From positions 31,147 to 95,146 of the forward strand of contig JBGSIS010000028.1 in NCBI GenBank assembly GCA_041742395.1: 64,000 nt of DNA, given 5' to 3'. A program made the translations under genes and the position numbers. This DNA comes from Candidatus Saccharimonadales bacterium (GTDB lineage: Bacteria; Patescibacteriota; Saccharimonadia; Saccharimonadales; JACQNP01). Under the pieces are notes generated by a model, which saw only the letters and a list, made by a program, of their open reading frames with translations, made no database searches and was not told where the DNA came from. The number at the start of each line of letters is the position of its first letter. Position 1 is the first letter of the stretch. Below are positions 1 through 64,000 of this stretch, piece after piece.

Positions 1-1034
1 GATCCCCAAACAGCGTATTTTTTACCTTGCCATTCGTGTATCTTAAGAATAGTTGCAGTAGTCACTCCTGCATCAGGATTATTTGTAACAACTTCGTTAG
101 CTTTCATTAGTCCATCTTTTAAAGCTTCTTCGACTTTCTTAGGCATCATTTCTGATAAGTTCCTTGAAATAATTTTACCTTCAACAACTTCTCTTGTTTG
201 TCTTGATGCTTCTGCGCCACCTATATGACCACCAGCACCATCAAAAACTCCATATAATCCATTTTCATTATCAATTAATGAAGAGTCTTCGCCTTTTAAT
301 TGCTTCTCGGCTAAACCTGATTCAATTGAAATTACTTTATTTTCTTTTTTTTCAGTAGATCTATCCATGATTAATTTGCCGATTTTGCTTCGAGTTAATA
401 TTCTGTCTCTGAAAGATTTTGATTCTTCTTTACTCTGTTGTCTGTCTACAGTAACAAATGAACCATTAGTAGATCCAACATCAGCAATATTTAGTGTGTT
501 AGTTGTCTCGTCATATCTTAATTCTAAATGATTTCGGGATGTAGTAGAATCATCGGTTGTATTAATCTTATTTTCGTCAGATCGCCCAACTCGTACTGTT
601 TCACCTGGCTTTAGTGAAGAGTAAATCGGTGCGTCGTTTGGATGCCTTTCTATGTCATATTTCAATGTTTTTGGGTCTCGTATGAGCTTAACTAAATGAA
701 GATCGTCAACAGTAGTCAAAGCATGTGACTCATCTGTCCTATTTAGTAAACCCGTCCAAATCAATCCATCACCTGTTCCACGTTTTAGCGCAGAAGGACG
801 TCTATCCATAATACCAAATAGAGAGTCCTGACCAATGTCTACTGTAGCGACTAAATCAGCTAATAGACCCGTGTTATCATGGATTTGATCACTTTCAATA
901 AGGGGAGTGATCGAACCTAGATCGATGTTAATTTGTTCAGCCTTTAACTTCTCTGACTGAAACTTACCAATAAAATCAGCTGCTGGTATGCCTTCTGGTG
1001 TAGGATCGTATTGTTGATGTTCTCTGTTTATCAT
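1..1034 (-). CDS. FHA-domain / PP2C-type Ser/Thr phosphatase fusion protein (3' end cut by window edge)
   Basis: Own translation from ATG 1034..1032: MINREHQQYDPT... FHA signature VRVGRSDEN..TSRNHLELRY..GSTNGSFV, then PP2C motif GLYGVFDGAGGHIGGAEASR. The frame stays open to base 1. Absent from the ORF track because there is no stop in the window. Confidence 0.75.
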   Translation of the reverse strand, partial: MINREHQQYDPTPEGIPAADFIGKFQSEKLKAEQINIDLGSITPLIESDQIHDNTGLLADLVATVDIGQDSLFGIMDRRPSALKRGTGDGLIWTGLLNRTDESHALTTVDDLHLVKLIRDPKTLKYDIERHPNDAPIYSSLKPGETVRVGRSDENKINTTDDSTTSRNHLELRYDETTNTLNIADVGSTNGSFVTVDRQQSKEESKSFRDRILTRSKIGKLIMDRSTEKKENKVISIESGLAEKQLKGEDSSLIDNENGLYGVFDGAGGHIGGAEASRQTREVVEGKIISRNLSEMMPKKVEEALKDGLMKANEVVTNNPDAGVTTATILKIHEWQGKKYAVWG

Positions 1035-1066
1035 TATATTTTTTGTATTTTTACTTTAATATCTAC

Positions 1067-1095
1067 ATAGTAGCACATTATTGCTTTTTTGTAAA
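1067..1095 (-). promoter_or_regulatory. sigma70-type promoter of the FHA/PP2C gene
   Basis: Minus strand reads TTTACA (1095-1090), 17 nt, TACTAT (1072-1067), with TGc directly upstream of the -10 box. The ATG is 32 nt downstream. Confidence 0.4.
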
Positions 1096-1096
1096 C

Positions 1097-1122
1097 TTAA
1101 AAGACTCCATGTCAGGAGTCCT
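1097..1122 (-). terminator. terminator-like hairpin after the receiver-domain gene
   Basis: Minus RNA reads AGGACUCC-UGACAU-GGAGUCUU-UUAAGUUU. Core stem is 1103-1108 with 1115-1120. Confidence 0.5.
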
Positions 1123-1146
1123 TCGGTTAAATCTTAATCTAATCAA

Positions 1147-1530
1147 CTATCCAATATGTTGCTTGATTCTTTCAATTACGTCAGCAATGACAACTTGAGA
1201 CTTAACTAAATAGTCATCCACACCTAGACTTTCGGCTTTTTCTTTGTCGCTGTCTTGACTGAGTGCTGTTAGCATTATTATCTTTACATTTGCCGTTTCT
1301 GGAGTATTTCTTAGTATATCCAGAACATCAAATCCGCTAACCTTTGGCATCATTACATCAAGAAGGATAAGATCTGGCTTATACTCTAGTGTTGCTGCGA
1401 GGGCATCTTCGCCATTCTTTACTCTTTTTACCGTGAAATTCTCTGCTTGTAGTCTTGTCTGATAGACGCTTGCTAGGGCATCATCATCTTCAACCATCAA
1501 AATCTTTTTTTGTTTTGTTGCTTCTTCCAT
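1147..1530 (-). CDS. stand-alone response-regulator receiver domain (CheY-like)
   Basis: 127 aa. Acidic pocket MVEDDD, phospho-acceptor context LILLDVMMP, LTA and conserved K (YLVKS). No output domain. Confidence 0.85.
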   Translation of the reverse strand: MEEATKQKKILMVEDDDALASVYQTRLQAENFTVKRVKNGEDALAATLEYKPDLILLDVMMPKVSGFDVLDILRNTPETANVKIIMLTALSQDSDKEKAESLGVDDYLVKSQVVIADVIERIKQHIG

Positions 1531-1551
1531 AATGCTTAAGTTACCAGAATC

Positions 1552-3162
1552 TTAGTCTTTTTTCAATAGCGACTTAACAAAACCTGTGAACATTGGATGC
1601 GCTTTATTGGGTCTAGATTTAAATTCTGGATGAAATTGACTTGCCATAAAGAAAGGATGGTCTTTGGCTTCTATTATCTCTACCAGATTACCGTCTGGGC
1701 TTGTTCCACTGGCAACAATACCCCATTTATCATATTTTTCTCGGTACTTATTACTACATTCAAAACGGTGACGATGTCTTTCGATTACTTTTGCCTTTCC
1801 GTAAACTTCACTAGCTAGACTGCCTTTTTGAATATTACAAGGATAATCACCTAATCTCATCGTACCGCCAGTATTCACCTTGTCTTCTTGTCCGGCCATA
1901 GTATTAATAACAAGCTGTCTTGATCCATCTTCAAGTTCTGGAGTGGAAGCAGTATCAACACCAGCATTCCTGGCAGCAGCAATAACAGCCATTTGAAGTC
2001 CAAGACAAAGACCCAAGTATGGAACTTTATTTTTTAAACAATACTGAGCCACTTTGATCTTACCTCTTAAAGCTCTTGAACCAAAGCCACCAGGTACAAC
2101 AATTCCATCACATTCCTTAATAATTTTTTCGACCTTATTATCATCTGAAGTGTCGAGTCCTTCAGCGTCAATCCACTTTATTTTTATAGTCACATCTTGC
2201 CACCAAGCAGCTGACTTGAGTGCTTCAAAAACTGACATATAGGTATCTTGATTATCCATATATTTAGCAACTACACCAATGACTACCTTTTTTTCATATC
2301 TTGCTGTGGCCCTGTCTACAACGCTTCGCCATTGTTTAAGATTTGGTTTTGAAGATTTTAACCCCATTTTTTCAACAATGACTTTAGATATCCCAGTATC
2401 TTCAAGAGTTAACGGAACTTCGTATATCGAAAAAGCATTAGGGAGTAATGAAATTGCTTCTGGAGCAACACCAGAAAACATACTTAATTTCTTAATCACA
2501 GTTTTAGGTGATTGTTCTTCGCTTCTAACTACCAGTACATCCGGAGAAATACCTATTCCTCTTAGGTCTCTGACGGCGTTCTGGGCCGGTTTTGTCTTAA
2601 ACTCCTGACTAGCACCTAAGTAAGGCATGTAAACAACATGAACAAAGACGCAGTTTTCTCTACCTACATTGAAAGCCAATTCTCTAATGGCTTCAATAAA
2701 ATTAAGTCCTTCATAATCACCTACAGTTCCACCAATTTCAACAATATGAACATCATAGCCTTTAGATACTCTAAGAATTTCTTCTTGAATTGCGCTAGTT
2801 ACGTGTGGAATAAACTGAACTGTTTTACCAGAATATTTACCTGATCTTTCGTCGTTGATAACTTTCGAAAGAACTCTTCCGCTCATTAAAGAACTTCCTT
2901 GAGTAAGTTCCTGATCTAAGAACCTTTCGTAATGCCCTAAATCTAAGTCGGTCTCTGCCCCGTCCTTTGTTACAAAACACTCCCCATGCTCTGCTGGATT
3001 AAGTAAACCAGCATCGACATTCAAATAGGGATCACATTTTTGTATGTTTACTTTTAGTCCGCGAGCTTTTAGTAGGTTTCCAATTGAGGCGGCAGTAATA
3101 CCCTTCCCTAGTCCGGAAAGCACTCCACCAGTTACAAAAACAAACTTAGTAGATTTTGCCAC
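1552..3162 (-). CDS. pyrG: CTP synthase
   Basis: 536 aa. N-terminal FVTGGVLSGLGKGI, C-terminal glutamine amidotransferase GLCLGLQ..HRHRFE. GTG start. Confidence 0.97.
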   Translation of the reverse strand: MAKSTKFVFVTGGVLSGLGKGITAASIGNLLKARGLKVNIQKCDPYLNVDAGLLNPAEHGECFVTKDGAETDLDLGHYERFLDQELTQGSSLMSGRVLSKVINDERSGKYSGKTVQFIPHVTSAIQEEILRVSKGYDVHIVEIGGTVGDYEGLNFIEAIRELAFNVGRENCVFVHVVYMPYLGASQEFKTKPAQNAVRDLRGIGISPDVLVVRSEEQSPKTVIKKLSMFSGVAPEAISLLPNAFSIYEVPLTLEDTGISKVIVEKMGLKSSKPNLKQWRSVVDRATARYEKKVVIGVVAKYMDNQDTYMSVFEALKSAAWWQDVTIKIKWIDAEGLDTSDDNKVEKIIKECDGIVVPGGFGSRALRGKIKVAQYCLKNKVPYLGLCLGLQMAVIAAARNAGVDTASTPELEDGSRQLVINTMAGQEDKVNTGGTMRLGDYPCNIQKGSLASEVYGKAKVIERHRHRFECSNKYREKYDKWGIVASGTSPDGNLVEIIEAKDHPFFMASQFHPEFKSRPNKAHPMFTGFVKSLLKKD

Positions 3163-3252
3163 CTACTTATAACTCCCTCATTACCAAAGAATACTAACAC
3201 AGGTTCTAAGCTAAGTGAAAGATTTTTAAGTTTTTGACAACAGCTTTAATCT

Positions 3253-4473
3253 CTACTGATTAATTATTGCTATAGCTGCGTCTTTTTGAGGATCTTTGTT
3301 ATTTTTATAATCTTCTTCAGAAAATTCTACTTTGCTATCTGGCTCTATTCCTTCTTTATTAATATTTACGCCATTTGGTGTAAACCATTTTGCGATCGTA
3401 ACTTTTAGCACTCCACCAGAACTAAGAGGAGTAACTTGTTGTACGCTACCTTTTCCAAAACTCTTAACACCAACTAATTTTGCAACTCCATTATCTTTAA
3501 GTGCACCGGCTGTTATTTCACTTGCACTTGCACTTCCTTCGTTAATCAAAACAACCGTGGGAACTCCGCCTAATATATCGCCACCGTCAGCTTTATAGGT
3601 TTTAATAGTTTCACTACCCCGCTTTTCTTCGAGCACTACTTTACCTTTGTCTAGCCATAAGCTGGAAATATCAACCGAAGAATCTAATAATCCACCTGGA
3701 TTATTTCTAAGATCAACTACCACACCTTTAACATTTTTGGATTTAAATTCTTGAGCAGCTTTCTTAGATAGCTCTATAGTATCGTCAGAGAATCTACTAA
3801 TCTTTAGGTAGCCAATGTTATCTTCAATAATTTTATACTCAACACTTGGAATTGATATTTGCTCTCTAGTTATATCGAAGTTCAATTCTTCTTTTCCATC
3901 CCTTACGACAGTGAGCTTAACCTTTGATCCTTCAGGACCTCGAATTTTAGTCACAGCGTCTGAAACCGATAAGTCTAGGGCGCTTTCATCATTTATTTTT
4001 ACTAAGACATCCTTAGCTCTTAACCCTGCTTTTTCGGCAGGAAATCCAGAAATAGGTGCAACAATTACTATAGCTTCGTCTTCCTCGCCTAATTCAGCAC
4101 CAATTCCACTAAATGAACCGTTTAGACTGCTCTCAAATTCTTCAGCTTCTTTAGTATTCAAATATTGTGTATATTCGTCGCCAGTTGACTCTACTAGTCC
4201 CTTTTTTATGCCGTCGATTACATCTTCTTCTTTAAGTTCACCGTCAAAATTAACTCTAAGGGTATCGTAAAGTGATTCGACAGTTTCGTAATTAAGATCT
4301 TCAGGTAATTGCTTATTAGAGCTTGTATTGGCTAGTTTTAAGCTTTCACCTACTGCTATTTTGCCATTACCTATATAGAGTCCAAAGATAAAAACTAAGC
4401 CAAAAGCAAAGGTTACAACGGCTACTTTAAGAGCACTTTTATTATTTTTTACTGTTTTAGATATTTTGTTCAC
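3253..4473 (-). CDS. S41 carboxy-terminal processing peptidase (CtpA/Prc-like), membrane anchored
   Basis: 406 aa. N-terminal TM helix, PDZ region, and S41 motifs RNNPGGLL, EGSASASE, FGKGSVQ. Confidence 0.9.
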   Translation of the reverse strand: MNKISKTVKNNKSALKVAVVTFAFGLVFIFGLYIGNGKIAVGESLKLANTSSNKQLPEDLNYETVESLYDTLRVNFDGELKEEDVIDGIKKGLVESTGDEYTQYLNTKEAEEFESSLNGSFSGIGAELGEEDEAIVIVAPISGFPAEKAGLRAKDVLVKINDESALDLSVSDAVTKIRGPEGSKVKLTVVRDGKEELNFDITREQISIPSVEYKIIEDNIGYLKISRFSDDTIELSKKAAQEFKSKNVKGVVVDLRNNPGGLLDSSVDISSLWLDKGKVVLEEKRGSETIKTYKADGGDILGGVPTVVLINEGSASASEITAGALKDNGVAKLVGVKSFGKGSVQQVTPLSSGGVLKVTIAKWFTPNGVNINKEGIEPDSKVEFSEEDYKNNKDPQKDAAIAIINQ

Positions 4474-4540
4474 ATTTCCTCCACGAAAAATTTCTATGAT
4501 TACAATAAAACATTATACTGAGAAAATACTGTAACTAAAA

Positions 4541-5752
4541 TTAGAAATGTATAAATACAAGTCCGGACTGACTAATAACTGCTTGTCGATAAAGTCCATC
4601 ACCCATACGATTATAATCACTAACTAGGACAGTTCCATCTGAATTAACTGCTTCGACATACATTACATGACCATAATAGCCATTAGGGTTAACTGCTGCA
4701 TCACCGACTCTTGCACCAGAACTATAAGAAACTGATGCACCTCTAGCCTCTGCGTTACCAGGCCAGTTCTTCGCATTACCTAGATATGTGAAACCTACTT
4801 TACCATCAGCTGCTAACTTATATGCAACCCAACTGGTACAGTTTCTAAATCCATATCCCCAACTATCCCAGGCAGAACCATTAAAGTACCAGTCGTAGTT
4901 AAAACAAGCTCCGTCAACGCTGTTAGTGTATACACAATAAGCGTTACCCCAAGGATATCCACCGCCCCCCGGAATCCCAGGCGAAACGTTATTTCCAAAA
5001 ATCCTCATATTCTCAACGATTTGCTGACGAACTAATTCATCAATTTTTGACTTATTTGCCTGAATATCATCGTTAACTTTGCTTTGCTCGGCTTGATTCA
5101 TCCCAAGCAATCTATTTTGCTCTCCTTGCTGAGATGCAATTTGATTCTTTAGTGACTCTTGTTCCCTAATAAGTTTTTCTACGTCTTCTTTTTGCTTACG
5201 AAGTAGAGACTTGAGTTCAGTAACTTTATCCAAACTTGATTTAATCTTAGTCTTTACCGCATTTCGGTACTGTTCTTTATCAACAAAATCACTTAAATCT
5301 TTACTGGAAGCTAACATTTCCAAAGTTGAGATGTCGCCTTCAAGGTACATGGCTTTAATATTTTCACCTAAAAGATTTTTCTGTTTATCTAACTCTTTTT
5401 GAGCTATTTCAATATCTTTAGCTAATTTAGCATTCTTCTCATTGTTAGTAGCAATTTGAGCTTGTAGTCCATTGATTTGCTGCTGAAGTTTATTAATTGT
5501 CTCTTGTATAGATCCTGCTTGAACTTGAAGAGTACCTACTTGCTCTTTCTTTTTATCATTCTCGTTTTTAAGTTGGTTAATTTGTTCCTGCAGATTATTT
5601 GCATTAACAAATACCGGAGAGATTGTGCCAATTAACAAAGCTACACTAAAAAACGCCGCGAACAAGAGAGTTGATGTTATTTTATTTTTTTTAGTGTATG
5701 TTTGTTTTATCATATACTCTTTGATACTAGCATAGTTTGGCATATTTTTCAA
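4541..5752 (-). CDS. coiled-coil + CHAP-domain peptidoglycan hydrolase (PcsB-like FtsEX partner)
   Basis: 403 aa. Signal/TM segment, about 200 aa of heptad-like Q/K/E-rich coiled coil, then C-terminal CHAP with Cys (FRNCTSWVAYKL) and His (GHVMYVEAV). Sits directly downstream of ftsEX. Confidence 0.8.
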   Translation of the reverse strand: MKNMPNYASIKEYMIKQTYTKKNKITSTLLFAAFFSVALLIGTISPVFVNANNLQEQINQLKNENDKKKEQVGTLQVQAGSIQETINKLQQQINGLQAQIATNNEKNAKLAKDIEIAQKELDKQKNLLGENIKAMYLEGDISTLEMLASSKDLSDFVDKEQYRNAVKTKIKSSLDKVTELKSLLRKQKEDVEKLIREQESLKNQIASQQGEQNRLLGMNQAEQSKVNDDIQANKSKIDELVRQQIVENMRIFGNNVSPGIPGGGGYPWGNAYCVYTNSVDGACFNYDWYFNGSAWDSWGYGFRNCTSWVAYKLAADGKVGFTYLGNAKNWPGNAEARGASVSYSSGARVGDAAVNPNGYYGHVMYVEAVNSDGTVLVSDYNRMGDGLYRQAVISQSGLVFIHF

Positions 5753-5779
5753 GATGTGATAACCGATAAATTACCCCCT

Positions 5780-6718
5780 TTATTTAGGTGATTTAAATTT
5801 AAGATATCGCCGTGTTGCAATATAAGAAGATACTGCTCCAATAAAAACCCCAATTGAAATTTGAGCAATAAGTATTAACCAAAAATTATTTTTGAAAACA
5901 CCGTTAGCGTATGGAATATCTAAAATATTACTAGCAGCTTCTATAGTTTTGGCAGATTCAAACATCACCCCTACAAAAAATACCGATAGAATTCCAGATA
6001 CTATGCCATATATCATAGTCTCCACTATGAACGGACCTCGTATATAAAAAGTGCTTGCACCTAGAAGTCTCATAATAGTCAGTTCTTCTCTTCTATTAAA
6101 TATCGCCATCTTTATAGTATTAAATATAATCAACATAGAAACCAACATAAAAATTATTACACCAACAAAGCCAGCCTCTCTGAAAAATTTTGTAGCCTGA
6201 GTTATCTTATCGATTGCATCTTTTCGATCACCCGAATATGACGTTTCTTCAGATTGTAATTTTTTGATGTCTGGCTGTTCTAAGAATTGTCGAATAGATT
6301 CAATCTGATTTGGGTCAATTGGCTTAATCTGGATACTTGCCGGTAGCGGATTATCAGTTTGCGAGATAGCTACCAATAAATCTACATTATCTCTGTTTTG
6401 CTCTTTATAAATCTCTAATGCTTTATCTTTTGAAATATACTCAATTGATTTTACGTTATTGCTGTTCTTTAAGTCGTTAAGTAATTGTTCTCTCTGTTCT
6501 GCAGTTATATCATCAACTAAATACACTGAAATATCAATCTTGTCAGTTATTGTTGTGACGGTATTCGAAAAAGTCTGATTAACAATAAAAGAGAATAAGA
6601 CAATAGTTAACGTAATTACCATAACGGCCATGGCAGCTACGCCCAATGTTAGGTTTCTAAAGAAATTCTGTAAACCTGCTTTAATAATTCTAGAAAGAGT
6701 AATTAATCGTCTTCTCAT
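5780..6718 (-). CDS. ftsX: cell-division ABC permease FtsX
   Basis: 312 aa. One TM helix, a large extracytoplasmic loop, then three C-terminal TM helices. Overlaps ftsE by 4 nt. Confidence 0.9.
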   Translation of the reverse strand: MRRRLITLSRIIKAGLQNFFRNLTLGVAAMAVMVITLTIVLFSFIVNQTFSNTVTTITDKIDISVYLVDDITAEQREQLLNDLKNSNNVKSIEYISKDKALEIYKEQNRDNVDLLVAISQTDNPLPASIQIKPIDPNQIESIRQFLEQPDIKKLQSEETSYSGDRKDAIDKITQATKFFREAGFVGVIIFMLVSMLIIFNTIKMAIFNRREELTIMRLLGASTFYIRGPFIVETMIYGIVSGILSVFFVGVMFESAKTIEAASNILDIPYANGVFKNNFWLILIAQISIGVFIGAVSSYIATRRYLKFKSPK

Positions 6719-7398
6719 GCGCGGGTATACTCCGCGTTTGCTTTATCACTTTCTATTTTTCCGTCATTTATGACTACCACTCTTCTCTTTAATTTATTCA
6801 CAATTTCTTGGTTATGCGTAGTCAATAACACCGTAGTACCGTAGTGATTAATCTTTTCAAGGACTTTAATTACATCCCAAGCATGCTTGGGATCAAGGTT
6901 TCCTGTAGGCTCGTCGGCAATTAAGATCTTTGGCTGTCGAACAATTGCCCTAGCAATCGCTACTCTTTGTCTTTCGCCTCCTGATAACTCCAATGGCATT
7001 CTTTTCTCTTTACCCTTCAATCCGACTATATCAAGAACTCTCGGCACAGTATGATTAATTTCTTTATTGCCGTAACCTACAATTTCGAGTGCGAAAGCAA
7101 TATTTTCAAAAACACTTCTATTTGGCAATAATTTAAAATCTTGAAATACTACCCCGATTTTCCGTCTAAGTAATGGAATGTCTCTGTCTTTTAGCTTATC
7201 GTAATCAACTCCACCGACTATTATCTTTCCACTCGTAGGACGTTCTTCTCTAGTAAGTAGTTTAAGCAAGGTTGATTTACCGGCTCCACTCTTTCCAATA
7301 ATAATAACGAATTCTTTTGGTTCAACGTGCAAACTAATACGATCGAGTGCCGTACTATTGCGATTATATGTCTTAGTTACCCTGTCTAGTAATATCAT
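6715..7398 (-). CDS. ftsE: cell-division ABC ATPase FtsE
   Basis: 227 aa. Walker A GKSGAGKST, signature LSGGERQR, Walker B ILIADEPTGNLD. Confidence 0.93.
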   Translation of the reverse strand: MILLDRVTKTYNRNSTALDRISLHVEPKEFVIIIGKSGAGKSTLLKLLTREERPTSGKIIVGGVDYDKLKDRDIPLLRRKIGVVFQDFKLLPNRSVFENIAFALEIVGYGNKEINHTVPRVLDIVGLKGKEKRMPLELSGGERQRVAIARAIVRQPKILIADEPTGNLDPKHAWDVIKVLEKINHYGTTVLLTTHNQEIVNKLKRRVVVINDGKIESDKANAEYTRA

Positions 7399-7420
7399 GC
7401 GTATCTATTATAGCAAAAAG

Positions 7421-8500
7421 CTAAAGGTTGGCCTCTAAATTTGCATTAATTATCGAATCGAGCTTTCCATCGAGTACCGACTCGACATCACTTGATTCGT
7501 ATTTTGAGCGTAAATCTTTGACCTGTTTATAAGGATGAAGTACGTAATTTCTGATTTGATTACCCCACTCTGCAGACTGATTTGGCCCTTTTAATTCAGA
7601 AACTTTATCAGCGTGTTGTTCTAATTGAAGTTGAGCTAAACGAGACCTTAGTATAGTCATTGCTGTTTCCTTATTCTGGATTTGACTTCTTTCATTCTGA
7701 ATCGCCACAGAAATTCCGGTTGGTATATGGGTTATCCTGACAGCCGAGTCAGTAGTGTTTACTGACTGACCACCATGGCCTCCGCTTCTATAAACATCAA
7801 TCTTTAGCTCTTTATCATCAATTTCAACCTCGCCTGGTTGATCAATTTTTGGCATAACTTCTACTTTTGCAAAACTAGTCTGTCTCAAATTATCTGAATT
7901 AAAGGGGCTAAGTCTAACCAGTCTGTGAACGCCGTGATCATTTTTTAGCTTACCGAACAAAAATAATCCGTCAATTTCCATAGAAACACTTTTAAGTCCT
8001 GCTTCTTCTCCAGAAGATTCATCAACTATTTTGACACCGTAGTTATGACTCTCCGCCCAACGAACATACATTCTATAAAGCATTTGCGCCCAATCTTGAG
8101 CGTCAGTTCCACCTGCACCTGCATGAATACTCAAAATCACATCATGATCATCATATGGCCCAGAAAACTGTAATTGTTTTTTTAATTCAGAAAACTTTTT
8201 GCTTAAGTTGCTTAGTTGATTGGTCAAATCTTTTTTTATTGAATCATCATTAAGTTCAACTAATTCAAGTATTTCGTCAGATTCTTTACTAATTTCTTCC
8301 CAAGGTGAAATAAAGTTATCCAATTTATTAATCTGCTTCATTATGTCTTGTGCAGTTAAATTATCATTCCAAAAATCTGGTTTTAAGGACTCTTCGTTAA
8401 GCGATTTTCTCTTGGCAACCTTCTCATCTAAGCCAAGTCTTGTAATTACCTCACTAATTTCCTTCTGTAAATTACTTATTTGTTTTTTTAAGTCCTGCAT
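7421..8500 (-). CDS. prfB: peptide chain release factor 2, single uninterrupted frame
   Basis: 359 aa. SPF tripeptide (LSPFNS) and GGQ ([10 protein letters not shown]). No in-frame UGA or CUU-UGA-C shift site near codon 25 (reads RLGLDEK). Confidence 0.95.
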   Translation of the reverse strand: MQDLKKQISNLQKEISEVITRLGLDEKVAKRKSLNEESLKPDFWNDNLTAQDIMKQINKLDNFISPWEEISKESDEILELVELNDDSIKKDLTNQLSNLSKKFSELKKQLQFSGPYDDHDVILSIHAGAGGTDAQDWAQMLYRMYVRWAESHNYGVKIVDESSGEEAGLKSVSMEIDGLFLFGKLKNDHGVHRLVRLSPFNSDNLRQTSFAKVEVMPKIDQPGEVEIDDKELKIDVYRSGGHGGQSVNTTDSAVRITHIPTGISVAIQNERSQIQNKETAMTILRSRLAQLQLEQHADKVSELKGPNQSAEWGNQIRNYVLHPYKQVKDLRSKYESSDVESVLDGKLDSIINANLEANL

Positions 8501-8515
8501 AAGGAATAGACTATA

Positions 8516-9802
8516 CTAATTCCAAAGCACCGACAAATCACTATGAAGCGGATCAATAAATTCTTCACTGCAACTACCCAATACTCCGAGACCCCAAATA
8601 TTATCAGTAAACATCGATTTGGAAATATCAACAATTCTATCTTTAGTGACAGCTTCGATTCTCTCTGGAATTTTAAAATAATCATCTATATATTCATCAA
8701 AGAAGTATCTCCAAGCATATCTATTTGCCGTTCCACCCACAGTCTGACCACTTCTTTGAAATTTACCAAGTGAAAATTGCTTAAGGGCGTTAATTTCATC
8801 ATCCGAAATTTTTGCGTTTAAAATATCGTTTAGTTCTTTAATAACAATTTTGAATAGTTGCTTGCTGTTCTTTGGCATGACTTGAGCGCCAAACCACCAG
8901 TTACTACTTAGTTTAGTCTGGCCCACTCCACTACTTAAGCTATAAACTAATCCCTTTTCTCTTGCTGTACCCAATATTTTGGAATGCAATGTTTCAGTTA
9001 ACATAGAGTTAACTAGATTAAGGGCGTCTGATTCAGAATCATCCATCCTTCTTCTCATAAACGTATCAATATAAAAATACAAATTATCTACTGTTTTATT
9101 TTCTATATACAAAGGTGACTTTAGCAATCGTGGCGTTTCGTCGGGAAGCTCAAATCTCTCGCCATCGCTAGGCATTTCTATATCACTGAAAATATTATTA
9201 ATTACTTTTATTCTTTCTTTTGAAAGTTTTCCGGCAACTACGAATCTCATATTTGGAGTTTTGTGCGTCCACTGATAATGACTAATAATGTCTTCGAGCG
9301 TAACGTTATTTATAAGTTCTAGTCTTTCCTTGTCAGTTAAAACCTTAAATCCAAAGTCCTGTCTTAAATTAAGACTAAGCTCTCTGAAATGATTATTAGA
9401 TCTGGAGTTTAACTCTTCTACGACGTTCCCAAACTCAGCATTAAATTCTTCTTGTAAAAAAAGCGGTTTCGAAATAGATAAAGCCAGTAATTGAGAAATT
9501 CTATCCCACTCAAAATCTGCACACTCGGCTTCATAAACTATGTCATAGGCGCTTGTACTTGCGTTTGAATAAGCCCCGTTTTTTTCAAATTCCGCCTGAA
9601 ATAATCTAGCCTTCGGAATCAACTCATTTGCACCCAAAAGTACGTGCTCCATGAGGTGCGGAGCTTCCCATTTATCTCTTTCAACTAAGTACTCACCTGC
9701 TCTAAAGTTGATCTGATAACTCATTACAGTAGCATCTGGAACATTTATAAAGAGACCTTTGGCGCCATTACCTAGAGTTACTTCACTAACAGTATGTTTC
9801 AT
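8516..9802 (-). CDS. M16-family (insulinase-like) zinc peptidase
   Basis: 428 aa. Inverted zinc motif HLMEH (HxxEH) near the N-terminus and a two-lobed M16 length. Confidence 0.8.
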   Translation of the reverse strand: MKHTVSEVTLGNGAKGLFINVPDATVMSYQINFRAGEYLVERDKWEAPHLMEHVLLGANELIPKARLFQAEFEKNGAYSNASTSAYDIVYEAECADFEWDRISQLLALSISKPLFLQEEFNAEFGNVVEELNSRSNNHFRELSLNLRQDFGFKVLTDKERLELINNVTLEDIISHYQWTHKTPNMRFVVAGKLSKERIKVINNIFSDIEMPSDGERFELPDETPRLLKSPLYIENKTVDNLYFYIDTFMRRRMDDSESDALNLVNSMLTETLHSKILGTAREKGLVYSLSSGVGQTKLSSNWWFGAQVMPKNSKQLFKIVIKELNDILNAKISDDEINALKQFSLGKFQRSGQTVGGTANRYAWRYFFDEYIDDYFKIPERIEAVTKDRIVDISKSMFTDNIWGLGVLGSCSEEFIDPLHSDLSVLWN

Positions 9803-9815
9803 TTATTTTCTATTC

Positions 9816-12416
9816 CTACTTTCGCTTATTTCCAGCTTTTTTTCGTTTTCTCTCAGCTTTTCGCGCTTTTTTCTTTTTGTCTTTTTCTACTTTTTGAACT
9901 TTCTGCTCTTCTATAGCTGGGACAAAGTCTGTTTCGTGAAATTCTTCTATATCTATTATCTTATCAGCATTATCTACAGATTTTCTAGCTGCCTTAGTCA
10001 GTTCTGTCTCTATAGGCTCATCAATATTAACGGGTTCAGCATTATAAATAGCTTTAACTACTTCCTGTCTTAGGGTAGCTTGCATTCCCTCAAATAGGTG
10101 CTGAGACTGTCTTCTATATTCAACAAGTGGATCTCTTTGCCCAACAGAAATCCAGTGTATTCCTTCTCTCATATGGTCCATGTTCTCAAGATGCTGCATC
10201 CATAAATTATCCAGAACTTGCAGATAAATATCAGTTTCTATTTTCCTCATAATCTTAGGACCGAAGGCCGTCTCTCTTGCTTCATATAATTCTAAAGCTT
10301 CAACTTTTAATACTTCGCCGAATTTAGTTGCTTCGGTATCAAATAATCTATCTAGAGATTCTTCGTCAAATGGAAAAGTTTCTTTAATTACTGATTCAAA
10401 CTTGTCACTCAAAAGTAGGTTAGATTTTGCGATTACATCTGATTCTTCTTCTATGATTTTCTTAATGCGCTTACTAATGTCTCCATGAAGCAACATTTCT
10501 TTTCGCATAGCATATGTTGCCTTACGATGTCGGTTCATTACATCGTCATACTTAACAACATTCTTTCTAGTATCATAATTAAATCCTTCGACTTTCTTTT
10601 GGGCTGCTTCAAGTGATTTGGAAATCACGCGGTTTTCAATCGGAGTTTCATCGTCTACCCCAAGTCGATCCATGACAGCGTTTATTCTGTCGCCACCGAA
10701 TACTCTCATCAAATTATCTTCGGTACTTACAAAGAATTGAGAAGCACCTGGATCACCTTGACGACCAGAACGTCCTCTCAACTGATTATCAATTCTTCTT
10801 GATTCATGTCTTTCAGACCCAAGAACAAACAAACCTCCGGCTTTTCGAGCGTCATCGTCTAACATAATGTCGGTTCCTCGACCAGCAATGTTAGTAGCAA
10901 GTGTAACAGCACCTTTATTTCCGGCCTTGGTTACAATCAAAGCCTCTTTTTCGTTATTTTTTGCATTCAATATTTGATGCGGAACTTTAGATTTTTTTAG
11001 TAGCTCACTTAGTAATTCGTTCTTCTCGATAGAAACAGTTCCAATAAGCACTGGCTGACCTTTTTGATGAAGCTTCTTAACTTCTCTCACTATAGCCTTA
11101 AACTTACCGAGTTCGGTTTTATATATTCTGTCTGGTCGGTCGTCACGAATAAATGGCTTGTTTGGTGGAATCTCAATTACATCAAGTTTATAGATCTGGT
11201 GAAACTCTTCAGACTCAGTCGAAGCAGTACCTGTCATACCTCCAAGCTTTTCGTAAAGTCGGAAATAATTCTGAAAACTAATCGTTGCTAAAGTCATCGA
11301 CTCTTCTTGGACTTCAACACCCTCTTTGGCTTCAATCGCCTGATGAAGACCTTCATTATATCTTCTACCTTTAAGTAGACGTCCGGTAAATTCATCAACT
11401 ATCACTATCTCGCCATCAGCGGTCACAACATAATCTTTGTCTCGCTTAAATAAAGTCTCGGCCTTTAGCGCCTGCTCTAGGTGATAAATAGTTCTAATAT
11501 TATTATTGTCTATTCCATATAGCGTATCGACACCTAAGATTTTTTGAACATGTTCGACACCCTCATCTGTCAATATTACCGTTCGTCTTTTTTCGTCAAT
11601 TTCAAAATCTTTCTCTTTATCAAGCTGACGAGTCACCTTAGAAAATTGCATATAAGCATTGCCACTAGTTACAGATGGTGCAGAAATAATAAGAGGTGTT
11701 CTAGCTTCATCAATCAAAATTGAGTCAACCTCGTCAACAATCGCAAAGTGAAGATCTCTCTGTCTAAGTTGGTCAACTTCTCGTACCATGTTGTCTCTTA
11801 AATAGTCAAAACCAAACTCGTTATTAGTTCCGTAAGTTATGTCGGCAGCATAAGCTTCTTGCCTAGTACACGGTCTAAGCTGACTCATTCTCTTATCGTA
11901 ATGATCTTTGTTTTCAAAATTTGCATCATATATGTAAGACTGGTCAGCTACAATAACTGCAGTTGAAAGCCCTAAGAATCCGTATACTTGGCCCATCCAA
12001 CCAGCATGGAGTTGAGCTAGGTAGTCATTAACAGTAACTACATGAACACCTTTTTCGGTTAAAGCATTGAGGTAAACTGGCAAAGTAGCCACAAGCGTCT
12101 TACCTTCACCGGTTTTCATTTCGGCAACTTTTCCTTCATGAAGTGTCATACCACCAATCAACTGAACGTCGTAATGTTTTTGTTTGATTGTTCGGAATGC
12201 TGCTTCTTTTACAATTGCAAACGCATCTGGCAAAATCTTATCTAACGATTCATTCTTAAGACGTTTCTTAAGTTCTTCAGTTTGCTTTAATAGCTGCTTG
12301 TCTGATAGTTTTTCGTATTTTGGTCCAAGAGCATTTACTTCTTTTACTCTTTTCTTATATCGCTTTAACGTGCGAATTTGTGGGTCACCTAAAACCCTCT
12401 TGAAAACTTTGTTCAC
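9816..12416 (-). CDS. secA: preprotein translocase ATPase SecA
   Basis: 866 aa. MKTGEGKTL Walker A, DEVDSILIDEARTPLII, TNIAGRGTDI. GTG start after GAAGGGG. The C-terminus is a K/R-rich tail rather than a Cys-rich zinc finger. Confidence 0.97.
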   Translation of the reverse strand: MNKVFKRVLGDPQIRTLKRYKKRVKEVNALGPKYEKLSDKQLLKQTEELKKRLKNESLDKILPDAFAIVKEAAFRTIKQKHYDVQLIGGMTLHEGKVAEMKTGEGKTLVATLPVYLNALTEKGVHVVTVNDYLAQLHAGWMGQVYGFLGLSTAVIVADQSYIYDANFENKDHYDKRMSQLRPCTRQEAYAADITYGTNNEFGFDYLRDNMVREVDQLRQRDLHFAIVDEVDSILIDEARTPLIISAPSVTSGNAYMQFSKVTRQLDKEKDFEIDEKRRTVILTDEGVEHVQKILGVDTLYGIDNNNIRTIYHLEQALKAETLFKRDKDYVVTADGEIVIVDEFTGRLLKGRRYNEGLHQAIEAKEGVEVQEESMTLATISFQNYFRLYEKLGGMTGTASTESEEFHQIYKLDVIEIPPNKPFIRDDRPDRIYKTELGKFKAIVREVKKLHQKGQPVLIGTVSIEKNELLSELLKKSKVPHQILNAKNNEKEALIVTKAGNKGAVTLATNIAGRGTDIMLDDDARKAGGLFVLGSERHESRRIDNQLRGRSGRQGDPGASQFFVSTEDNLMRVFGGDRINAVMDRLGVDDETPIENRVISKSLEAAQKKVEGFNYDTRKNVVKYDDVMNRHRKATYAMRKEMLLHGDISKRIKKIIEEESDVIAKSNLLLSDKFESVIKETFPFDEESLDRLFDTEATKFGEVLKVEALELYEARETAFGPKIMRKIETDIYLQVLDNLWMQHLENMDHMREGIHWISVGQRDPLVEYRRQSQHLFEGMQATLRQEVVKAIYNAEPVNIDEPIETELTKAARKSVDNADKIIDIEEFHETDFVPAIEEQKVQKVEKDKKKKARKAERKRKKAGNKRK

Positions 12417-12509
12417 TTATAATTCCCCTTCTGATTTGACTGTATGAAAATAATATTACTATTGTACATCAATAATAAATATTAAGGCAGGGTAATTTTA
12501 CCAACGTTT

Positions 12510-12869
12510 TTATACTTTATTCTTAATCTTTAAAAGTACTTTACGGTGGATACCTTTTGTACCATGAGTTTCCGAATATTTCTTAATCTGATTCTTTAAC
12601 TTAGCTTCTACAATATCAACTGCGGCATACATATTGATAGTGGTTTCTTTTGCTGTTAAAGTTTCGTTCGGAAGATACAATACTACTTCACAGGTTCGCT
12701 TTTTATTTGACTTTTCTTTAGCCTCTTTTAAGAATATTTCAGCATGCGCACTCTCTCTTGCACTCCTTGGAGCGTACTTATCTAGTTTTCCAATTTTGCT
12801 GGTAGCGTACTTTTTAAGATCAGCATCTATTTCGTAGTGTACTCCCTTAATTTCTAATTTTTTAATCAT
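12510..12869 (-). CDS. hpf: ribosome hibernation promoting factor (short HPF/RaiA type)
   Basis: 119 aa. S30AE-family pattern (EIKGVHYEIDADLKKY...MYAAVDIVEAKLKNQIKK). Conserved hpf-secA-prfB order. Confidence 0.85.
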   Translation of the reverse strand: MIKKLEIKGVHYEIDADLKKYATSKIGKLDKYAPRSARESAHAEIFLKEAKEKSNKKRTCEVVLYLPNETLTAKETTINMYAAVDIVEAKLKNQIKKYSETHGTKGIHRKVLLKIKNKV

Positions 12870-14164
12870 ATTATTTCCTTTCCGCCCATAAAGGGTATTA
12901 AAACTTCCGGCACAACAACATCTCCGTCGGCAGTCTGATAATTTTCCAAGATGGCAATCAGAGGACGCTGAGATAATGCCGTTGCATCGTTTGTGTGAGC
13001 CAGCTCCAAAGAGCCATCTTGTTTTCTAACACGAGTGTTCATTCGCCTAGTCTGATAATCAGTTATCAAATCAGCTGTATGTGTTTCTCTATACTTCCCT
13101 TGTCCAGGTAGCCAAACGTCAATATCGACACCACTTGCATTTGGTCCGCCAATATCAGCAGTACATTTTTTTACAACCCTATAAGGTAAGCCTAACTCTT
13201 TCATTATACTTTCTTGAACAGCAATCATTAAAAGATGTTCATCATAAGAAGTTTCGGAGTTAGTAAAACTCTCCATTTCCATCTTGTTAAATTGATGCAT
13301 TCTCAAGAAGCCTTCCATGTCTTTGCCGTACGTTCCAGCTTCTCGCCTAAACGCTGTTGTGTAGCCAACATATCTTATAGGTAACTGGCTTTCATTAATA
13401 ATTTCGTTTAGATAAATTGGAGCCATCACATGCTCAGCGCTAGCATTAAGCCATAAATCATCGTCGGCAAGTTTATAGGTCTGTTCTTCTTTATTTAATC
13501 TTCCTGTCGCTTCATAAACTTCGGTTTTAGCAACAGCTGGAGGTTGAACAGGAATAAAAGGCTTGTCATCAAGATCAAGATTATTGTCTTTTATAAGTTT
13601 GCTTATGAATTTTCTATCAGTTAATTTAGACAGTACAAACATATTCATTGCCCAATCAAGCATGACTAAATCTCCCATAAGATATGCAAACCTTGAACCA
13701 GCTACTTTTGCCGCACGTTCTTTATCTAGCCAGCCCTTAGCCTCTGCAATTTCTGCATGATTTTTTGGTTCAAAATCAAACTTAGTAGGTTCGCCTACAA
13801 TTTTAGCAACTACGTTATCATCTTCACTTGAGCCGACAGGTACATCATCTAGTGACATATTAGGAACTTGTTTATATAAACCGAGCCATTTAAGATCAAT
13901 ATCATTAAACTCCGGTTCTTTCTGAGAAAGGAGCTGCTTGATTTCCACACCTCGTTTTATCTGTTCTTCAGTTGGTTTTCCGGATTTCTTAATATCATCA
14001 GTGTTCTTGTTTCGACTTTCTCTTATAGTGTCAATTTCAGACTGCAATTTGCGACGCCTAGAATCTAATTCTATCAACGCATCAATATCAACTTTATACC
14101 CTTTTTGCTCAGATTTTTGTTTTACCAAGTCTGGATTATCTCTAATGTACTGAATATCTATCAT
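12866..14164 (-). CDS. serS: seryl-tRNA synthetase
   Basis: 432 aa. N-terminal coiled-coil arm and class II motifs (FRREAG, MHQFNKMEME, GQGKYRETHT...). Confidence 0.95.
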   Translation of the reverse strand: MIDIQYIRDNPDLVKQKSEQKGYKVDIDALIELDSRRRKLQSEIDTIRESRNKNTDDIKKSGKPTEEQIKRGVEIKQLLSQKEPEFNDIDLKWLGLYKQVPNMSLDDVPVGSSEDDNVVAKIVGEPTKFDFEPKNHAEIAEAKGWLDKERAAKVAGSRFAYLMGDLVMLDWAMNMFVLSKLTDRKFISKLIKDNNLDLDDKPFIPVQPPAVAKTEVYEATGRLNKEEQTYKLADDDLWLNASAEHVMAPIYLNEIINESQLPIRYVGYTTAFRREAGTYGKDMEGFLRMHQFNKMEMESFTNSETSYDEHLLMIAVQESIMKELGLPYRVVKKCTADIGGPNASGVDIDVWLPGQGKYRETHTADLITDYQTRRMNTRVRKQDGSLELAHTNDATALSQRPLIAILENYQTADGDVVVPEVLIPFMGGKEII

Positions 14165-14192
14165 ACTTATATTATACTCCAGTGTTACATAG

Positions 14193-15194
14193 TTATAGGT
14201 TAAAAATTATCAAAAAAATAAAAAGCAAAGAAAATTCAACAAATATGAAGATACCAATTAATACTAGCGCTATTTGATTAATTGTACTATTAACCATTAT
14301 TTTTGTGTCTTGATTGGCATTTTCGGATTGTAAAAATTTATTTCTCATCGATGTATTCTCATCATCAAATAATGATACAAAGTTTATTGTTTTGTCTTTA
14401 TGAGAAATTTCTGTCGAAATTTTATTAACAAAATTAATTGATTTCTCAATTGACCTTTTGTTAATATACTCATCTTTAAATGCAAAATATATACAATTTT
14501 GAACAATCTCAATGATTAAATCGTCTTTAAACTCACTTATACACAAAAGTATATCTGGGCTTAAAACACTCAACGTTTCGATTTGCTGTTCTTTTTGATA
14601 AAATATGTCGAATAGATCGCTGAATCCTCCTTCGGCCCTATAGCTCTCTGTTGTATTGCCCATATCTAAACTCGTGACATTATTTTTTGAGATAACTATT
14701 AAATGAGGAAACTTCCTGTTTAAGAATAACTTGAAAATTATCATTTTATTTATGTATTTGTCTTTAGAATGCCCCTCTTGAGTCCTGTAAACTGAAAAAT
14801 ACATTGGCTTGGAATCTAATTTTATATTTAACACTGAAGTAATCAACATTCCTCCTGGCTGATATACTGCTGGCGGTACATAACTGTAGATATTTTCGTT
14901 TTTAACCTCTAAGTTATTTACAACTTCAAACTTTTTCCATGCATTTCTAAAATCTTTTTCTTCTGTCATATTTCTAAAAATAAATATGAATATAACTATA
15001 GGTACAAATAAAATCATTCCTACAGTAATGGAAATAAATGGCGCATATAAATAAAATCCAACGATACCAGATAATAAAACTAAAATTATATAAACAGTAA
15101 AAAACCGATTAACTACTCTTGATCTATTTGAAATCTTATCCAGATTATCTAAAGATTCAAAATTTATATCTTCTAAATGTTTATTTGTTTCCAC
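14193..15194 (-). CDS. hypothetical membrane protein (2 N-terminal TM + 1 C-terminal TM)
   Basis: 333 aa. By eye this is the most AT-rich stretch in the window. Hydrophobic segments FTVYIILVLLSGIVGFYLY, ITVGMILFVPIVIFIFIF and ALVLIGIFIFVEFSLLFIFLIIF. Overlaps the upstream nuclease gene by 14 nt. No motif recognised. Confidence 0.5.
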   Translation of the reverse strand: METNKHLEDINFESLDNLDKISNRSRVVNRFFTVYIILVLLSGIVGFYLYAPFISITVGMILFVPIVIFIFIFRNMTEEKDFRNAWKKFEVVNNLEVKNENIYSYVPPAVYQPGGMLITSVLNIKLDSKPMYFSVYRTQEGHSKDKYINKMIIFKLFLNRKFPHLIVISKNNVTSLDMGNTTESYRAEGGFSDLFDIFYQKEQQIETLSVLSPDILLCISEFKDDLIIEIVQNCIYFAFKDEYINKRSIEKSINFVNKISTEISHKDKTINFVSLFDDENTSMRNKFLQSENANQDTKIMVNSTINQIALVLIGIFIFVEFSLLFIFLIIFNL

Positions 15195-15981
15195 TTTTCA
15201 TCTCACTTATATGTTTAAGTGTTAATTCAGTTCTCTGTTTAGCGTACATACAGAATTCACAGTCACCACCCATAACAGCTAAACCAACTGGAGGCATAGT
15301 ATCACTTTCCATGCACTTCTTCATTTCATTTACTATTCTCTCAATCCAACTATCATCACCGACGTATTCTATAACTTTTGTCACAAACTCCACTCGATCA
15401 TTGAACCCATCCAAATCCATTCGTCCATTGGCGTATACAAAGTAACCTGTATTACTAACTTCAAATCCGTTCTGTCTAAGTAGCCACTGATAAATTTCCA
15501 TTTGCCTTTTATATCCAATTTGCCAATCTGCATCTAGAGTTATCTCGCTATTTTTTGCTGTTGCCTTATAGTCCACAACTATCAGTTGGCCATCTTCGTT
15601 TACCCAAACATCATCAACTGCCCCAAAAATATGAAGATTTGTTCCTTTATGCTCATAAGTAACACCAGTAAAGTTATGTCGCCATTTATCTAAATCTTTA
15701 TGCTGATATGGTAATGCCTTAATTTGGTTATCAAGCATTAATGGATGAGGTTGCTTCTTCTCACGATAGGTATCAAACTCTTTCTTAAGTAACTCATCTA
15801 TAGCTTTATTTATTTGAAATGGTGGACCACTTGGTCTTTTTATCTTAAGTCTTACATCTAACCAAAAACATCGCTGACACTGCATATAAAGTTCAATCTT
15901 GCTTCTGCTTACTTTGAATACTTCCTTTTGTCCAGGTTTGTAAGGTTTATTTCTTGTTACCCAATAATTTTGTGCCATCAA
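15181..15981 (-). CDS. PD-(D/E)XK nuclease, Cas4/RecB-like with four cysteines
   Basis: 266 aa. N-terminal SRSKIELYMQCQRCFW, catalytic GAVDD...VVDYK, QxxxY (QMEIYQWLL), C-terminal CEFC. Confidence 0.7.
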   Translation of the reverse strand: MMAQNYWVTRNKPYKPGQKEVFKVSRSKIELYMQCQRCFWLDVRLKIKRPSGPPFQINKAIDELLKKEFDTYREKKQPHPLMLDNQIKALPYQHKDLDKWRHNFTGVTYEHKGTNLHIFGAVDDVWVNEDGQLIVVDYKATAKNSEITLDADWQIGYKRQMEIYQWLLRQNGFEVSNTGYFVYANGRMDLDGFNDRVEFVTKVIEYVGDDSWIERIVNEMKKCMESDTMPPVGLAVMGGDCEFCMYAKQRTELTLKHISEMKSGNK

Positions 15982-15982
15982 T

Positions 15983-16678
15983 CTATTTTATCAATTTACT
16001 GACAGCTATGATAGCTGCTGTTTCGGCCCTTAGAGTAAAATTGCCAATATTAATATTTGCTATGCTTTTATCTTCAAATATCTGTCTTTCAGAATCCGAC
16101 CAACCACCTTCTGGACCTATCAAAACTCCAACAATTTTATTTTCTACTTCTTGTCTCTCACCTTCTTCGTCTGCAACTAATAGAGTTATCTTACCGCTAT
16201 ATTCATCGATAGCTTTTACCAGATTCAATGGCTCTCGAATATATGGCACATCACTTCGCCCAGACTGTTCAGCAGCCTCAATTGAAATTTTACGCCAACG
16301 TTCAATTCTACCTGATGAAACATCAGTCCTGTCACAACGTTCGGAAATTATTGGTACAAAATTACTGACGCCGAGCTCTGTTCCTTTTTGAATAATCCAG
16401 TCGTTTTTATCTTTTTTAAGTAAAGACCATAGTAAATATATTTCAGTTTCGGGAAGTTTCCTGTTCAAGTCTGTGGTCATTTTTAAGTGAGCCTCTTGAG
16501 CAGTTATTTCAGTAATTTCGTATAGTCTATCTGTTCTCTCTCCATCAAATAAAACTATTTTTTGACCTGAGCGGAAACGTAAAACCTTATTCCACTGTAA
16601 AAGTAGTTCTTCATCGTGCAACCAAAAATCGTGCTTTAAATCAATTCTATCGCCAACATAAAATCTATGTATTTTCAT
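15983..16678 (-). CDS. rsmE: 16S rRNA (uracil1498-N3)-methyltransferase RsmE
   Basis: 231 aa. PUA-like N-terminus (HRFYV) and SPOUT C-terminus (LIGPEGGWSDSE...LRAETAAI). Confidence 0.85.
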   Translation of the reverse strand: MKIHRFYVGDRIDLKHDFWLHDEELLLQWNKVLRFRSGQKIVLFDGERTDRLYEITEITAQEAHLKMTTDLNRKLPETEIYLLWSLLKKDKNDWIIQKGTELGVSNFVPIISERCDRTDVSSGRIERWRKISIEAAEQSGRSDVPYIREPLNLVKAIDEYSGKITLLVADEEGERQEVENKIVGVLIGPEGGWSDSERQIFEDKSIANINIGNFTLRAETAAIIAVSKLIK

Positions 16679-17913
16679 TTTAATATCATAACAGCTAAGG
16701 ACTCAATGTGAGGAGTTTTTGGAAAAAAGTTAAACCCCTTAAGAATTTTAACATCGTAACTATCTTCTAATAGCTTAATATCTCTAGCTTGAGTCACGGG
16801 ATTACAGCTTAAATATACTATTTTTGATGGTTTAACTTCCAATATCTTTTCAATTACATTTTTATGTAAACCAGCTCTTGGTGGGTCTACAATTAGAACG
16901 TCTTTACTTGTAATTAAGTCGACGGCTTTCTCGCTACTAGATAATAATACTTTGGATGATTTATCTACATTTCTAACTGCATATTCATGGTTAGATTCAT
17001 CGATATCTACAAATACTTTGGTTTCTCCAATTGGAACACCAATCGAACCAACTCCGCAGTAAAAATCTATTTTAGTTTCACCCTGGGTCTCTTCTTTTAT
17101 CTCACTTAATACTTTTTCAAAGACATCTAAGTTAACTTGAAAGAATGAGTAGACATCATAATTTAGCTCTGATTCGAGTAGTTTATCGCTTAGTGATATG
17201 TCTCCAAAAGTATAAAGGACCTCTGTTTTAACGCTAGCTGGACTTTTAGGATTGGAGTAGCAAACTTCTATTCCTTTAAAAGCTCCGTCTAACTCACCTA
17301 TTTTTTTAAATTCTTTATTTTTTACAAATAAAGCTATGGCGACTTCACCCTGTCGGTTGCAACGAACTATACAGGTCTTTAAATCAGAGCCCCTTACTTT
17401 GTTGTTGTTTAGGATCGATACCAATTTATTAGCTGCTGCATCTATTTCTTTTCTAGCGATTGAACTTCCACTTACTACAATCTTTCGATGAGTTCCCCTG
17501 TGATAAAGAGCTAGCGATAACCCATCGTCATCAGCCCAAAATGAGTACTCCATTTTGTTTCGGTAATTCCATTCGCTAACTTGGTCGTCGAATTGTACTT
17601 TTTGAACATGGACTTTTTCTCTTTCAAATGTCTCTTCGAGTATTAACTTTTTATAGTCGTTTTCTGATTCAATATCCATAATCTGCCAGGGGCTTGTACT
17701 CATATATGAATCGTCTTTTGGCTGTCGCCTAGAAATAGAAGGCTCAATAATTTCTTCGGCAAATCCCTCAGAATAATCTTTTCTTTTCTTACTAATCTTT
17801 AACTTTACTTTTTCACCCGGTAAACTATTCCAGACAAAAACTACACTTCCATAGGATAATCGGGCTAAACCCTGGCCGCCAAAAACTAACTTCTCAATTT
17901 CTACCGTTTCCAT
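16675..17913 (-). CDS. RNA (uracil-5)-methyltransferase, RlmD/RumA/TrmA family
   Basis: 412 aa. TRAM-like N-terminus, FFQVN, SAM pocket DFYCGVGSIG, DPPRAGL, catalytic YLSCNP. Confidence 0.8.
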   Translation of the reverse strand: METVEIEKLVFGGQGLARLSYGSVVFVWNSLPGEKVKLKISKKRKDYSEGFAEEIIEPSISRRQPKDDSYMSTSPWQIMDIESENDYKKLILEETFEREKVHVQKVQFDDQVSEWNYRNKMEYSFWADDDGLSLALYHRGTHRKIVVSGSSIARKEIDAAANKLVSILNNNKVRGSDLKTCIVRCNRQGEVAIALFVKNKEFKKIGELDGAFKGIEVCYSNPKSPASVKTEVLYTFGDISLSDKLLESELNYDVYSFFQVNLDVFEKVLSEIKEETQGETKIDFYCGVGSIGVPIGETKVFVDIDESNHEYAVRNVDKSSKVLLSSSEKAVDLITSKDVLIVDPPRAGLHKNVIEKILEVKPSKIVYLSCNPVTQARDIKLLEDSYDVKILKGFNFFPKTPHIESLAVMILK

Positions 17914-17916
17914 TAT

Positions 17917-18867
17917 TTATTTAGCAAGAAAGCCGACAATCAGAACAACTGCGAATAGAGTCCTTAGCACTAAGCTATTAACAGCATACTTCTTTTCTAC
18001 TTGCTCATAGTCAGACAAGTTTCCCTTTTTCTTAAGAGATGCTAATTGTAGTTTGCCTAATAGTCCTGCACCTGCAAGCATCACTACATATAGAACATAT
18101 ACATACCAAGGACTTCTTAACTCACCGAATACGTAGGTGAAAACTGCATATGAAAGAATAACTAGCCAAGGTAGTAGTCCTGAAAGCATTCCTAAATAAT
18201 ATTCTCTTATTGCGGGAGTTCCCTCTTTAACTGTCCTCTTTTCAGCAAACCATCCTGCAAGCATAGTAATCACCATAAGACCGCCAATTAATTTCAAAGT
18301 TCCTAAATCTAAAACTCCACTTAATATCGCAATTGTTTCGATCATAATCGCCCCGACAATTGCCATATCAATCCAGCGAGTAGTCATAATTCTATCTTTT
18401 AATTGTTTTGTATGACTTAATTTTAATCTTGTCAAATATAAGACTGGAACGATTACAGAAATCAAAGCAACAGCCATTACTAACCACTTTGCTTCTATGT
18501 CTACAATACCTTGTGTTGCTGGTGCAAATTGCGTACCGTTCACGCTTTTAAGCTCATCCTTACCCCAGTAACCAACACTTATCTGGAAACTCAAGCTATT
18601 CATTAGGAAAAATGCCGCAGCGGCAAGAGCCAAGTAAACAGCTATGCTGCCTGCATAAATTCTCTGTAATGGTGACATCTTTGCAAAAGCGGTCTTCTTT
18701 TCTTCCTTTTTAACGCTTTCGACTTTTACTGATTTTACTGCTGGTTTTTTAGTAACTTTAGTACTCGTACTTTTCTTAGAAGTTTTTGCACTTTTTGCTT
18801 TAGTTACTGCCTGTGATTTATTTGTTGTTTTAGTTTTTGCCTTGGTTGATTTAGTAGATTTAGCCAT
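17917..18867 (-). CDS. heliorhodopsin-like 7-TM protein with Lys-rich N-terminal tail; predicted Schiff-base Lys replaced by Arg
   Basis: 316 aa. About 60 aa of K/T/S/A-rich tail, then 7 hydrophobic helices. Blocks RWIDMAIVG, AGWFAEKRT, GMLSGLLPWLVILSY and EKKYAVNSLVLRTLFA match my recollection of heliorhodopsin 48C12 (RWVEYSLSS, FGWLQEKYT, GCIAGIVPWIGLLIY, ERAYIVLSLVAKSALAW). Confidence 0.6.
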   Translation of the reverse strand: MAKSTKSTKAKTKTTNKSQAVTKAKSAKTSKKSTSTKVTKKPAVKSVKVESVKKEEKKTAFAKMSPLQRIYAGSIAVYLALAAAAFFLMNSLSFQISVGYWGKDELKSVNGTQFAPATQGIVDIEAKWLVMAVALISVIVPVLYLTRLKLSHTKQLKDRIMTTRWIDMAIVGAIMIETIAILSGVLDLGTLKLIGGLMVITMLAGWFAEKRTVKEGTPAIREYYLGMLSGLLPWLVILSYAVFTYVFGELRSPWYVYVLYVVMLAGAGLLGKLQLASLKKKGNLSDYEQVEKKYAVNSLVLRTLFAVVLIVGFLAK

Positions 18868-18873
18868 GAAAGA

Positions 18874-18882
18874 ACTATAGCA
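18874..18882 (-). promoter_or_regulatory. extended -10 element (TGcTATAGT), 6 nt upstream of the heliorhodopsin-like ATG
   Basis: Minus strand reads TGCTATAGT-tctttc-ATG, which puts the expected transcription start at the A of the ATG. No Shine-Dalgarno sequence. Confidence 0.3.
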
Positions 18883-18945
18883 TACTTCCGAATAAAGGAT
18901 TGCAGTTTTATTGTCTACGATATTTCTTTTTAAATATACTTGATA

Positions 18946-20316
18946 CTACTCTGTTCTAAGTGCTTCAATCGGGTCAAGCTTTGCAGCTTTTCGAGCCGGT
19001 AATAATCCAGCAATTATTGCGATTATAACTAGTAATATAATCAGAATCATAATTTGTTTTATATCAAAAATAAGAAGACTATCGTCGCCTAACTCTAGCT
19101 TTTTAGTAATCCATGGATTAAGTAATGTACCAATTACGTAAGCCGAAATTGCACCTATTGCACCACCTATAAAGCCAATCCACGCAGCCTCAAATCTAAA
19201 TAACCTTCCAACATCTCTGCCGCGCATTCCGAGAGCTTTCATTAACCCAATTTCCCTGGTCCTTTGTAGTACACTTATATACATAGTATTTATTATCCCG
19301 AAGACTGATGCAATTAATGCTATCATTCCGAAGGTTACGACGATACCTCTTAAAACTCCGATTATTTGATTAAGAAATTCTTGAGTATCTTTAACGCTTT
19401 GAGCAGAATAACCCATATTTTTTAGTTTATCCTGAACGGCAAGTAACTTTTCATTGTTTTCGCCATCTTTAACTTTTGCAAAAACATATGAATATTTTTG
19501 ATAACCAGGTGTACCTTCTTTGGTAATATCGTTTAATCTTTTAGTATCTTCAATTCCGGAATACATATAAAGTTCTGTTCCCGGCTGTGAAGTTATCGGT
19601 TTTTTTAGAACCGCTACAACTGTAAAGTCTTCAGAATATTCAGTCTGTTGCTGTAATTGATTTACCGATTCTTGATTTACGAAAATTCCATTCTGAACTT
19701 GCTCTTGACTAACCGCTGATTGAGGCGGACGATTTACTACCAACTTTACCTGCTTGCCAACAGCATCTTGTGCATCACTAAAACCTAATGACTCTAAATA
19801 TCCTTCGGGCAACAAAATCTGTTTATTACTCAAGTTTTTTGGAATTGATCCAGCTAACAAGTCTGGTTTTTGGAAAGGACTAAAAGTGCCTACAACTCCG
19901 ACAAATTTTTTCTGATCATCCCTAGTAATGTACTTCAAACTAACAGAAGCACCCTCTCTCACAGATTCAACACCTTCGGTATTTGCAATTTTGTTGATAT
20001 CTTCAGAGTCTAAAAGTTTAATTTGAGTAGGAGCTCCGGCTTGAGAGGCAACCTCGCCGAATGATTCGTCATATTCTTGAGGCTTAGAATTATCAACTCT
20101 ATTAAATACTGCTTCATCTGCAGACACAATTAATTCAGCAGGGTCGAAGTTGTCGGAAATAATTTGGCCGACAAACTTCTCAGCTCCATTACTTGCTGAC
20201 AAAGTGAGTGTTAAAGCAAAAGCACCTACACCGATTGCAAGTGAAGTTAATAATGTACGTGCCTTAGCACTCAATAGTGAACGATTAGATCTTCGGAGTG
20301 TGTCGATTAACTTCAT
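18946..20316 (-). CDS. ABC transporter permease, MacB/FtsX-like fold
   Basis: 456 aa. N-terminal TM, about 280-aa periplasmic-type domain, three C-terminal TM helices of the FtsX family (REIGLMKALGMRGRDV). Overlaps the ATPase gene by 4 nt. Confidence 0.85.
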   Translation of the reverse strand: MKLIDTLRRSNRSLLSAKARTLLTSLAIGVGAFALTLTLSASNGAEKFVGQIISDNFDPAELIVSADEAVFNRVDNSKPQEYDESFGEVASQAGAPTQIKLLDSEDINKIANTEGVESVREGASVSLKYITRDDQKKFVGVVGTFSPFQKPDLLAGSIPKNLSNKQILLPEGYLESLGFSDAQDAVGKQVKLVVNRPPQSAVSQEQVQNGIFVNQESVNQLQQQTEYSEDFTVVAVLKKPITSQPGTELYMYSGIEDTKRLNDITKEGTPGYQKYSYVFAKVKDGENNEKLLAVQDKLKNMGYSAQSVKDTQEFLNQIIGVLRGIVVTFGMIALIASVFGIINTMYISVLQRTREIGLMKALGMRGRDVGRLFRFEAAWIGFIGGAIGAISAYVIGTLLNPWITKKLELGDDSLLIFDIKQIMILIILLVIIAIIAGLLPARKAAKLDPIEALRTE

Positions 20317-21035
20317 TTTTTAACTCCTTTTACGCTCAATTTTTTAGACCTTTGCTTTTCAATAACCTGAGTGATTTCACCGTCCTTAATTTTTATTTGC
20401 ATTTTGCACCTTTTAGAAAGTTCTTCGTCATGAGTAACGATCATTATCGTACATCCAAGTGTTTTATTCAGCTCAAAAAGTAACTGAATAATCTTTTCTC
20501 CTGTTGAAGAATCTAAGTTACCAGTTGGTTCATCGGCAAAAATTATTTTTGGCTTATTAACGATTGCCCTAGCTATATCTAACCTTTGCTTTTGACCGCC
20601 AGATAGATCCTTAGCTTTAGAGTCAATCTTTTCTGCAAGGTCAACCCTTCCTAAAGCCTTCTCGACCAATGTCCTTCGTCGTCTAGCCGGGACTCCTGCT
20701 ATTTCAAGAGGCAATGATACGTTTTGATAACAAGTTTGATTTCCTTCAACAAAAAAAGCCTGGAAAATAAAACTCATTTCTGTAGCACGGAATTTATCTA
20801 TTTCTTTTTTCTTCATGGAATGTAATTCTTTACTATCTATCAGAACGCTACCAGAATTTGGATGATCGATACCGCTCATGACATGCATTAAGGTACTCTT
20901 ACCACTTCCACTTTTTCCCGTTAGAGCAACAGTATATCCCTTAGGAATAGTCAGGTTTATATTATTTAGGGCAATGAAAACATTTTCCTTTTTTCCATAA
21001 ACTTTTGTTAAGTTTTTTACTTCTATCAATTTCAC
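20313..21035 (-). CDS. ABC transporter ATP-binding protein (MacB/LolD-like)
   Basis: 240 aa. Walker A GKSGSGKST, signature LSGGQKQR, Walker B IIFADEPTGNLD. Confidence 0.9.
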   Translation of the reverse strand: MKLIEVKNLTKVYGKKENVFIALNNINLTIPKGYTVALTGKSGSGKSTLMHVMSGIDHPNSGSVLIDSKELHSMKKKEIDKFRATEMSFIFQAFFVEGNQTCYQNVSLPLEIAGVPARRRRTLVEKALGRVDLAEKIDSKAKDLSGGQKQRLDIARAIVNKPKIIFADEPTGNLDSSTGEKIIQLLFELNKTLGCTIMIVTHDEELSKRCKMQIKIKDGEITQVIEKQRSKKLSVKGVKK

Positions 21036-21079
21036 CTCCGCTTAAGTATATTCTAGCTAAATTAGTGTTACTTACCAAA

Positions 21080-22039
21080 TTAAGCTAGCTCTATATCTAA
21101 CTTTTGACTTGAAACAGGAAGATATAGTGGCTGACCTTCCTCCAATAAAAGTAACTCCTTAGACTCATCATCCAAATCAAGCACTAAACATAATCCTGCT
21201 TTTTTATCTATTAAAGATTTATCACTGGTTATTCTGTTTTTTCTAAGTTCTGTAGTTTCTAACATATCTATCGTTAAACAACTTCCAACTATCAATCTTT
21301 GTCCAATACTAATTGGTTTAAGTTCTGGTTCAAATTTTATCGGGTCAACGAAGGTTGTATAGCCGTATTGTGCCTTAATTGACATTTCCTGTTCAATTAA
21401 ACAAGAATGTATCACAGACTCATATATGAACTGTTCGATCAGATTATCTTGTTTTGATTTTGTTAAACGCCTAAATTTTGTATCATTAACCATTTTCGCA
21501 AACTCATCAGACAAAAACTTAAGTATTATCAAACCAGATTGAGGATCTTCAAAATCGAAATATTCAGATAGATAAAAAGGATTGAATGAATCTTCTATAT
21601 CACTAATTACAGTAACTGAAGAATTTACTATAAAACAATTAAATATATCTATGGTATTTTTAAAAGTCGGTTGTTGAAATCCATTTATTTGGTCTGTCTT
21701 CACTTGATGAGTCAGTACAGGACCATCGTCTTCCATAATTATCGCCACACCAAGATGCAGTCCATATGAGACAGTTTCCTGTCTTGACTGACCAATTATA
21801 GTAGAATATTCTTCGTTAAATTCTGGAACATAGGCCACACCCATCATTGCCACAGATTTATTTATGTATGGACAACTAGAGTCTAGTTCGTCTATAACAC
21901 TATTTGCAAAATCATCAGTAAATTCATCTTCATCGTAAACGTCTCTAAGTAAAATTTGATTTAAACGAAGTTTTTCGTGAAATAGCTCTTTAGCACTTTC
22001 TTGAGAATGATCAATTTCCGGAATGTCTAGATTTTCCAA
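21080..22039 (-). CDS. hypothetical acidic cytoplasmic protein
   Basis: 319 aa ORF with no TM segment and no motif I recognise. Confidence 0.45.
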   Translation of the reverse strand: MENLDIPEIDHSQESAKELFHEKLRLNQILLRDVYDEDEFTDDFANSVIDELDSSCPYINKSVAMMGVAYVPEFNEEYSTIIGQSRQETVSYGLHLGVAIIMEDDGPVLTHQVKTDQINGFQQPTFKNTIDIFNCFIVNSSVTVISDIEDSFNPFYLSEYFDFEDPQSGLIILKFLSDEFAKMVNDTKFRRLTKSKQDNLIEQFIYESVIHSCLIEQEMSIKAQYGYTTFVDPIKFEPELKPISIGQRLIVGSCLTIDMLETTELRKNRITSDKSLIDKKAGLCLVLDLDDESKELLLLEEGQPLYLPVSSQKLDIELA

Positions 22040-22044
22040 TATAT

Positions 22045-22755
22045 TTATTCCTTATTTTCTACTATGTCCATTGCGTGGATTTTTAGCTCCAGAAGATTCT
22101 TTCCAATTAAATTGGTCCAATCTTTCACATCATCACTATTTAAGTCTGCTTGATTTATGAACAATGGCTCCCCAAATACGACCGCGGGCTTTCTTAAACT
22201 AGAATTATTTAGAATTAAGCTACTTCTATATCCAATTGCTACCGGCAAAACAGGAGTTATACCTTGGGCTTGCATAGCTGCTCTAGCTACTCCAGTCTTG
22301 GTCTTTCCAATAATTCTTTTATCTTTTGAACGGTTTCGAGTTCCCTCTACATACATTGTCACCCACTCTCCATGATTAAGCATTCTTACTGTTGTATCAA
22401 CAGCAGCATGTCTAGAATCTTGATGTAACCTGTCTACCGAAAAAGCCCCAGCATCAACCGCTAGTTTTCCAATATATGGCCATCTCCAGACTTCTTCTTT
22501 CCCTAAGAATCTCATAGGATGCAGATCATTGGCTGCTCCTAGAGCAACAATATCTATCCAGCTTTCGTGAGTTGAAGCAATAATTACGCCATTACCGCTA
22601 TCATTTGATGCAAGTTCATCTATATATTCTCCACCAACCACAACCATGCCAAGTTTTGACATTATTTTACCCAAATTGTTTCGCACTCTATGATACCTTT
22701 CGATATCGGGTATCGGAAAGTACTCACCACTATTAACTGGTTCGGGCTCACTCAT
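22045..22755 (-). CDS. plsC: 1-acyl-sn-glycerol-3-phosphate acyltransferase family protein
   Basis: 236 aa. HX4D motif (THESWID) and EGTR motif (VEGTRNRS). Confidence 0.8.
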   Translation of the reverse strand: MSEPEPVNSGEYFPIPDIERYHRVRNNLGKIMSKLGMVVVGGEYIDELASNDSGNGVIIASTHESWIDIVALGAANDLHPMRFLGKEEVWRWPYIGKLAVDAGAFSVDRLHQDSRHAAVDTTVRMLNHGEWVTMYVEGTRNRSKDKRIIGKTKTGVARAAMQAQGITPVLPVAIGYRSSLILNNSSLRKPAVVFGEPLFINQADLNSDDVKDWTNLIGKNLLELKIHAMDIVENKE

Positions 22756-22774
22756 TAAAAATGATTATATCAAA

Positions 22775-24286
22775 CTAGTTGAATTTTATATCTGGGTAAA
22801 TCGTTTTAGTAACTTCATCAATTTCGTGTCTCAGCTGAGGAAATGGCACTCCTTCTCTTGCACTAACACCCTCTAGGACCCAAAATACTCTTTCTGTATA
22901 TCCCCAACCACAGGCAGGAGGCATGCCGTATTCCAACATTTCAACAAAATCAATGTCTAACATCATTGCTTCATCGTCTCCAGCGTCGCGCATATTTTGT
23001 TGTTCTTTAAAACGATTTAGCTGATCTAAGGGATCATTTAATTCAGTAAATCCGTTTCCTAACTCGCTTCCAGAAATTATCGGCTGAAATCTTTGAACAG
23101 TTTGAGGATTATCTTTATTAATCTTTGCCAAAGGACTAATATAAAGTGGCGTATTAATTAGCCAAACTGGACCTGCCACCTCTTTTCTTATATTTTTCCA
23201 AAGTTTATCTATACCTCTAGCAATATTTTCGGTCTTTTCTACTTCTAGCTTATTGTCTTTAAGGGCTTTTTTAACCTCTTCAATTGTGCAATTCAGTGGA
23301 TTTATACCATAGTGCTTATTAATTACTTCACTGTAATCCCATTCTTCCCATTTGCCACTTAGGTCAATATCGAAATCTTCGATTTTAAACTGAAGCTTGC
23401 CGAATGTTTTTTCAATAACAAACTTATACATTTCTTCCATGAAATTCATGCCATCTCGCCAGTCGGCATAAGCCCAATACCATTCCATGGCTATATGTTC
23501 AGGTAAGTGTTCGTCACTATAATTTTCATTTCTAAATCTTGGGCCAATATCATAGACCTTCTCATATCCACCCCCCAAAAGTCTTTTCAAAGGAAGTTCC
23601 TGTGAAATCCTAAGATAAAAATCTTGGTCTAGAGCATCCATATGAGTCACAAAAGGATTGGCATCAGCCCCACCAGTCGTATGCTCTAGTACAGGAGTAT
23701 TTATCTCTATAAAACCATTGTCATCCAAAAACTCTCTAGTAAACTTCCAGAACTTACTTCGTCTAATAAATGTTTGACGAACTTCTTCGTTTACATTCAT
23801 ATCGACATACCGTCGCCTAAATCTTTCCTCTTTATTAGTAAAACCATCTTGCTTTGTTGGCATCGGTCTTAGAGATTTTGTCAGAATCCTAAACTTATCT
23901 ACTTCAATTGAAATTTCTCCAGTTTGAGTTTTTATGACTTTACCAGAACACTCAACAAAGTCTCCTGGATCTAGTAGACTTATATCAGAAATTAACAGCT
24001 CACTATTTGATCTGTCGGCTTCAGCACTTTCATCACGACGCCAAAATAGTTGAATTTCATTACCATCTTGTTTAATGACAATAAATGCTATCTTACCAAA
24101 TTTTCTTATAGATACTATTCGACCTACTGTCGTAACTTCGTTGTTTTCTAGTTCATTAAAATTGGACAAAATATTATCTATATCGTGAGTTCTAACTGAA
24201 CTAGCTGGGTATGGGTTTACTCCCAAACCGTTAAGGTTAGCCAACTTTCGCAGTCGTTCATCTCGTAATTCTTTTAAATTTGCCAT
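22775..24286 (-). CDS. lysS: lysyl-tRNA synthetase, class II
   Basis: 503 aa. OB-fold N-terminus and class II core (FRNEN, ELNDP, GMPPACGWG). Confidence 0.95.
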   Translation of the reverse strand: MANLKELRDERLRKLANLNGLGVNPYPASSVRTHDIDNILSNFNELENNEVTTVGRIVSIRKFGKIAFIVIKQDGNEIQLFWRRDESAEADRSNSELLISDISLLDPGDFVECSGKVIKTQTGEISIEVDKFRILTKSLRPMPTKQDGFTNKEERFRRRYVDMNVNEEVRQTFIRRSKFWKFTREFLDDNGFIEINTPVLEHTTGGADANPFVTHMDALDQDFYLRISQELPLKRLLGGGYEKVYDIGPRFRNENYSDEHLPEHIAMEWYWAYADWRDGMNFMEEMYKFVIEKTFGKLQFKIEDFDIDLSGKWEEWDYSEVINKHYGINPLNCTIEEVKKALKDNKLEVEKTENIARGIDKLWKNIRKEVAGPVWLINTPLYISPLAKINKDNPQTVQRFQPIISGSELGNGFTELNDPLDQLNRFKEQQNMRDAGDDEAMMLDIDFVEMLEYGMPPACGWGYTERVFWVLEGVSAREGVPFPQLRHEIDEVTKTIYPDIKFN

Positions 24287-24306
24287 TTAATTTAAGTATA
24301 TAGTCT

Positions 24307-24765
24307 TTAAGATATACTCTCAATTTTATATTTTGTAGTCTCTGCGGGTGTCTTAATTTCTACCTCATCACCTACTTTTCTACCCATTAGTGATTGGCCA
24401 ATAGGTGATTCGTCAGATATCTTTCCATTTAATGGATCAGCCTCTACAGTACCAACCACCTGAAACTCTTTAGTCTTACTACCGTTTTTTAAAACTACTT
24501 TGTATCCAAGTTTTACCTTAGATTCACCTTTTTGTTTTGTAATAACTTCAACGTTTAGTAATATGTGTTCTATTTCTGCAATCCTTGACTCAGTTCTCTC
24601 TTGCTCCTGTCTGGACGCTGAATATTCAGCATTTTCAGCAAGATCACCAAATTCTCTTGCTGTCTTTATGCGCTCTGCTATATCTGGCCTTTTAGCTATT
24701 AGCTCAATCTTCTCTGCTTCTAACTCGGCTATTCCCTCTTTTGTTAACTTAAATTGTTTGTTCAT
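24307..24765 (-). CDS. greA: transcription elongation factor GreA
   Basis: 152 aa. Coiled-coil N-terminus with GDLAENAEY, C-terminal FKBP-like domain. Confidence 0.93.
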   Translation of the reverse strand: MNKQFKLTKEGIAELEAEKIELIAKRPDIAERIKTAREFGDLAENAEYSASRQEQERTESRIAEIEHILLNVEVITKQKGESKVKLGYKVVLKNGSKTKEFQVVGTVEADPLNGKISDESPIGQSLMGRKVGDEVEIKTPAETTKYKIESIS

Positions 24766-24804
24766 TTATTGTCTCCTTAAAACCTATTTATTCTAGGTTA
24801 ATAT

Positions 24805-26049
24805 TTACTTTATAGTCTGAAAAAGTTCTTCCTCATTGATTAATTTTGCTTCCCTGTCAGTTCTGAGCTTATATTCAATTTGCTCTGCTTGAATGGTCTT
24901 ATCACTTATTACGACTCGGTGAGGTATGCCCATCAGGTCTGCATCTGCAAATTTTTCACCTGGCCGCATGTCCCTGTCGTCATAAATAGTTTCGATATTC
25001 ATATCTTGCAATTTATTATATAAATCCTCGGACTTGGATTTTACCATATCTGAGTCTCCAATTGATATCAAATAAACTTTTGCAGGGGCAATATTCTCCG
25101 GCCACACTAAGCCATTATCGTCACTCATTTTTTCGGCAATCACACCCATCACTCTGGTAATTCCTATTCCATATGAAGCTAAATAGACCGGTTTTTGTGT
25201 TCCATCTTGGTCGGCAAAATAGAATTTCATCTGTTTGCTTTTTTCAGTACCAAACTTAAATATATTTCCGGTCTCAGCAGTCTTAATTGATTTTAAATCG
25301 TCTTTATTTATACCAAGTTCTTTTGTGGCATCATCAAGAACTTCTTCGTTTACAGCGACTTTCTTATCGTCAGATATATAAAGAATGTCTTCGCCAGCAT
25401 CACAAATAGTCTGAAATTCATGACTAAATTTAGTAAAGGCGCCTCCACTGGCAAAAGTTACGAAAGTATCATCACCTATGCCTAATCGTTCAAAAACCCT
25501 TTTATAGGCTTCAATAACTTTGTCATAATATTCATCCATATCTTCTTGAGTTGCATGTACTGAATAGAGGTCTTTCATGATAAATTCACGACCACGCATT
25601 ATGCCACTTTTGGCTCTTAGTTCGTTTCTTAGTTTAGTTTGGAACTGGTAAACCCTTACTGGCAAATCTTTATAAGAGTTAACGTAATCTTTTAGAAGAT
25701 CTATAATTGCCTCTTCGTGAGACCAGCCAAAACCAACTTCTGAACCGTCTTTTAGCTTAGATTTAAACCAAACGTCTACAACATCATCGTTCCACCTATT
25801 AGTTTCCTGCCAAATATCTTTCGGCTGTAAGCTAGTCATAAATAGCTCTTCCCCATCAATATCATTCATCTCTTCACGAACAACTTGTTTAATATTGTCT
25901 ACTACTCTCAGTCCAATAGGTGTATAAGCGTAAACTCCAGCCATTTCTTTGTGTATAAACCCAGCTTGAATCAATAACTTAGCATTCTTGGACAACTCAT
26001 CAGCCGGAATTTGCTTCCTTGTCTTTATAAATGATTTCGATAATTTCAT
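24805..26049 (-). CDS. proS: prolyl-tRNA synthetase, minimal form without INS editing insertion
   Basis: 414 aa. Class II motifs (RGREFIMKDLYS, SHEFQ, SYGIGITR) and a C-terminal anticodon-binding domain. Only about 55 aa separate motifs 2 and 3. Confidence 0.9.
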   Translation of the reverse strand: MKLSKSFIKTRKQIPADELSKNAKLLIQAGFIHKEMAGVYAYTPIGLRVVDNIKQVVREEMNDIDGEELFMTSLQPKDIWQETNRWNDDVVDVWFKSKLKDGSEVGFGWSHEEAIIDLLKDYVNSYKDLPVRVYQFQTKLRNELRAKSGIMRGREFIMKDLYSVHATQEDMDEYYDKVIEAYKRVFERLGIGDDTFVTFASGGAFTKFSHEFQTICDAGEDILYISDDKKVAVNEEVLDDATKELGINKDDLKSIKTAETGNIFKFGTEKSKQMKFYFADQDGTQKPVYLASYGIGITRVMGVIAEKMSDDNGLVWPENIAPAKVYLISIGDSDMVKSKSEDLYNKLQDMNIETIYDDRDMRPGEKFADADLMGIPHRVVISDKTIQAEQIEYKLRTDREAKLINEEELFQTIK

Positions 26050-26083
26050 GATATTTACTGACCTCCAGTCAGGTAGTCTAAAT

Positions 26084-26110
26084 AAAAACCCCTCTTAGTT
26101 TTAGGAGGGG
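26084..26110 (-). terminator. rho-independent terminator-like hairpin between the CPBP gene and proS
   Basis: Minus-strand RNA reads ACCCCUC-CUAAAACUAA-GAGGGG-UUUUU (stem 26089-26094 with 26105-26110, U-tract 26084-26088). Confidence 0.55.
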
Positions 26111-26226
26111 TCGTTTAGTTCGTTTTAGTCTTTTTATGCAAAAACCAGCATACCCCTTTTAGGAATACTTCGGCACCACAATCATGAGGCATTTTTGCAT
26201 GCCTCCAGTATATCACGCTATATTAC

Positions 26227-27003
26227 TCATGCAACTTTAAAAACAAATAATGCCACGAAAGCAACGAAATTCTTAATCATATGAATCCCAATAGAAGGGT
26301 AAAGGCTCCCTGTTTTCTCTCTTACGTAGACCAAAATCCAAGATAATATAAAAGTGTCCACAGCTACTGTCCAAAGTAGTCCATCGCCACTACCAAGGCC
26401 TAAGTGGGCGGTCGCAAAAATTACTCCAACAATCAAACCAGTCCATACAAAATTAAGAGATTTTCTTAACCCAGTATATAAAAACCCTCGCATGGCAATT
26501 TCTTCTATTAGTGGTGGCAAGATCACTAAACCAATAAATACGAATATCAACTCGCTTCCTGAAGTAGCAGTCGAATATGAAACATCTTGTTGCCTGTCCA
26601 AAACTTTCTCTGACAAAATGTTATTCATAATAACTCCAGCCATTAGAGTTGCCACAAAATATACCCCAAAGCCAGACAATGTATATAAGAGCACGTCCCA
26701 CTTATCTTTTGGAAACTTCATTCCAATATCTTTAAAGCTAATCCTCCGGTAATTCATGAAGCTCCAGATAATCAACAAATAAATTCCGTAAATAACTAGA
26801 CTGAGTAGCATGCTAAGTATTGGCTTATCGCTAATTGTATCGATAACGGTCCGGACACTCGTGTTACTGCCTTCAGCATAAAATGCTAAAATTAGCGCTC
26901 CAAGAAATTGAGCCAAAAAAAACCCACCAACTGATACCATAACAGCCGTAAATGGATTGTATTGCCTGACGTAGGTTAATAAAAACCTAAATCTACTTAT
27001 CAA
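26227..27003 (-). CDS. CPBP-family intramembrane glutamic endopeptidase (CAAX protease-like)
   Basis: 258 aa polytopic protein. Motifs EEIAMRGF, FATAHL, HMIKNF. Confidence 0.85.
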   Translation of the reverse strand: MISRFRFLLTYVRQYNPFTAVMVSVGGFFLAQFLGALILAFYAEGSNTSVRTVIDTISDKPILSMLLSLVIYGIYLLIIWSFMNYRRISFKDIGMKFPKDKWDVLLYTLSGFGVYFVATLMAGVIMNNILSEKVLDRQQDVSYSTATSGSELIFVFIGLVILPPLIEEIAMRGFLYTGLRKSLNFVWTGLIVGVIFATAHLGLGSGDGLLWTVAVDTFILSWILVYVREKTGSLYPSIGIHMIKNFVAFVALFVFKVA

Positions 27004-28172
27004 TTTATAATCCTGCGAAAATCAACAATGGTAATTAGAACAAATAACATTAATAGCACTATCATTCCTGTACCGTGAATCCTGTCTTCCATTTCAGGTG
27101 TAAGTGGCTTATTAAGAGCTCTGAAAAGTAACGTAACAAACAACCTTCCTCCATCAAGAGCTGGTATCGGTAAGATATTCATAATCGCCAGCGTAAGAGA
27201 AATGAGCGCAATAATTGTAAGTATGAACGCAATTCCCAAACTGCTGTTTTGTTTAAGAACATAAAAAATTGCTACTGGTCCGCCCACTTGCTCTGATGCT
27301 TGTTGTTGCCCGTTTTTGCGTGCTTCACTATTTCCAGTCATTAATCCAGCAATTGTTGACCCTAATCCCTTAACTGCACTACCTAAGCCTTTAAAGGTCA
27401 GCTCCGTAAACTGGACCATTGTTCCTCCAGCGACTATTGGCGCAGACCATGTAGATCTTTTTTGAATAAATTCTTTCGGAATTACACCAATATATCCTTT
27501 TGGATTATCTGTATTCTTGCTGGCATCAACTTCCTCTTTAGATAGTAGTGAAATCTGAGAAATTTTTTCTTCTCCGCCTCTTAAATATGTAACAGTTAAT
27601 TCTTGGCCATTAAACTTATTAGTAATATTTCGCAACTCGTCTTCTGAACTTATTATAATCTTCTCACCACTAGCTGTAGTTACGTAAAGTAATTGATCAT
27701 ATAATTGAAGTCCCGCAATTGCCGCTGGTGAATCTTTGTCAATATACGCAACATATAATTTCTGAGCTGTCACCCTACTATCACTAGAAACATTAAACTG
27801 ATTATCAACAACTTGTGGCATCCCGATCAAAGAAACTATGGTAAACAGAGCAAATGCGGTAATTAGGTTCATCAACACTCCAGCAACCATTATCTTTACC
27901 TTATCGGACAGTTTAGCAGCTCCAAAACTACCTTTAGCAGTGTCAGCGTCATGCTCGCCCTTTAACCTCACAAAGCCACCAAGTGGTAGCCAATTCAAAG
28001 TGTATTCAGTCCCATTTTTTACAGTTATTGTCTTTGCTTTAGGCGGAAACCCTATGCCAAACTCTTCTACGTCAACATTCGCTTTTCTGGCAGCAATAAA
28101 ATGTCCCCACTCATGAACAACAACTAATCCGACAAACGAGATCAATCCAAATATTAGTAAAAATATACCCAT
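27000..28172 (-). CDS. rseP: RseP-type M50 site-2 zinc metalloprotease with PDZ
   Basis: HEWGHF (HExxH) in TM1, PDZ region, NILPIPALDGG. I prefer ATG 28172 (MGIFLLIFG..), 1 nt after the uppS stop, over the track's GTG at 28202. Confidence 0.85.
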   Translation of the reverse strand: MGIFLLIFGLISFVGLVVVHEWGHFIAARKANVDVEEFGIGFPPKAKTITVKNGTEYTLNWLPLGGFVRLKGEHDADTAKGSFGAAKLSDKVKIMVAGVLMNLITAFALFTIVSLIGMPQVVDNQFNVSSDSRVTAQKLYVAYIDKDSPAAIAGLQLYDQLLYVTTASGEKIIISSEDELRNITNKFNGQELTVTYLRGGEEKISQISLLSKEEVDASKNTDNPKGYIGVIPKEFIQKRSTWSAPIVAGGTMVQFTELTFKGLGSAVKGLGSTIAGLMTGNSEARKNGQQQASEQVGGPVAIFYVLKQNSSLGIAFILTIIALISLTLAIMNILPIPALDGGRLFVTLLFRALNKPLTPEMEDRIHGTGMIVLLMLFVLITIVDFRRIIN

Positions 28173-28173
28173 A

Positions 28174-28863
28174 TCAGTAACCAAACCTTCTTTCTCTATC
28201 ACTATAGCAATTTATCGCCTCATCCAAGTCTTCACTTGAAAAGTCCGGCCAATATTTATCACTAAAATATAACTCCGCATATGCCATACGCCACATCATG
28301 AAACCACTTAGTCGCTTTTCGCCAGAGGTCCTAATGAGTAAATCTACATTTGGCATCTGAGGATAATACATATTGTCATCTAGAGTTTTTATATCGATTT
28401 TATCTATCGTCAGATTACTGTCTACGATGCTTTTTACGGCATCAACTATTTCTTCTTTACCGCCATAATTAAAACAAAGACCCAATGTACCATTCGTGTT
28501 GTCTGCCGTCGTTTCTTCTGCCTTTTTTATGGCGTTAAGCACCTTAGACCTTAGACCGTTTCGTCTTCCCAAGATTACGATCTTGATACCTTCTTTGTGA
28601 AAAGTATCCAAGTAGTCTTCTACTGCTTTTACAACTAAATTCATTAAATAACCGACCTCTTCATCAGTTCTATTCCAGTTTTCGCTCGAAAAAACAAAGC
28701 CAGAAACATTTTTAACTCCACGCTTAAAAGCATGGAGGGCAACTTCTTCAAAAACTTTCGAACCACGCCTGTGACCCTCAAGCGTTGGAAGATTATTATT
28801 TTTAGCCCACCTTCGATTACCGTCTAGAATAAACCCTATGTGATTTGGAACTGTATCTGACAT
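28174..28863 (-). CDS. uppS: undecaprenyl-diphosphate synthase (cis-isoprenyl transferase)
   Basis: 229 aa. HIGFILDGNRRWA, RTSGEKRLSGF. Confidence 0.93.
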   Translation of the reverse strand: MSDTVPNHIGFILDGNRRWAKNNNLPTLEGHRRGSKVFEEVALHAFKRGVKNVSGFVFSSENWNRTDEEVGYLMNLVVKAVEDYLDTFHKEGIKIVILGRRNGLRSKVLNAIKKAEETTADNTNGTLGLCFNYGGKEEIVDAVKSIVDSNLTIDKIDIKTLDDNMYYPQMPNVDLLIRTSGEKRLSGFMMWRMAYAELYFSDKYWPDFSSEDLDEAINCYSDRERRFGY

Positions 28864-28906
28864 TTAGATTAAATTATACCAAAAAATAGCTGATAAATCT
28901 CTGTAA

Positions 28907-29470
28907 CTATACAGTCATTATTTCTTTTTCTTTTTCCTTGGAAACACTTTCGGCTTCTGATTTAATCTTATTAATGAGCTCTTCTACTTGATCGGATAGC
29001 CTCTTTGCTTCGTCTTCGCCAACTTCCTTGTCCTTTTTCGCCGAATCAATTGCCGCCAATGATTCATGTCTTATATTCCTAATAGATATCATACAATCTT
29101 CATGTTTTACGCCGACTTGCTTGGAAATATCTCTTCTTCTTTCCTCTGTTAATGGAGGTATTGGAACTCTAACTACATGCCCATCGTCCATTGGATTTAA
29201 TCCTAGTGACTGATTATTCCTAATTGCGTCAGAGATAGGCTGGATGTTACCTGGGTCAAACGGTGTAATCTGAATTAATGTTGCGTCTGGTGCGGTGACA
29301 TTGCCTACCTGGTTAAGAGGCATCTGAGTGCCATAGGCCTCGACAAATACACTGTCCAACATACCTGGGTGTGCTCTTCCGGTCCTTAACTTCTTTAGCT
29401 CTTCCTTAAAATGGTCGAGTGCACTATTCAACTTCAACTTAGTATCTTCAATTAATTGGCTTGGACTCAC
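28907..29470 (-). CDS. frr: ribosome recycling factor
   Basis: 187 aa. Typical RRF sequence (LRTGRAHPGMLD..., IPPLTEERRRD). Confidence 0.95.
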   Translation of the reverse strand: MSPSQLIEDTKLKLNSALDHFKEELKKLRTGRAHPGMLDSVFVEAYGTQMPLNQVGNVTAPDATLIQITPFDPGNIQPISDAIRNNQSLGLNPMDDGHVVRVPIPPLTEERRRDISKQVGVKHEDCMISIRNIRHESLAAIDSAKKDKEVGEDEAKRLSDQVEELINKIKSEAESVSKEKEKEIMTV

Positions 29471-29528
29471 TTTTACTCCTAAATTTACAACTAACTAAAT
29501 TGTAACAAAATTACTGTTTAAATATAAG

Positions 29529-29975
29529 TTATATATCGTTGACTGACAGGCCTAGAAAAATAAAATACATTAGCCAAGCAATAAAATTAAAAATATATAC
29601 CACTCCTATTACTATCCATACTGTTTTTTTATCCTCTTCCGACCTATACATAGGTTTATTGTCATTGTCGGGTATATTGTTTGGCAAAGCTATGAGTAGC
29701 AAATCAATTAGATACCAAACTCCGCAACCGCCAAAAGTTAACAACTTTAATATTCCCAGACCTGTATAGCCTAAGTAGAATCTATCGACACCAAAATTAC
29801 CTAAAAATAAAGATAGAATTGAAGCTACGGTAAAGTTTTTATCACTGTAGACAATATTTGTATTTTGGCTCTTGGCAGCTAATTCAATATTTTCTTTGTC
29901 TAGCTTAGCACCACAATTTCCGCAAAAGTCTGCGTTGTTGTTTACTGCTTGTTGTCCGCATTTATTACAATACAT
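29529..29975 (-). CDS. zinc-ribbon + TM2-domain membrane protein
   Basis: 148 aa. N-terminal CNKCG..x11..CGNCG, then a TM2-like pair of helices (GNFGVDRFYLG...GGCGVWYLIDL). Confidence 0.75.
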   Translation of the reverse strand: MYCNKCGQQAVNNNADFCGNCGAKLDKENIELAAKSQNTNIVYSDKNFTVASILSLFLGNFGVDRFYLGYTGLGILKLLTFGGCGVWYLIDLLLIALPNNIPDNDNKPMYRSEEDKKTVWIVIGVVYIFNFIAWLMYFIFLGLSVNDI

Positions 29976-30019
29976 ATATTTATTTTTAAATTAACCTAAA
30001 GACAGTATATCCCTAAAGC

Positions 30020-30826
30020 TTAATTTTTTAAAATTAACTTCTCTCCGCAATGTGTACAAAAATCAGTTTTTTGTGAATTAATTTCTCCGCAAACATGGCA
30101 AAAGTTACTTGTTTTATCTGCTAAGCCAACCTGCTTTTCATTCTCTATAAAAAGCAGTTTTTTATCTAGTTTTCTAGCATAAAAATAATATGCAAACATC
30201 GAAGCATTTACAATTATGGCTAAATTATAGGCCAAAAATATCCTCGGAACTCCACCAATAAACAGCAGTAAGTCATAAAGTGCATGAATAAACATCACAG
30301 ATAATAATGCCAAAAATACCTTATGAAGTCCCTTTCTCTCAATCTTTGATTTTGCTAAGTAGTATCCAGCAATCGCAGTTAAAGAGGCATGAAAGTACAA
30401 ATTAAAGCCAACTCTAAATATTGATGTAAACCCTCCAAAACCAAGGCCATAATAAAAGTTTTCGACCATACCAAAAAACAATCCAATTAAACCAAAATAA
30501 ATTAATCCGTCAGTGTATTGGTTGAAGTACTTCTTTCGCCAAAGATATATCGCCGCCGGTACAAACTTTACTAATTCTTCAGTAATTCCTACAGAAGCTG
30601 CAATTCTAATTTTCGTGCTTAAGGTCAAGGTCTGTATTTCTTGGACACCAACTTCAATTAATAAACCATTTATTATTAAAGCCAAAATTAACGACAATGT
30701 CCCAAAACCTATCGGAACCCACCAAAGAGCTAATCTTGGCTCATTATTTGATCTGCCGTTACCTAAGAAAATAAAGCAGAAAATTATGGTCATAACAATC
30801 AGTAGCTGAACAGCTATAGCTATCAT
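30020..30826 (-). CDS. PrsW-like intramembrane protease with C-terminal zinc ribbon
   Basis: 268 aa polytopic protein. EELVKF, GMVENFYYG, HASL and HALYD motifs. C-terminal CHVCG..x10..CTHCG. Confidence 0.65.
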   Translation of the reverse strand: MIAIAVQLLIVMTIIFCFIFLGNGRSNNEPRLALWWVPIGFGTLSLILALIINGLLIEVGVQEIQTLTLSTKIRIAASVGITEELVKFVPAAIYLWRKKYFNQYTDGLIYFGLIGLFFGMVENFYYGLGFGGFTSIFRVGFNLYFHASLTAIAGYYLAKSKIERKGLHKVFLALLSVMFIHALYDLLLFIGGVPRIFLAYNLAIIVNASMFAYYFYARKLDKKLLFIENEKQVGLADKTSNFCHVCGEINSQKTDFCTHCGEKLILKN

Positions 30827-30863
30827 GCCAATAAGTATAATCTATATACGACTAATTTGGTTT

Positions 30864-31457
30864 CTAAATTTCGCCTAGTGCCATGCGGTTAAATCGTCTA
30901 ACCACGATATTTTCACCTAATTTTGCGTTGTGTTCTTTGACGTATTCGCCAACTGTAATATCAGGATTCTTGATGAATGGCTGGTCTAATAGACATCTCT
31001 CAGCAAAATGCTTCTTAAGCATACCTTCAACTATGTTATCTATCATGTTTTCTGGCTTGCCTTCACTTTTGGCTTTGTCAGCAAACTCTACCTTTTTAGC
31101 ATCACGAATTTCTTCAGAAATGTCATTAACACTTACGAATTCAGGATTGCTAGCAGCAATATGCATAGAAACATCTTTGACTAAATCCGTGAATATTTCA
31201 TTTCTAGCTACGAAGTCTGTTTCGCAGTTAACTTCTACCAAAACACCTATTCTTCCATCATGATTATAATTTCCGATAACCCCTGCTCTTGCCTCGCGCT
31301 CACCACGCTTTTCAGCCTTGGTTAGGCCTTTTTTTCGCATTGCTTCTAGTGCTTTATCAAAGTCACCCTTTGCATCTTCAAGTGCTGCTTTGGCATCAGT
31401 TAGGCCAACTCCCGTTAGTGATTTAAGTCTTTTTATATCTTCAATATTAATAGCCAT
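30864..31457 (-). CDS. tsf: elongation factor Ts (short form)
   Basis: 197 aa. UBA-like N-terminus (IKRLKSLTGVGLTDAKAAL) and EVNCETDFVA. Confidence 0.93.
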   Translation of the reverse strand: MAINIEDIKRLKSLTGVGLTDAKAALEDAKGDFDKALEAMRKKGLTKAEKRGEREARAGVIGNYNHDGRIGVLVEVNCETDFVARNEIFTDLVKDVSMHIAASNPEFVSVNDISEEIRDAKKVEFADKAKSEGKPENMIDNIVEGMLKKHFAERCLLDQPFIKNPDITVGEYVKEHNAKLGENIVVRRFNRMALGEI

Positions 31458-31502
31458 TTAATTATTCCCTTCTTCCTACTTTTAATGCATTGCTAACTGT
31501 TA

Positions 31503-32252
31503 CTACTTATCCGTTTCGTCTTTGTCTGGTTTTGGTGCAATTTTTTCTGCTTTTTTAGCATATTTAGCCTTGCCTGCATCGATTGCTTGCTTTACATAAT
31601 CAGCAATTAACTTAATAGTCTTAATTGCATCGTCATTTGCAGGAATTGGGTAATTTATATCTGTTGGATCGGCGTTTGTGTCAACAACTCCAACTACTGG
31701 GATACCAAGTTTCTTGGCTTCACGTACAGCGTTGTCTTCATGCATGATATCTACTACAAATACTACACCTGGCTTAGCAGCTATATCTTTAATTCCACCA
31801 TAAATGTGATTCATTTCATCGATTTCTTCTTGGAACCTCTGGACTTCTAGCTTGCTGTATTTGTTAGCAAGTTGTCCTGTTTCCATTTTGTTTTCAAGAT
31901 CTTTTAGATGCTTAATTCTACCACTCATAGTATTTCGGTTAGTAAGCATTCCACCGAGCCATCTTTCTACAACATATGGCATACCGGTTTCTTGTGCCAA
32001 ATCATAAATAACGTCATGGGCTTGTCTCTTTGTTCCTACTAACAAAATCTGTTTTCCGCCAGCAACTTGTTCTTCGATAAAACTAAGAGCATCGTTTAAT
32101 CCCTCAACAGTTTTAGTTAAGTCAATAATATGATTTCCGTCGCGTTTGCTATGGATATAAGGAGCCATTTTTGGGTGCCAACGACTTGTCTTATGGCCAA
32201 AATGCGCACCGGCCTCCAATAATTTTCTAATATCTACTTCTACAGTAGCCAT
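31503..32252 (-). CDS. rpsB: 30S ribosomal protein S2
   Basis: 249 aa. LLEAGAHFGH, RWLGGMLTN. K-rich C-terminal tail. Confidence 0.97.
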   Translation of the reverse strand: MATVEVDIRKLLEAGAHFGHKTSRWHPKMAPYIHSKRDGNHIIDLTKTVEGLNDALSFIEEQVAGGKQILLVGTKRQAHDVIYDLAQETGMPYVVERWLGGMLTNRNTMSGRIKHLKDLENKMETGQLANKYSKLEVQRFQEEIDEMNHIYGGIKDIAAKPGVVFVVDIMHEDNAVREAKKLGIPVVGVVDTNADPTDINYPIPANDDAIKTIKLIADYVKQAIDAGKAKYAKKAEKIAPKPDKDETDK

Positions 32253-32354
32253 ATATTAATCCTTTCTGCTTTGGAGAGTTGTCGCCTTAATAATTCCTAC
32301 ACGGAGATTATCAGGAAGGATTATCAACTCACCTGTTTAATATTTAACTCCGAA

Positions 32355-32383
32355 ATTATAACAGATGAATTAATTTTTTACAA
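32355..32383 (-). promoter_or_regulatory. sigma70-type promoter of rpsB-tsf
   Basis: Minus strand reads TTGTAA (32383-32378), 17 nt, TATAAT (32360-32355), with TGt immediately upstream of the -10 box. Lies about 100 nt upstream of the rpsB ATG. Confidence 0.6.
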
Positions 32384-32402
32384 CAGAGTTTAACAGATTA
32401 AT

Positions 32403-32816
32403 TTATCGGTGCATTTCTTGTTGAGCAATTGGTTTCATAACCATTTGCTGTGGTGGGGTAATTACCTGTCCTGTGGAAGCTCGAAATTCTTCTTCTGATG
32501 GCATAGGGAGTGCGTTAGCGCCAGTATCACTTGGTGGTAAACCTGGAGGTATCGGCCCTCTATCTCCGCCAAAATCTCCAGGGTCTTTATTGTCGTCGTT
32601 ATCATTTCTATTAACATCTGGACCATATTTAGCAGCCATTTTGCTTATATCTGGATTAGTAATCTCTATAAAATCTTTTAGTGCATCGGTCTGACTATTA
32701 ACACCATATCTATCTAGTACACTAGGGTCTAATCCATCTGTTTCAGGAGCAAAATCTTCTCTTGCAGTAAATTTAGCGTCTGATTTTATATTTGGGTCAG
32801 TGTTTCCGTCTTCCAT
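32403..32816 (-). CDS. hypothetical acidic Pro/Asp-rich protein (cassette gene 5)
   Basis: 137 aa ORF, 14 nt downstream of the preceding gene. Looks disordered (DNDDNKDPGDFGGDRGPIPPGLPPSD). No motif recognised. Confidence 0.45.
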   Translation of the reverse strand: MEDGNTDPNIKSDAKFTAREDFAPETDGLDPSVLDRYGVNSQTDALKDFIEITNPDISKMAAKYGPDVNRNDNDDNKDPGDFGGDRGPIPPGLPPSDTGANALPMPSEEEFRASTGQVITPPQQMVMKPIAQQEMHR

Positions 32817-32830
32817 TTTGTTTTCCTTTC

Positions 32831-33544
32831 TTATAATCGTATTTCAGTAGCTGGATTCTTTGGTTGTTTATCTGCAACTCTTCTTCCAACTCTTTGAGCA
32901 GTCTTAAGTGCTACTTCAGAAGGTTTATCCTGAGTATGCTTCCAGGTTCGCTCTCTTGGATTTTCACCTTTCTTATCGGTTGAAACCTGAGTAACGGTTA
33001 TTTCTGGGTTTCCGTCTCTGTCAGTACCAACATCAACAGTTCTAGATACGTCTCTTACTTCGCCGTTAACGTCTTCATGAAAAGTAGATTCCAAGTTTTT
33101 TCTACCAACTTTTAGATTTCTACTTCTTAAGACCACTCTGGAAGTCCTATCAACTTGCGCTGATTCCATATCTGGTCTACTACCTAGTATTCCTTTTGCA
33201 GGTGCTGTAAATTCTTTGACTTCTGATAATGATTTGTCAGAAGTTGGTGTACGGTCAAAACTAACTTCATCTTCTGGCGAATAACCATTAGAAACAGTAT
33301 TGAACTGTGTAACCTTAAGCACACCTCTGCCAACTTTTTTAACTTCTTGAGTTGATGCATAATTACCTATTTCGGATTCAATTTTATTGGGGTCACCAGC
33401 TTCAACAACCGTTGCTGCTTCCATGGTTGCACTTAAAGATATTCCATGAAGCTCCTGGGCCACGTCCTGAGCTTGTGCTCTTTCTGCTTCTTGCTTTGCT
33501 TTCATGGCATCAATTTGTTGCTGATCTGGCTGTAATGTTTCCAT
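32831..33544 (-). CDS. hypothetical soluble protein (cassette gene 4)
   Basis: 237 aa ORF with an A-rich leader (CAAAACAAAAAC...ATG). No TM segment and no motif recognised. Confidence 0.5.
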   Translation of the reverse strand: METLQPDQQQIDAMKAKQEAERAQAQDVAQELHGISLSATMEAATVVEAGDPNKIESEIGNYASTQEVKKVGRGVLKVTQFNTVSNGYSPEDEVSFDRTPTSDKSLSEVKEFTAPAKGILGSRPDMESAQVDRTSRVVLRSRNLKVGRKNLESTFHEDVNGEVRDVSRTVDVGTDRDGNPEITVTQVSTDKKGENPRERTWKHTQDKPSEVALKTAQRVGRRVADKQPKNPATEIRL

Positions 33545-33640
33545 TTTGTTTTTTCCTTATTTTGATGTTTTTGTTTTGATTAATTACTTAACACATCGTA
33601 GCACATTTTATCGTTTTAGTCAATCTTTTTAAGCTAATGC

Positions 33641-35746
33641 TTAGCTTTTTCTTTCTAAAATTCCCTGCCGAATTTGGTCTTTTACGATATCTACTAATGT
33701 ATCTGGTAAGTCGGTTACGCCATTAATTTGCTTGCCAGTTGGCGCGTATAGAGATGTCGCAGCTGAGCTATCTATGCCAACACCAATAACCACCACGCCT
33801 TCCTGACGAAGCTCTTCTACTACTTTTCTGGCACGAGTAGAGTTACTGCTACCACCGTCAGTCACCATTACAACTATTTTTTTGCGTCTCTTGCTTTCAA
33901 TATCTGTTTTTTCTCTGACTTCTTCTAGTATTGTCTCTAGAGCGAGGTAATCTTCAGTAGCCCGGCCATCAGCATTTTGGGCCCGTTGGTATATGTGCAT
34001 TCTTTCAGATTCGTCTAGCATTTCTCCATTCGGTTTTAACGTCTCGGCGCCCTCACCAAACACCAACACGCTAGTAGCTACGTCCAACCCCAGCTCTATA
34101 CCATGCTCTTTTTGAGCTTCTATAACTTTTTGATGGCAACTTGCCAAACCTTCAACCAAGACAACAGCGGACTCGGTCGCAACAACTGATTTCTGGCCAC
34201 CCATAGATCCGCTGACATCTATTCCTAGGTAGAAATCAAAGCCTCCACTATCCGGCACTCGCTCAGTACTAATTTCGGTTTCTTGATAAACAGCACCTTC
34301 ATCACGCCCCGAACGTATCGCCATATAGGCATCAACCATTTGGTCTGGGTTGATTGTTCCTTCATCTTGATAACGCTTCGTCTTAGTATCAATAGTCAAT
34401 CTATCACTAATAATTTGTTCATAAAATTCTTCTATGTTTTCAATTAATGGCCATAACCTGTCCAAATCTCTTCTGTATGCTTGTATTACTTCATAGGGTG
34501 CTCCAGCAGTAATTTCTAATGCACGTATAACTTCTTGGCTAGGTGGCACGCCACCTTTTTCGCTACTGCCACCTTTTGATTTGTCGTTTTGATTTGAATC
34601 TGATTGTTCTTTAGATTCGTCTTGTTCTGGGTCTACAGTTGCATTACCGTTTTCTATTTGATCTTTGATGAATTCCTCAACTTCTTTGTGCTGTTCTTCT
34701 GTTAGGACTTCTGGGTGACTATTCCAGTAGTCTTCATAATTTTCAGAAAATTCATCACCGGCCTTTGACTTATCGACGTCTCCACGACCATGACTATGTT
34801 TATGCTCACCGTCAGATCCACCTCCTCCACCACCGTTCTGCTGTTCTTGCTGATCACCTTCTTGTCCAGCTCCACTACTTTGTCCAGAATTCTGTTGTTC
34901 AACTTCTGAATTATTCTGACTTTCGCCTGATTGATTTTGGCCACTTTCGCCTTCTTGGTTTTGACCTTGTGACTGACCAGAATCTGATTGGTTACCTTGC
35001 TTGCCTTGGTTGTTTTGGTTGTTTTGTTCGGATTTTTTTTGCTCATCACGATCTTGTATGTCTTTCTCTAATAGTCGTTCATATACTGGCCAGACTACTT
35101 TTTGTAAAATCTTCCAGCGCTTTTTTTCTGGAATATTTGGATTACAGACGTATTCCAAGGCATCTTCTTTCTTAATATGGCCGTAATTACGTAGTTCATC
35201 CATTGCATACATTACTTCGTCCGAAATAACAGTATCTCCCTCGCCTATCATGCTTTCACGAATTAGACCGTATAAAAATTGTAAGTGTCTTGGCTCTTTG
35301 GTTAAATCGGCTTCTTCAAATAATTTATTCTCATAAACATCCTTGGCAACGTCGGCCATAGTAGGCAAAAGCTGATGCATCCTTCTATTACCGGCAATGT
35401 CTTCAAATATGTTGGCAAATACAGCATATTCTTGACCTTGTTTGTAGAACTCAGTTACTTCCTCAGCATGTTTTGGGTCCAACACCATTCCGCGTAAGTG
35501 AGCTGCTAGCTCGTGCATCAAACCATAGGTGCACCACTCTGGCTTATAATCTTGCTCAATAAAAAACGACGGATCTACAGTTACGTCACCATTTTCCATA
35601 CTGGTTGCAAATCCAGGACCAACTTTAATATTTACTCCCCTAATGCCCGTTAACGACTGAATGAGTAGCTGGTTTCCAATAATAAAATTACCGGCTTGCT
35701 CGAGGGCCTGCTGTCTTATTGCTTGGATATCTTGTTCTTGTTCCAT
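33641..35746 (-). CDS. vWA/MIDAS-domain protein with metallopeptidase-like N-terminal region and long acidic low-complexity linker (cassette gene 3)
   Basis: 701 aa. MHELAAH (35498-35515), about 180 aa of Q/N/G/S/E-rich linker, C-terminal vWA with MIDAS DVSGSMGG (34205-34219) and VVMVTDGGSSN. Confidence 0.75.
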   Translation of the reverse strand: MEQEQDIQAIRQQALEQAGNFIIGNQLLIQSLTGIRGVNIKVGPGFATSMENGDVTVDPSFFIEQDYKPEWCTYGLMHELAAHLRGMVLDPKHAEEVTEFYKQGQEYAVFANIFEDIAGNRRMHQLLPTMADVAKDVYENKLFEEADLTKEPRHLQFLYGLIRESMIGEGDTVISDEVMYAMDELRNYGHIKKEDALEYVCNPNIPEKKRWKILQKVVWPVYERLLEKDIQDRDEQKKSEQNNQNNQGKQGNQSDSGQSQGQNQEGESGQNQSGESQNNSEVEQQNSGQSSGAGQEGDQQEQQNGGGGGGSDGEHKHSHGRGDVDKSKAGDEFSENYEDYWNSHPEVLTEEQHKEVEEFIKDQIENGNATVDPEQDESKEQSDSNQNDKSKGGSSEKGGVPPSQEVIRALEITAGAPYEVIQAYRRDLDRLWPLIENIEEFYEQIISDRLTIDTKTKRYQDEGTINPDQMVDAYMAIRSGRDEGAVYQETEISTERVPDSGGFDFYLGIDVSGSMGGQKSVVATESAVVLVEGLASCHQKVIEAQKEHGIELGLDVATSVLVFGEGAETLKPNGEMLDESERMHIYQRAQNADGRATEDYLALETILEEVREKTDIESKRRKKIVVMVTDGGSSNSTRARKVVEELRQEGVVVIGVGIDSSAATSLYAPTGKQINGVTDLPDTLVDIVKDQIRQGILERKS

Positions 35747-35771
35747 GGCTTATAAAATAAATTAAGTGAAG

Positions 35772-36629
35772 TCAAAGTTGCCTATCCATTATGGCGGGAT
35801 CTTTAATATAATTACTAATTTCATCTCTAATTTGAGCAACACTGTATTCTTGTTTGGATTCGTAAACATTCCATTTAGTTAGACGATCTTTGATTGAATT
35901 GACATACGCCTGATTCATTCCTAAAGCACTAAGTACTTGACAAATGTCTTTTACTTTCGGAGTCGAGTTATGTCTTCTGGGATCAGAGTCACTAAGTAAC
36001 GAAGTGCAGATAGAAGTAACACATTCCCTGCGAGCTTCTGATGTAGATAACCTAAGTGCTAGTACTGCCTTTATATTAATTGATAGATCTGAAGCTAAAA
36101 TAGCAGTAGACTCAGCCCTATCGATTACTCCCATTACTTTTTCCTTAACTTGCTGGACTGGGACAGTACTCAATTTTGCCCTGGCTTTTTCGAAAGCATC
36201 CACTGACACCAAATCGTCAGTATTGGTTTGGGCAAGTATTGACTCAATAGACTGGACCACACTTGACTCTATCTCTGGTAAAACCAAGTCAGCGACTCTT
36301 CCGTCTGAAATTTGACTCAAAGCACTAAGGCTACCTTCTAAATCGCCATCTTTCATTGCCTTTATAGAACTTTGTGCAATTACCGAATTTCTAAATTCTG
36401 GCCGAGCACCAGGATCTACAACCGCTCCATCTCTGCTTCCACCAATTACTGGATCACCATCCGACGTACCATTTAAAGAAGTTGTCAAACCGTTTTCTCC
36501 TGCCACTACACCATCAACAGGTTGTAATGACGGGTCGGAAGATAAGTCATCCAACCCACCAGGAACCGTAACCCCCATATCAAAACCAGCAGCAGCTGCG
36601 ATATCACTGGGATTAATCCTTGAACCCAT
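35772..36629 (-). CDS. hypothetical protein, Gly/Asp-rich N-terminus + helical C-terminus (cassette gene 2)
   Basis: 285 aa ORF sitting 20 nt after the AAA+ gene and 25 nt before the vWA gene. No motif recognised. Confidence 0.5.
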   Translation of the reverse strand: MGSRINPSDIAAAAGFDMGVTVPGGLDDLSSDPSLQPVDGVVAGENGLTTSLNGTSDGDPVIGGSRDGAVVDPGARPEFRNSVIAQSSIKAMKDGDLEGSLSALSQISDGRVADLVLPEIESSVVQSIESILAQTNTDDLVSVDAFEKARAKLSTVPVQQVKEKVMGVIDRAESTAILASDLSINIKAVLALRLSTSEARRECVTSICTSLLSDSDPRRHNSTPKVKDICQVLSALGMNQAYVNSIKDRLTKWNVYESKQEYSVAQIRDEISNYIKDPAIMDRQL

Positions 36630-36649
36630 TTTATTGCTTAGCTTTCATA

Positions 36650-38677
36650 TTAACTAGCCGAACTACTTCCTGAACCAGTAAATGCACTTAAAGTACCCTC
36701 TGGAATCTTTAGATCTCTTTCTCTAACTCCATAAAGCAATCCTCTAGTAGCTAAAACCGTCGAGACTATCTTCCTATCCATTTCTGCAGGCTGCATTGCA
36801 ACCCATCTAGCAAGTTCTTGTGAAAGCGTCGTGCTATCACCACTTATTGTCAGGTTTCTAAGTATTCCCAGCATCCCTCTTGGAGATAAAACTGCCTGTT
36901 CAAGTACTGGCTTACCCTGCTGTCTGCTTCGTGTTAAATGCGCAGAATCCGATACAAAATGTTCATGCCCAACAATTGCAGTTGGATCACTAAACAGCCT
37001 CTGAATCATATGAGCAGCGTTAACAAAGTTGATTAATCGCTTAGTACCCTCTATATTTGGATCACCATTGGTCATTCCTGGTTCTATCATTCCTGGAGGT
37101 ATTCGCACATCACCTCTATCATCGGTAAGTGCTGCAATGGCTAATTGCAAATTCTGTTCAGGGGCTTGCGAACCTGGCTCAATGTCACTATCCGGATAAT
37201 GTATTTCAAATATTCCAGCACCATTGGGCTCAAACCTATCGATTGTTGATAAGTCTAATTTTTCTCTATCATATCTATCCGACCTGAGGTTAGCAGTGAT
37301 CACAATACAAAAACCGGGCTTAACGACAATATCTTGATCCATTCCGAAAGGGCGTACAGTTTGTCCGGTTCGCCAAAGCAAAGCCCCATTACAAGCAGTT
37401 CTAATACGAGCTGACAAAGTATCGTACTCATCCAAAACAACCATCTTGCCTTCCATTGCTGCACGAGTTATTGACCCCGGAGTATCATACGTTTCTGATC
37501 CTTGACCATCAGCACTTGCCCGCATTCCAGTCTTTCCAAAAAGAGCCTGCATAGTAATGTCTGGACCACAATCGACTGTTACGGGTTCGGAGTCTAAATA
37601 TTCTCTAGATATATGTCTGGCTAGACTAGATTTAGCTCCTCCGACTTCACCAAAAAATGCCGCTGGCAAACCTTCGGCTAATCTTGGCAAAACAACATCA
37701 ATAATCTTTTTCATTGGCTCAGTTTCTACAAATCCGTTTCTTAGTGCTTCTGCGCGTTTTACAACCAGGCGTCTTTCTACTTCTTGTTGAACTCCAGCAT
37801 TCGTAATAGCTACATTTGCTCGTAAATTACTGCGTTCAATTTGTTCACCGTATCTTGCTATCATTTTTTCTTCGACACTACTAAGTGACCTACCGTGCAA
37901 GTGAGCATTTACACGTATGTTTGATATTTTTTTGGCTGCTGTTTCAGCTTCGCGTCGACAGTAACCATAGACTCCAGCGTTATGCATGACTACATACTGT
38001 TCTGGTTTTATTTTTGCGTAAGCATCTAGTACTGCCGTGTCTTCAATAATATCCTCTTGTTTATCATGAAGTGCTCTGAGATATTCAACGTGTTCGCGCA
38101 CAATCTCTGATTGTGCCGATATGAACTTTTCATATTTTTCTTGCTCTTCTGGCGAAGAATCCTTTGGGAAATATTCTTCCCATTTAGGTCTTGATTCTGA
38201 AGCAGCTTTTCTGGCTTCACGTTTTTGCATAATAGATTCCACACCTTCTAGTTTGTTTTCAGGTATGGGGTCGATTAATTGTTCCTCACCATCTACCATT
38301 TCACTGCTAGCAATATTGCCAAGTTTTGATTTTCGACTTCTTTCTGGAGCCATAACATCAATGTCGGATTGTTCATACCAAATTTCTGCCAAAGATCTTT
38401 TGGTTTCTTGTATTTCAGCCATAACATCTATGAGTGGTTCGGCTAGTTCTGTATTGTTCTTTAACTCATCTGCCTTTTGCTCTAGAGTTACGCCACGTTC
38501 TGGCGGTACTTCGACACGCCAAGTATCATTGGCGTCCTCTGAACCTATTGGTACTCTTGGGTCTTCGACGTAAAGAACGCCATTATCTTGAAGTTGGCCT
38601 TCTGTTAATGGATTTGTTATTGTGTCTGACATTTGTAGCTCATTTTTATTTAGTTTTTTTATTTTTAATGTCTTCAT
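36650..38677 (-). CDS. AAA+ ATPase, MoxR/AAA_5-like, with about 330-aa acidic N-terminal extension (cassette gene 1)
   Basis: Walker A variant FFGEVGGAKS (37628-37651), Walker B MVVLDEYD (DE at 37427-37432), sensor-1 VITAN, STIDRF arginine. The start is uncertain: ATG 38677 (abuts a -10 box) or ATG 38632. The track's 38755 start encodes an implausible hydrophobic N-terminus that overlaps the promoter region. Confidence 0.75.
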   Translation of the reverse strand: MKTLKIKKLNKNELQMSDTITNPLTEGQLQDNGVLYVEDPRVPIGSEDANDTWRVEVPPERGVTLEQKADELKNNTELAEPLIDVMAEIQETKRSLAEIWYEQSDIDVMAPERSRKSKLGNIASSEMVDGEEQLIDPIPENKLEGVESIMQKREARKAASESRPKWEEYFPKDSSPEEQEKYEKFISAQSEIVREHVEYLRALHDKQEDIIEDTAVLDAYAKIKPEQYVVMHNAGVYGYCRREAETAAKKISNIRVNAHLHGRSLSSVEEKMIARYGEQIERSNLRANVAITNAGVQQEVERRLVVKRAEALRNGFVETEPMKKIIDVVLPRLAEGLPAAFFGEVGGAKSSLARHISREYLDSEPVTVDCGPDITMQALFGKTGMRASADGQGSETYDTPGSITRAAMEGKMVVLDEYDTLSARIRTACNGALLWRTGQTVRPFGMDQDIVVKPGFCIVITANLRSDRYDREKLDLSTIDRFEPNGAGIFEIHYPDSDIEPGSQAPEQNLQLAIAALTDDRGDVRIPPGMIEPGMTNGDPNIEGTKRLINFVNAAHMIQRLFSDPTAIVGHEHFVSDSAHLTRSRQQGKPVLEQAVLSPRGMLGILRNLTISGDSTTLSQELARWVAMQPAEMDRKIVSTVLATRGLLYGVRERDLKIPEGTLSAFTGSGSSSAS

Positions 38678-38682
38678 AGAAC

Positions 38683-38691
38683 ATATTACCA
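38683..38691 (-). promoter_or_regulatory. extended -10 element (TGgTAATAT), 5 nt upstream of ATG 38677
   Basis: Minus strand reads TGGTAATAT-gttct-ATG. No Shine-Dalgarno sequence, and no good -35 box found. Confidence 0.3.
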
Positions 38692-38725
38692 CTTTGATCC
38701 ACAAAAAAACAAGCAAATTACCCCC

Positions 38726-38739
38726 TTGGTGGTTTATTA
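38726..38739 (+). repeat. 14-nt direct repeat TTGGTGGTTTATTA, copy 1 (upstream of rpmE)
   Basis: Exact match to 39217-39230. Part of a hairpin, GGTGGTTT (38728-38735) with AAACCACC (38755-38762). Confidence 0.8.
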
Positions 38740-38791
38740 CCTCACTGAATAACAAAAACCACCCAAAAGTCTAGCTATCTATGCCAAACTA

Positions 38792-38820
38792 TTGACCAGA
38801 GGCTAACAGATGTGTATAAT
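38792..38820 (+). promoter_or_regulatory. sigma70-type promoter of rpmE
   Basis: TTGACC (38792-38797), 17 nt, TATAAT (38815-38820). The ATG at 38833 is only 12 nt past the -10 box, which implies a leader of about 5-6 nt with no Shine-Dalgarno sequence. Confidence 0.6.
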
Positions 38821-38832
38821 GGCTATCTGACT

Positions 38833-39183
38833 ATGAAAAAAGATTTACACCCATCAAACTATCGACCGGTTGTTTTCCAAGACTTGAACAACAGTGAGAC
38901 ATTTATTACTAAGTCTACTGTTGCAACAGAAGATACAATCAAAATTGACGGTGTTGATTATCCGTTAGTTAAGGTTCATATCTCTAGCGCTTCTCACCCG
39001 TTCTTTACTGGACAGGAAAAACTCGTAGATATTGAAGGACGAGTTGACAAGTTCAAAGCAAGACAAGAAGCAGCCAAAGCTCGTGCAGATGCAATGAAGA
39101 AAAAAGCCGGTAAAACCAGAGAAAAACAACCAAAAGCTGACGAAGCTCAGAAAATTGGCACGTTAAAATCTGGCGCAAAATAG
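38833..39183 (+). CDS. rpmE: 50S ribosomal protein L31, type B (no CxxC zinc motif), with K/A-rich C-terminal extension
   Basis: [17 protein letters not shown]...[24 protein letters not shown]. No cysteines. The track start at 38812 is a GTG inside the -10 box, so I trimmed to ATG 38833. Confidence 0.9.
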
Positions 39184-39195
39184 CGATTTAACGAA

Positions 39196-39234
39196 ATAAA
39201 CCACTAAACATTTAGTTTGGTGGTTTATTATTTG
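39196..39234 (+). terminator. rho-independent terminator of rpmE
   Basis: AUAAACCACUAAAC-AUUUA-GUUUGGUGGUUUAU forms a 14-bp stem with one G-U pair, followed by UAUUUGU. Confidence 0.6.
39217..39230 (+). repeat. 14-nt direct repeat TTGGTGGTTTATTA, copy 2 (3' arm of the rpmE terminator)
   Basis: Exact match to 38726-38739. Confidence 0.8.
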
Positions 39235-39252
39235 TATACTTAAGTAAAGATT

Positions 39253-40305
39253 ATGGAAAACAAGGAAAAACTACTTCGGGAAGAATACGAAGGTTTGCAG
39301 ACTAGACTTCAAGACCCCGATATTTATTCGTCAAAGGAATATCCGAAGTTAGCCAAAAGAGGTAGCGAACTAGAAAATATTATTTCCCTGTTCGATAATG
39401 TAAATAAACTAAATGCTAACCTTGTCGAAGCCGATGAATTAGCAAAAGGAAGTGATGAGCTTGCTGATTTAGCAAAATCTGAAATTGAAGAAATAAAAAG
39501 CAAATTAACCGAGTCACAAGAAAAGCTGACTGAACTACTCACACCACAAGACCCAAATAACGACCGAGATGTGATCGTTGAAATTCGTGCCGCTGCTGGT
39601 GGCGATGAATCAAGTTTATTTGCTGGTGAATTGTACCGAATGTACATTCGTTGGTGTGAAACCCATAATTACAAAGTTGAACTTTTTGATGAAAGCCCAA
39701 ACGAAGTTGGTGGATTTAAAGAAATTATTTTTGCGGTTCGAGGTGTTGAAGCTTACAAATATCTAAAATTCGAAGCCGGGGTGCACAGAGTACAGCGTGT
39801 TCCTGCCACTGAATCACAAGGTCGTGTTCACACAAGTACAGTTACAGTTTCTGTTCTTCCAGAGGCCGAAGAAACAGATATAGAGATTAACCAAAATGAA
39901 CTTAGAATTGATGTTTATCGATCTAGTGGACATGGCGGACAATCGGTTAACACTACAGACTCTGCCGTTCGCATTACCCACCTTCCAACTGGCTTAGTAG
40001 TTACCTGCCAAGACGAAAAGTCACAAATTAAAAATAAAGAAAAAGCTATGGGGGTTTTGCGTTCACGTTTACTTCAACAAAAAATTGAAGATGAGCAAAA
40101 ACAATCATCTGATGCTCGTAAAAAACTTATTGGCTCTGGAGATAGAAGCGAAAAAATCAGAACCTATAACTTCCCTCAAGACAGAATTACAGACCACAGA
40201 ATAGGTTATTCCCGTAGTAACATTCCCGCCGCTATGGACGGAAACATCGACGACATCATCGCTGAACTACACAATGCCGAACACGAACTACTGAGTGAAC
40301 TGTAA
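39253..40305 (+). CDS. prfA: peptide chain release factor 1
   Basis: 350 aa. PAT tripeptide (VPATESQGR) and GGQ (GHGGQSVNT). Confidence 0.96.
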
Positions 40306-40311
40306 GATATT

Positions 40312-40581
40312 TTAGTTTTTTTTGCTTTTATATTTACTTAAATCTATTTGTGCGGCCATAGAGTCCCCAATTATTCTATCTGGATTATCAAGTATAGCGT
40401 TCATTACGCGCGTGCCATTTTCATAATCTAGTGTATCTAAACTAGATAATAGCGGAACGGCTCCTTGCTCTACATGCTCAATAAGTGCATCTGCAATTTC
40501 GGCCTGAGGATCTTTAAGAGTTTGTGCACCGAACTGTCCGGGGCTTATTTCTGGCTCATATGATGATATTTGTTCTGACAT
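40312..40581 (-). CDS. small acidic hypothetical protein
   Basis: 89 aa from ATG 40581 (MSEQISSYEPEISPG...). The upstream part of the track ORF (to 40845) is Ser/Leu-rich antisense of prmC and was trimmed. Confidence 0.4.
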   Translation of the reverse strand: MSEQISSYEPEISPGQFGAQTLKDPQAEIADALIEHVEQGAVPLLSSLDTLDYENGTRVMNAILDNPDRIIGDSMAAQIDLSKYKSKKN

Positions 40582-40666
40582 TTTTGTTTTTATAATTTTA
40601 AACTGTAATGACATTATAGCACTAATGCTTATTTTTGTCAATTTACGAGATGATATACTTAGTTTA

Positions 40667-41485
40667 ATGAACATAGACAAATGGCTCAAGAACTCCGAAA
40701 AGATTCTATTAGAAAATGATTTAACGACTGCTAGATTGGACTGCCAAGTCTTACTTGGAGACGAACTAGATAAAAATAAATATTGGATATTAGCTAATCT
40801 TGACCACGAACTTACTGATGAAAATATTAATCGACTTAGTGACAAAATTTTACGACGTATTAATCATGAGCCCCTTGCATACATTCGCGGTAAGACTGAA
40901 TTTTATGGCCGAGAATTTATTGTTAATAAAAATACTCTAGAGCCCAGACCAGAAACCGAAGCAATTATTGATTTATTAAAAAGTTTACCCGACAACTATA
41001 AGACGATTGTTGATGTTGGAACTGGTTCTGGATCAATAGCGATCACTTCAAAAAAGCTATTGTCAGAAAAAGACGTAGTTGGAATTGATATAGATAATAA
41101 ATGTATCCAGGTGGCCCAAAAAAACGCCAAGCTTCATAACGTGAACATAAAATTTCATCAAGGCAATCTACTCGAAACTGTGTTTAATGAACTTCATGCT
41201 TATAGTCAATGGATTATACTTGCTAACCTCCCTTATGTTCCAGAAAAATATACTCTAAATGAAGCAGCAATGTTTGAGCCTAAGCACGCCATATTCGGAG
41301 GCGAAGATGGACTAGAGTTATATAGGGAGATGTTTAGCCAAATTGATGGCATCAAGAATAAACCTAACTATGTTTTAACAGAATCTTTGCCCTTCCAGCA
41401 TAAAGAATTAGAGAATATCGCTAAAAAATCGAGCTACAGTCTAATACAAACTGAAGATTTTATAGAAGTTTTTTGCTTAGCATAG
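40667..41485 (+). CDS. prmC: release-factor glutamine N5-methyltransferase PrmC/HemK
   Basis: SAM motif VDVGTGSGSIAI, and catalytic NLPYV (a variant of NPPY). Follows prfA. I prefer ATG 40667 (MNIDKWL..) over 40625. Confidence 0.85.
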   Translation: MNIDKWLKNSEKILLENDLTTARLDCQVLLGDELDKNKYWILANLDHELTDENINRLSDKILRRINHEPLAYIRGKTEFYGREFIVNKNTLEPRPETEAIIDLLKSLPDNYKTIVDVGTGSGSIAITSKKLLSEKDVVGIDIDNKCIQVAQKNAKLHNVNIKFHQGNLLETVFNELHAYSQWIILANLPYVPEKYTLNEAAMFEPKHAIFGGEDGLELYREMFSQIDGIKNKPNYVLTESLPFQHKELENIAKKSSYSLIQTEDFIEVFCLA

Positions 41486-41588
41486 TCTTTCGGACTAATT
41501 TATCTGGTTCTATACTTTCATTTTTTTCGGCAAAACATAATTTAATAATATAGCTTACTAAATTTAAGTTTAATAAGTACGAGTACTC

Positions 41589-42809
41589 CTACTGACTAGG
41601 GGCAGCTTCCAATTTAACCTTAACAGTCTTTTCTTGACCATCTCGCATTACAGTTAACTCTATTGTGTCACCAACCTTATTCTTTTGAACAAGTGATATC
41701 AAGCTATTGTTTTCGTTAATTTCCTGACCGTTTATCTTGATAATAATATCTTTTTCTTGTAGGTCAGATTTGTCAGCAGGACTATCTTTGATAATTGTTT
41801 CGCCGTCTCTTGATGGAGCTAAATATGCACCACGATTTCTATCTAAGTTATATTCATAGGCATAATCATCATTTAACTCTACGTATCTTACCCCTAAGTA
41901 TGGTCTCTCAAATTTACCCTTCTCTAGAACTGTTGATATCAATCCTTGAACGTCATTGATAGGTATTGCGAAACCGATGTTTTCAGCACCATCGCCGGCT
42001 ACAGCAGTATTTATTGCTATTACTTCACCGTTCATATTTACTAACGGACCACCAGAGTTGCCCTGGTTAATGGCTGCATCAGTTTGGAAAAGGTTCTGTA
42101 ACGTCTCGGGAGAATTACCAGAACCATCAGAAGCCTCTATTTGCCTACCATATCCCGATAGTATTCCTGATGTTACAGTATTCTGGAATTGACCTAAAGC
42201 GTTACCTATAGCTATGACTTTGTCTCCAACTCGCATCTTGGATGAATCGCCAATTTTTACCGGCTTCAATTCTTTACCTTTTGCGTCCTCAATTTTAAGA
42301 AAGGCAACGTCCAAAGAATCATTCTCCGATGTACGACCAATCACCTTTACTTTATCGAGTTCAGTACCGTCAGATAACACTACACTTACTTCATCTATAC
42401 CTTGAGGCACTACATGTCTGTTTGTTACTACTATTCCCTCTTTGCTAATTATAAATCCAGTTCCAGCTCCCTGGGATTGTCTTTCTTGAGTTCGACCAAA
42501 ATAGTCTTGAACCGACTGGGTTTGCTTAACATTAACAGAGACGACTCCTTCGCCAACAGTTTTTGCGAGCTCACTAATAAGTTCGCTCTCGTTCACTACT
42601 GTTGTTCTTGCAGCCTCTGTATTAGCAGTACCGTTAGAGGATCCGTTTTTAACAGCTGAAGCGCCAATTAGTCCACCAAATATTCCAACTAATAAAACAC
42701 CAATCGTAGCAATAAAGTACTTGGCTGTTTGATTTAATTTACGTCTGTTAGGTTTGTTTAGTTTGGTCTTTGGTGAACCTTGAGTTTTTTGTGGAGTTGT
42801 TTCTGGCAC
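41589..42809 (-). CDS. htrA: HtrA/DegP-family serine protease with one PDZ domain, membrane anchored
   Basis: 406 aa. Catalytic triad context TNRHVV, DVAFLKI, GNSGGPL. C-terminal PDZ. GTG start after AAGGGG. Confidence 0.9.
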   Translation of the reverse strand: MPETTPQKTQGSPKTKLNKPNRRKLNQTAKYFIATIGVLLVGIFGGLIGASAVKNGSSNGTANTEAARTTVVNESELISELAKTVGEGVVSVNVKQTQSVQDYFGRTQERQSQGAGTGFIISKEGIVVTNRHVVPQGIDEVSVVLSDGTELDKVKVIGRTSENDSLDVAFLKIEDAKGKELKPVKIGDSSKMRVGDKVIAIGNALGQFQNTVTSGILSGYGRQIEASDGSGNSPETLQNLFQTDAAINQGNSGGPLVNMNGEVIAINTAVAGDGAENIGFAIPINDVQGLISTVLEKGKFERPYLGVRYVELNDDYAYEYNLDRNRGAYLAPSRDGETIIKDSPADKSDLQEKDIIIKINGQEINENNSLISLVQKNKVGDTIELTVMRDGQEKTVKVKLEAAPSQ

Positions 42810-42871
42810 TTATTTCCCCTTAATATTAGTTTATTTTGTATAAATTTTATAAATATTTTCTGAGAATTTGC

Positions 42872-43621
42872 TTAGATTGTCTGGCCACCCCACTCTGATA
42901 AAAGCAAAACTAGAAGAACAATTAAAACCATCATTACCACAAATTGTTTTCTCATGTAATCTGAAAGCTTTTCCTGATAATCAAGATAATAAAGAGAAGC
43001 TAAGCTAAAGCCAATGACTGTTAATAGTACTGTCACTTGCGAAACAAAGCCATAGAACAATAACCAATGTGATAATACCCAAGTCATTGAAGCCGCAAAA
43101 TAGCCCCAAAGATGAGATAAGTAAGATGAATACTTTTCATCAAATGCACTAAAGAAATGTCTTGCCGACAAATAACAAATCGCCCATGCACCAATTGTTA
43201 ACACTGTAGATGAAGACTCTCCAAAACCAATAAACAAAGCCATTAATCCAAATAACTGAGCAACAGCAGACTGCATTGAAATCTTGAGTAACGAAGTACC
43301 CGGCTTTATATTTACTAGCCAAACACCATATATTGCTGCCCAGATAAATTGCCATAACTGAGTATCGGTATTAACCATGAATATCAAAATAGAAAGACCT
43401 ACAATTAGGTCAACTGAGTTTGCTCTGATGTTTGCCGGCCAATATCTAGGACGTACTGCAAACATTCTCCATTTACTTAGCAATATTACCATTACTGCAA
43501 AAGGCGCTAATTCAATTCTTACTAATATAAAGACCAGCGTTGGCAGAATTAATAGCAAAAATATATGAAAAAAGTGAGAAAACCCACTTTTTGGTTTAAT
43601 TTTCGAGACGACTGACTTCAT
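42872..43621 (-). CDS. hypothetical polytopic membrane protein
   Basis: 249 aa with about 7-8 hydrophobic segments. Overlaps the 3' end of the LCP gene by 26 nt. No motif recognised. Confidence 0.5.
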   Translation of the reverse strand: MKSVVSKIKPKSGFSHFFHIFLLLILPTLVFILVRIELAPFAVMVILLSKWRMFAVRPRYWPANIRANSVDLIVGLSILIFMVNTDTQLWQFIWAAIYGVWLVNIKPGTSLLKISMQSAVAQLFGLMALFIGFGESSSTVLTIGAWAICYLSARHFFSAFDEKYSSYLSHLWGYFAASMTWVLSHWLLFYGFVSQVTVLLTVIGFSLASLYYLDYQEKLSDYMRKQFVVMMVLIVLLVLLLSEWGGQTI

Positions 43622-45254
43622 TTTGTCCTATGATTATAACAAAGTCAGCAGTTTGTGACTGTATAGTAGAATCTGGCAAGTTTGGAACTGTTGTTGTCTT
43701 AAACCTTTGTTCTAGATATCGTTTGGTGTATTTGTTCTCACCGTTGCGAAGATCAACAATAACTGTTTCATTATATCCTTTTGTAGGAGCGTCAGTAGCA
43801 GGCAGTAAGTTATAACCGTAAGATTCAAGCTCTTCAACAGTTCTACCTGCAAGACCTGGAACACTAGTACCATTTAGAATTAATATTTCTGCGTTTTCGT
43901 CAGCTAAATAACCATCAACTAACTTGTTACGAATAAATTTACGAATTTCGCTGTAATCGTAAGTTCCTGCTTTAGGCACTACTACTGACAAACCACCTAG
44001 ATTTGCTGTCTGAACGAAGGCGTTAGGTGGATCTGCTAGTCCAATGGATTCAATTTTATCACTTGGGATATCTTTGCCTATTTCATAAAGTCGCATCATC
44101 TCATCAACAGTCATATTGATCGTCACATGATCACCAAAATCACCAATTAACTGGTTTATCTTTAATGGATTAGACAATGTTCCTGCTGATAGAACTTTGT
44201 CTTTTAGGGCAACAAGTAATAATCGCTGCCTTTCTGATCTAGAGAAATCACCCCTTGTACTTGTATAACGTGATCTGGAGTAAGCTAAGGCTCTAAATCC
44301 ATCAAAATCTTGATATCCTGGCTGTACATTTAGAGTATAGTTCCGACCGTCTAGCCACATATTTTCATAAACTTCTTCAGGTGCGTTCAAACTAACTCCA
44401 CCAACTGTATCAATGGCTTTCTTAAATCCTTCAAAGTCAACCATGGCGCGGTAATGTATCGGTATTCCAAGAACGTCAGAGACTTCTCCTTGAATTGCAT
44501 CAAGACCAGCTTTGTTGGCCTTTTCATCACGATTTTGATCGTTATAGTTTGAATTATTAAGCTCATAGCTCTTTGCATTCGCATAAACAGCATTAATTTT
44601 CGAAGATCCTCCATCTGTTTTGACGTACAAATCTCTAGGAATACTAACTATTGCAGCTGTTTTCTTGATTGGGTCAATACTAGCTACTAATAATGTATCT
44701 GTTAGGTCAGGGGCCGTATGACCTTCTCCACCCCTACCCAGAAGTAAAATATTTACACGACCGTCACCCTCCCCATTAAGCTTGGATGGATCAACATTTT
44801 CACCCAACGCAATTGCGCCTCCACCACCTTGAAAAACTTGCATTGCCTTGGCGAAAACTCTACCAAAGGTAAATCCACCGAAAAGTATAACTGCAACCAT
44901 AAATAAAACAGAAGCTTTCTTAAGTTTGCCTCCGCTATGATTCTTATTTGAGTATCTACCTTTACGACTTGATTTCTTGGGCGAATCGTCATCTAAATGC
45001 AATTCAATAGAGCCGTCAGATTTTCTATGAGGCTGTCTAGCCACAGGCTTAAAACTACTGTTCATCTCTGTATTCTTCACTGGCTTAAATCCATCAGATG
45101 ATCCAAAATTACCAATTCTACCAATCGGTTCTTTATTAGTCTTACCTTTAAAACTATCACTCCCTAGAGTTCTGTTTCTATTGGAATTATTGTTAACAAA
45201 ACCATCTACAGCACCTGGTTTATGATTAGCTTTTTTTCTTCTTATATTATCCAT
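43596..45254 (-). CDS. LytR-CpsA-Psr (LCP) family cell-wall glycopolymer transferase
   Basis: Cytoplasmic basic N-terminus, one TM helix, LCP core (RVNILLLGRGGEG...DTLLVASIDP...VSIPRDLYV), C-terminal LytR_C-like domain. I prefer ATG 45254 (MDNIRRKK). Confidence 0.85.
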   Translation of the reverse strand: MDNIRRKKANHKPGAVDGFVNNNSNRNRTLGSDSFKGKTNKEPIGRIGNFGSSDGFKPVKNTEMNSSFKPVARQPHRKSDGSIELHLDDDSPKKSSRKGRYSNKNHSGGKLKKASVLFMVAVILFGGFTFGRVFAKAMQVFQGGGGAIALGENVDPSKLNGEGDGRVNILLLGRGGEGHTAPDLTDTLLVASIDPIKKTAAIVSIPRDLYVKTDGGSSKINAVYANAKSYELNNSNYNDQNRDEKANKAGLDAIQGEVSDVLGIPIHYRAMVDFEGFKKAIDTVGGVSLNAPEEVYENMWLDGRNYTLNVQPGYQDFDGFRALAYSRSRYTSTRGDFSRSERQRLLLVALKDKVLSAGTLSNPLKINQLIGDFGDHVTINMTVDEMMRLYEIGKDIPSDKIESIGLADPPNAFVQTANLGGLSVVVPKAGTYDYSEIRKFIRNKLVDGYLADENAEILILNGTSVPGLAGRTVEELESYGYNLLPATDAPTKGYNETVIVDLRNGENKYTKRYLEQRFKTTTVPNLPDSTIQSQTADFVIIIGQNEVSRLEN

Positions 45255-45268
45255 AATTAATAAGCACA

Positions 45269-45298
45269 ATTATAATGCTTTTAATGACCTTTCGTAAA
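45269..45298 (-). promoter_or_regulatory. sigma70-type promoter of the LCP gene
   Basis: Minus strand reads TTTACG (45298-45293), 18 nt, TATAAT (45274-45269). The ATG is 14 nt downstream with no Shine-Dalgarno sequence. Confidence 0.45.
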
Positions 45299-45380
45299 CT
45301 TAATAATGGTAGTTTGTTACATTTTGGGGTATAGTCAGTATTTGTAATGCAACAATTAAAAACTATAACATAAATACGAA

Positions 45381-46043
45381 ATGAATGAACCATTTAATTA
45401 TAACGAGATGCCGGTTCCAGAGGAGCCAGAACCGATAGTTGGGGGTAAATCTAGCAAAAACCAAGAAGGTTGGCGGAGCATCGCCTCAACTATATTTATT
45501 ATTATTGCTACACCCATACTTGCACTTCTACTTATAAACTTTGTATTTCAGTCTTACGAAGTTGATGGGCCAAGTATGGAAACAACTCTTCAAAATGCTG
45601 ATAGGCTTATTGTTTGGAAGGCTCCAAAGACAATTGCTAATATAACCGGCAAAGATTATGTTCCTAATAGATGTGACATAATTATTTTCCACACTGGCGG
45701 TGGACTAGAGGCAGGTGGCGACAGACAATTAATTAAAAGAACTATTGGCGTTCCCGGAGATAGAGTAGTCGTTAAGGATGGAAAAGTAACTGTATTTAAC
45801 GACGAAAATCCCAATGGTTTTAGTCCAGATAGCTTCTGTAATAATAAGTCTGAATTTTCTAAGTTTACCGAGTCGAATGGCCAGTTTAGTGATTACACTG
45901 TAAACGAGGGTGAAGTATTCGCCATGGGCGATAATCGAGGAAACTCCCTAGATTCACGAGTCTTCGGCCCAGTTCCTTCCGATAAGATTGTTGGCAAACT
46001 TGAGTTTAGAATCTATCCCTTTAATAAGTTTCAACATTTCTAA
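45381..46043 (+). CDS. lepB: signal peptidase I
   Basis: 220 aa. Catalytic Ser (DGPSMETTL), Lys box (KRTIGVPGD), GDNRGNSLDSR. Confidence 0.9.
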   Translation: MNEPFNYNEMPVPEEPEPIVGGKSSKNQEGWRSIASTIFIIIATPILALLLINFVFQSYEVDGPSMETTLQNADRLIVWKAPKTIANITGKDYVPNRCDIIIFHTGGGLEAGGDRQLIKRTIGVPGDRVVVKDGKVTVFNDENPNGFSPDSFCNNKSEFSKFTESNGQFSDYTVNEGEVFAMGDNRGNSLDSRVFGPVPSDKIVGKLEFRIYPFNKFQHF

Positions 46044-46044
46044 G

Positions 46045-46911
46045 TTAGCTACTCAGATTCTTTAGTAGCTTTTCCAACTGTTCGTCGTTTTTAAATATTA
46101 TTTCTATTCTTCCGCCACGAGCAGTTCTTTTAATATTTACGTTTGTGTTTAATTTTTTACTCAATTGTTCTGATTCTGGTGTAGTTGCCGACATTTTTTT
46201 AGCTATTTGCTTAGATGTCTTTGCTCCTTGTTTGCTACTAACAACAAATTGTTCAGCTTGCCTTACTGACCAACCATTTACGATAATGTTTCTAAGTAAC
46301 TGTTTTTGTTTGTCGTAGTCTCCCTTAAGAGACAAAATAGTCCTGGCATGACCTTCACTAATCTTGCCTTCCTGTAATGCCTTTTTAGCATCTTCCGGTA
46401 ACTGTAATAAACGTACAATGTTATTTACTGTAGTTGTTGCCTTGCTTAATCTGTGGGCGACATCACTATAAGTTAAGTTAAAATCTTGGTGAAGTTTTTC
46501 AATTGCCACTGCTGTTTCAAGCGGACTTAAATCTACTCTTTGAACATTCTCAATAAGGGCGATCTCTAACTTTTCCTGCTCTTTTGAATCTCGAATTACT
46601 ACAGGGACTTCATTAAGGCCGGCAATCTGAGAGGCTCGCCAACGCCTTTCTCCGGCAATCAAGGAGTATTTACCGTCTTTTTTGGGGGTGACTATCAGTG
46701 GCTGAATTACTCCATATTCTTTAATTGATTCGGCCAACTCTCTTAGATTACTATCCTCAAAATGCTTTCTTGGTTGATCTTCCAAAGGTGTTATATCGCT
46801 AATGAACAAAAATTGTGTTCGTTTATTATCAGATAACAGACTCTTGTCGAAGTTGTCTGAAATAAGAGCATCTATACCCCTACCTAGTCCGCCTAGTCCT
46901 TTAGCCGACAC
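46045..46911 (-). CDS. parB: chromosome partitioning protein ParB
   Basis: 288 aa. ParB box (LIAGERRWRA) and HTH region. Confidence 0.93.
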   Translation of the reverse strand: MSAKGLGGLGRGIDALISDNFDKSLLSDNKRTQFLFISDITPLEDQPRKHFEDSNLRELAESIKEYGVIQPLIVTPKKDGKYSLIAGERRWRASQIAGLNEVPVVIRDSKEQEKLEIALIENVQRVDLSPLETAVAIEKLHQDFNLTYSDVAHRLSKATTTVNNIVRLLQLPEDAKKALQEGKISEGHARTILSLKGDYDKQKQLLRNIIVNGWSVRQAEQFVVSSKQGAKTSKQIAKKMSATTPESEQLSKKLNTNVNIKRTARGGRIEIIFKNDEQLEKLLKNLSS

Positions 46912-47653
46912 GTTTAATTACCTCCTTACTGAGTTGCTTGTATGCCTTGGCGCCTTTTGACCATTTGTCATGATCCATTATCGCCTTTCCATAACTTGGC
47001 GCTTCGGCAAGCCGAACATTTCTAGGAACAATTGATTTGAACACCTTATCTCCAAAATAATTATTTAATTCAACTGCAACCTGCTGTGCTAAAGTATTGC
47101 GATTATCATACATAGTCACTAAAACTCCAAGTAGCTGCAGGTTTGGATTTGGCCCCTGCTTCACTCTCTGCATAACATCAAGTAATTGACTTATACCCTC
47201 AAGTGCGTAATATTCGGCCTGAACAGGAATTAGCAGATAGTCAGAAGCCGTTAGAGCGTTGACAGTAAGCAGTCCTAATGAAGGAGGACAATCTATTAAC
47301 ACATAATCATAATCAATGTTTTTTAGAACTTTTTGGAGTGAAAATTCCCTGTTTTCTACTTCAGCTAGCTCCAGCTCGGTAGCTGCTAAGTCTGTATTTG
47401 CTGGCAATATTCTAAGGTTACTAACTTCTGTATCAATTATAGTCCCGGAGATATCCCCTCCATCTATTAGAACATCATAAATTGAGCTTTCTAAACTATT
47501 CTTATCTATTCCCAGGCCACTAGTAGCGTTTCCCTGAGGATCAAAATCAACAATCAGTACAGACTTACCAGCTTTTGCCAGATATGCGCCCAGATTTATA
47601 ACAGTGGTGGTTTTACCTACGCCACCTTTTTGGTTTAGAACAGATATTATCAC
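46901..47653 (-). CDS. parA: chromosome partitioning ATPase ParA/Soj
   Basis: 250 aa. Deviant Walker A NQKGGVGKTT. GTG start after GGGGGA. Confidence 0.95.
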   Translation of the reverse strand: MIISVLNQKGGVGKTTTVINLGAYLAKAGKSVLIVDFDPQGNATSGLGIDKNSLESSIYDVLIDGGDISGTIIDTEVSNLRILPANTDLAATELELAEVENREFSLQKVLKNIDYDYVLIDCPPSLGLLTVNALTASDYLLIPVQAEYYALEGISQLLDVMQRVKQGPNPNLQLLGVLVTMYDNRNTLAQQVAVELNNYFGDKVFKSIVPRNVRLAEAPSYGKAIMDHDKWSKGAKAYKQLSKEVIKRVG

Positions 47654-47719
47654 TGTTTTTGTTCCCCCTAGTATATATAAAGATTACACTCTAACAGGTT
47701 AAATAACAAGATTAGTCTA

Positions 47720-50700
47720 TTAGTTGCCAAGTTCAGTTAGATAGACAGTCACATTAGTAGGCGTATCAGTAAGTGTTGCTCCTTTAGCAATGTTGCTAGA
47801 ACACACTGTATATCTAACTAATGCAGCCACGCCTGGGTTATGTACGAAAGTACCGACTATCTGGTAAGGATCATTGTTATTAGTTGTGAATCCAGCTACC
47901 ATTGGCTTTCCAACCTGAAGGCTTGTAGTACAGTTTGGCGCTGAACCGTCAGTCGTATAGACAACTCTGGCGCCTAACCAAGCATCGTTATTCGTGTTAG
48001 CTAGTCCGCCAATGTGAATTGTTACTTGAACATTGGCAGTAGTCTTGTTGGTAGTAATGTTTGGTCTAGTAGCATCGTTAAACAACTCTGTTGTATTTAT
48101 GTCACCCGCAAACGCGGCTGGAGTTGTATCATCAAAATTTCCTGTATCTGGTTCTGGTGTAATACAGTCATTCCAGGCGCTGTTTTCGAAACATCTAAAT
48201 TTATTGTTTGTACTATTGTAGTATTGAGCCCCTGCTACGCCTGTTGGGTCGGCACCGGTTTTACTATCAAGTACGAACAATACTCCAGTAGCATCACCAG
48301 TAGATGAGCCTACTTGGATTATTGAACCTGCGGTATCAACAGTAAAGAAGTTGCTTGTTCCAGCAGCGTTCCTAACTTGGAGTGCTGTTGTTGAATCAGT
48401 ACTAATCTGTGTGGCACCTCCGTTGGCTATAGTAAAGACACCGTTACCATTCTTTTGTAGTGTAAGGATGTTGCCACTTGCGCCCGTCTTGTTTGCGAAC
48501 AATGAAGCAGATGTTGAACTATCTGTGACTGAAAGCCTTCCACTTGCAGATGTACTTCCAATTGCTACGTTACCACTTCCACTAAAACTAAATACGTTAC
48601 TGCCCAAGTCAATGTCACGACTTGCCGACAATGCGCCTCCTATATTAATGCTATTAGTAGTTCTGGTTAAGCCATCGCCGAACGTAAGTGGATTTTCGTA
48701 GTCGGTTCCAGCTGTTGCTAATGACAGAGTACCTGATCCATCAGCTTTTATAATTCCGCCAGCACTTAGTCCACTAAATGTAATTGAACCGGATGATGTA
48801 AGTCCGGTAATGTTCTGTAATGATCCTCCGTTAGTCAGACGGTTAACCCCGGCAGTAAACAGTGAACCCTCGCTAATATTTAGGTTTGCTACGCCTGTAC
48901 CAGAGTTAGTAAGACTCAAGCTAGTATCAGCAGCATCATTGAGATTAAACGATAATGTACCGCTTGCTGTTCTTAATATAGATGTATCCGTTCCGTCGAT
49001 TACAATTGCATTACTGGCCGAGTTTAGAGTTAAGTTTGATGAGCCACCAGAAGCTAGTGTAAGTGCACCTGTACCAGTAATGTTACCGACGTTTGTTAGA
49101 TTACCGCTATTATCTATTCGAGTAATACCTGCTGTTTGTAGAGTTCCTGCAGAAGTATTTATGTCGCCTGATCCGGTAAACGAGGTTCCACCAGAGATAG
49201 CCCCAGAAAGCGTAAGGGCACCAATATTAACTAAATTACCGCTATTATCAATCCTATCAGTACTGTTAGTTTGGAGTGAGCCACCAGTAGTGTTAAAGTT
49301 TCCAGAGCCTGTTACAGTTGTTCCGCCGCTGATTGAGCCGTTTAGAGAGATAGTCGTAAGTCCAGATATTGCACCGCCAGCAGAGATACTTCCGATATTC
49401 GATAGATTACCTGAGTTATCTATTCTTGTTATGCCTGCTGTTTGTAGAGAGCCTGCTGAAGTGTTGATGTTTCCAGATCCGCTAATTGTAGTTCCGCCGC
49501 TTATTGAACTACTTAATGTCAGGGTGGTTACACCGCTCAATGATCCACCGGCACTAATACTTCCAATATTTGTTAGATTGCCAGAGTTATCGATCCTTGT
49601 AGTACTATTTGTCTGAATAACTCCTCCTGTTGTATTTATGTTTCCAGAACCGGTAAACGAGGTTCCACCTGATACAGCACCCGAAAGTGTAAGAGCTCCA
49701 ATGTTTACTAGATTGCCGCTGTTATCGATTCTGTCGATACTGTTGGTTTGGATTGAGCCACCAGAAGAGTTAAAGTTTCCAGAACCTGTTATAGATGTGC
49801 CACCACTTATTGAGCCGTTTAGAGAAATAGTCGTAAGTCCAGATATTGCACCACCGGCTGAGATACTGCCAATATTTGATAGATTACCACTATTATCTAT
49901 TCGAGTTATGCCTGCTGTTTGTAGTGCCCCTGCTGAAGTGTTGATATCACCTGATCCGGTGAATGATGTTCCGCCAGAGATAGCTCCAGACAATGTTAGT
50001 GTTCCTATATTAAGTAGGTTTCCGGAGTTATCTATTCTATTAGTACTATTAGTTTGGATTGAACCACCAGTAGAATTAAAGTCTCCTGAACCAGTTACTG
50101 TTGTTCCTCCGCTGATTGAGCCACTAATGGATAAGTTAGTAACGCCAGAAATTTCACCAGCTTCGGTGATACCGCCAGAGTTATTGTCTAAGCCCCCAGT
50201 ATTTGACAATCCACTTGCTGAAATTATTAATCCTCCGCTAAACGTCTTCTGTCCAGTAAAGGTCTGAAGCCCGCTAAGTAATGCAACGTTGGCACTTAGC
50301 TGTCCATCATCAAGAGTACCAGCTGCAATTGCCGAAGCCGATATGTTTGTAATCCCTGCACCATCACCAGTTAACTCACCCGTTACGTTCAAGTCGCCAC
50401 TAATGTTCACAACTCCTGTACCGCTATTTGCCTGTAATGATAAGTTGCCTGTACTTATTAGGTTTCCGTCGCTTAAAGTTGTACTTCCCGCTCCGACAAC
50501 TACACCACCCAAGAAATAACCCTGGAAGAATCTATTTGCTAAGTTTGTATAGTCTGTATCTGTAGCGCCAATGTTTTGAATATTGTATTTTTCTATTGTT
50601 GCACTGGCGTCGTAGCTTACTGCTGGCGATACAGTTAGGGTTGCAGTTCCACCACCCGAAACAATTCGAGTGAAGTAATCCTGTCCAGCGTTATTGATGT

Positions 50701-52348
50701 AAATCACATCATTATTGGCAAAGGCTGTGCCTGTAAGGTTAATTATTGTGGTGTTAGAACCTGGTGTTCCAGTTGCAGTAGCGGTTGTGCCAGTCGCAAC
50801 ATTATCGGCTATCAAACTACTCGATAGTGTTGTTAATCCTCCGATATCTACCGTTCCGGTTGTTGAGAGGTTTCCTGCTGAAGTTATTTGCAGAGCATCA
50901 CTAGTACCTACGGTGAACAGTGCTGCTGGGCTGGCATCACCAACACCCACATTTCCGTTTGCAAGGATTGTTAGCCTTTCAACACCGTTGGTTTCAAGAC
51001 CCAAGTCATTCGAATCATTAGTACCAAGTACAGCTTTTGCACTAAAAGTATTTCCATCCTGGATAAACGCCTGTGCAACTCCACCACCTACTGACCTTTG
51101 AGCTTCAACAAAGCTTCCTTGCCTGACAGTTACATTGGCAGCATTTGCAGTGTTCTGAGACCACTGCAATGTTACGTTTCCAGGTGTAGCTCCGTTAATA
51201 ATCGTTCCAGTAACTTCGTAAACGTCGTCAGCTGTAAGTCCGGTCATAATGCCCGTGGCGGCGCCACATGCAAGATTTCCATAGGTATTTGCACTATCGA
51301 CATCATATGCACCCACCTTACAAGTTGCCCCTCCCGGAGCGGTAACTGCAAATTTAAGATCTGGAGTTGCTGGGACGTTCGCTTGAATAACAAACCTAAA
51401 ATTCCAAGTTTCATTTGCACCAATTGAGAAAAACAATTGATCGTCGTTTTGTAACGTTGCGCCAGTATTTTGTGTAGGTGGCACACCAGAATTGTTTACA
51501 GTTTCGTCTGCTGTTTTTGTTTTATTAACAAACGGATTTGTAATTCCTGAGCCTGCAGTTAGTGACGTCCAACCAGACCCAGTATATCCTTGCAAATCCG
51601 AACCGTTCCAGCGAATTGTTCCAGGTATAGTTGTAGATGTATTGCCCAGTGTAATACTGCTGCCCAAAGTTGCAGCTCCGAGTTTATCAACCGTAAACAC
51701 ATCACTACCATCACCCTGAAGTTGGATTAAACCACCAGATCCTGTTTGGTTTAATCTAAGTCCAGCGAGAGTGCTACTGAACGACTGAATCGTAACAGGA
51801 GCTTTTTGCAAAATATCACTTGCACCCAAAGTCCCTGAACCATTGGTCAGGCTATCGGCTTGCCCGGCGCGAAACGCATAAGGCACGGCAGTTAGCTTAA
51901 GCCGAGGCGACATTTCACCATCACCATTGACGTTCATAGTCAGCCATTGCTCTTGACTCCAATCGATAGTTCCTGGAAACGAAGTTGCACTTCCTAGCTG
52001 AACACTGAAGTAACCGTTTTTTACAGTTACAGCACCTTGTGTCTCAGTCCACTGAGTTGTTCCACCGGCACTAGCGTTGTAGAGATTGAACTCCATGCTG
52101 TAAGTTCCGTCAGAAACAACATTGCCGGCTGAATTCGACAACCGGCCCTGGAAGTTCAAAGTGCTGCTAGTAGCTGCTGAAGCTTCGCGCGTATATGTAC
52201 GCGTATACACACCTGCGCGCGTATAAGAAAATACAGCGAAGGAAATCAAAAGCAAAAAGAGCCCTAGCCCCATCTGGGGTAGAACTCTTCTGAAATTTAT
52301 CTTGCAACATATACGTCGCAAAATGATATGCGTCAGTCTTGCAATCAT
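47720..52348 (-). CDS. giant repetitive fibre-like surface protein (signal/TM anchor, tail-fibre-like N-terminal domain, 7 tandem G/S/T/N-rich repeats)
   Basis: 1542 aa. Hydrophobic MGLGLFLLLISFAVF near the N-terminus. Gly/Ser/Thr/Asn-rich throughout with no cytoplasmic-type motifs. Start may be ATG 52348 or ATG 52273. Confidence 0.7.
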   Translation of the reverse strand: MIARLTHIILRRICCKINFRRVLPQMGLGLFLLLISFAVFSYTRAGVYTRTYTREASAATSSTLNFQGRLSNSAGNVVSDGTYSMEFNLYNASAGGTTQWTETQGAVTVKNGYFSVQLGSATSFPGTIDWSQEQWLTMNVNGDGEMSPRLKLTAVPYAFRAGQADSLTNGSGTLGASDILQKAPVTIQSFSSTLAGLRLNQTGSGGLIQLQGDGSDVFTVDKLGAATLGSSITLGNTSTTIPGTIRWNGSDLQGYTGSGWTSLTAGSGITNPFVNKTKTADETVNNSGVPPTQNTGATLQNDDQLFFSIGANETWNFRFVIQANVPATPDLKFAVTAPGGATCKVGAYDVDSANTYGNLACGAATGIMTGLTADDVYEVTGTIINGATPGNVTLQWSQNTANAANVTVRQGSFVEAQRSVGGGVAQAFIQDGNTFSAKAVLGTNDSNDLGLETNGVERLTILANGNVGVGDASPAALFTVGTSDALQITSAGNLSTTGTVDIGGLTTLSSSLIADNVATGTTATATGTPGSNTTIINLTGTAFANNDVIYINNAGQDYFTRIVSGGGTATLTVSPAVSYDASATIEKYNIQNIGATDTDYTNLANRFFQGYFLGGVVVGAGSTTLSDGNLISTGNLSLQANSGTGVVNISGDLNVTGELTGDGAGITNISASAIAAGTLDDGQLSANVALLSGLQTFTGQKTFSGGLIISASGLSNTGGLDNNSGGITEAGEISGVTNLSISGSISGGTTVTGSGDFNSTGGSIQTNSTNRIDNSGNLLNIGTLTLSGAISGGTSFTGSGDINTSAGALQTAGITRIDNSGNLSNIGSISAGGAISGLTTISLNGSISGGTSITGSGNFNSSGGSIQTNSIDRIDNSGNLVNIGALTLSGAVSGGTSFTGSGNINTTGGVIQTNSTTRIDNSGNLTNIGSISAGGSLSGVTTLTLSSSISGGTTISGSGNINTSAGSLQTAGITRIDNSGNLSNIGSISAGGAISGLTTISLNGSISGGTTVTGSGNFNTTGGSLQTNSTDRIDNSGNLVNIGALTLSGAISGGTSFTGSGDINTSAGTLQTAGITRIDNSGNLTNVGNITGTGALTLASGGSSNLTLNSASNAIVIDGTDTSILRTASGTLSFNLNDAADTSLSLTNSGTGVANLNISEGSLFTAGVNRLTNGGSLQNITGLTSSGSITFSGLSAGGIIKADGSGTLSLATAGTDYENPLTFGDGLTRTTNSINIGGALSASRDIDLGSNVFSFSGSGNVAIGSTSASGRLSVTDSSTSASLFANKTGASGNILTLQKNGNGVFTIANGGATQISTDSTTALQVRNAAGTSNFFTVDTAGSIIQVGSSTGDATGVLFVLDSKTGADPTGVAGAQYYNSTNNKFRCFENSAWNDCITPEPDTGNFDDTTPAAFAGDINTTELFNDATRPNITTNKTTANVQVTIHIGGLANTNNDAWLGARVVYTTDGSAPNCTTSLQVGKPMVAGFTTNNNDPYQIVGTFVHNPGVAALVRYTVCSSNIAKGATLTDTPTNVTVYLTELGN
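49044..50128 (-). repeat. in-frame tandem coding repeats (7 units of about 45-56 codons; higher-order period about 477 nt)
   Basis: Unit consensus ISGGT(S/T)xTGSG(D/N)xN(T/S)xxGxxQTxxxxRIDNSGNLxNIG... The string TGAGCCGTTTAGAGA recurs at 49334 and 49811. By-eye nucleotide identity between higher-order copies is high. Confidence 0.85.
52187..52225 (-). repeat. three copies of (G/A)CGCGTATA (plus-strand reading) encoding YTR x3, just after the hydrophobic N-terminal helix
   Basis: Copies at 52187-52195, 52199-52207 and 52217-52225. The protein reads SYTRAGVYTRTYTREA. Confidence 0.7.
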
Positions 52349-52577
52349 TTACCTTACTCTTTTTGTTTTTTATTTTGGTTTTAGCGTTTTAACCTACGCC
52401 TTAGTTCAATCGCCTGATCTGAGTTTTTGTTTCTAGTTTTTGTTTTTACAGATCAATAACAGTTTAGCTAATTTTCACTACTTATGTAAAGAAGTTTTAT
52501 ATCTGTTGATGTGGATAACTTTACAATAGAGATAGAATGTTATAAAGTACTATAATACTAGCATCTTAATACTAGTA

Positions 52578-53636
52578 TTACTTTTTTACTAGATTCGACA
52601 CATACTGAACCCAATCAATCTCGTTTACCTCTTGATCGGCTTTAATTAGTACCAGTAATTCATCCTTAACATAGATTGCTGATTGCGGTCCTTTTTCTGA
52701 TTTTCCAATATAAAGTACGTTCTGATCTATCTGAACCTGCTTGGTTGCATTAAAGCTTTTTGCTAATTCTTCTATTTTCAGCTGATCGCTAAGTTGCTCT
52801 GGTTTTTTTTGCTGTGTCACAATTATTGGGATACTGGAAATTGTGTCCTTGAATGCAAAAGCAGGTGCTGCATTTTCGGGACTAACCCTTGCAAAACCAC
52901 CAAGTTGATCTATGTCTTTATCGGCTGGAACTAATGTCGCAAAATCTGGAGTTACATTAGTTGGTATTTTATTCTCTTGCGTTACTCCTTGAACCTCGCT
53001 AACTTCTATCTTCTTGTTATTACCATTACTGATAATCATAGAAGTTACCCCCACTAATGCAATAACAGATACGGCAGCAACTCCAATTGTGGGTTTCTTG
53101 TGATTTTTGTATATTACTTTGCTAAATACATAATACTTTTTCGCAGTTAGCTTGGCCGAATCAGCAAAGTTCAGAGAATGATCTTTGGTTTTTTGGACTA
53201 TTGGTTTGAGTTTCTGGGATAGACTTTTTGCTTCTGGCAAAAGTAAATCCTTAAACGCATCATCTACATTTTTACTATCAATAGAAACTTGCTGTTCTTT
53301 AAGCTTACGCTTTAACTCCTTTGCCATTTTTTTAGCAAGTTCATACTCAATTTCCAGTCGCTCAGTTTCTTTTTTTATCTGTTCTTGTTTTTTCCAAACT
53401 TCTAGAATATCTTTATCTTGATCATTTTTATTTTCGACAGTTTTAACTTTAACTCTTTTTTCTAGAGAGATCTTGCGATTTTTGTTTAACTCAATTTCTT
53501 TTGATAACTCTAATTGTTCTTTATTTAGTTTATTTAGTTTTTGGATGTCTTTTGCTTGATCTTCAGTGACTAAAGTACCGTTTGGTAATCTTACCAAACG
53601 AACATTCTGGACTGGCCTATTATTTCTATCTCCCAT
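52578..53636 (-). CDS. hypothetical single-pass membrane protein (cytoplasmic coiled coil, one TM, extracytoplasmic C-terminal domain)
   Basis: 352 aa. K/E-rich coiled coil, TM segment IGVAAVSVIALVGVTSMII, about 150-aa C-terminal domain. Lies between two giant surface-protein genes. Confidence 0.5.
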   Translation of the reverse strand: MGDRNNRPVQNVRLVRLPNGTLVTEDQAKDIQKLNKLNKEQLELSKEIELNKNRKISLEKRVKVKTVENKNDQDKDILEVWKKQEQIKKETERLEIEYELAKKMAKELKRKLKEQQVSIDSKNVDDAFKDLLLPEAKSLSQKLKPIVQKTKDHSLNFADSAKLTAKKYYVFSKVIYKNHKKPTIGVAAVSVIALVGVTSMIISNGNNKKIEVSEVQGVTQENKIPTNVTPDFATLVPADKDIDQLGGFARVSPENAAPAFAFKDTISSIPIIVTQQKKPEQLSDQLKIEELAKSFNATKQVQIDQNVLYIGKSEKGPQSAIYVKDELLVLIKADQEVNEIDWVQYVSNLVKK

Positions 53637-53672
53637 GCTTATGTATATTTTGACAGATTATGATTAAAATTA

Positions 53673-56600
53673 CTATGGTAGAGGACATTGCGCGTCATTA
53701 GATTGACGACAAGGAGTATCCAGTGGTTGTTTTTCGCCGCCCGTGAATGTCTTTCCGTGCCTCAATCTCTTTGATGGATCTGACGTAAAGAACAGAGACA
53801 AATCGGTAATTGTTGGTCCTCTTGCGGTGTCTTCTGGGTAGCCAAAAGTTTTAGATGCATCGATACTAACATAGAAGTAGTAGTACCTGGCACAATCTAT
53901 GTCAGTACCACTGCCATCTTTTGGAGTGTACGTTGCCACGTCTCCAAGTGTTACATCTCCATAATCTGTTTCTTGCCCCCATGTTGACATATCTGCACTA
54001 CCACAATCAGTAGGCACACCGTCAATGTCGTTCATTGATCTATATTTAACTTGCCACCTAGCACCGATCGAGTTATCGACACCATTCATTAACCACGAGT
54101 TTGGAAATACATCACTATCTGTATCTATCATTCTAGAATAAATAGCTACTTGTGGTTGCGACTTAACGGTCGAGTAATAATGCTTATTAGTGCTCAATAC
54201 CGAGCTACAACCTCCTCCCATTAAGTACATTTTTCCATTAGAGTATGCCAGAGCGGCACCATACCTATCTCCTGTATACCTGGTGTTTGTTTCATACCAC
54301 TCACCAGTACCAGTAGGGTTATTACCAGTAGCTATTGTTGTATTGGCGCTTATCGGCGTTATCAAAGTATTTGGTAAACAAGTGGTTGAAGCGGAACGCC
54401 CGCCAACCAAGTAAATATACCCATTGGCAGAAACGGCATCAGCATCTCTTATTGGCCCAGGTAAACTATTAGAGTATGACCAAGAACCTACGGAACCATC
54501 CTGAATGGTATAAATTGTGCCAGAATTAACTGTTTTACTTACATCTACAGTAATCGATGTTGTACTACCAAAGGCTGTGACAGTCGCCTTCGACCCGTCA
54601 GGATACTGAATGGTGCTGCCCACCATTGTTGAGGCAAAAGTAGTCCCCGAACCAGTAACGGTGCTCCCAGATTGTGAAATTGTTCCAGTCTTATAACCTA
54701 GCGAAGCAAACTGACTATCACTCAGGTAGTTCGAGCCATCGAAACCTCCAAACAGATAAAGATTATTGGCGTAGGCCGTAACTGCCGGACCTTGTCTTGC
54801 GACATTAAATGCCGTAGACGAACTCCATGTTCCAGACATATTACCACCAGAGCTCATCTTTGGGCTTACATAAACAACTGAAGAAACAGCGGCACTATCA
54901 TCGATTCCACCAACTATGTAAATTCTATTGTCCCAAACAGTTCCGCCTGAATAGGCCCTATCACCAGGCAATGTCGATGAAGCGGCTGTCCATGAACTTA
55001 CGTTACCTGAAAGTAAAGTACCATAGTAAATATCATTTTTTTCGTCTCCAGTACTATCTATACCTCCAATATAATATAGAGTTGTGTTCGTATCACCCGC
55101 AACCTCTAGCTGACCAAAAGCTCTTTGTCCTGGCATAGTTGAATCCGTAGTATTGTTCCAGGTTCCGACAGTACCATCCGAAGAACTCAACTGGGCAAAC
55201 TGAGTGTTGTCTGTTACTGTGCTACAGCTTATATCAGTACAGCCCCCCGCAACATATAGATATCCATCATGAACTGCAGCACTTGCACCAATTCTGTCTG
55301 TTGAAGTCGCATAATCTTGGTCGCTTTGAGCAGTATAGTCGTTAATAGCTCCGCTGTCGTTATTATATAGCTGGAAAGTTTGAATAGCGGGCTCAAAACT
55401 ACTACAACTATTAGGACTGTACCCTACATCACAACCCCCAATTACGTATGCATAAGAGTTAGAAACCACCACGCTTAATCCCCATCTTTGGTTAATCTGA
55501 ATACTGGAAGTAATGAAGGGATCTACACTTCCATCGCTAACATTCATTTTTGACCATTCAATAAATGGAATAACTTGAGAGGTGGTTGCATCAAAGCCAC
55601 CCAATGAGTAAATATGACCATTATATCCAAAGCTAAATCCTCTTCTTCTTCCGACATTTAACTTGTTGGGTGATTCTGTCCAGTCACTTCCTGATACCGC
55701 TACAATATTGTTACTATTGTTAATTTCGGCATATAAAACATCATCTTTGTCAGCTTCTGCAGCACTAAAACCACCAATTAGATATACGTAGTTTGCATAA
55801 ACTGTACCGGAATGAAGCCCCAATCCATCGGTTCCCCCAGTACCTGGAGTAGAGTCAATCTGTAGCTGACTTGATGTACTACAGCCAGACACACTTCCAG
55901 TTGTTGTTATGTTGCATTTATATACCTCTGTTTCGTAGTCATTACTACATGACGGTCCTGTGCCCATAGTTCCGCATCCACCAAAAATAAATAAGTTGCC
56001 TGGATTTGAACCAGCAAATAAAGGATTAGCTCTGGCGTATGCGAATGTATACGAAATATCTTCTGCAACACCGGCAGTAGTTAAGTCAACGGCAGTCCAT
56101 GCACCACCCAGACTTCCGTTAGTATTCGTAGTATTATAGTATATCTCGCCAGTCATACCACCCGTGCTATCAAATCCACCTACAAGGTATATTCTGTTAT
56201 TAAATACAGTAACGCCAGAAGCAGCAATTCCGTCAGCTCCATTTATAGTATTCGTACTATCAACACACCAAGAACCATAACTTGTACCAGAACAAGTAGA
56301 TGGCTTAGAAAGAGAACCGTCTGAGTTAATTGATACAAATGCGGTATTACTTGACACATTTTCAGAAGTTGGAGTATTTGTACCGCTATTACAGTTGTAT
56401 TCTGTGCAACCGCCAAAAACGTAAAGATAGCCGTTTAAGATTGTTGATGCGTTAAGCATATGCCCTATTTCACCGGCACCATCACCTGGGCACGCATCTG
56501 GATCGCAATCAGTATCCGAATCATCTCCTGGTAAACTACAGTTCGTAGGACTTCCACCCGTACAAGTACCAGAACCATTTCCGCTAGAAATGTTAACTGT

Positions 56601-59600
56601 AGATACTTCTCCTGCCGGGTTTATAACACCGTAGTCAACATCTGCCAATGTCGACAAACACTTTCCATTGGAACTATCTTGTTCAGTACATCCACCGATT
56701 CTATATAAACCATTTTGCCAACCAATCAAGGTATAGCCAAACCTGGTATTTGTTAAGTTATTTATTGAACCCCACGCCGAAATAGATCCATCCGCATTTA
56801 TACTTGCTATTTGAGTGTCACTTCCCACTGTCGTGCAATACCCACTTCCATTTACAGCAGTACAACCACCACTCAAATAAATGTAGGCTCCCCAAACGGT
56901 AGTGTAGCTACCTCCCCATGTACTTCTTCCAGTTGAAAAACTAGACGTAGTAACCCAGCTGTTCATTGTTCCATTTGCATTTAGTTTTGAATAGGCTACT
57001 GCATTCTGAAGCGTTCCACTACTATTACCACCAATTAAGTAAATAGTGTCATTGTATACATGCATAGTATGACCATGTCTAGCCGATGGCAAGGCAGTGC
57101 CAGATGTCCAAGTTCCCAACGTACCGTTAGGGCGAATTTCCGCATACTCGGCAGTGTTAGTTCCTCCAGTACTTGCGTCGGTCTGACCTCCCAAAAGATA
57201 TAATCTATTATTGTATGCAGCTGCCGAAAAGTAACTTCTCGCCGTAGAGCTGCTAAGACCTGTGTCCTCATACCAATAATCCCAATTATCGGGGTCAGTA
57301 TCAGTTGGATGCCAAAGCTGAGGCTCACCATTTGCACCAATTTTTGCAATATAAACAGTAGATACCCTATTACCGCTACCGTCAACTCCTCCCAGTACAT
57401 AGATGTAGCCGTTGTAAGTAATCATAGTGTGTCCTCTTCTGGCAGATGGTAAGTTATATGTTGTTTCTGTACACCAGCCATCACAAGCTCCTTCACCAGG
57501 ATTTGGACTTTCGATTTCTAGAGTATCTGAATTAAACTTTGCCCACTCTAAACTAGAAACTGCACTTTCAGGAGCGGTGGTGGTAGCGGCATTTATAGCA
57601 ACGGAAAATGCTCCATAGGTATCACTCATTTCTCCTAAGTTAACAGCAGCGGTGGCGATTCCTGCAGCAGGAGAGTTATTTAAACTGGCAGCCGTAAATC
57701 CGCAGTCATTAGTTCCAGCCGAAGTCCTTGAATCAAGTTTAGTATGATTAGCCGGTAACCAGCCTGTTGCAGTAGGAACGTCATCATCAATACCGTTTGA
57801 CCTAATAATCAACGTTTTGTTTTCATCTGGAGTTACTGCAGGATAGGTCGGGGTAGCATTACTTGCACTACTGGCAGTTCCAACAGTTCCAGCTATAGGA
57901 TCTGCTGAGTCAAAACCAGTAACCCTGACAATTGCTCCTGCAAAAGTTTCAGTTCCACTAGCCAAGTTCCAGGTGTAATTTGCGGCTTCGTTTCCGCCAC
58001 TAACGTCAGTGCCTACTTTATAATAAGCTGCAAACTCTCTAAGATCCGCCAGCTCTGTCCAGCCACCACCTCCCGGGGGGTTTACTCTGACGTCACCATC
58101 ATGGCACATCATTGCAATATATAAATCACCTGCGGGTCTACTAGTTGGCATAGTCATCTGAAATGAACTGCCGTCAGAACCGTCACTTGTACCTTGAATA
58201 TCCTGTACTTCTGGAGCAGGTGTAGTTCCGTCTGGGTTAATTGCTATAGAGCTAGCACCGTAACTATCGAATAGTGTAGTGTCACCTAATGTAGTAGTTC
58301 CACTAGCAACACCAGTTGCCGGTGGAGTATCAAGCGATGCGGCAGCAAACCCACAGTCGTTAGTACCACCGCTATTACCAGAAGATATCTTTGTGTGACC
58401 GCTTGGGACCCAAGCTGTATCACTAGGCACATCTTCATCTACACCTGCAGATCTAATTACTAATGTTGCTGAGCTGTCTGGAGTAGTAGTTGGGAAAATA
58501 GGCACAGCATTACTAGCATTACTACCTGTACCAGCGGTACCACTTACAGGATCAGCGCTATCAAATCCTGTAACCCTAACAATTACACCAAACCATTTTT
58601 CACTACCACCTGTCCATGTATAGTTAGCCGATTCATTTCCTCCACCAGAATCTGTACCGATTTTATAATAGGCTGCGTGTTCTCTTGTATCAGCATACTC
58701 TGTCCAACCTGATGGAGGGGTTATAGCTCCTGTTCCATCGTGACACATAAGTGCTACATAAAGATCTCCAGCTGGCCTTGTTGTTGGCATGGTCATCTGG
58801 AACGAGGTGTTGTCTGTCGCTAATGCAGTTTCTTGCTGATCTACAATTTGTGGCTTAGAAAGGCCAGTTCGGCCACCTGATCTATATACATATCCCCCCG
58901 CTGCAGCAGTACTCTGATCCCAAATACCGTCGTTCATGTCTAAGTTTCCCTGCCAAGCGTCGATACGCGCGCCAGTAGTTTGACTCTTCTGAATTAGCTC
59001 ATCATCAATATCAAAATCAGTATTTGTTTCGTTATTTCCCCTCATCAACTTAGCTGCTGTTTCTACATAAACAGTAGGGTCGATACTTATTGGATAGTTC
59101 AATTCCTTGAGTTTTTCGGCTCTTAAAGTTAACTTTTTGCCTTCAAGCAAAAATTTAGCTGTAGAAATAATATTTTTGTTACCAGATTCTTTTATGTATG
59201 GTGGTGGCATTCTAAAAATTAGCTTATTCTTGTTTGAGTTTTTACGTGCATCACTTAGTAACTGAGCATCCTTTTCGTTTCCTGTGGAGACCTTGCCAAG
59301 TAAAGTGGAGTTTTCTGGACCATATATTGCAAGCGACCCATCACCTTCAAGTCTAGCCTCGAGACTTTCCGGCATCTCCAATTCATATTCAAAATCTAAG
59401 CTATCTTTATAATATTGTTCCAAAATAATATCTTCCTTGAAACCAATTGACCTTAGCGAAACAACTTTAGCACCATTCTTTCCAGCTAGTGGATAAACAA
59501 GTCGATTATCGTCTTTAACTGGCTGCTTCATCTTGAATTTTGGTTTTACTTTTAATGCAACATTATAGGTAGGATCAATTAGCTCAACTCCTTCACTTGG

Positions 59601-60173
59601 ATTAGCCATAAAAGTAGCTGAAAATTTAGGACCGTAAGTTTGTCCAGCAACATCTCCAGAGACAGGATTATAATCTTTATTATAGTTAAAACTATTACTT
59701 GAATTATCAAAATTTAGCTTGGTACTTAGAAGTGGATTCTTATCAATAATTAATGCTTCTGCCTTGGGAGAAACCTTATACTGTAGTGATTTAAAATGCT
59801 CTTCAAATGTCGTAAACAAAATAAACAGAGTCATTACAAGTACAACAATAATGGTAAAAAACCTTGTAAAAACCCGATGTCTCTGACAAAAAAACATTAT
59901 TTTTTGGATAAACTTTGGAGGACGCCACATGAAGACACCCTTGTCATTTATAATCATTTTTCTAACTTTTGAGAGTTTTTGTCGTTTTTTGAATAACTTT
60001 TTCTTCTTGGGTACTTTTTTCGGATGCTTAGGTTCTGGAGTTATTGAACTAGACGGCTGATTATGACTAGCTATATTTTGTTGTTGGCCATTAGATGAAT
60101 TGACAGATTGAAAAGGCCGGACATCGCGACGAACATAACCATTATTTTGCTGTGAATTTCTATTTCTTTCCAT
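53673..60173 (-). CDS. giant membrane-anchored surface protein with many Kelch-like beta-propeller blades and a duplicated unknown module
   Basis: 2166 aa. Basic cytoplasmic N-terminus, TM segment FTIIVVLVMTLFILFTTF, then recurring Kelch-type strings (RRGHTMITYNGYIYVLGG, ARHGHTMHVYNDTIYLIGG, AAAYNNRLYLLGG, AVHDGYLYVAGG...). Confidence 0.75.
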   Translation of the reverse strand: MERNRNSQQNNGYVRRDVRPFQSVNSSNGQQQNIASHNQPSSSITPEPKHPKKVPKKKKLFKKRQKLSKVRKMIINDKGVFMWRPPKFIQKIMFFCQRHRVFTRFFTIIVVLVMTLFILFTTFEEHFKSLQYKVSPKAEALIIDKNPLLSTKLNFDNSSNSFNYNKDYNPVSGDVAGQTYGPKFSATFMANPSEGVELIDPTYNVALKVKPKFKMKQPVKDDNRLVYPLAGKNGAKVVSLRSIGFKEDIILEQYYKDSLDFEYELEMPESLEARLEGDGSLAIYGPENSTLLGKVSTGNEKDAQLLSDARKNSNKNKLIFRMPPPYIKESGNKNIISTAKFLLEGKKLTLRAEKLKELNYPISIDPTVYVETAAKLMRGNNETNTDFDIDDELIQKSQTTGARIDAWQGNLDMNDGIWDQSTAAAGGYVYRSGGRTGLSKPQIVDQQETALATDNTSFQMTMPTTRPAGDLYVALMCHDGTGAITPPSGWTEYADTREHAAYYKIGTDSGGGNESANYTWTGGSEKWFGVIVRVTGFDSADPVSGTAGTGSNASNAVPIFPTTTPDSSATLVIRSAGVDEDVPSDTAWVPSGHTKISSGNSGGTNDCGFAAASLDTPPATGVASGTTTLGDTTLFDSYGASSIAINPDGTTPAPEVQDIQGTSDGSDGSSFQMTMPTSRPAGDLYIAMMCHDGDVRVNPPGGGGWTELADLREFAAYYKVGTDVSGGNEAANYTWNLASGTETFAGAIVRVTGFDSADPIAGTVGTASSASNATPTYPAVTPDENKTLIIRSNGIDDDVPTATGWLPANHTKLDSRTSAGTNDCGFTAASLNNSPAAGIATAAVNLGEMSDTYGAFSVAINAATTTAPESAVSSLEWAKFNSDTLEIESPNPGEGACDGWCTETTYNLPSARRGHTMITYNGYIYVLGGVDGSGNRVSTVYIAKIGANGEPQLWHPTDTDPDNWDYWYEDTGLSSSTARSYFSAAAYNNRLYLLGGQTDASTGGTNTAEYAEIRPNGTLGTWTSGTALPSARHGHTMHVYNDTIYLIGGNSSGTLQNAVAYSKLNANGTMNSWVTTSSFSTGRSTWGGSYTTVWGAYIYLSGGCTAVNGSGYCTTVGSDTQIASINADGSISAWGSINNLTNTRFGYTLIGWQNGLYRIGGCTEQDSSNGKCLSTLADVDYGVINPAGEVSTVNISSGNGSGTCTGGSPTNCSLPGDDSDTDCDPDACPGDGAGEIGHMLNASTILNGYLYVFGGCTEYNCNSGTNTPTSENVSSNTAFVSINSDGSLSKPSTCSGTSYGSWCVDSTNTINGADGIAASGVTVFNNRIYLVGGFDSTGGMTGEIYYNTTNTNGSLGGAWTAVDLTTAGVAEDISYTFAYARANPLFAGSNPGNLFIFGGCGTMGTGPSCSNDYETEVYKCNITTTGSVSGCSTSSQLQIDSTPGTGGTDGLGLHSGTVYANYVYLIGGFSAAEADKDDVLYAEINNSNNIVAVSGSDWTESPNKLNVGRRRGFSFGYNGHIYSLGGFDATTSQVIPFIEWSKMNVSDGSVDPFITSSIQINQRWGLSVVVSNSYAYVIGGCDVGYSPNSCSSFEPAIQTFQLYNNDSGAINDYTAQSDQDYATSTDRIGASAAVHDGYLYVAGGCTDISCSTVTDNTQFAQLSSSDGTVGTWNNTTDSTMPGQRAFGQLEVAGDTNTTLYYIGGIDSTGDEKNDIYYGTLLSGNVSSWTAASSTLPGDRAYSGGTVWDNRIYIVGGIDDSAAVSSVVYVSPKMSSGGNMSGTWSSSTAFNVARQGPAVTAYANNLYLFGGFDGSNYLSDSQFASLGYKTGTISQSGSTVTGSGTTFASTMVGSTIQYPDGSKATVTAFGSTTSITVDVSKTVNSGTIYTIQDGSVGSWSYSNSLPGPIRDADAVSANGYIYLVGGRSASTTCLPNTLITPISANTTIATGNNPTGTGEWYETNTRYTGDRYGAALAYSNGKMYLMGGGCSSVLSTNKHYYSTVKSQPQVAIYSRMIDTDSDVFPNSWLMNGVDNSIGARWQVKYRSMNDIDGVPTDCGSADMSTWGQETDYGDVTLGDVATYTPKDGSGTDIDCARYYYFYVSIDASKTFGYPEDTARGPTITDLSLFFTSDPSKRLRHGKTFTGGEKQPLDTPCRQSNDAQCPLP
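57560..58850 (-). repeat. internal tandem duplication of an about 213-aa module of unknown fold inside the 2166-aa protein
   Basis: SFQMTMPTTRPAGDLYVALMCHDG... begins at 58805, and SFQMTMPTSRPAGDLYIAMMCHDG... begins at 58166 (period 639 nt). The two copies are collinear through NDCGF(A/T)AASL and YGA(S/F)S(I/V)AIN. Confidence 0.8.
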
Positions 60174-60288
60174 ACCCTCTTAATGAACAAAGTTCTATAG
60201 CTTAATAATAACTCTTTTTAATCTGTTAGTCCATATTTTTATAATACTAATATGCGAAAGTTAGTAGATGTAACAAAATATACAATTT

Positions 60289-60325
60289 AAAAAGAATCCT
60301 CCCTGCACTTAATCAGAGAGGATTC
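60289..60325 (-). terminator. strong rho-independent terminator
   Basis: Minus RNA reads GAAUCCUCUCUG-AUUAAGUG-CAGGGAGGAUUC, a 12-bp stem with one G-U pair, followed by UUUUU (60293-60289). Confidence 0.65.
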
Positions 60326-60333
60326 TAAAATTT

Positions 60334-60393
60334 GGGAAATTTTGTTTTGTTGTTTTTGTTTGGAAATTTGTTTTTGGATTGTTTTTGTTTTTG
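60334..60393 (-). repeat. CAAAAAC / GGAAAUUU-type short repeat tract (plus strand GTTTTTG)
   Basis: Plus strand reads gggaaattttgttttgttgtttttgtttggaaatttgtttttggattgtttttgtttttg. Similar GTTTTTGTTT strings occur at 52362-52372 and 52420-52450. Confidence 0.7.
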
Positions 60394-60524
60394 TAAACGG
60401 GTATTACCGACCAGAGCCTTGTATATTTGCGAGCCCGTTTCTTGGGTATAAGAAACTAAACCTCATACAAGGATGGTAACCAATTTATTGACCGCGACCC
60501 CCGTTTAAGGTATTCCGCGGCCAA
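60394..60524 (-). ncRNA. candidate structured RNA element (3' UTR element, leader or small RNA) of unknown class
   Basis: Nested and alternative helices read directly: 60488-60496 with 60516-60524 (9 bp); 60425-60432 with 60473-60480 (8 bp) enclosing 60445-60451 with 60458-60464 (7 bp); 60394-60401 can pair with 60500-60507 or with 60442-60449. GC-richer than the flanks by eye. Confidence 0.35.
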
Positions 60525-60654
60525 GTCGACTGCAGAGGCAATTCATAATACTTTTCTCCTTTCATTTTTACTAATGTTTCGGTAATTAACAAACTGAATC
60601 TTCAACTGGACTGGCGGTTGGTATGTTAGTGGTAATGTCATCTGGTTTTTCATT

Positions 60655-63600
60655 TTATTGTCCATTCGTAGTGAAGCTTAGGGTTGATACATAGGCATTG
60701 GCATTACTATTAGCCTTCATATTTATCTTGAATATTACGAAGTTACTTGCCGAGCTACTCGTAAAGCTACAGCCAGTTGCTTCATTTCCATTTATTCCAT
60801 ATGTATGCCATTGGTCTGCTGTGTCGCCACCGCCAGCAATAACATCTGTTTCACCAGATCCACACTGCGTTACCGCCGATCCGGTACTCTTGAACATTTC
60901 GTAAGTCACTTCTGCATTACTAGTACTATCTACTCTTCCAGTTAGCTGAACAGTATCGTCACTAGCAAATCCTCGGAAGGTAGCAGGTAACTGATATGTT
61001 ACATAAATACTGTAAGTCTGTTGTGAAGCCTGAGGCGAAGTCCATTTATAGTAGTTCTTTGCCTGACCTGTTTCACATAACGCCGCATTAACTGTTAGTG
61101 CAGCATCGTCTGAACAGAAGTCAGCGGTCATTGTTCCAACCCCAGTACCGTTTAGTACTGCACCTGCATACTCTGGATTAAGGTTTACGATGTTATCAGG
61201 AGCAGCACCACAAGCACCCCAACCGTCAGCTTCGTAACACTGAATTCTTCCTGTTACTGTGTCGTAATACATTGAGCCTAGGTATGCATCGTTATTTTCG
61301 CCAACTGGTGCACTAGCGCCACGATCTAGAGTAAACAATGTGGTTGGACCACCCTTGTTTGCTCCACCTACTTGCACATTGTTGGCAGTGTTTTGGTTCA
61401 AAGTAATCGATAATGCATCAATGTAGAATGTTCTGTCCGAAGCTGTGGGCTGATCAATAACAAGATTTGCATCTGTTACAGCAGTCACACCTGTAGTAAA
61501 TAGACATGTTATTTCAGTCCAAGTAGATGTAGAAACATTTTGAGTATTATAGTCAGTACAAGAAACGTAGTTTGATCCATTATCTGGAGTATATCTAACT
61601 CTAATATCGTTAAATGTATTTGTACTTCTTGCATAGAAAGTCACTAAATACTGAGTGTTAGTGGATGGATTAATAGATAGATTATTAATTACACCCCTGT
61701 CTACTGCGTTAGGTGTATTTACGGCAACGCTTCCGCTAGTATCATAAATTGTTGTAGTGTCTCTAGTTAATCCGTCTAGAGCTCCGAAAGCTGTCCATGT
61801 AGATGCGCTCAACGCACTGTCAACACTTCCATCAGAAGCATGATTAATATCAGCGCTCACTTGAACACTTAGGTTATCTACGTAGAATGTTCTAGATGTA
61901 GCATCAGTCTGTCTAATAAATATTGCGTTACTAGATGTAATTCCACTGCTTGGTGCAGTAAAGGTACAGATTATTCTACTCCACTTACCTGTAGTTACAG
62001 TTTGTGTTGAGGCACAAGCGGTCGTACTTGTGTTAGTACCATCCCTAGAATAGACAACTTCTAGAGTTGAGAAATTGGTAGTTCCACGGACCGCAAAAGA
62101 TACAGAGTACTTAAGGTTTGCAGTTAGTGAAGTTGAGAGAGTGTTTCTAACACCGTGATTAATTGCGGTAGTTGCAACGGATGTAGAAGCAGTACCTGTA
62201 GCTATGTAGTTACCTGCGGTTGTGTACCTTGAAACAGATCCTCCAGCAGGTGCAGCAGTCCACATTGTAAATGTACTTGTTTCGGCACCACCATTGTTTG
62301 CGTATTCAGTTGCATTGTTGTTTACACTAAATAGGTTGGAGCCGATTGATGTCTGGACTTCCAAAAGCGCACCCGTAATTGGAGTGGTAGAGTTGTTTCT
62401 TATAGTCAAACCATCGGCTGCACCACCGGCTGCGTTTAGTACCAACTCGGCACCACCAGCACTTGTCAAAGTGTTATTGTAAGCGGCCTGAAGGTCAGTT
62501 GAGCTAGATGCTCCAGCTGCTGTCCAGTCAGAACCACTCCAGATCAATGTTGCAGTAGTATTTGCCCTCATAGCAATACTGTTACCAGTGGTAGTGTTGC
62601 AAGTTCCATCATATGAAGCATTGACAAGTACATCGTTCAAACAAAGGGTGAAGTCACTTGTTGAACTTGCAGCAGTAACGTAGACAATCTTTCCTGCGGT
62701 AACATTGGTAGGGTCCGGAATGGCCGCTTCGTAACCTGTAGAGGAGAATGTCATGATAACAGCACTCTTACTATCTACATTTGCCTGAGTAATTGTACAG
62801 TCTGCGGCACCACAGCTTTGGCTTGTTGCAGTTCCATAAGTAACGGAATTTTCAAAATATGCTGCTCCGGCTGCACTTAGATTACCCTGAACCATAACCG
62901 TGCTTCCAAAATAAGACTGTTGTGCAACCTCTAGCGAACCAATAATACTAGTATTTCCAGCTCTCAAAGTTCCAGCACCACCAGCACTTGTACCTAGAGA
63001 CGTCTGAGCATCAAGTCCAGCAGTCAGATCAAGTCCACCATTAACTCTAATTCCAGGAATTTCTGTGTAAATTACATTGGTAGCTGATGAATCACCCGTA
63101 GTCGTATTCCACTGTGTAGGATATTCCGATCCACCAAATCTATATACATATCCGTTGTACAACGCACCTGAAGCACCAAAAGCATTAGCCCGATTATTTG
63201 GGTGATTACCGTATGTTGGCAAATCACCACCAGTTAGATATGTAGCGCTTCCAGCAACTGGAACTCCACTACTGTTAATATCAATTACTTGGGTCTGTGA
63301 TGGTACAGTCATGGCACTATTATTTGTTGCAGCGCTCCCCCAGTCACCTCCACCATAAACATGCAACTTGCCGTTAACCGCTTCAACGGTATGTCCAATT
63401 CTTCCATTAAATCCACCAGTAGTTGCATCAACACTAACTTCCGAAAATGTGCCAATAGTACCGTCACCGTTAATAGTAGCGTACTGCACTTCATCGTGAT
63501 CAAATACGGAATATCCAGGATTTTCTAAATCATCAAAAGTACCCCAAACTACATATACCCTACCATTCATAATTACCGAGTCATGCATTAATCTATTTGA

Positions 63601-64000
63601 TGCCAAGGTACTAGTTGTTGCCCAGTTTCCTTCAGGAATTTTTCCGTCTGGTCCAGGTTTTGCATAGTACACAGTTTGAGCACCGTTGGCATTACCCGCA
63701 GTTGAACCGCCGATAATATACAAGTAACCGTTGTAAGTTTCTGCAGAGTGATAAATTCTAGCTATTGCTGAAGCTGTATTAGCGATTGGTGTTGTAGTGT
63801 TCCAACTGCCTAATGTTCCGTCATTGTTTACTTTAGCAAAGTACACAGTTGAGTTAGCATTTCCAGAAACATAAGCATGAACTCCTGTTGCCTTGTTTGC
63901 AGAAGCTCCACCAACAACATATATATAACCGTTTATATATGTTGCGGTATGACCAGTTCTTGCGGCAGGTAAATTACAGTTATAGGGATTAGAGCCTGTA
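60655..64000 (-). CDS. giant surface protein with Kelch-like blades and two CBM-like (carbohydrate-binding-module-like) domains; 5' end beyond window
   Basis: The frame stays open from 63846 to 64000 (own translation ..LPAARTGHTATYINGYIYVVGGASANKATGVHAYVSGNANSTVYFAKVN..), so the track's GTG start is internal. Kelch strings (YHSAETYNGYLYIIGG, GHTVEAVNGKLHVYGG). Two about 150-aa modules end in TFYVDNLSVQV and TFYIDALSITL. Confidence 0.75.
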   Translation of the reverse strand, partial: TGSNPYNCNLPAARTGHTATYINGYIYVVGGASANKATGVHAYVSGNANSTVYFAKVNNDGTLGSWNTTTPIANTASAIARIYHSAETYNGYLYIIGGSTAGNANGAQTVYYAKPGPDGKIPEGNWATTSTLASNRLMHDSVIMNGRVYVVWGTFDDLENPGYSVFDHDEVQYATINGDGTIGTFSEVSVDATTGGFNGRIGHTVEAVNGKLHVYGGGDWGSAATNNSAMTVPSQTQVIDINSSGVPVAGSATYLTGGDLPTYGNHPNNRANAFGASGALYNGYVYRFGGSEYPTQWNTTTGDSSATNVIYTEIPGIRVNGGLDLTAGLDAQTSLGTSAGGAGTLRAGNTSIIGSLEVAQQSYFGSTVMVQGNLSAAGAAYFENSVTYGTATSQSCGAADCTITQANVDSKSAVIMTFSSTGYEAAIPDPTNVTAGKIVYVTAASSTSDFTLCLNDVLVNASYDGTCNTTTGNSIAMRANTTATLIWSGSDWTAAGASSSTDLQAAYNNTLTSAGGAELVLNAAGGAADGLTIRNNSTTPITGALLEVQTSIGSNLFSVNNNATEYANNGGAETSTFTMWTAAPAGGSVSRYTTAGNYIATGTASTSVATTAINHGVRNTLSTSLTANLKYSVSFAVRGTTNFSTLEVVYSRDGTNTSTTACASTQTVTTGKWSRIICTFTAPSSGITSSNAIFIRQTDATSRTFYVDNLSVQVSADINHASDGSVDSALSASTWTAFGALDGLTRDTTTIYDTSGSVAVNTPNAVDRGVINNLSINPSTNTQYLVTFYARSTNTFNDIRVRYTPDNGSNYVSCTDYNTQNVSTSTWTEITCLFTTGVTAVTDANLVIDQPTASDRTFYIDALSITLNQNTANNVQVGGANKGGPTTLFTLDRGASAPVGENNDAYLGSMYYDTVTGRIQCYEADGWGACGAAPDNIVNLNPEYAGAVLNGTGVGTMTADFCSDDAALTVNAALCETGQAKNYYKWTSPQASQQTYSIYVTYQLPATFRGFASDDTVQLTGRVDSTSNAEVTYEMFKSTGSAVTQCGSGETDVIAGGGDTADQWHTYGINGNEATGCSFTSSSASNFVIFKINMKANSNANAYVSTLSFTTNGQ

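Follow-up and report, generated by a model that had tools for sequence, protein, structure and literature searches.

The 64-kb stretch of Saccharimonadales DNA analysed here (the window; Table 1) encodes a true heliorhodopsin (HeR) homologue in which the lysine that binds retinal is replaced by arginine. The gene is under strong purifying selection and is not decaying. Because its locus is shared with Lys-bearing HeRs of Saccharibacteria, it is their positional orthologue, and the lysine was lost in situ. We consider it probable that the product no longer responds to light, that an Arg-Asp ion pair stands in for the protonated Schiff base, and that a function independent of retinal has been kept. 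Since heliorhodopsins were discovered in 2018, their physiological role has largely escaped explanation.

Table 1. Features of the HeR locus (positions in the window; residue numbers refer to the HeR protein).
Feature	Position	Strand	Basis or remark
HeR-family ORF with Arg at the Schiff-base position	17917..18867	(-)	316 aa; PF18761, PDB HeR matches, AF2 model
Seven-helix HeR domain, residues 64-316, including the HeR-specific AB beta-hairpin (93-125)	17920..18678	(-)	AF2 model, Foldseek
Lys-rich N-terminal tail (residues 1-63), predicted to be disordered and cytoplasmic	18679..18867	(-)	pLDDT ~55; K- and R-type homologues conserve its composition
Near-invariant tail motif T-K-A-K-T-K-T-T, residues 8-15	18823..18846	(-)	Alignment and locus comparison
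Codon AGG, Arg302, at the retinal Schiff-base Lys position (K241 of 48C12, K238 of TaHeR)	17962..17964	(-)	phmmer and MAFFT alignments
Asp167 (codon GAT), aligned with the counter-ion E107 of 48C12	18367..18369	(-)	Alignment
Arg164-Trp165, family-invariant R104-W105 of 48C12	18373..18378	(-)	Alignment
Glu209 (E149 of 48C12), invariant in every K-less form examined	18241..18243	(-)	Alignment
TRAM + (uracil-5)-methyltransferase (RlmD/RumA-like), downstream, 3-nt gap	16675..17913	(-)	Adjoins the HeR gene in 8/10 loci compared
RsmE-type 16S rRNA methyltransferase, 4-nt overlap with the RlmD-like gene	15983..16678	(-)	
Upstream MacB/FtsX permease (18946-20316) and ABC ATPase (20313-21035)	18946..21035	(-)	
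Extended -10-like box TGcTATAGT, candidate promoter of a leaderless mRNA	18874..18882	(-)	Conserved in orthologous loci; putative function
Upstream block CGTAGACAATAAAACTGCA	18901..18919	(-)	Conserved in the five Arg-clade loci nearest to this one

The protein matched the Pfam heliorhodopsin family PF18761 with an E-value of 9.9e-28 (97.5 bits, well past the cut-off of 26.7), the match spanning residues 78-312 and profile positions 11-240 of 242. Against the PDB, phmmer retrieved TaHeR (6is6/7clj, E~1e-14) and 48C12 (6su3, 2e-13). The AF2 model (pLDDT 87.8) was superposed by Foldseek on TaHeR 6is6 with a target-normalised TM-score of 0.90 and an rmsd of 1.6 Å; type-1 rhodopsins reached merely E~1e-3. 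The sequence-only reading had called the protein HeR-like on the strength of four sequence blocks, suggesting a Pfam search and a structural superposition as checks; both bore it out, and all four blocks recur in the phmmer alignments to TaHeR or 48C12. The score against the NCBIfam equivalog NF038020 'HeR' was 94.3 bits, under its 100-bit cut-off. With 48C12 and TaHeR the protein has 22-24% identity (TM-scores of 0.83-0.90 on 6su3 and 6is6), and it shares with them the seven-helix fold, the long AB beta-hairpin, an acidic counter-ion residue and, by prediction, the N-in topology. The basic tail had earlier been seen to fit that inverted topology, and the charge distribution agrees with it: K/R outnumber D/E by 5 to 1 in the BC loop and by 3 to 1 in the FG loop, both on the predicted cytoplasmic side together with the tail (+18), and the AB loop has 2 against 4. 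A family HMM run over all six-frame ORFs of the window detected no second rhodopsin gene.

In the phmmer alignment SLVLRT pairs with SLVAKS, so that R302 corresponds to K241 of 48C12, and RWIDMA pairs with RWVEYS, so that D167 corresponds to E107. The MAFFT alignment agreed on R302, and both assignments made from the sequence alone, arginine at the Schiff-base position and aspartate as counter-ion, were therefore correct. The AGG codon is a single transition from AAG, and the SxxxK motif that marks TM7 of functional HeRs is absent, the segment reading S298-L-V-L-R302. Mapping on the verified 48C12 sequence gave the same pairs, and much of the surrounding framework of 48C12/TaHeR is kept, namely R104 (R164 here), W105 (W165), S237 (S298), E149 (E209), Y226 (Y287) and E230 (E291), as well as P172, W173 and Y233. 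In contrast to 48C12 and TaHeR, the protein has the arginine at the Schiff-base lysine and a 63-residue Lys-rich tail, and it lacks H23 (Y78 here), H80 (P141), W246 and Q247; these four are gone from the Lys-bearing Saccharibacteria subfamily too. The two missing pocket histidines and the 'histone-like' tail, both correctly noticed before, are thus unlinked to the loss of the lysine, since Lys-bearing relatives also lack the histidines and also carry the tail.

The C-terminal residue had been taken as the only other lysine near TM7, which overlooked K292 and K293 at the cytoplasmic start of that helix; neither is conserved. A relocated Schiff-base lysine was considered and rejected: K192 in TM4, the sole fully conserved lysine in a helix core, appears family-wide, being the majority residue of the alignment consensus, K292 and K293 are variable, and the clade alignment contained no conserved membrane-core lysine specific to the Arg clade.

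Arginine was found at position 302 in 18 of the 18 closest homologues (52-90% identity), all of which belong to one clade, and lysine in most wider relatives; the survey of homologues proposed with the original observation thus favours a conserved replacement. The arginine codons within the clade include AGG, AGA, CGT and CGA, and the orthologue with lysine uses AAA. In comparison with the homologue P0001, dN/dS was 0.051 for the TM domain and ~0.25 for the tail. Percentage identities inside the Arg clade for HeR alongside RlmD, RsmE and SerRS were 91/84/86/70, 67/67/76/69 and 61/55/60/61, that is, the HeR protein evolves at the same slow pace as the neighbouring rRNA methyltransferases. Against the Lys-bearing orthologue, HeR identity dropped to 44% and that of the neighbours was 53-60%; for Lys-bearing Saccharibacteria HeRs at this locus in general (e.g. 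P0021) the figures were 42-44% and 53-67%. These data bear on the simplest explanation, that the gene is a neutrally decaying relic or that the arginine is an assembly or sequencing error. A change that takes a single transition, the reductive evolution of CPR genomes and a subfamily in which about one quarter of the representative clusters are devoid of the lysine would all be in keeping with decay. However, 19 of 19 clade members from independent assemblies carry the arginine, which persists although its codon varies between AGR and CGN; the gene has an uninterrupted frame and a confident AF2 model; and the low dN/dS and the neighbour-like divergence contradict a pseudogene or an error, making decay extremely improbable. 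Conservation of the arginine under selection leads naturally to the idea of a role that does not involve light.

The genomic context points to common descent with Lys-bearing HeRs. R-type, K-type and canonical-type HeRs all occupy one common locus, and the gene order LysRS ... MsrA - HeR - RlmD-like - RsmE - PDDEXK - SerRS - HPF - SecA is common, MsrA apart, to the window and to Lys-bearing Saccharibacteria HeRs (e.g. P0021; surveyed by Chiriac et al. 2022, PMC9166423). These relatives also share the tail with its TKAKTKT motif and the loss of H23 and H80; they keep the lysine (AAA), whereas Y71, Y78, A134, M168, M198, R211, T212, Y224 and L275 are fixed in, and peculiar to, the Arg clade. The HeR stop codon ends at 17917 and the next ATG lies at 17913, and 7 of the 10 loci, over an identity range of 29-91%, have a gap of 3-17 nt before the RlmD-like gene. 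The upstream side is variable: in 7 of the 10 related loci msrA is found one to three genes before HeR, between it and the ABC genes, but tblastn did not find it in the window. The proposed operon with rRNA methyltransferases is consequently sound as a conserved adjacency, and weaker as a functional link because Saccharibacteria genomes are highly syntenic. Among the ten HeR neighbour groups described in PMC11109279, none has rRNA methyltransferases or MsrA.

Within the Saccharibacteria subfamily the lysine has been lost many times independently. Among the best 150 matches of an exhaustive search with the TM domain only, the 143 newly retrieved representatives comprised 103 with K, 17 with R, 20 with another residue and 3 with a gap. 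Parsimony on an NJ tree gave roughly 25 losses among 232 relatives, about 11 of them K->R and about 14 to other residues. The Arg forms hold the acidic counter-ion and the neutral replacements mostly drop it: it was kept in 45 of 47 Arg, 137 of 165 Lys and 4 of 22 other forms (Fisher test for Arg vs other, p=7e-11, a value that ignores kinship, 19 of the 47 Arg forms being a single clade). Within the Arg clade itself the counter-ion is D in 11 members and E in 8. A scan of genome contigs with the single protein as query added 3 loci, and one of metagenome contigs with the alignment as query 18 loci, mostly short, which added little.

These observations fit the following mechanism. An AAG->AGG-type single change would have turned the retinal lysine into arginine in one lineage of Saccharimonadales (Saccharibacteria/TM7). 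With no lysine in the pocket, a retinal Schiff base would be impossible and the protein would be light-blind. As judged from the alignments, the guanidinium group of Arg302 would replace the protonated Schiff base and form a buried pair with Asp167, with Ser298 contributing, that ties TM3 to TM7, and the old retinal site would be filled by Met168, Met198 and Met202 and by a small-residue TM6 (Ala267, Gly268, Gly271). The protein may therefore be locked in a single conformation. It would still perform the retinal-independent portion of HeR function, most likely the binding or regulation of a partner through R164, W165, E209, Y287, E291, Y294 and the polycationic tail. Light modulation is probably dispensable in these bacteria, because Saccharibacteria are without a retinal synthesis gene (PMC9296517) and activated sludge is the habitat of the closest relatives, as judged from one identified sample: the homologues with 90% and 65% identity were recovered from metagenome 3300056999, taken at a wastewater pilot plant for nutrient removal.

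The pocket itself admits another explanation. M168, M175, T201, W234 and Q274, which line it, occur in 19 of 19 Arg-clade members and M198 in 18 of 19, and conservation this high would suit a packed empty site and a ligand site equally well. The Arg form might therefore still use a chromophore or hydrophobic ligand (retinal, carotenoid or lipid), held without a covalent bond either in the conserved pocket or in a TM5-TM6 fenestration that has widened, and act as a sensor of light or ligand. F206, N207 and A210 of 48C12 TM6 are replaced by A267, G268 and G271 here, all at the fenestration that admits lipids to 48C12 (PMC7049168) and that has been proposed to hold a carotenoid in most HeRs (bioRxiv 2025.11.27.691015), and haloarchaeal K->R opsin-related proteins, encoded beside transducers, are themselves proposed sensors (PMC4915679). 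We nevertheless find this improbable, as the arginine fills the space of the Schiff-base linkage, several bulky Met substitutions suggest an occupied site, no retinal synthesis is known in these organisms (PMC9296517) and their relatives live in sludge. The buried charged pair, with E209, E291, Y287 and Y294 lining the cytoplasmic half, could also be imagined as the selectivity or gating pair (Arg302/Asp167) of a transporter or of a pathway for ions or protons, passive or gated, that works with no partner protein, and some viral HeRs do transport protons according to work cited in PMC10308929 and PMC11109279. However, HeRs are hydrophobic in their extracellular half (PMC7049168), and alignment with 48C12 shows further Met, Leu and Val residues in it here; the clade alignment contained no polar residues peculiar to the Arg clade that would add to a pathway; and the bacterial and archaeal HeRs assayed so far showed no transport (Pushkarev et al., as reported by a citing paper). 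Such a pathway seems very unlikely.

A light-blind HeR that keeps part of its old function differs from a protein 'repurposed' for a new one, as had been proposed from the sequence alone. The data are better explained if a share of the ancestral function that needs no retinal was kept than if a new function arose, because the gene stands at the ancestral HeR locus and the family-wide residues of the cytoplasmic half (R164, W165, E209, Y287, E291, Y294) are kept.

The tail may contribute to that function. Its 63 residues include 21 Lys, consist of 78% K/S/T/A and are predicted to be disordered; K11, K13 and T14 of the motif are conserved in at least 90% of sequences. It is present in nearly all retrieved Saccharibacteria HeRs, including Lys-bearing and canonical H23/H80 forms, and absent from some, and the TKAKTKT motif is confined to HeR genes within the window and the 10 loci. 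Lys-rich HeR tails were not described in the searchable literature. From this it could be argued that the HeR domain mainly anchors the tail, which would tether nucleic acid, ribosomes or anionic lipid, possibly linked to the methyltransferases, with retinal as an add-on; K-, R- and canonical-type proteins share the motif, the tail is kept where the lysine is repeatedly lost, and the RlmD-like gene lies close by over a wide range of identities. We regard this as unlikely, since some Saccharibacteria HeRs lack the tail, synteny in small genomes need not imply functional coupling, and the stronger constraint on the TM domain (dN/dS 0.05, against 0.25 for the tail) makes it more than an anchor. 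A tail-only protein search returned 98 candidates, none of which scored, probably owing to low complexity.

Fungal opsin-related proteins are likewise naturally lysine-less microbial opsins retained under selection. In haloarchaea, group A of the type-1 opsin-related proteins has the Schiff-base Lys replaced by Arg in a conserved and otherwise intact clade, and in a second group hydrophobic residues take its place (Becker et al. 2016, PMC4915679), as happens in other Saccharibacteria HeR lineages; unlike the protein described here, group A is type 1, N-out, archaeal and encoded beside HAMP/MCP transducers. Rh-noK and lysine-less FArhodopsins are retained under selection as well (PMC10308929); for them, as for the fungal proteins, the proposed roles are regulatory, chaperone-like or scaffold, without retinal. 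Rh-noK is found in tandem with a functional pump paralogue, whereas the gene studied here is the lone rhodopsin in the window and a positional orthologue. It shares with the lysine-less opsin-related class an intact opsin fold, a replaced lysine and purifying selection, but is a heliorhodopsin, and all these others, fungal ones included, are type 1. Lysine-less opsins are thus already known in type 1, and lysine-less HeRs are apparently undescribed in the searchable literature, an early mention in Pushkarev et al. 2018 being possible. Published HeR surveys, in so far as their text is accessible, select on the SxxxK motif or discard lysine-less sequences, so such a class may have been filtered out.

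Partner binding has a precedent in OcHeR, whose R102 is needed to bind the ABC transporter OmrDE, with a 1.8-fold effect of binding in the dark (PMC11109279); other partner-binding HeRs, as cited there, include HeR-glutamine synthetase and HeR-photolyase. R102 corresponds to R164, which is kept, and ABC transporter genes lie just upstream here, although they are MacB-type and the OcHeR partner is OmrDE-type. These HeRs bind retinal and are light-modulated, and none of the genes for their partners (GS, photolyase, OmrDE-type ABC) is a neighbour here.

That a large Lys-less clade persists in the ancestral position under strong purifying selection argues for a use of the HeR scaffold without retinal, and the recurrent, charge-compensated loss (arginine with the counter-ion kept, a neutral residue with it lost) argues likewise. 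So many losses in tiny symbiotic bacteria suggest that HeR has a core job that needs no light. The Arg-Asp pair, which would naturally imitate a protonated Schiff base with its counter-ion, would be useful for structures of a fixed HeR state. The conserved polycationic motif offers a second way to approach function in Saccharibacteria, of which very few membrane proteins are characterised. A more general reading, rather doubtful at present, is that HeRs of Saccharibacteria, perhaps all HeRs, have their core function without retinal, as a scaffold within the membrane (its invariant R-W/E cluster on the cytoplasmic side plus the polycationic TKAKTKT tail) that keeps a cytoplasmic partner at the membrane or regulates it, light being optional. 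If this were true, natural Arg forms would be ready-made 'dark-locked' HeRs and could reveal the long-sought function. Candidate partners under this reading would be nucleic acid, ribosomes or the putatively co-transcribed rRNA-modification enzymes; the light layer would have been dropped about 25 times, with arginine chosen wherever the buried counter-ion stays.

At the DNA level, a scan for promoter and terminator consensus sequences gave counts no higher than the shuffled expectation and did not report the extended -10 box, which is without a -35 match, and Rfam at gathering thresholds had no matches in the whole window. The box ends 6 nt ahead of the ATG, with no Shine-Dalgarno sequence between. 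The nucleotides of the tail motif are conserved at synonymous sites too, AAG GCA being invariant in 9 of 9 loci.

The 316-residue product of the heliorhodopsin (HeR) family ORF belongs to that family in both sequence and structure, and it lacks the TM7 lysine that defines a functional heliorhodopsin. The Pfam Heliorhodopsin model PF18761 matched it significantly and over nearly the full model (E=9.9e-28; 97.5 bits, gathering cut-off 26.7 bits), the NCBIfam HeR equivalog scored 94.3 bits, slightly below its cut-off of 100 bits, and phmmer against PDB sequences retrieved heliorhodopsins only (TaHeR 6is6/7clj, E~1e-14; 48C12 6su3, 2e-13). An AlphaFold2 model built from 95 homologues (mean pLDDT 87.8) had seven helices, the first two joined by the long beta-hairpin specific to HeRs; Foldseek placed it on TaHeR with a target-normalised TM-score of 0.90 (rmsd 1.6 A), type-1 rhodopsins scoring far lower. 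The HeR-like 7-TM protein of the sequence-only reading was thus confirmed, its transcription of the ORF was exact, and the four 48C12-like blocks that it quoted were each reproduced by phmmer. No second HeR-family member was found in the 64-kb window.

For the residue map, the 48C12 sequence (identical to PDB chains 9ljj/6su3) was aligned with TaHeR and the 95-sequence family alignment, the roles of the positions being those described by Kovalev et al. 2020 (PMC7049168). SLVLRT of the ORF pairs with SLVAKS and RWIDMA with RWVEYS in the phmmer alignments, and the proposed Arg at the Schiff-base position (codon AGG) and Asp as counter-ion both held. The two pocket histidines are absent, as had been noticed; however, this is not tied to the lysine loss, because Lys-bearing members of the Saccharibacteria subfamily lack both as well, carrying F/Y and P/A there. 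The C-terminal lysine had been taken as the only other one near TM7, but K292 and K293, neither of them conserved, sit where helix 7 begins on the cytoplasmic side.

Coordinates of the features and residue correspondence with 48C12 (L, loci of homologues)
Feature	Location	Strand	Remark
HeR-family ORF	17917-18867	(-)	316 aa
R302 codon	17964-17962		AGG
Tail-motif coding nucleotides	18823-18846	(-)	alignment A2
Extended -10-like box TGcTATAGT	18882-18874	(-)	6 nt before ATG
Upstream block CGTAGACAATAAAACTGCA	18901-18919	(-)	~35-50 nt upstream of start
msrA	L004 7436-7945		upstream of HeR gene
msrA	L006 2022-2531		upstream of HeR gene
msrA	L009 4513-5022		upstream of HeR gene
msrA	L010 4437-4946		upstream of HeR gene
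msrA	L007 5915-6454		upstream of HeR gene
msrA	L008 7383-7913		upstream of HeR gene
msrA	L029 7487-7966		upstream of HeR gene
K241 (48C12)	R302		Schiff-base lysine
E107 (48C12)	D167		counter-ion
S237 (48C12)	S298		
S76 (48C12)	S137		
R104 (48C12)	R164		
W105 (48C12)	W165		
E149 (48C12)	E209		
P172 (48C12)	P233		
W173 (48C12)	W234		
Y226 (48C12)	Y287		
E230 (48C12)	E291		
Y233 (48C12)	Y294		
H23 (48C12)	Y78		histidine lost
H80 (48C12)	P141		histidine lost
Y108 (48C12)	M168		
N138 (48C12)	M198		
I142 (48C12)	M202		
F206 (48C12)	A267		
N207 (48C12)	G268		
A210 (48C12)	G271		

A word-indexed search gave 94 homologous proteins, all with PF18761, the few named ones being Candidatus Saccharimonadales or Saccharibacteria. 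The Schiff-base column of the joint alignment held K 65, R 30, Y 1 and S 1. Arg was present in 18/18 of the closest homologues (52-90% identity), which together with the ORF formed a single clade of 19 sequences on the neighbour-joining tree (the Arg clade), further Arg lineages being dispersed among the Lys forms. In six orthologous loci the Arg codons were AGG, AGG, AGG, AGA, CGT and CGA (AAA in the Lys orthologue); as they span the AGR and CGN families, synonymous changes have moved the codon from one family to the other without loss of Arg. Against P0001, the 90%-identical Arg form, NG86 dN/dS was 0.051 for the TM domain, with dS near saturation (1.22); the tail value was 0.25. The HeR domain and its RlmD-like, RsmE and SerRS neighbours have diverged at the same rate within the Arg clade (HeR/RlmD-like/RsmE/SerRS identities of 91/84/86/70, 67/67/76/69 and 61/55/60/61% in three comparisons). 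The Arg in 19/19 clade members, the codon variety, the low dN/dS and this housekeeping-like divergence rule out both a pseudogene and a sequencing error; neutral decay of the gene is likewise contradicted, and the lysine-less HeR is real and under purifying selection. Against P0021, the Lys-bearing orthologue, the HeR domain showed 44% identity and the neighbour genes 53-60%, pointing to a phase of rapid change near the K->R transition and to strong constraint thereafter.

We compared 10 loci of homologues of 29-91% identity, covering R-types (P0001, P0002, P0004, P0008, P0016), independent R lineages (P0072, P0037), the K-type P0021 and a canonical-type K form, P0089 (H23, H80, SLVAKSALAWQ). 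In all of them the HeR gene lies in one shared housekeeping block, ordered LysRS ... (ABC/FtsX, MsrA, variable genes) - HeR - TRAM/U5 methyltransferase - RsmE - PD-(D/E)XK nuclease - (hyp) - SerRS - HPF - SecA. The methyltransferase directly follows the HeR gene in 8/10 loci (gaps of 3-17 nt in seven), one or two genes intervening in the remaining 2/10, and Pfam confirmed the neighbour identities in the window, including the rRNA methyltransferases reported beforehand. Since R-, K- and canonical types share this locus, the Arg protein is a positional orthologue of the Lys-bearing, retinal-type HeR and not an extra paralogue. Among P0089 and its relatives P0092-P0094, P0089 (L031 3845-4798) combines the locus with the same Lys-rich TKAKTKT tail, implying that a canonical HeR was probably the in situ ancestor of the divergent Saccharibacteria subfamily; in P0094 the Schiff-base position is Ser and the counter-ion position Ala. 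In 7/10 related loci, the K-type included, msrA (PF01625), which encodes a peptide methionine sulfoxide reductase, is found 1-3 genes upstream of HeR (compared with window interval 18868-18945), and tblastn found none in the entire 64-kb window; this pattern may bear on the link between HeR and oxidative stress proposed by Bulzu et al. 2021.

The -10-like box (18868-18882 with its spacer to the ATG) is conserved upstream of the HeR genes in L004, L006, L007, L009, L010, L001 and L003, and no Shine-Dalgarno sequence lies between it and the ATG, suggesting a leaderless mRNA with its own promoter. A consensus promoter scan did not report the box because it has no -35 match. The CGTAGACAATAAAACTGCA block, conserved in the five closest Arg-clade loci, is too distant from the box to be a -35 element and may be a regulator binding site.

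The histone-like Lys-rich tail described earlier is real, but it is not specific to the lysine-less form. Residues 1-63 include 21 Lys, no Arg and 3 acidic residues (net charge +18), are 78% K/S/T/A and are predicted to be disordered; size and charge exceed the needs of the positive-inside rule. A similar tail of 45-82 residues occurs in nearly all first-search homologues, K-, R- and canonical-type alike, and is thus a general feature of Saccharibacteria HeRs, missing from some of them; in an unbiased set retrieved with the TM domain only, 155/237 proteins had a tail 35 or more residues long in which Lys makes up at least 20%. Homologue tails begin M-A-[TK]-[ST]-T, and the T-K-A-K-T-K-T-T within them is near-invariant, which suggests specific recognition; a search with the tail alone gave no result. 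The coding nucleotides of this motif, ACC AAG GCA AAA ACT AAA AC, are nearly invariant even at synonymous sites (AAG and GCA identical in 9/9 loci, at protein identities as low as 31-42%), hinting at an RNA- or DNA-level constraint besides the peptide motif. The conserved adjacency to rRNA methyltransferases makes a tethering role centred on the tail attractive, although the argument relies on synteny, which is very high in these genomes.

With the TM domain alone as query, to avoid tail bias, HMMER was run exhaustively against 1.84 billion cluster representatives and gave 545 matches at E<=1e-3. Among the 143 newly retrieved sequences of the top 150/545, the Schiff-base column held K 103, R 17, T 4, Q 4, V 4, L 3, I 2, A 1, Y 1 and H 1, with 3 gapped. 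Fitch parsimony on a neighbour-joining tree of 232 sequences gave roughly 11 K->R and 14 K->other changes, rough counts from which recurrent lysine loss is nevertheless clear. The type of replacement correlates with the counter-ion state: an acidic residue is still there in 45/47 of the Arg, 137/165 of the Lys and only 4/22 of the neutral-replacement forms (Fisher p=7e-11, Arg vs other, on raw counts that ignore kinship, 19/47 Arg forms being one clade). The R104/W105 and E149 equivalents are conserved across Lys, Arg and other classes.

Lacking the lysine, the protein would form no Schiff base and would be light-blind. As judged from the alignment and not from model coordinates, Arg302 would offer Asp167 and Ser298 the positive charge otherwise provided by the protonated Schiff base, preserving the buried TM3-TM7 ion pair; this would explain both the preference for Arg among the replacements and the counter-ion loss that goes with neutral ones. 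The vacated polyene site would be packed by clade-specific Met and a small-residue helix 6. It is possible that the protein binds a ligand non-covalently, given how strongly the Arg clade conserves its pocket residues; an ion pathway is also possible, but lacks specific support. Under the Arg302 ion-pair reading, a retinal-independent function would be carried on by conserved cytoplasmic-half residues and the tail. OcHeR needs the Arg that corresponds to R164 in order to bind an ABC transporter, and this binding raises kcat/Km 1.8-fold already in the dark (PMC11109279). A retinal-synthesis gene is absent from Saccharibacteria (PMC9296517). The 90% and 65% identical homologues come from JGI metagenome 3300056999, a wastewater nutrient-removal pilot plant (PMC10949500), a source consistent with life in little light. 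Of the earlier proposal of repurposing for a light-independent role, the lysine-less protein under selection stands, whereas repurposing goes beyond the evidence given.

Lysine-less opsins are already known among type-1 rhodopsins. Fungal opsin-related proteins are one such type-1 case. Among haloarchaeal opsin-related proteins, group A has Arg in place of the Lys and group B has hydrophobic residues there (PMC4915679), and the lysine-less Rh-noK and freshwater FArhodopsins have been described (PMC10308929). For lysine-less heliorhodopsins we found no description in the literature searched, an early remark in Pushkarev et al. 2018 being possible; a CPR survey, with 80 HeRs counted in Saccharimonadia, checked SxxxK and reported Lys motifs alone (PMC9166423), and a 2026 HeR reconstruction study removed sequences without the lysine. 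Recurrent, charge-compensated loss of the lysine, in a gene conserved to the same degree as the housekeeping genes beside it, offers a direct way into what heliorhodopsins do.

Elsewhere in the block, the SerRS identity of the window (12866-14164, (-)) to the P0001 contig (L009 9707-11011) is as low as 70%, against 84-95% for the flanking genes, which may reflect recombination or serS replacement in one lineage. Neither of the two conserved hypothetical genes that flank this block (14193-15194 and 21080-22039, both (-)) has a Pfam match; the first (333 aa) apparently encodes a membrane protein, with similar-size unannotated genes at the same place in L004, L006 and L007. Two very large ORFs lie elsewhere in the window, at 53673-60173 (-) (2166 aa) and 47720-52348 (-) (1542 aa).

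Follow-up and report, generated by a model that had tools for sequence, protein, structure and literature searches.

Among described systems, the one that the element treated here resembles in its basic layout is an intrinsic terminator preceded by a structured bacterial 3' untranslated region (3' UTR). The element occupies positions 60289-60560, read on the minus strand, of a 64-kb stretch of Saccharibacteria DNA; by the window we mean that whole stretch. Like such 3' UTRs, it ends in a G+C-rich hairpin of 13 bp with a U-tract, lying past a stop codon of the same strand, and the hairpins upstream of its terminator could protect the 3' end. In other respects it is unlike the usual 3' UTR—the stretch is unusually long (~365 nt), its hairpins are split by linkers made only of A and C, and its type is confined to a single gene junction of one candidate phylum.

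Two groups of small RNAs (sRNAs) can be compared with it. LhrC and RsaE are Gram-positive sRNAs with C-rich seeds (UCCC motifs), and the window likewise has an unpaired UUUCC(C) tract right before its terminator; however, the window scores 17.8 bits with the Rfam model of LhrC, for which the gathering score is 110 bits, and this weak LhrC-like match is driven by the terminator alone. The sponge RNAs CrcZ and CrcY present (AAN)n or ARN sites to Hfq, and the AAAAAC units of the window, single-stranded between hairpins, presumably read in the same way as AAA-AAC. Unlike what we take to be the arrangement in CrcZ and CrcY, the window shows no visible promoter of its own for the element, and the spacing and sequence of the motif differ. 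We know of no Hfq or Crc partner in the Saccharibacteria lineage.

Leader-peptide attenuators and arrest peptides, such as TnaC, SecM and the RAPP/RAGP family (PMC10987492, PMC10951233), offer a further comparison; in published arrest peptides an invariant C-terminal motif stands behind variable N-termini (PMC10987492). The short ORF of the window sits on a hairpin and ends in proline, and the micro-ORFs of related loci combine an invariant C-terminus with variable N-termini, one subtype carrying RAGP. In contrast to the described cases, the element follows a gene instead of forming the 5' leader of a secretion-machinery gene; moreover, the window peptide is unconserved and an antiterminator is absent. 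We found no literature linking Saccharibacteria to arrest peptides, nor any on intergenic non-coding RNAs at giant Kelch genes.

REP/BIME and BOX repeats also form arrays of stable intergenic hairpins downstream of genes, but the element is single-copy, and its hairpins differ between loci and share no one consensus. A REP or MITE repeat was rejected on the same grounds, there being no second copy in the 64 kb and one first hairpin (P1) per related locus. We also set aside a DGR template repeat, an ops/RfaH-like element, a tracrRNA or omega-RNA, and a frameshift stimulator, the required partners or features of which are not visible in the sequences that were read. A known RNA family fared no better: Rfam 15 returned no match at gathering score in the whole window or in 17 related loci and, at an E-value of 10 or less, gave only terminator-driven matches of 12-20 bits. 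This agrees with the earlier note on this DNA, in which the element had been matched to no known riboswitch or RNA class.

The giant-gene junction and its terminator

Saccharibacteria and other CPR bacteria presumably attach to their host bacteria by means of giant surface proteins; to our knowledge, almost nothing is known about RNA-level regulation in these organisms. In the window, a minus-strand gap of 481 nt separates an upstream giant surface-protein gene from the gene for a 2166-aa Kelch protein, and this gap holds every feature that the earlier note had listed (Table 1). Database annotation assigns the homologues of both giant proteins to Candidatus Saccharibacteria or Patescibacteria; over its C-terminal 400 aa, the upstream protein shares 68-81% identity with proteins from Saccharibacteria metagenomes. 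For two window proteins that were looked up by exact match, no record was found. The gene content of the window is of a housekeeping kind (SecA, SerS, LysS, PyrG, RF1/RF2, RRF, EF-Ts, S2, GreA and an LCP transferase); no tRNA or tmRNA gene was found in a search of the window, and its annotated genes include neither rho nor Hfq nor any other candidate partner. The description of the element as GC-richer holds in comparison with the AT-rich promoter region beside it (0.37-0.41 versus 0.26-0.29) but not with coding DNA.

Table 1. Features at the giant-gene junction of the window, all on the minus strand; positions are counted along the 64-kb stretch.
Feature	Positions	Strand	Details
TAA stop codon ending the giant surface-protein gene upstream	60655..60657	-	gene exceeds the window end at 64000
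36-codon ORF (MKNQMTLPL...ERRKVL)	60543..60653	-	ATG 2 nt after the giant-gene stop
26-codon ORF	60485..60565	-	ATG at 60565, TAA 60487-60485
Shine-Dalgarno-like AAAGGAG	60556..60562	-	9 nt before the ATG of the 13-codon ORF; equals codons 2-4 of the 26-codon ORF
13-codon micro-ORF, MNCLCSRLGRGIP-TAA	60505..60546	-	ATG at 60546, TAA 60507-60505
Hairpin P1	60488..60524	-	RNAfold; 10-bp stem 60524-60515 with 60497-60488, 17-nt loop
Variable central hairpin domain	60410..60477	-	ACCA/UGGU closing helix, 8-bp helix and inner 7-bp hairpin
A/C-only, G-free tract	60340..60394	-	contains the box AAAAACAAAAAC (60392-60381) and UUUCC (60366-60362)
Intrinsic terminator	60289..60326	-	13-bp stem (6 G-C pairs), 8-nt loop, U-tract (UUUUU); dG -19.8 kcal/mol
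Promoter-like site for the 2166-aa Kelch gene	60205..60233	-	predicted; TGGACT, 17 nt, TATTAT; downstream of the terminator
Gene for the 2166-aa giant protein	53673..60173	-	basic N-terminus, predicted membrane anchor, Kelch repeats

The terminator is the solid part of this layout. Its stem proper covers 60326-60293 and is followed by Us, so that the 12-bp hairpin with U5 first noticed there is present as a slightly longer stem, and a terminator scan of 59900-61000 gave this site only, in keeping with the initial impression that no earlier terminator follows the giant-gene stop at 60655. The position on the sense strand downstream of a gene, the G+C-rich stem-loop and the U-tract are those of an intrinsic terminator, and the same kind of scan detected a terminator at the corresponding place in 11 of 20 related spacers, a recurrence that lends indirect support to termination at this site. 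We regard the signature in the window as genuine and strong; transcription would stop there.

Beyond the terminator lies the promoter-like site of the Kelch gene, and this order places the element upstream of the predicted Kelch promoter instead of in the leader of that gene. In related loci, a TGnTAnAAT box and then CACTAGGG stand directly before the Kelch gene, whether or not the spacer element is there. A promoter scan found no promoter at 9/12 or better preceding the element.

The earlier note had offered a leader-peptide attenuator as one way to read the element, and the layout speaks against it. An attenuator sits between a promoter and the gene that it regulates, whereas the promoter-like boxes of the Kelch gene, in both the window and its relatives, lie downstream of the terminator. 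When the 3' arm of the terminator was blocked in constrained folding, the 5' arm found only a weak, interrupted partner (60596-60612), and the energy rose from -77.3 to -61.8 kcal/mol, a loss of 15.5 kcal/mol. With a 13-codon ORF that is unconserved in addition, an attenuator role for the element is unlikely.

The alternative of a 3' UTR of about 365 nt, raised in the same note, fits best: there is no earlier terminator, a terminator stands at the end, and a promoter-like site lies beyond it. We therefore lean, with slightly better than even confidence, towards reading 60289-60560—the distal two thirds of the ~365-nt spacer—as a 3' UTR and terminator spacer that is a degenerate copy of a lineage-specific Saccharibacteria module. 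The main job of the spacer would then be to form the 3' end of the upstream giant-gene transcript. Transcription would stop at the terminator and the hairpins would shield the 3' end from exonucleases; the A/C tract may insulate the terminator, letting it fold by not pairing itself, or may be the docking site of a single-stranded-RNA-binding protein.

The A/C tract and the hairpins of the window copy

The CAAAAAC repeats that had been seen between hairpins and terminator form a well-delimited tract, at least 90% A+C and without any G over 60340-60394. No other intergenic stretch of at least 40 nt reaches 90% A+C anywhere in the 64 kb, which is notable given that the minus strand has C as its rarest base; over at least 55 nt without G the tract holds ~24% C against a background of 16%, with a C about every 6 nt, and it is unstructured. 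The 12-mer AAAAACAAAAAC has exactly two copies in the window, one in the tract and one at 52447-52436, both of them intergenic, on the sense strand and adjoining giant genes. The corresponding A4-6CA4-6C box of related loci likewise keeps to the sense strand of spacers, a single antisense copy in 312 kb being the exception; it is restricted to giant-gene spacers and the 5' region of the window's third giant gene. A second motif, UUUCC(C), occurs twice in the window—inside the tract, and as UUUCCC at 60339-60334, just 3' of the tract and before the terminator—and has counterparts (CUUUCCC or CCUUUCC) in loci L003 and L010. When L050, L007 and L003 were compared with the window by blastn, the only matches fell at the A/C tract (E = 6e-4 to 1e-2).

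These features could be taken to mean that the spacer is, or yields, a functional non-coding RNA, either derived from the 3' UTR or transcribed independently, with the A/C tract as its active part. Such an sRNA could serve as a protein-binding platform, with (AAN)n units like those bound by the distal face of Hfq or the CrcZ-type 'CA motifs', or could use its UUUCC(C) copies as seeds that pair with Shine-Dalgarno regions. The strand-specific box turns up again in spacers that cannot otherwise be aligned, and an unpaired tract directly 5' of a terminator hairpin is a typical sRNA layout; the repeated UUUCC(C), with its related motifs in two other loci, and the conserved blocks with covarying stems in L050 and L009 point the same way. 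An RNAduplex comparison of the tract with 43 start regions singled out the gene ending at 38755, an outlier at -22.8 kcal/mol (mean -8.0, sd 3.2), but this outlier involves low-complexity G/U-rich sequence. We nevertheless consider an sRNA unlikely, given that the element is preceded by no promoter at 9/12 or better, has no Rfam relative and finds neither Hfq nor another candidate partner encoded in the window, and that the window copy is unconserved among close relatives, three of which are without the element altogether.

A different role for the tract would be that of a Rho-utilisation (rut) site, which would reinforce the intrinsic terminator after ribosomes have left the giant mRNA. Sites of this kind are conserved in composition rather than in sequence; they extend over at least ~70 nt that are C-rich, G-poor and unstructured, and the primary site of Rho prefers YC dinucleotides. 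In favour of such a site the tract has its lack of G, its raised C content, its want of structure and its place between the end of translation and the hairpin; most of its Cs, however, are preceded by A, giving AC instead of YC, and the same box lies in the 5' region of the 1542-aa gene near the start codon, where termination would be counter-productive. As no rho gene was seen in the window, and as a predicted efficient intrinsic terminator follows anyway, we hold a rut site to be very improbable.

The hairpins lie upstream of the tract. P1, the first strong hairpin to be met beyond the giant gene, is the positional analogue of the P1 hairpin in related loci; RNAfold extends the 9-bp stem described earlier to 10 bp, and the stop codon of the micro-ORF does lie in its loop. 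In the central domain, CCUUGUAU (60472-60465) pairs with AUACAAGG (60424-60417) in the outer helix, and 60456-60450 pairs with 60443-60437 in the inner 7-bp hairpin. Both helices had been recognised before, an 8-bp helix enclosing a 7-bp hairpin, at coordinates that were 8 nt too high. A similar shift affects the segments for which alternative folds had been proposed: CCCGUUUA at 60401-60394 and UAAACGGG at 60507-60500 were placed correctly, while GAAACGGG is found at 60441-60434 and not at 60449-60442. The proposal itself, that 60401-60394 pairs with one or the other partner in mutually exclusive folds, gained no independent support.

Folding statistics qualify the hairpins further. The element contains 4 perfect 8-bp complementarities against 0.63 expected from mononucleotide shuffles (p ~0.02), a count that may include the arms of the terminator and of P1. 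Folding of the whole 286-nt element stands out from shuffles (z = -3.28); with the terminator and the A/C tract removed, the core (60395-60530) has z = -1.53, 9 of 200 shuffles fold as well, and the opposite strand of the core reaches a similar z of -1.69. The core helices are no more stable than their shuffled controls, an outcome that the earlier note had named as one that would count against the element. Only short blocks of the central domain (GUUUAGYUU, CGGUAAU) resemble L050 and L009. The helices are much weaker evidence for the element than the terminator or the A/C tract.

Spacer turnover in related loci

About 55 loci were collected by three routes: through the Kelch N-terminus, through the C-terminal 400 aa of the upstream protein, and by exact look-ups of the closest homologues. 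The gene order of the window recurs in L002, L003, L050 and L057, and approximately 20 related loci carry a spacer at the same junction, from a CBM/beta-helix giant gene to a Kelch giant gene. The recurrent order there is the stop codon, ATGAAA, a first hairpin, hairpins with CAAAAAC-type linkers, a terminal hairpin, a -10-like box and the Kelch gene; nearly all junctions have an ATGAAA start 2-14 nt beyond the stop.

Four states of the junction can be told apart. In the first (L005, L006, L042) there is no spacer, and the ATGAAA start of the Kelch gene lies 1-4 nt after the stop, which marks the spacer as an optional insert between otherwise coupled genes. In the second (L018, L052, L053), a short spacer of 50-100 nt has the -10-like box only. 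The third is a long spacer of 300-700 nt with a GC-rich first hairpin, A/C-linked hairpins, usually an intrinsic terminator, and a TGnTAnAAT box; the window belongs here, together with L003, L010, L007-L009, L011, L012, L014-L016, L019, L034, L050 and L057. The fourth contains small ORFs: L002, L040, L041 and L043 have an ORF1 with ...TRAGP... and a 40-aa basic ORF2, L021, L030 and L038 have one ORF2-like ORF each, and L039 has a small ORF at the same position. At this junction, L004 also carries an IS200-like Y1 transposase gene and L026 an ORF of similar appearance.

The spacer changes state even among loci in which the upstream protein is 73-81% identical to that of the window. Within this range, L018, L052 and L053 are without the element, L050 has one of the HSFGG type, named after the peptide motif discussed below, and L051 has another A/C-rich version, neither of the two being alignable. 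Alignable conservation with L050 could not be detected by MAFFT or blastn, though the flanking protein is 80% identical, and comparison of the window with L050, L009, L003 and L010 by the same programs aligned only the A/C box and a few short blocks. Among the collected loci, no relative closer than ~80% flanking-protein identity has an alignable spacer. The window copy is therefore unconserved at the level of alignment, a further outcome that had been set down in advance as unfavourable to the element. As only the low-complexity A/C tract aligns, homology of the spacers rests on synteny and architecture.

A different picture holds inside one subtype: L050 and L009 have long identical blocks in common, interrupted by covarying stems, and in that subtype the combination looks like a functional RNA. 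For the window, the comparisons suggest a spacer that evolves far faster than its flanks, which is not the behaviour of a structured RNA with a specific fold, and the features that persist appear to be generic ones (stable hairpins, non-pairing A/C linkers and a terminator). That the A/C box and the design of hairpins and linkers outlast alignability points to probable selection beyond that on a plain terminator. In its architecture the window has every feature of the giant-gene spacer class (the junction, ATGAAA, hairpins, the A4-6CA4-6C box and the predicted Kelch promoter); this class is one defined in the present analysis and not a curated one, and its sequence homology is borderline (E = 6e-4 to 1e-2, in low-complexity sequence).

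Small ORFs at the junction and what the spacer may do

Three small ORFs overlap in the window. The AAAGGAG, the 9 nt and the 13-codon ORF that had first drawn attention agree with the sequence at the positions given for them and yield MNCLCSRLGRGIP. The 36-codon ORF and the 26-codon ORF overlap the micro-ORF in the other two frames; the TGA of the former (60545-60543) meets the ATG of the micro-ORF as ATGA, and the latter, which reads MKGEKYYELPLQSTWPRNTLNGGRGQ, spans the whole P1 hairpin. By position, the 26-codon frame is the counterpart of an ORF ending in HSFGGLSPP in related loci, and the 36-codon ORF occupies the place of their coupled small ORFs, to which homology is undetectable. None of the three encodes the HSFGGLSPP motif in any frame. 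The 13-codon ORF has no counterpart in any related locus, and its peptide ends GRGIP-stop, without RAGP, RAPP, RGPP or similar arrest motifs. Descent of the three from the conserved 40-aa ORF2-like protein was considered and rejected, the best hmmsearch match to that family having a non-significant E of 0.15 and a search against Pfam giving no match.

Most likely, the three small ORFs, the 13-codon one included, are relics or chance. The micro-ORF does have a good Shine-Dalgarno sequence at ideal spacing and the ATGA overlap with the preceding ORF, which counts against our favoured explanation; by a rough back-of-envelope estimate, the probability of a Shine-Dalgarno-preceded ATG arising by chance in the spacer is 0.1-0.15.

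In relatives of the HSFGG subtype, a coding ORF that begins 2-8 nt beyond the giant-gene stop contains the first hairpin and ends ...HSFGGLSPP. An alignment of nine distinct sequences has the 10-bp P1 stem paired in every cell; four of its pairs show double-sided changes, exactly every third column, non-third positions are invariant, and compensatory changes in P1 occur only where a third codon position faces another. Variation is seen at every one of the nine third positions of the HSFGGLSPP frame, and in this frame synonymous changes account for 183 of 191 pairwise codon differences; the two alternative frames give 14 of 206 and 10 of 208. From this synonymous bias and the kept base pairs it follows that peptide and hairpin are selected together in these relatives. 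A profile search added 17 called micro-proteins of 33-100 aa, in which unrelated N-termini precede an invariant (N)IIL(F/L)xHSFGGLSPP with 2-9 further residues; one of them, in L057, has the same giant-to-giant context.

The window stands apart from this subtype. A covariance model (R1) of the relatives' P1 and its 5' flank scores 53-70 bits on 11 loci and finds no match in L003, L010 or the RAGP subtype; it finds none at 60488-60524 either, the best matches in the window lying elsewhere with E > 1. Nor does the window have an ORF of the ...ILLxHSFGGLSPP... form coupled to the giant-gene stop. On these comparisons, the window appears to have lost the HSFGGLSPP ORF and to hold a degenerate copy of the lineage-specific module. 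RAGP, for its part, is present only in the ORF1 of L002, L040, L041 and L043. Several first ORFs at the junction in related loci end in Pro-stop beside the hairpin; across the spacers Pro-stop is not enriched, at 5.7% of stops against a CCN frequency of 4.8%.

The relatives raise the question of a translation-sensing switch, the counterpart of the leader-peptide idea in the earlier note, in which an ORF coupled to the giant gene would put a slow ribosome on or near P1 and so change the folding of the RNA downstream. Its output would be a change in how the 3' end forms, in mRNA stability or in the read-through that reaches the Kelch gene, and its peptides would be RGIP-stop in the window and HSFGGLSPP or RAGP in relatives. 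In favour of such a switch are the coding ORF threaded through a P1 that keeps all 10 base pairs and the 17 micro-proteins, whose C-terminal motif is invariant while their N-termini differ greatly in length; another subtype has ...TRAGP..., the arrest core of SecM, at the same place, and even the window has a micro-ORF with a Shine-Dalgarno sequence that covers the 5' arm of P1 and places its Pro-stop inside the loop. Yet the window is without the HSFGGLSPP ORF, its hairpin is missed by the covariance model, and its 13-codon peptide is unique to it; the terminator has no credible antiterminator to compete with it, a promoter predicted beyond the terminator would serve the Kelch gene, and the spacers as a whole are not enriched in Pro-stop. 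For the window we judge a switch to be quite unlikely.

A broader proposal is that the giant-gene spacers of Saccharibacteria form an undescribed class of translation-coupled regulatory modules, of which the window has a diverged but working version; we give it little credence. A micro-ORF re-initiated at the giant-gene stop would produce a stalling-prone, proline-ending peptide (HSFGGLSPP, RAGP, or RGIP-stop in the window). The codons of the peptide would form a conserved hairpin, and a ribosome occupying or opening it would decide the fate of the RNA made of A/C linkers and hairpins; the outcome would be control of 3'-end formation, of mRNA stability or of the expression of the next giant gene.

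For the window, our reading as a 3' UTR with a terminator means that the element would be annotated as such, and not as a riboswitch, an attenuator or a small-protein gene. For the lineage, the giant-gene junction emerges as the seat of a recurrent, extremely fast-evolving non-coding module with a strand-specific A/C box, which in many relatives also has a micro-ORF under simultaneous selection on peptide and base pairs. The junction may thus offer a concrete, testable entry to the termination, stabilisation or co-regulation of very long genes in these bacteria.

Second A/C box and predicted pairing in the window

The G-free A/C tract of the spacer (60340-60394) contains a AAAAACAAAAAC box that recurs on the minus strand at 52447-52436, upstream of the 1542-aa giant gene, where it lies within the loop of a GAUCUG...CAGAUC hairpin; further A/C-rich sequence reaches as far as the Shine-Dalgarno sequence and ATG. 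Of the sites predicted to form a duplex with the tract, the G/U-rich stretch listed in the table is the strongest, at -22.8 kcal/mol vs a mean of -8.0 (sd 3.2; n = 43 start regions)—this pairing is probably a low-complexity coincidence.

Features in the window and in related Saccharibacteria loci (L-numbers; coordinates after the colon are positions within the locus)
Feature	Location	Strand	Remarks
Intergenic region upstream of 1542-aa giant gene	window 52349-52577	minus	second A/C box site
G/U-rich stretch upstream of 701-aa AAA_5-domain gene	window 38695-38760	minus	
316-aa heliorhodopsin-family protein	window 17917-18867	minus	PF18761, E = 1e-27
IS200-like Y1 transposase gene	L004:3938-4603		PF01797, E = 4e-8
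112-aa PF05635 (23S_rRNA_IVP) protein gene	L056:2373-2711		3' of giant-gene homologue
HSFGGLSPP micro-ORF example	L050:3594-3648		
RAGP-type spacer, two small ORFs	L002:7258-7545		also L040, L041, L043

Insertions and repeats at the giant-gene junction

The giant-gene junction may be an insertion hotspot. In L004 the Y1 transposase gene is inserted immediately 3' of the giant gene and is preceded by a perfect hairpin; L026 and L027 carry, in the same position (~3850-4500), an ORF resembling this transposase by appearance, again with a hairpin ahead. Short tandem repeats of 5-7 nt (GGTGACA, CGTATTT, CAGTCAC, GGGGTTA, and GGGAGAA) follow the giant-gene stop at L013:4187-4287, L008:1840-1880, L019:3905-3935, L038:2500-2530, and L056:2290-2315. 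The terminator hairpin of the L007 spacer, AGCGCCC...GGGCGCU followed by UUUU, is present in two copies 335 nt apart (L007:2800-2822 and L007:3135-3157), which suggests that part of this spacer was locally duplicated. Among the members of the PF05635 family, represented 3' of the L056 homologue, are the Avd accessory proteins of diversity-generating retroelements.

Small ORFs in the spacers of relatives

In the RAGP subtype of related spacers, ORF1 and ORF2 overlap as ATGA; ORF1 includes ...(I/V)PPP...S(T/A)RAGP..., with the RAGP core of SecM, and ORF2 is a strongly conserved, basic 40-aa peptide, MKKERKKQDDRVLKRLPQNERRKQLRLRRQIQNDPLFSLA. Only one related small ORF, with the C-terminal end ...I.ND.F.., is found in L021, L030, and L038.

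The HSFGGLSPP micro-ORF (seen also in proteins P0142-P0158) is absent from the window and is conserved directly 3' of the giant-gene stop in L007, L008, L009, L011, L012, L014, L015/L016, L019, L050, and L057; in L008, L015, and L016 the codons are retained, with no in-frame ATG ORF running from that stop. The N-terminus is variable, at ~20 to 85 aa, and leads to an invariant C-terminus, (N)IIL(F/L)xHSFGGLSPP, whose codons build a 10-bp hairpin. Variation in this hairpin is confined to third codon positions, which co-vary pairwise—a pattern that means joint selection on the peptide and the RNA structure in these relatives; the arrangement matches a ribosome-arrest or leader peptide.
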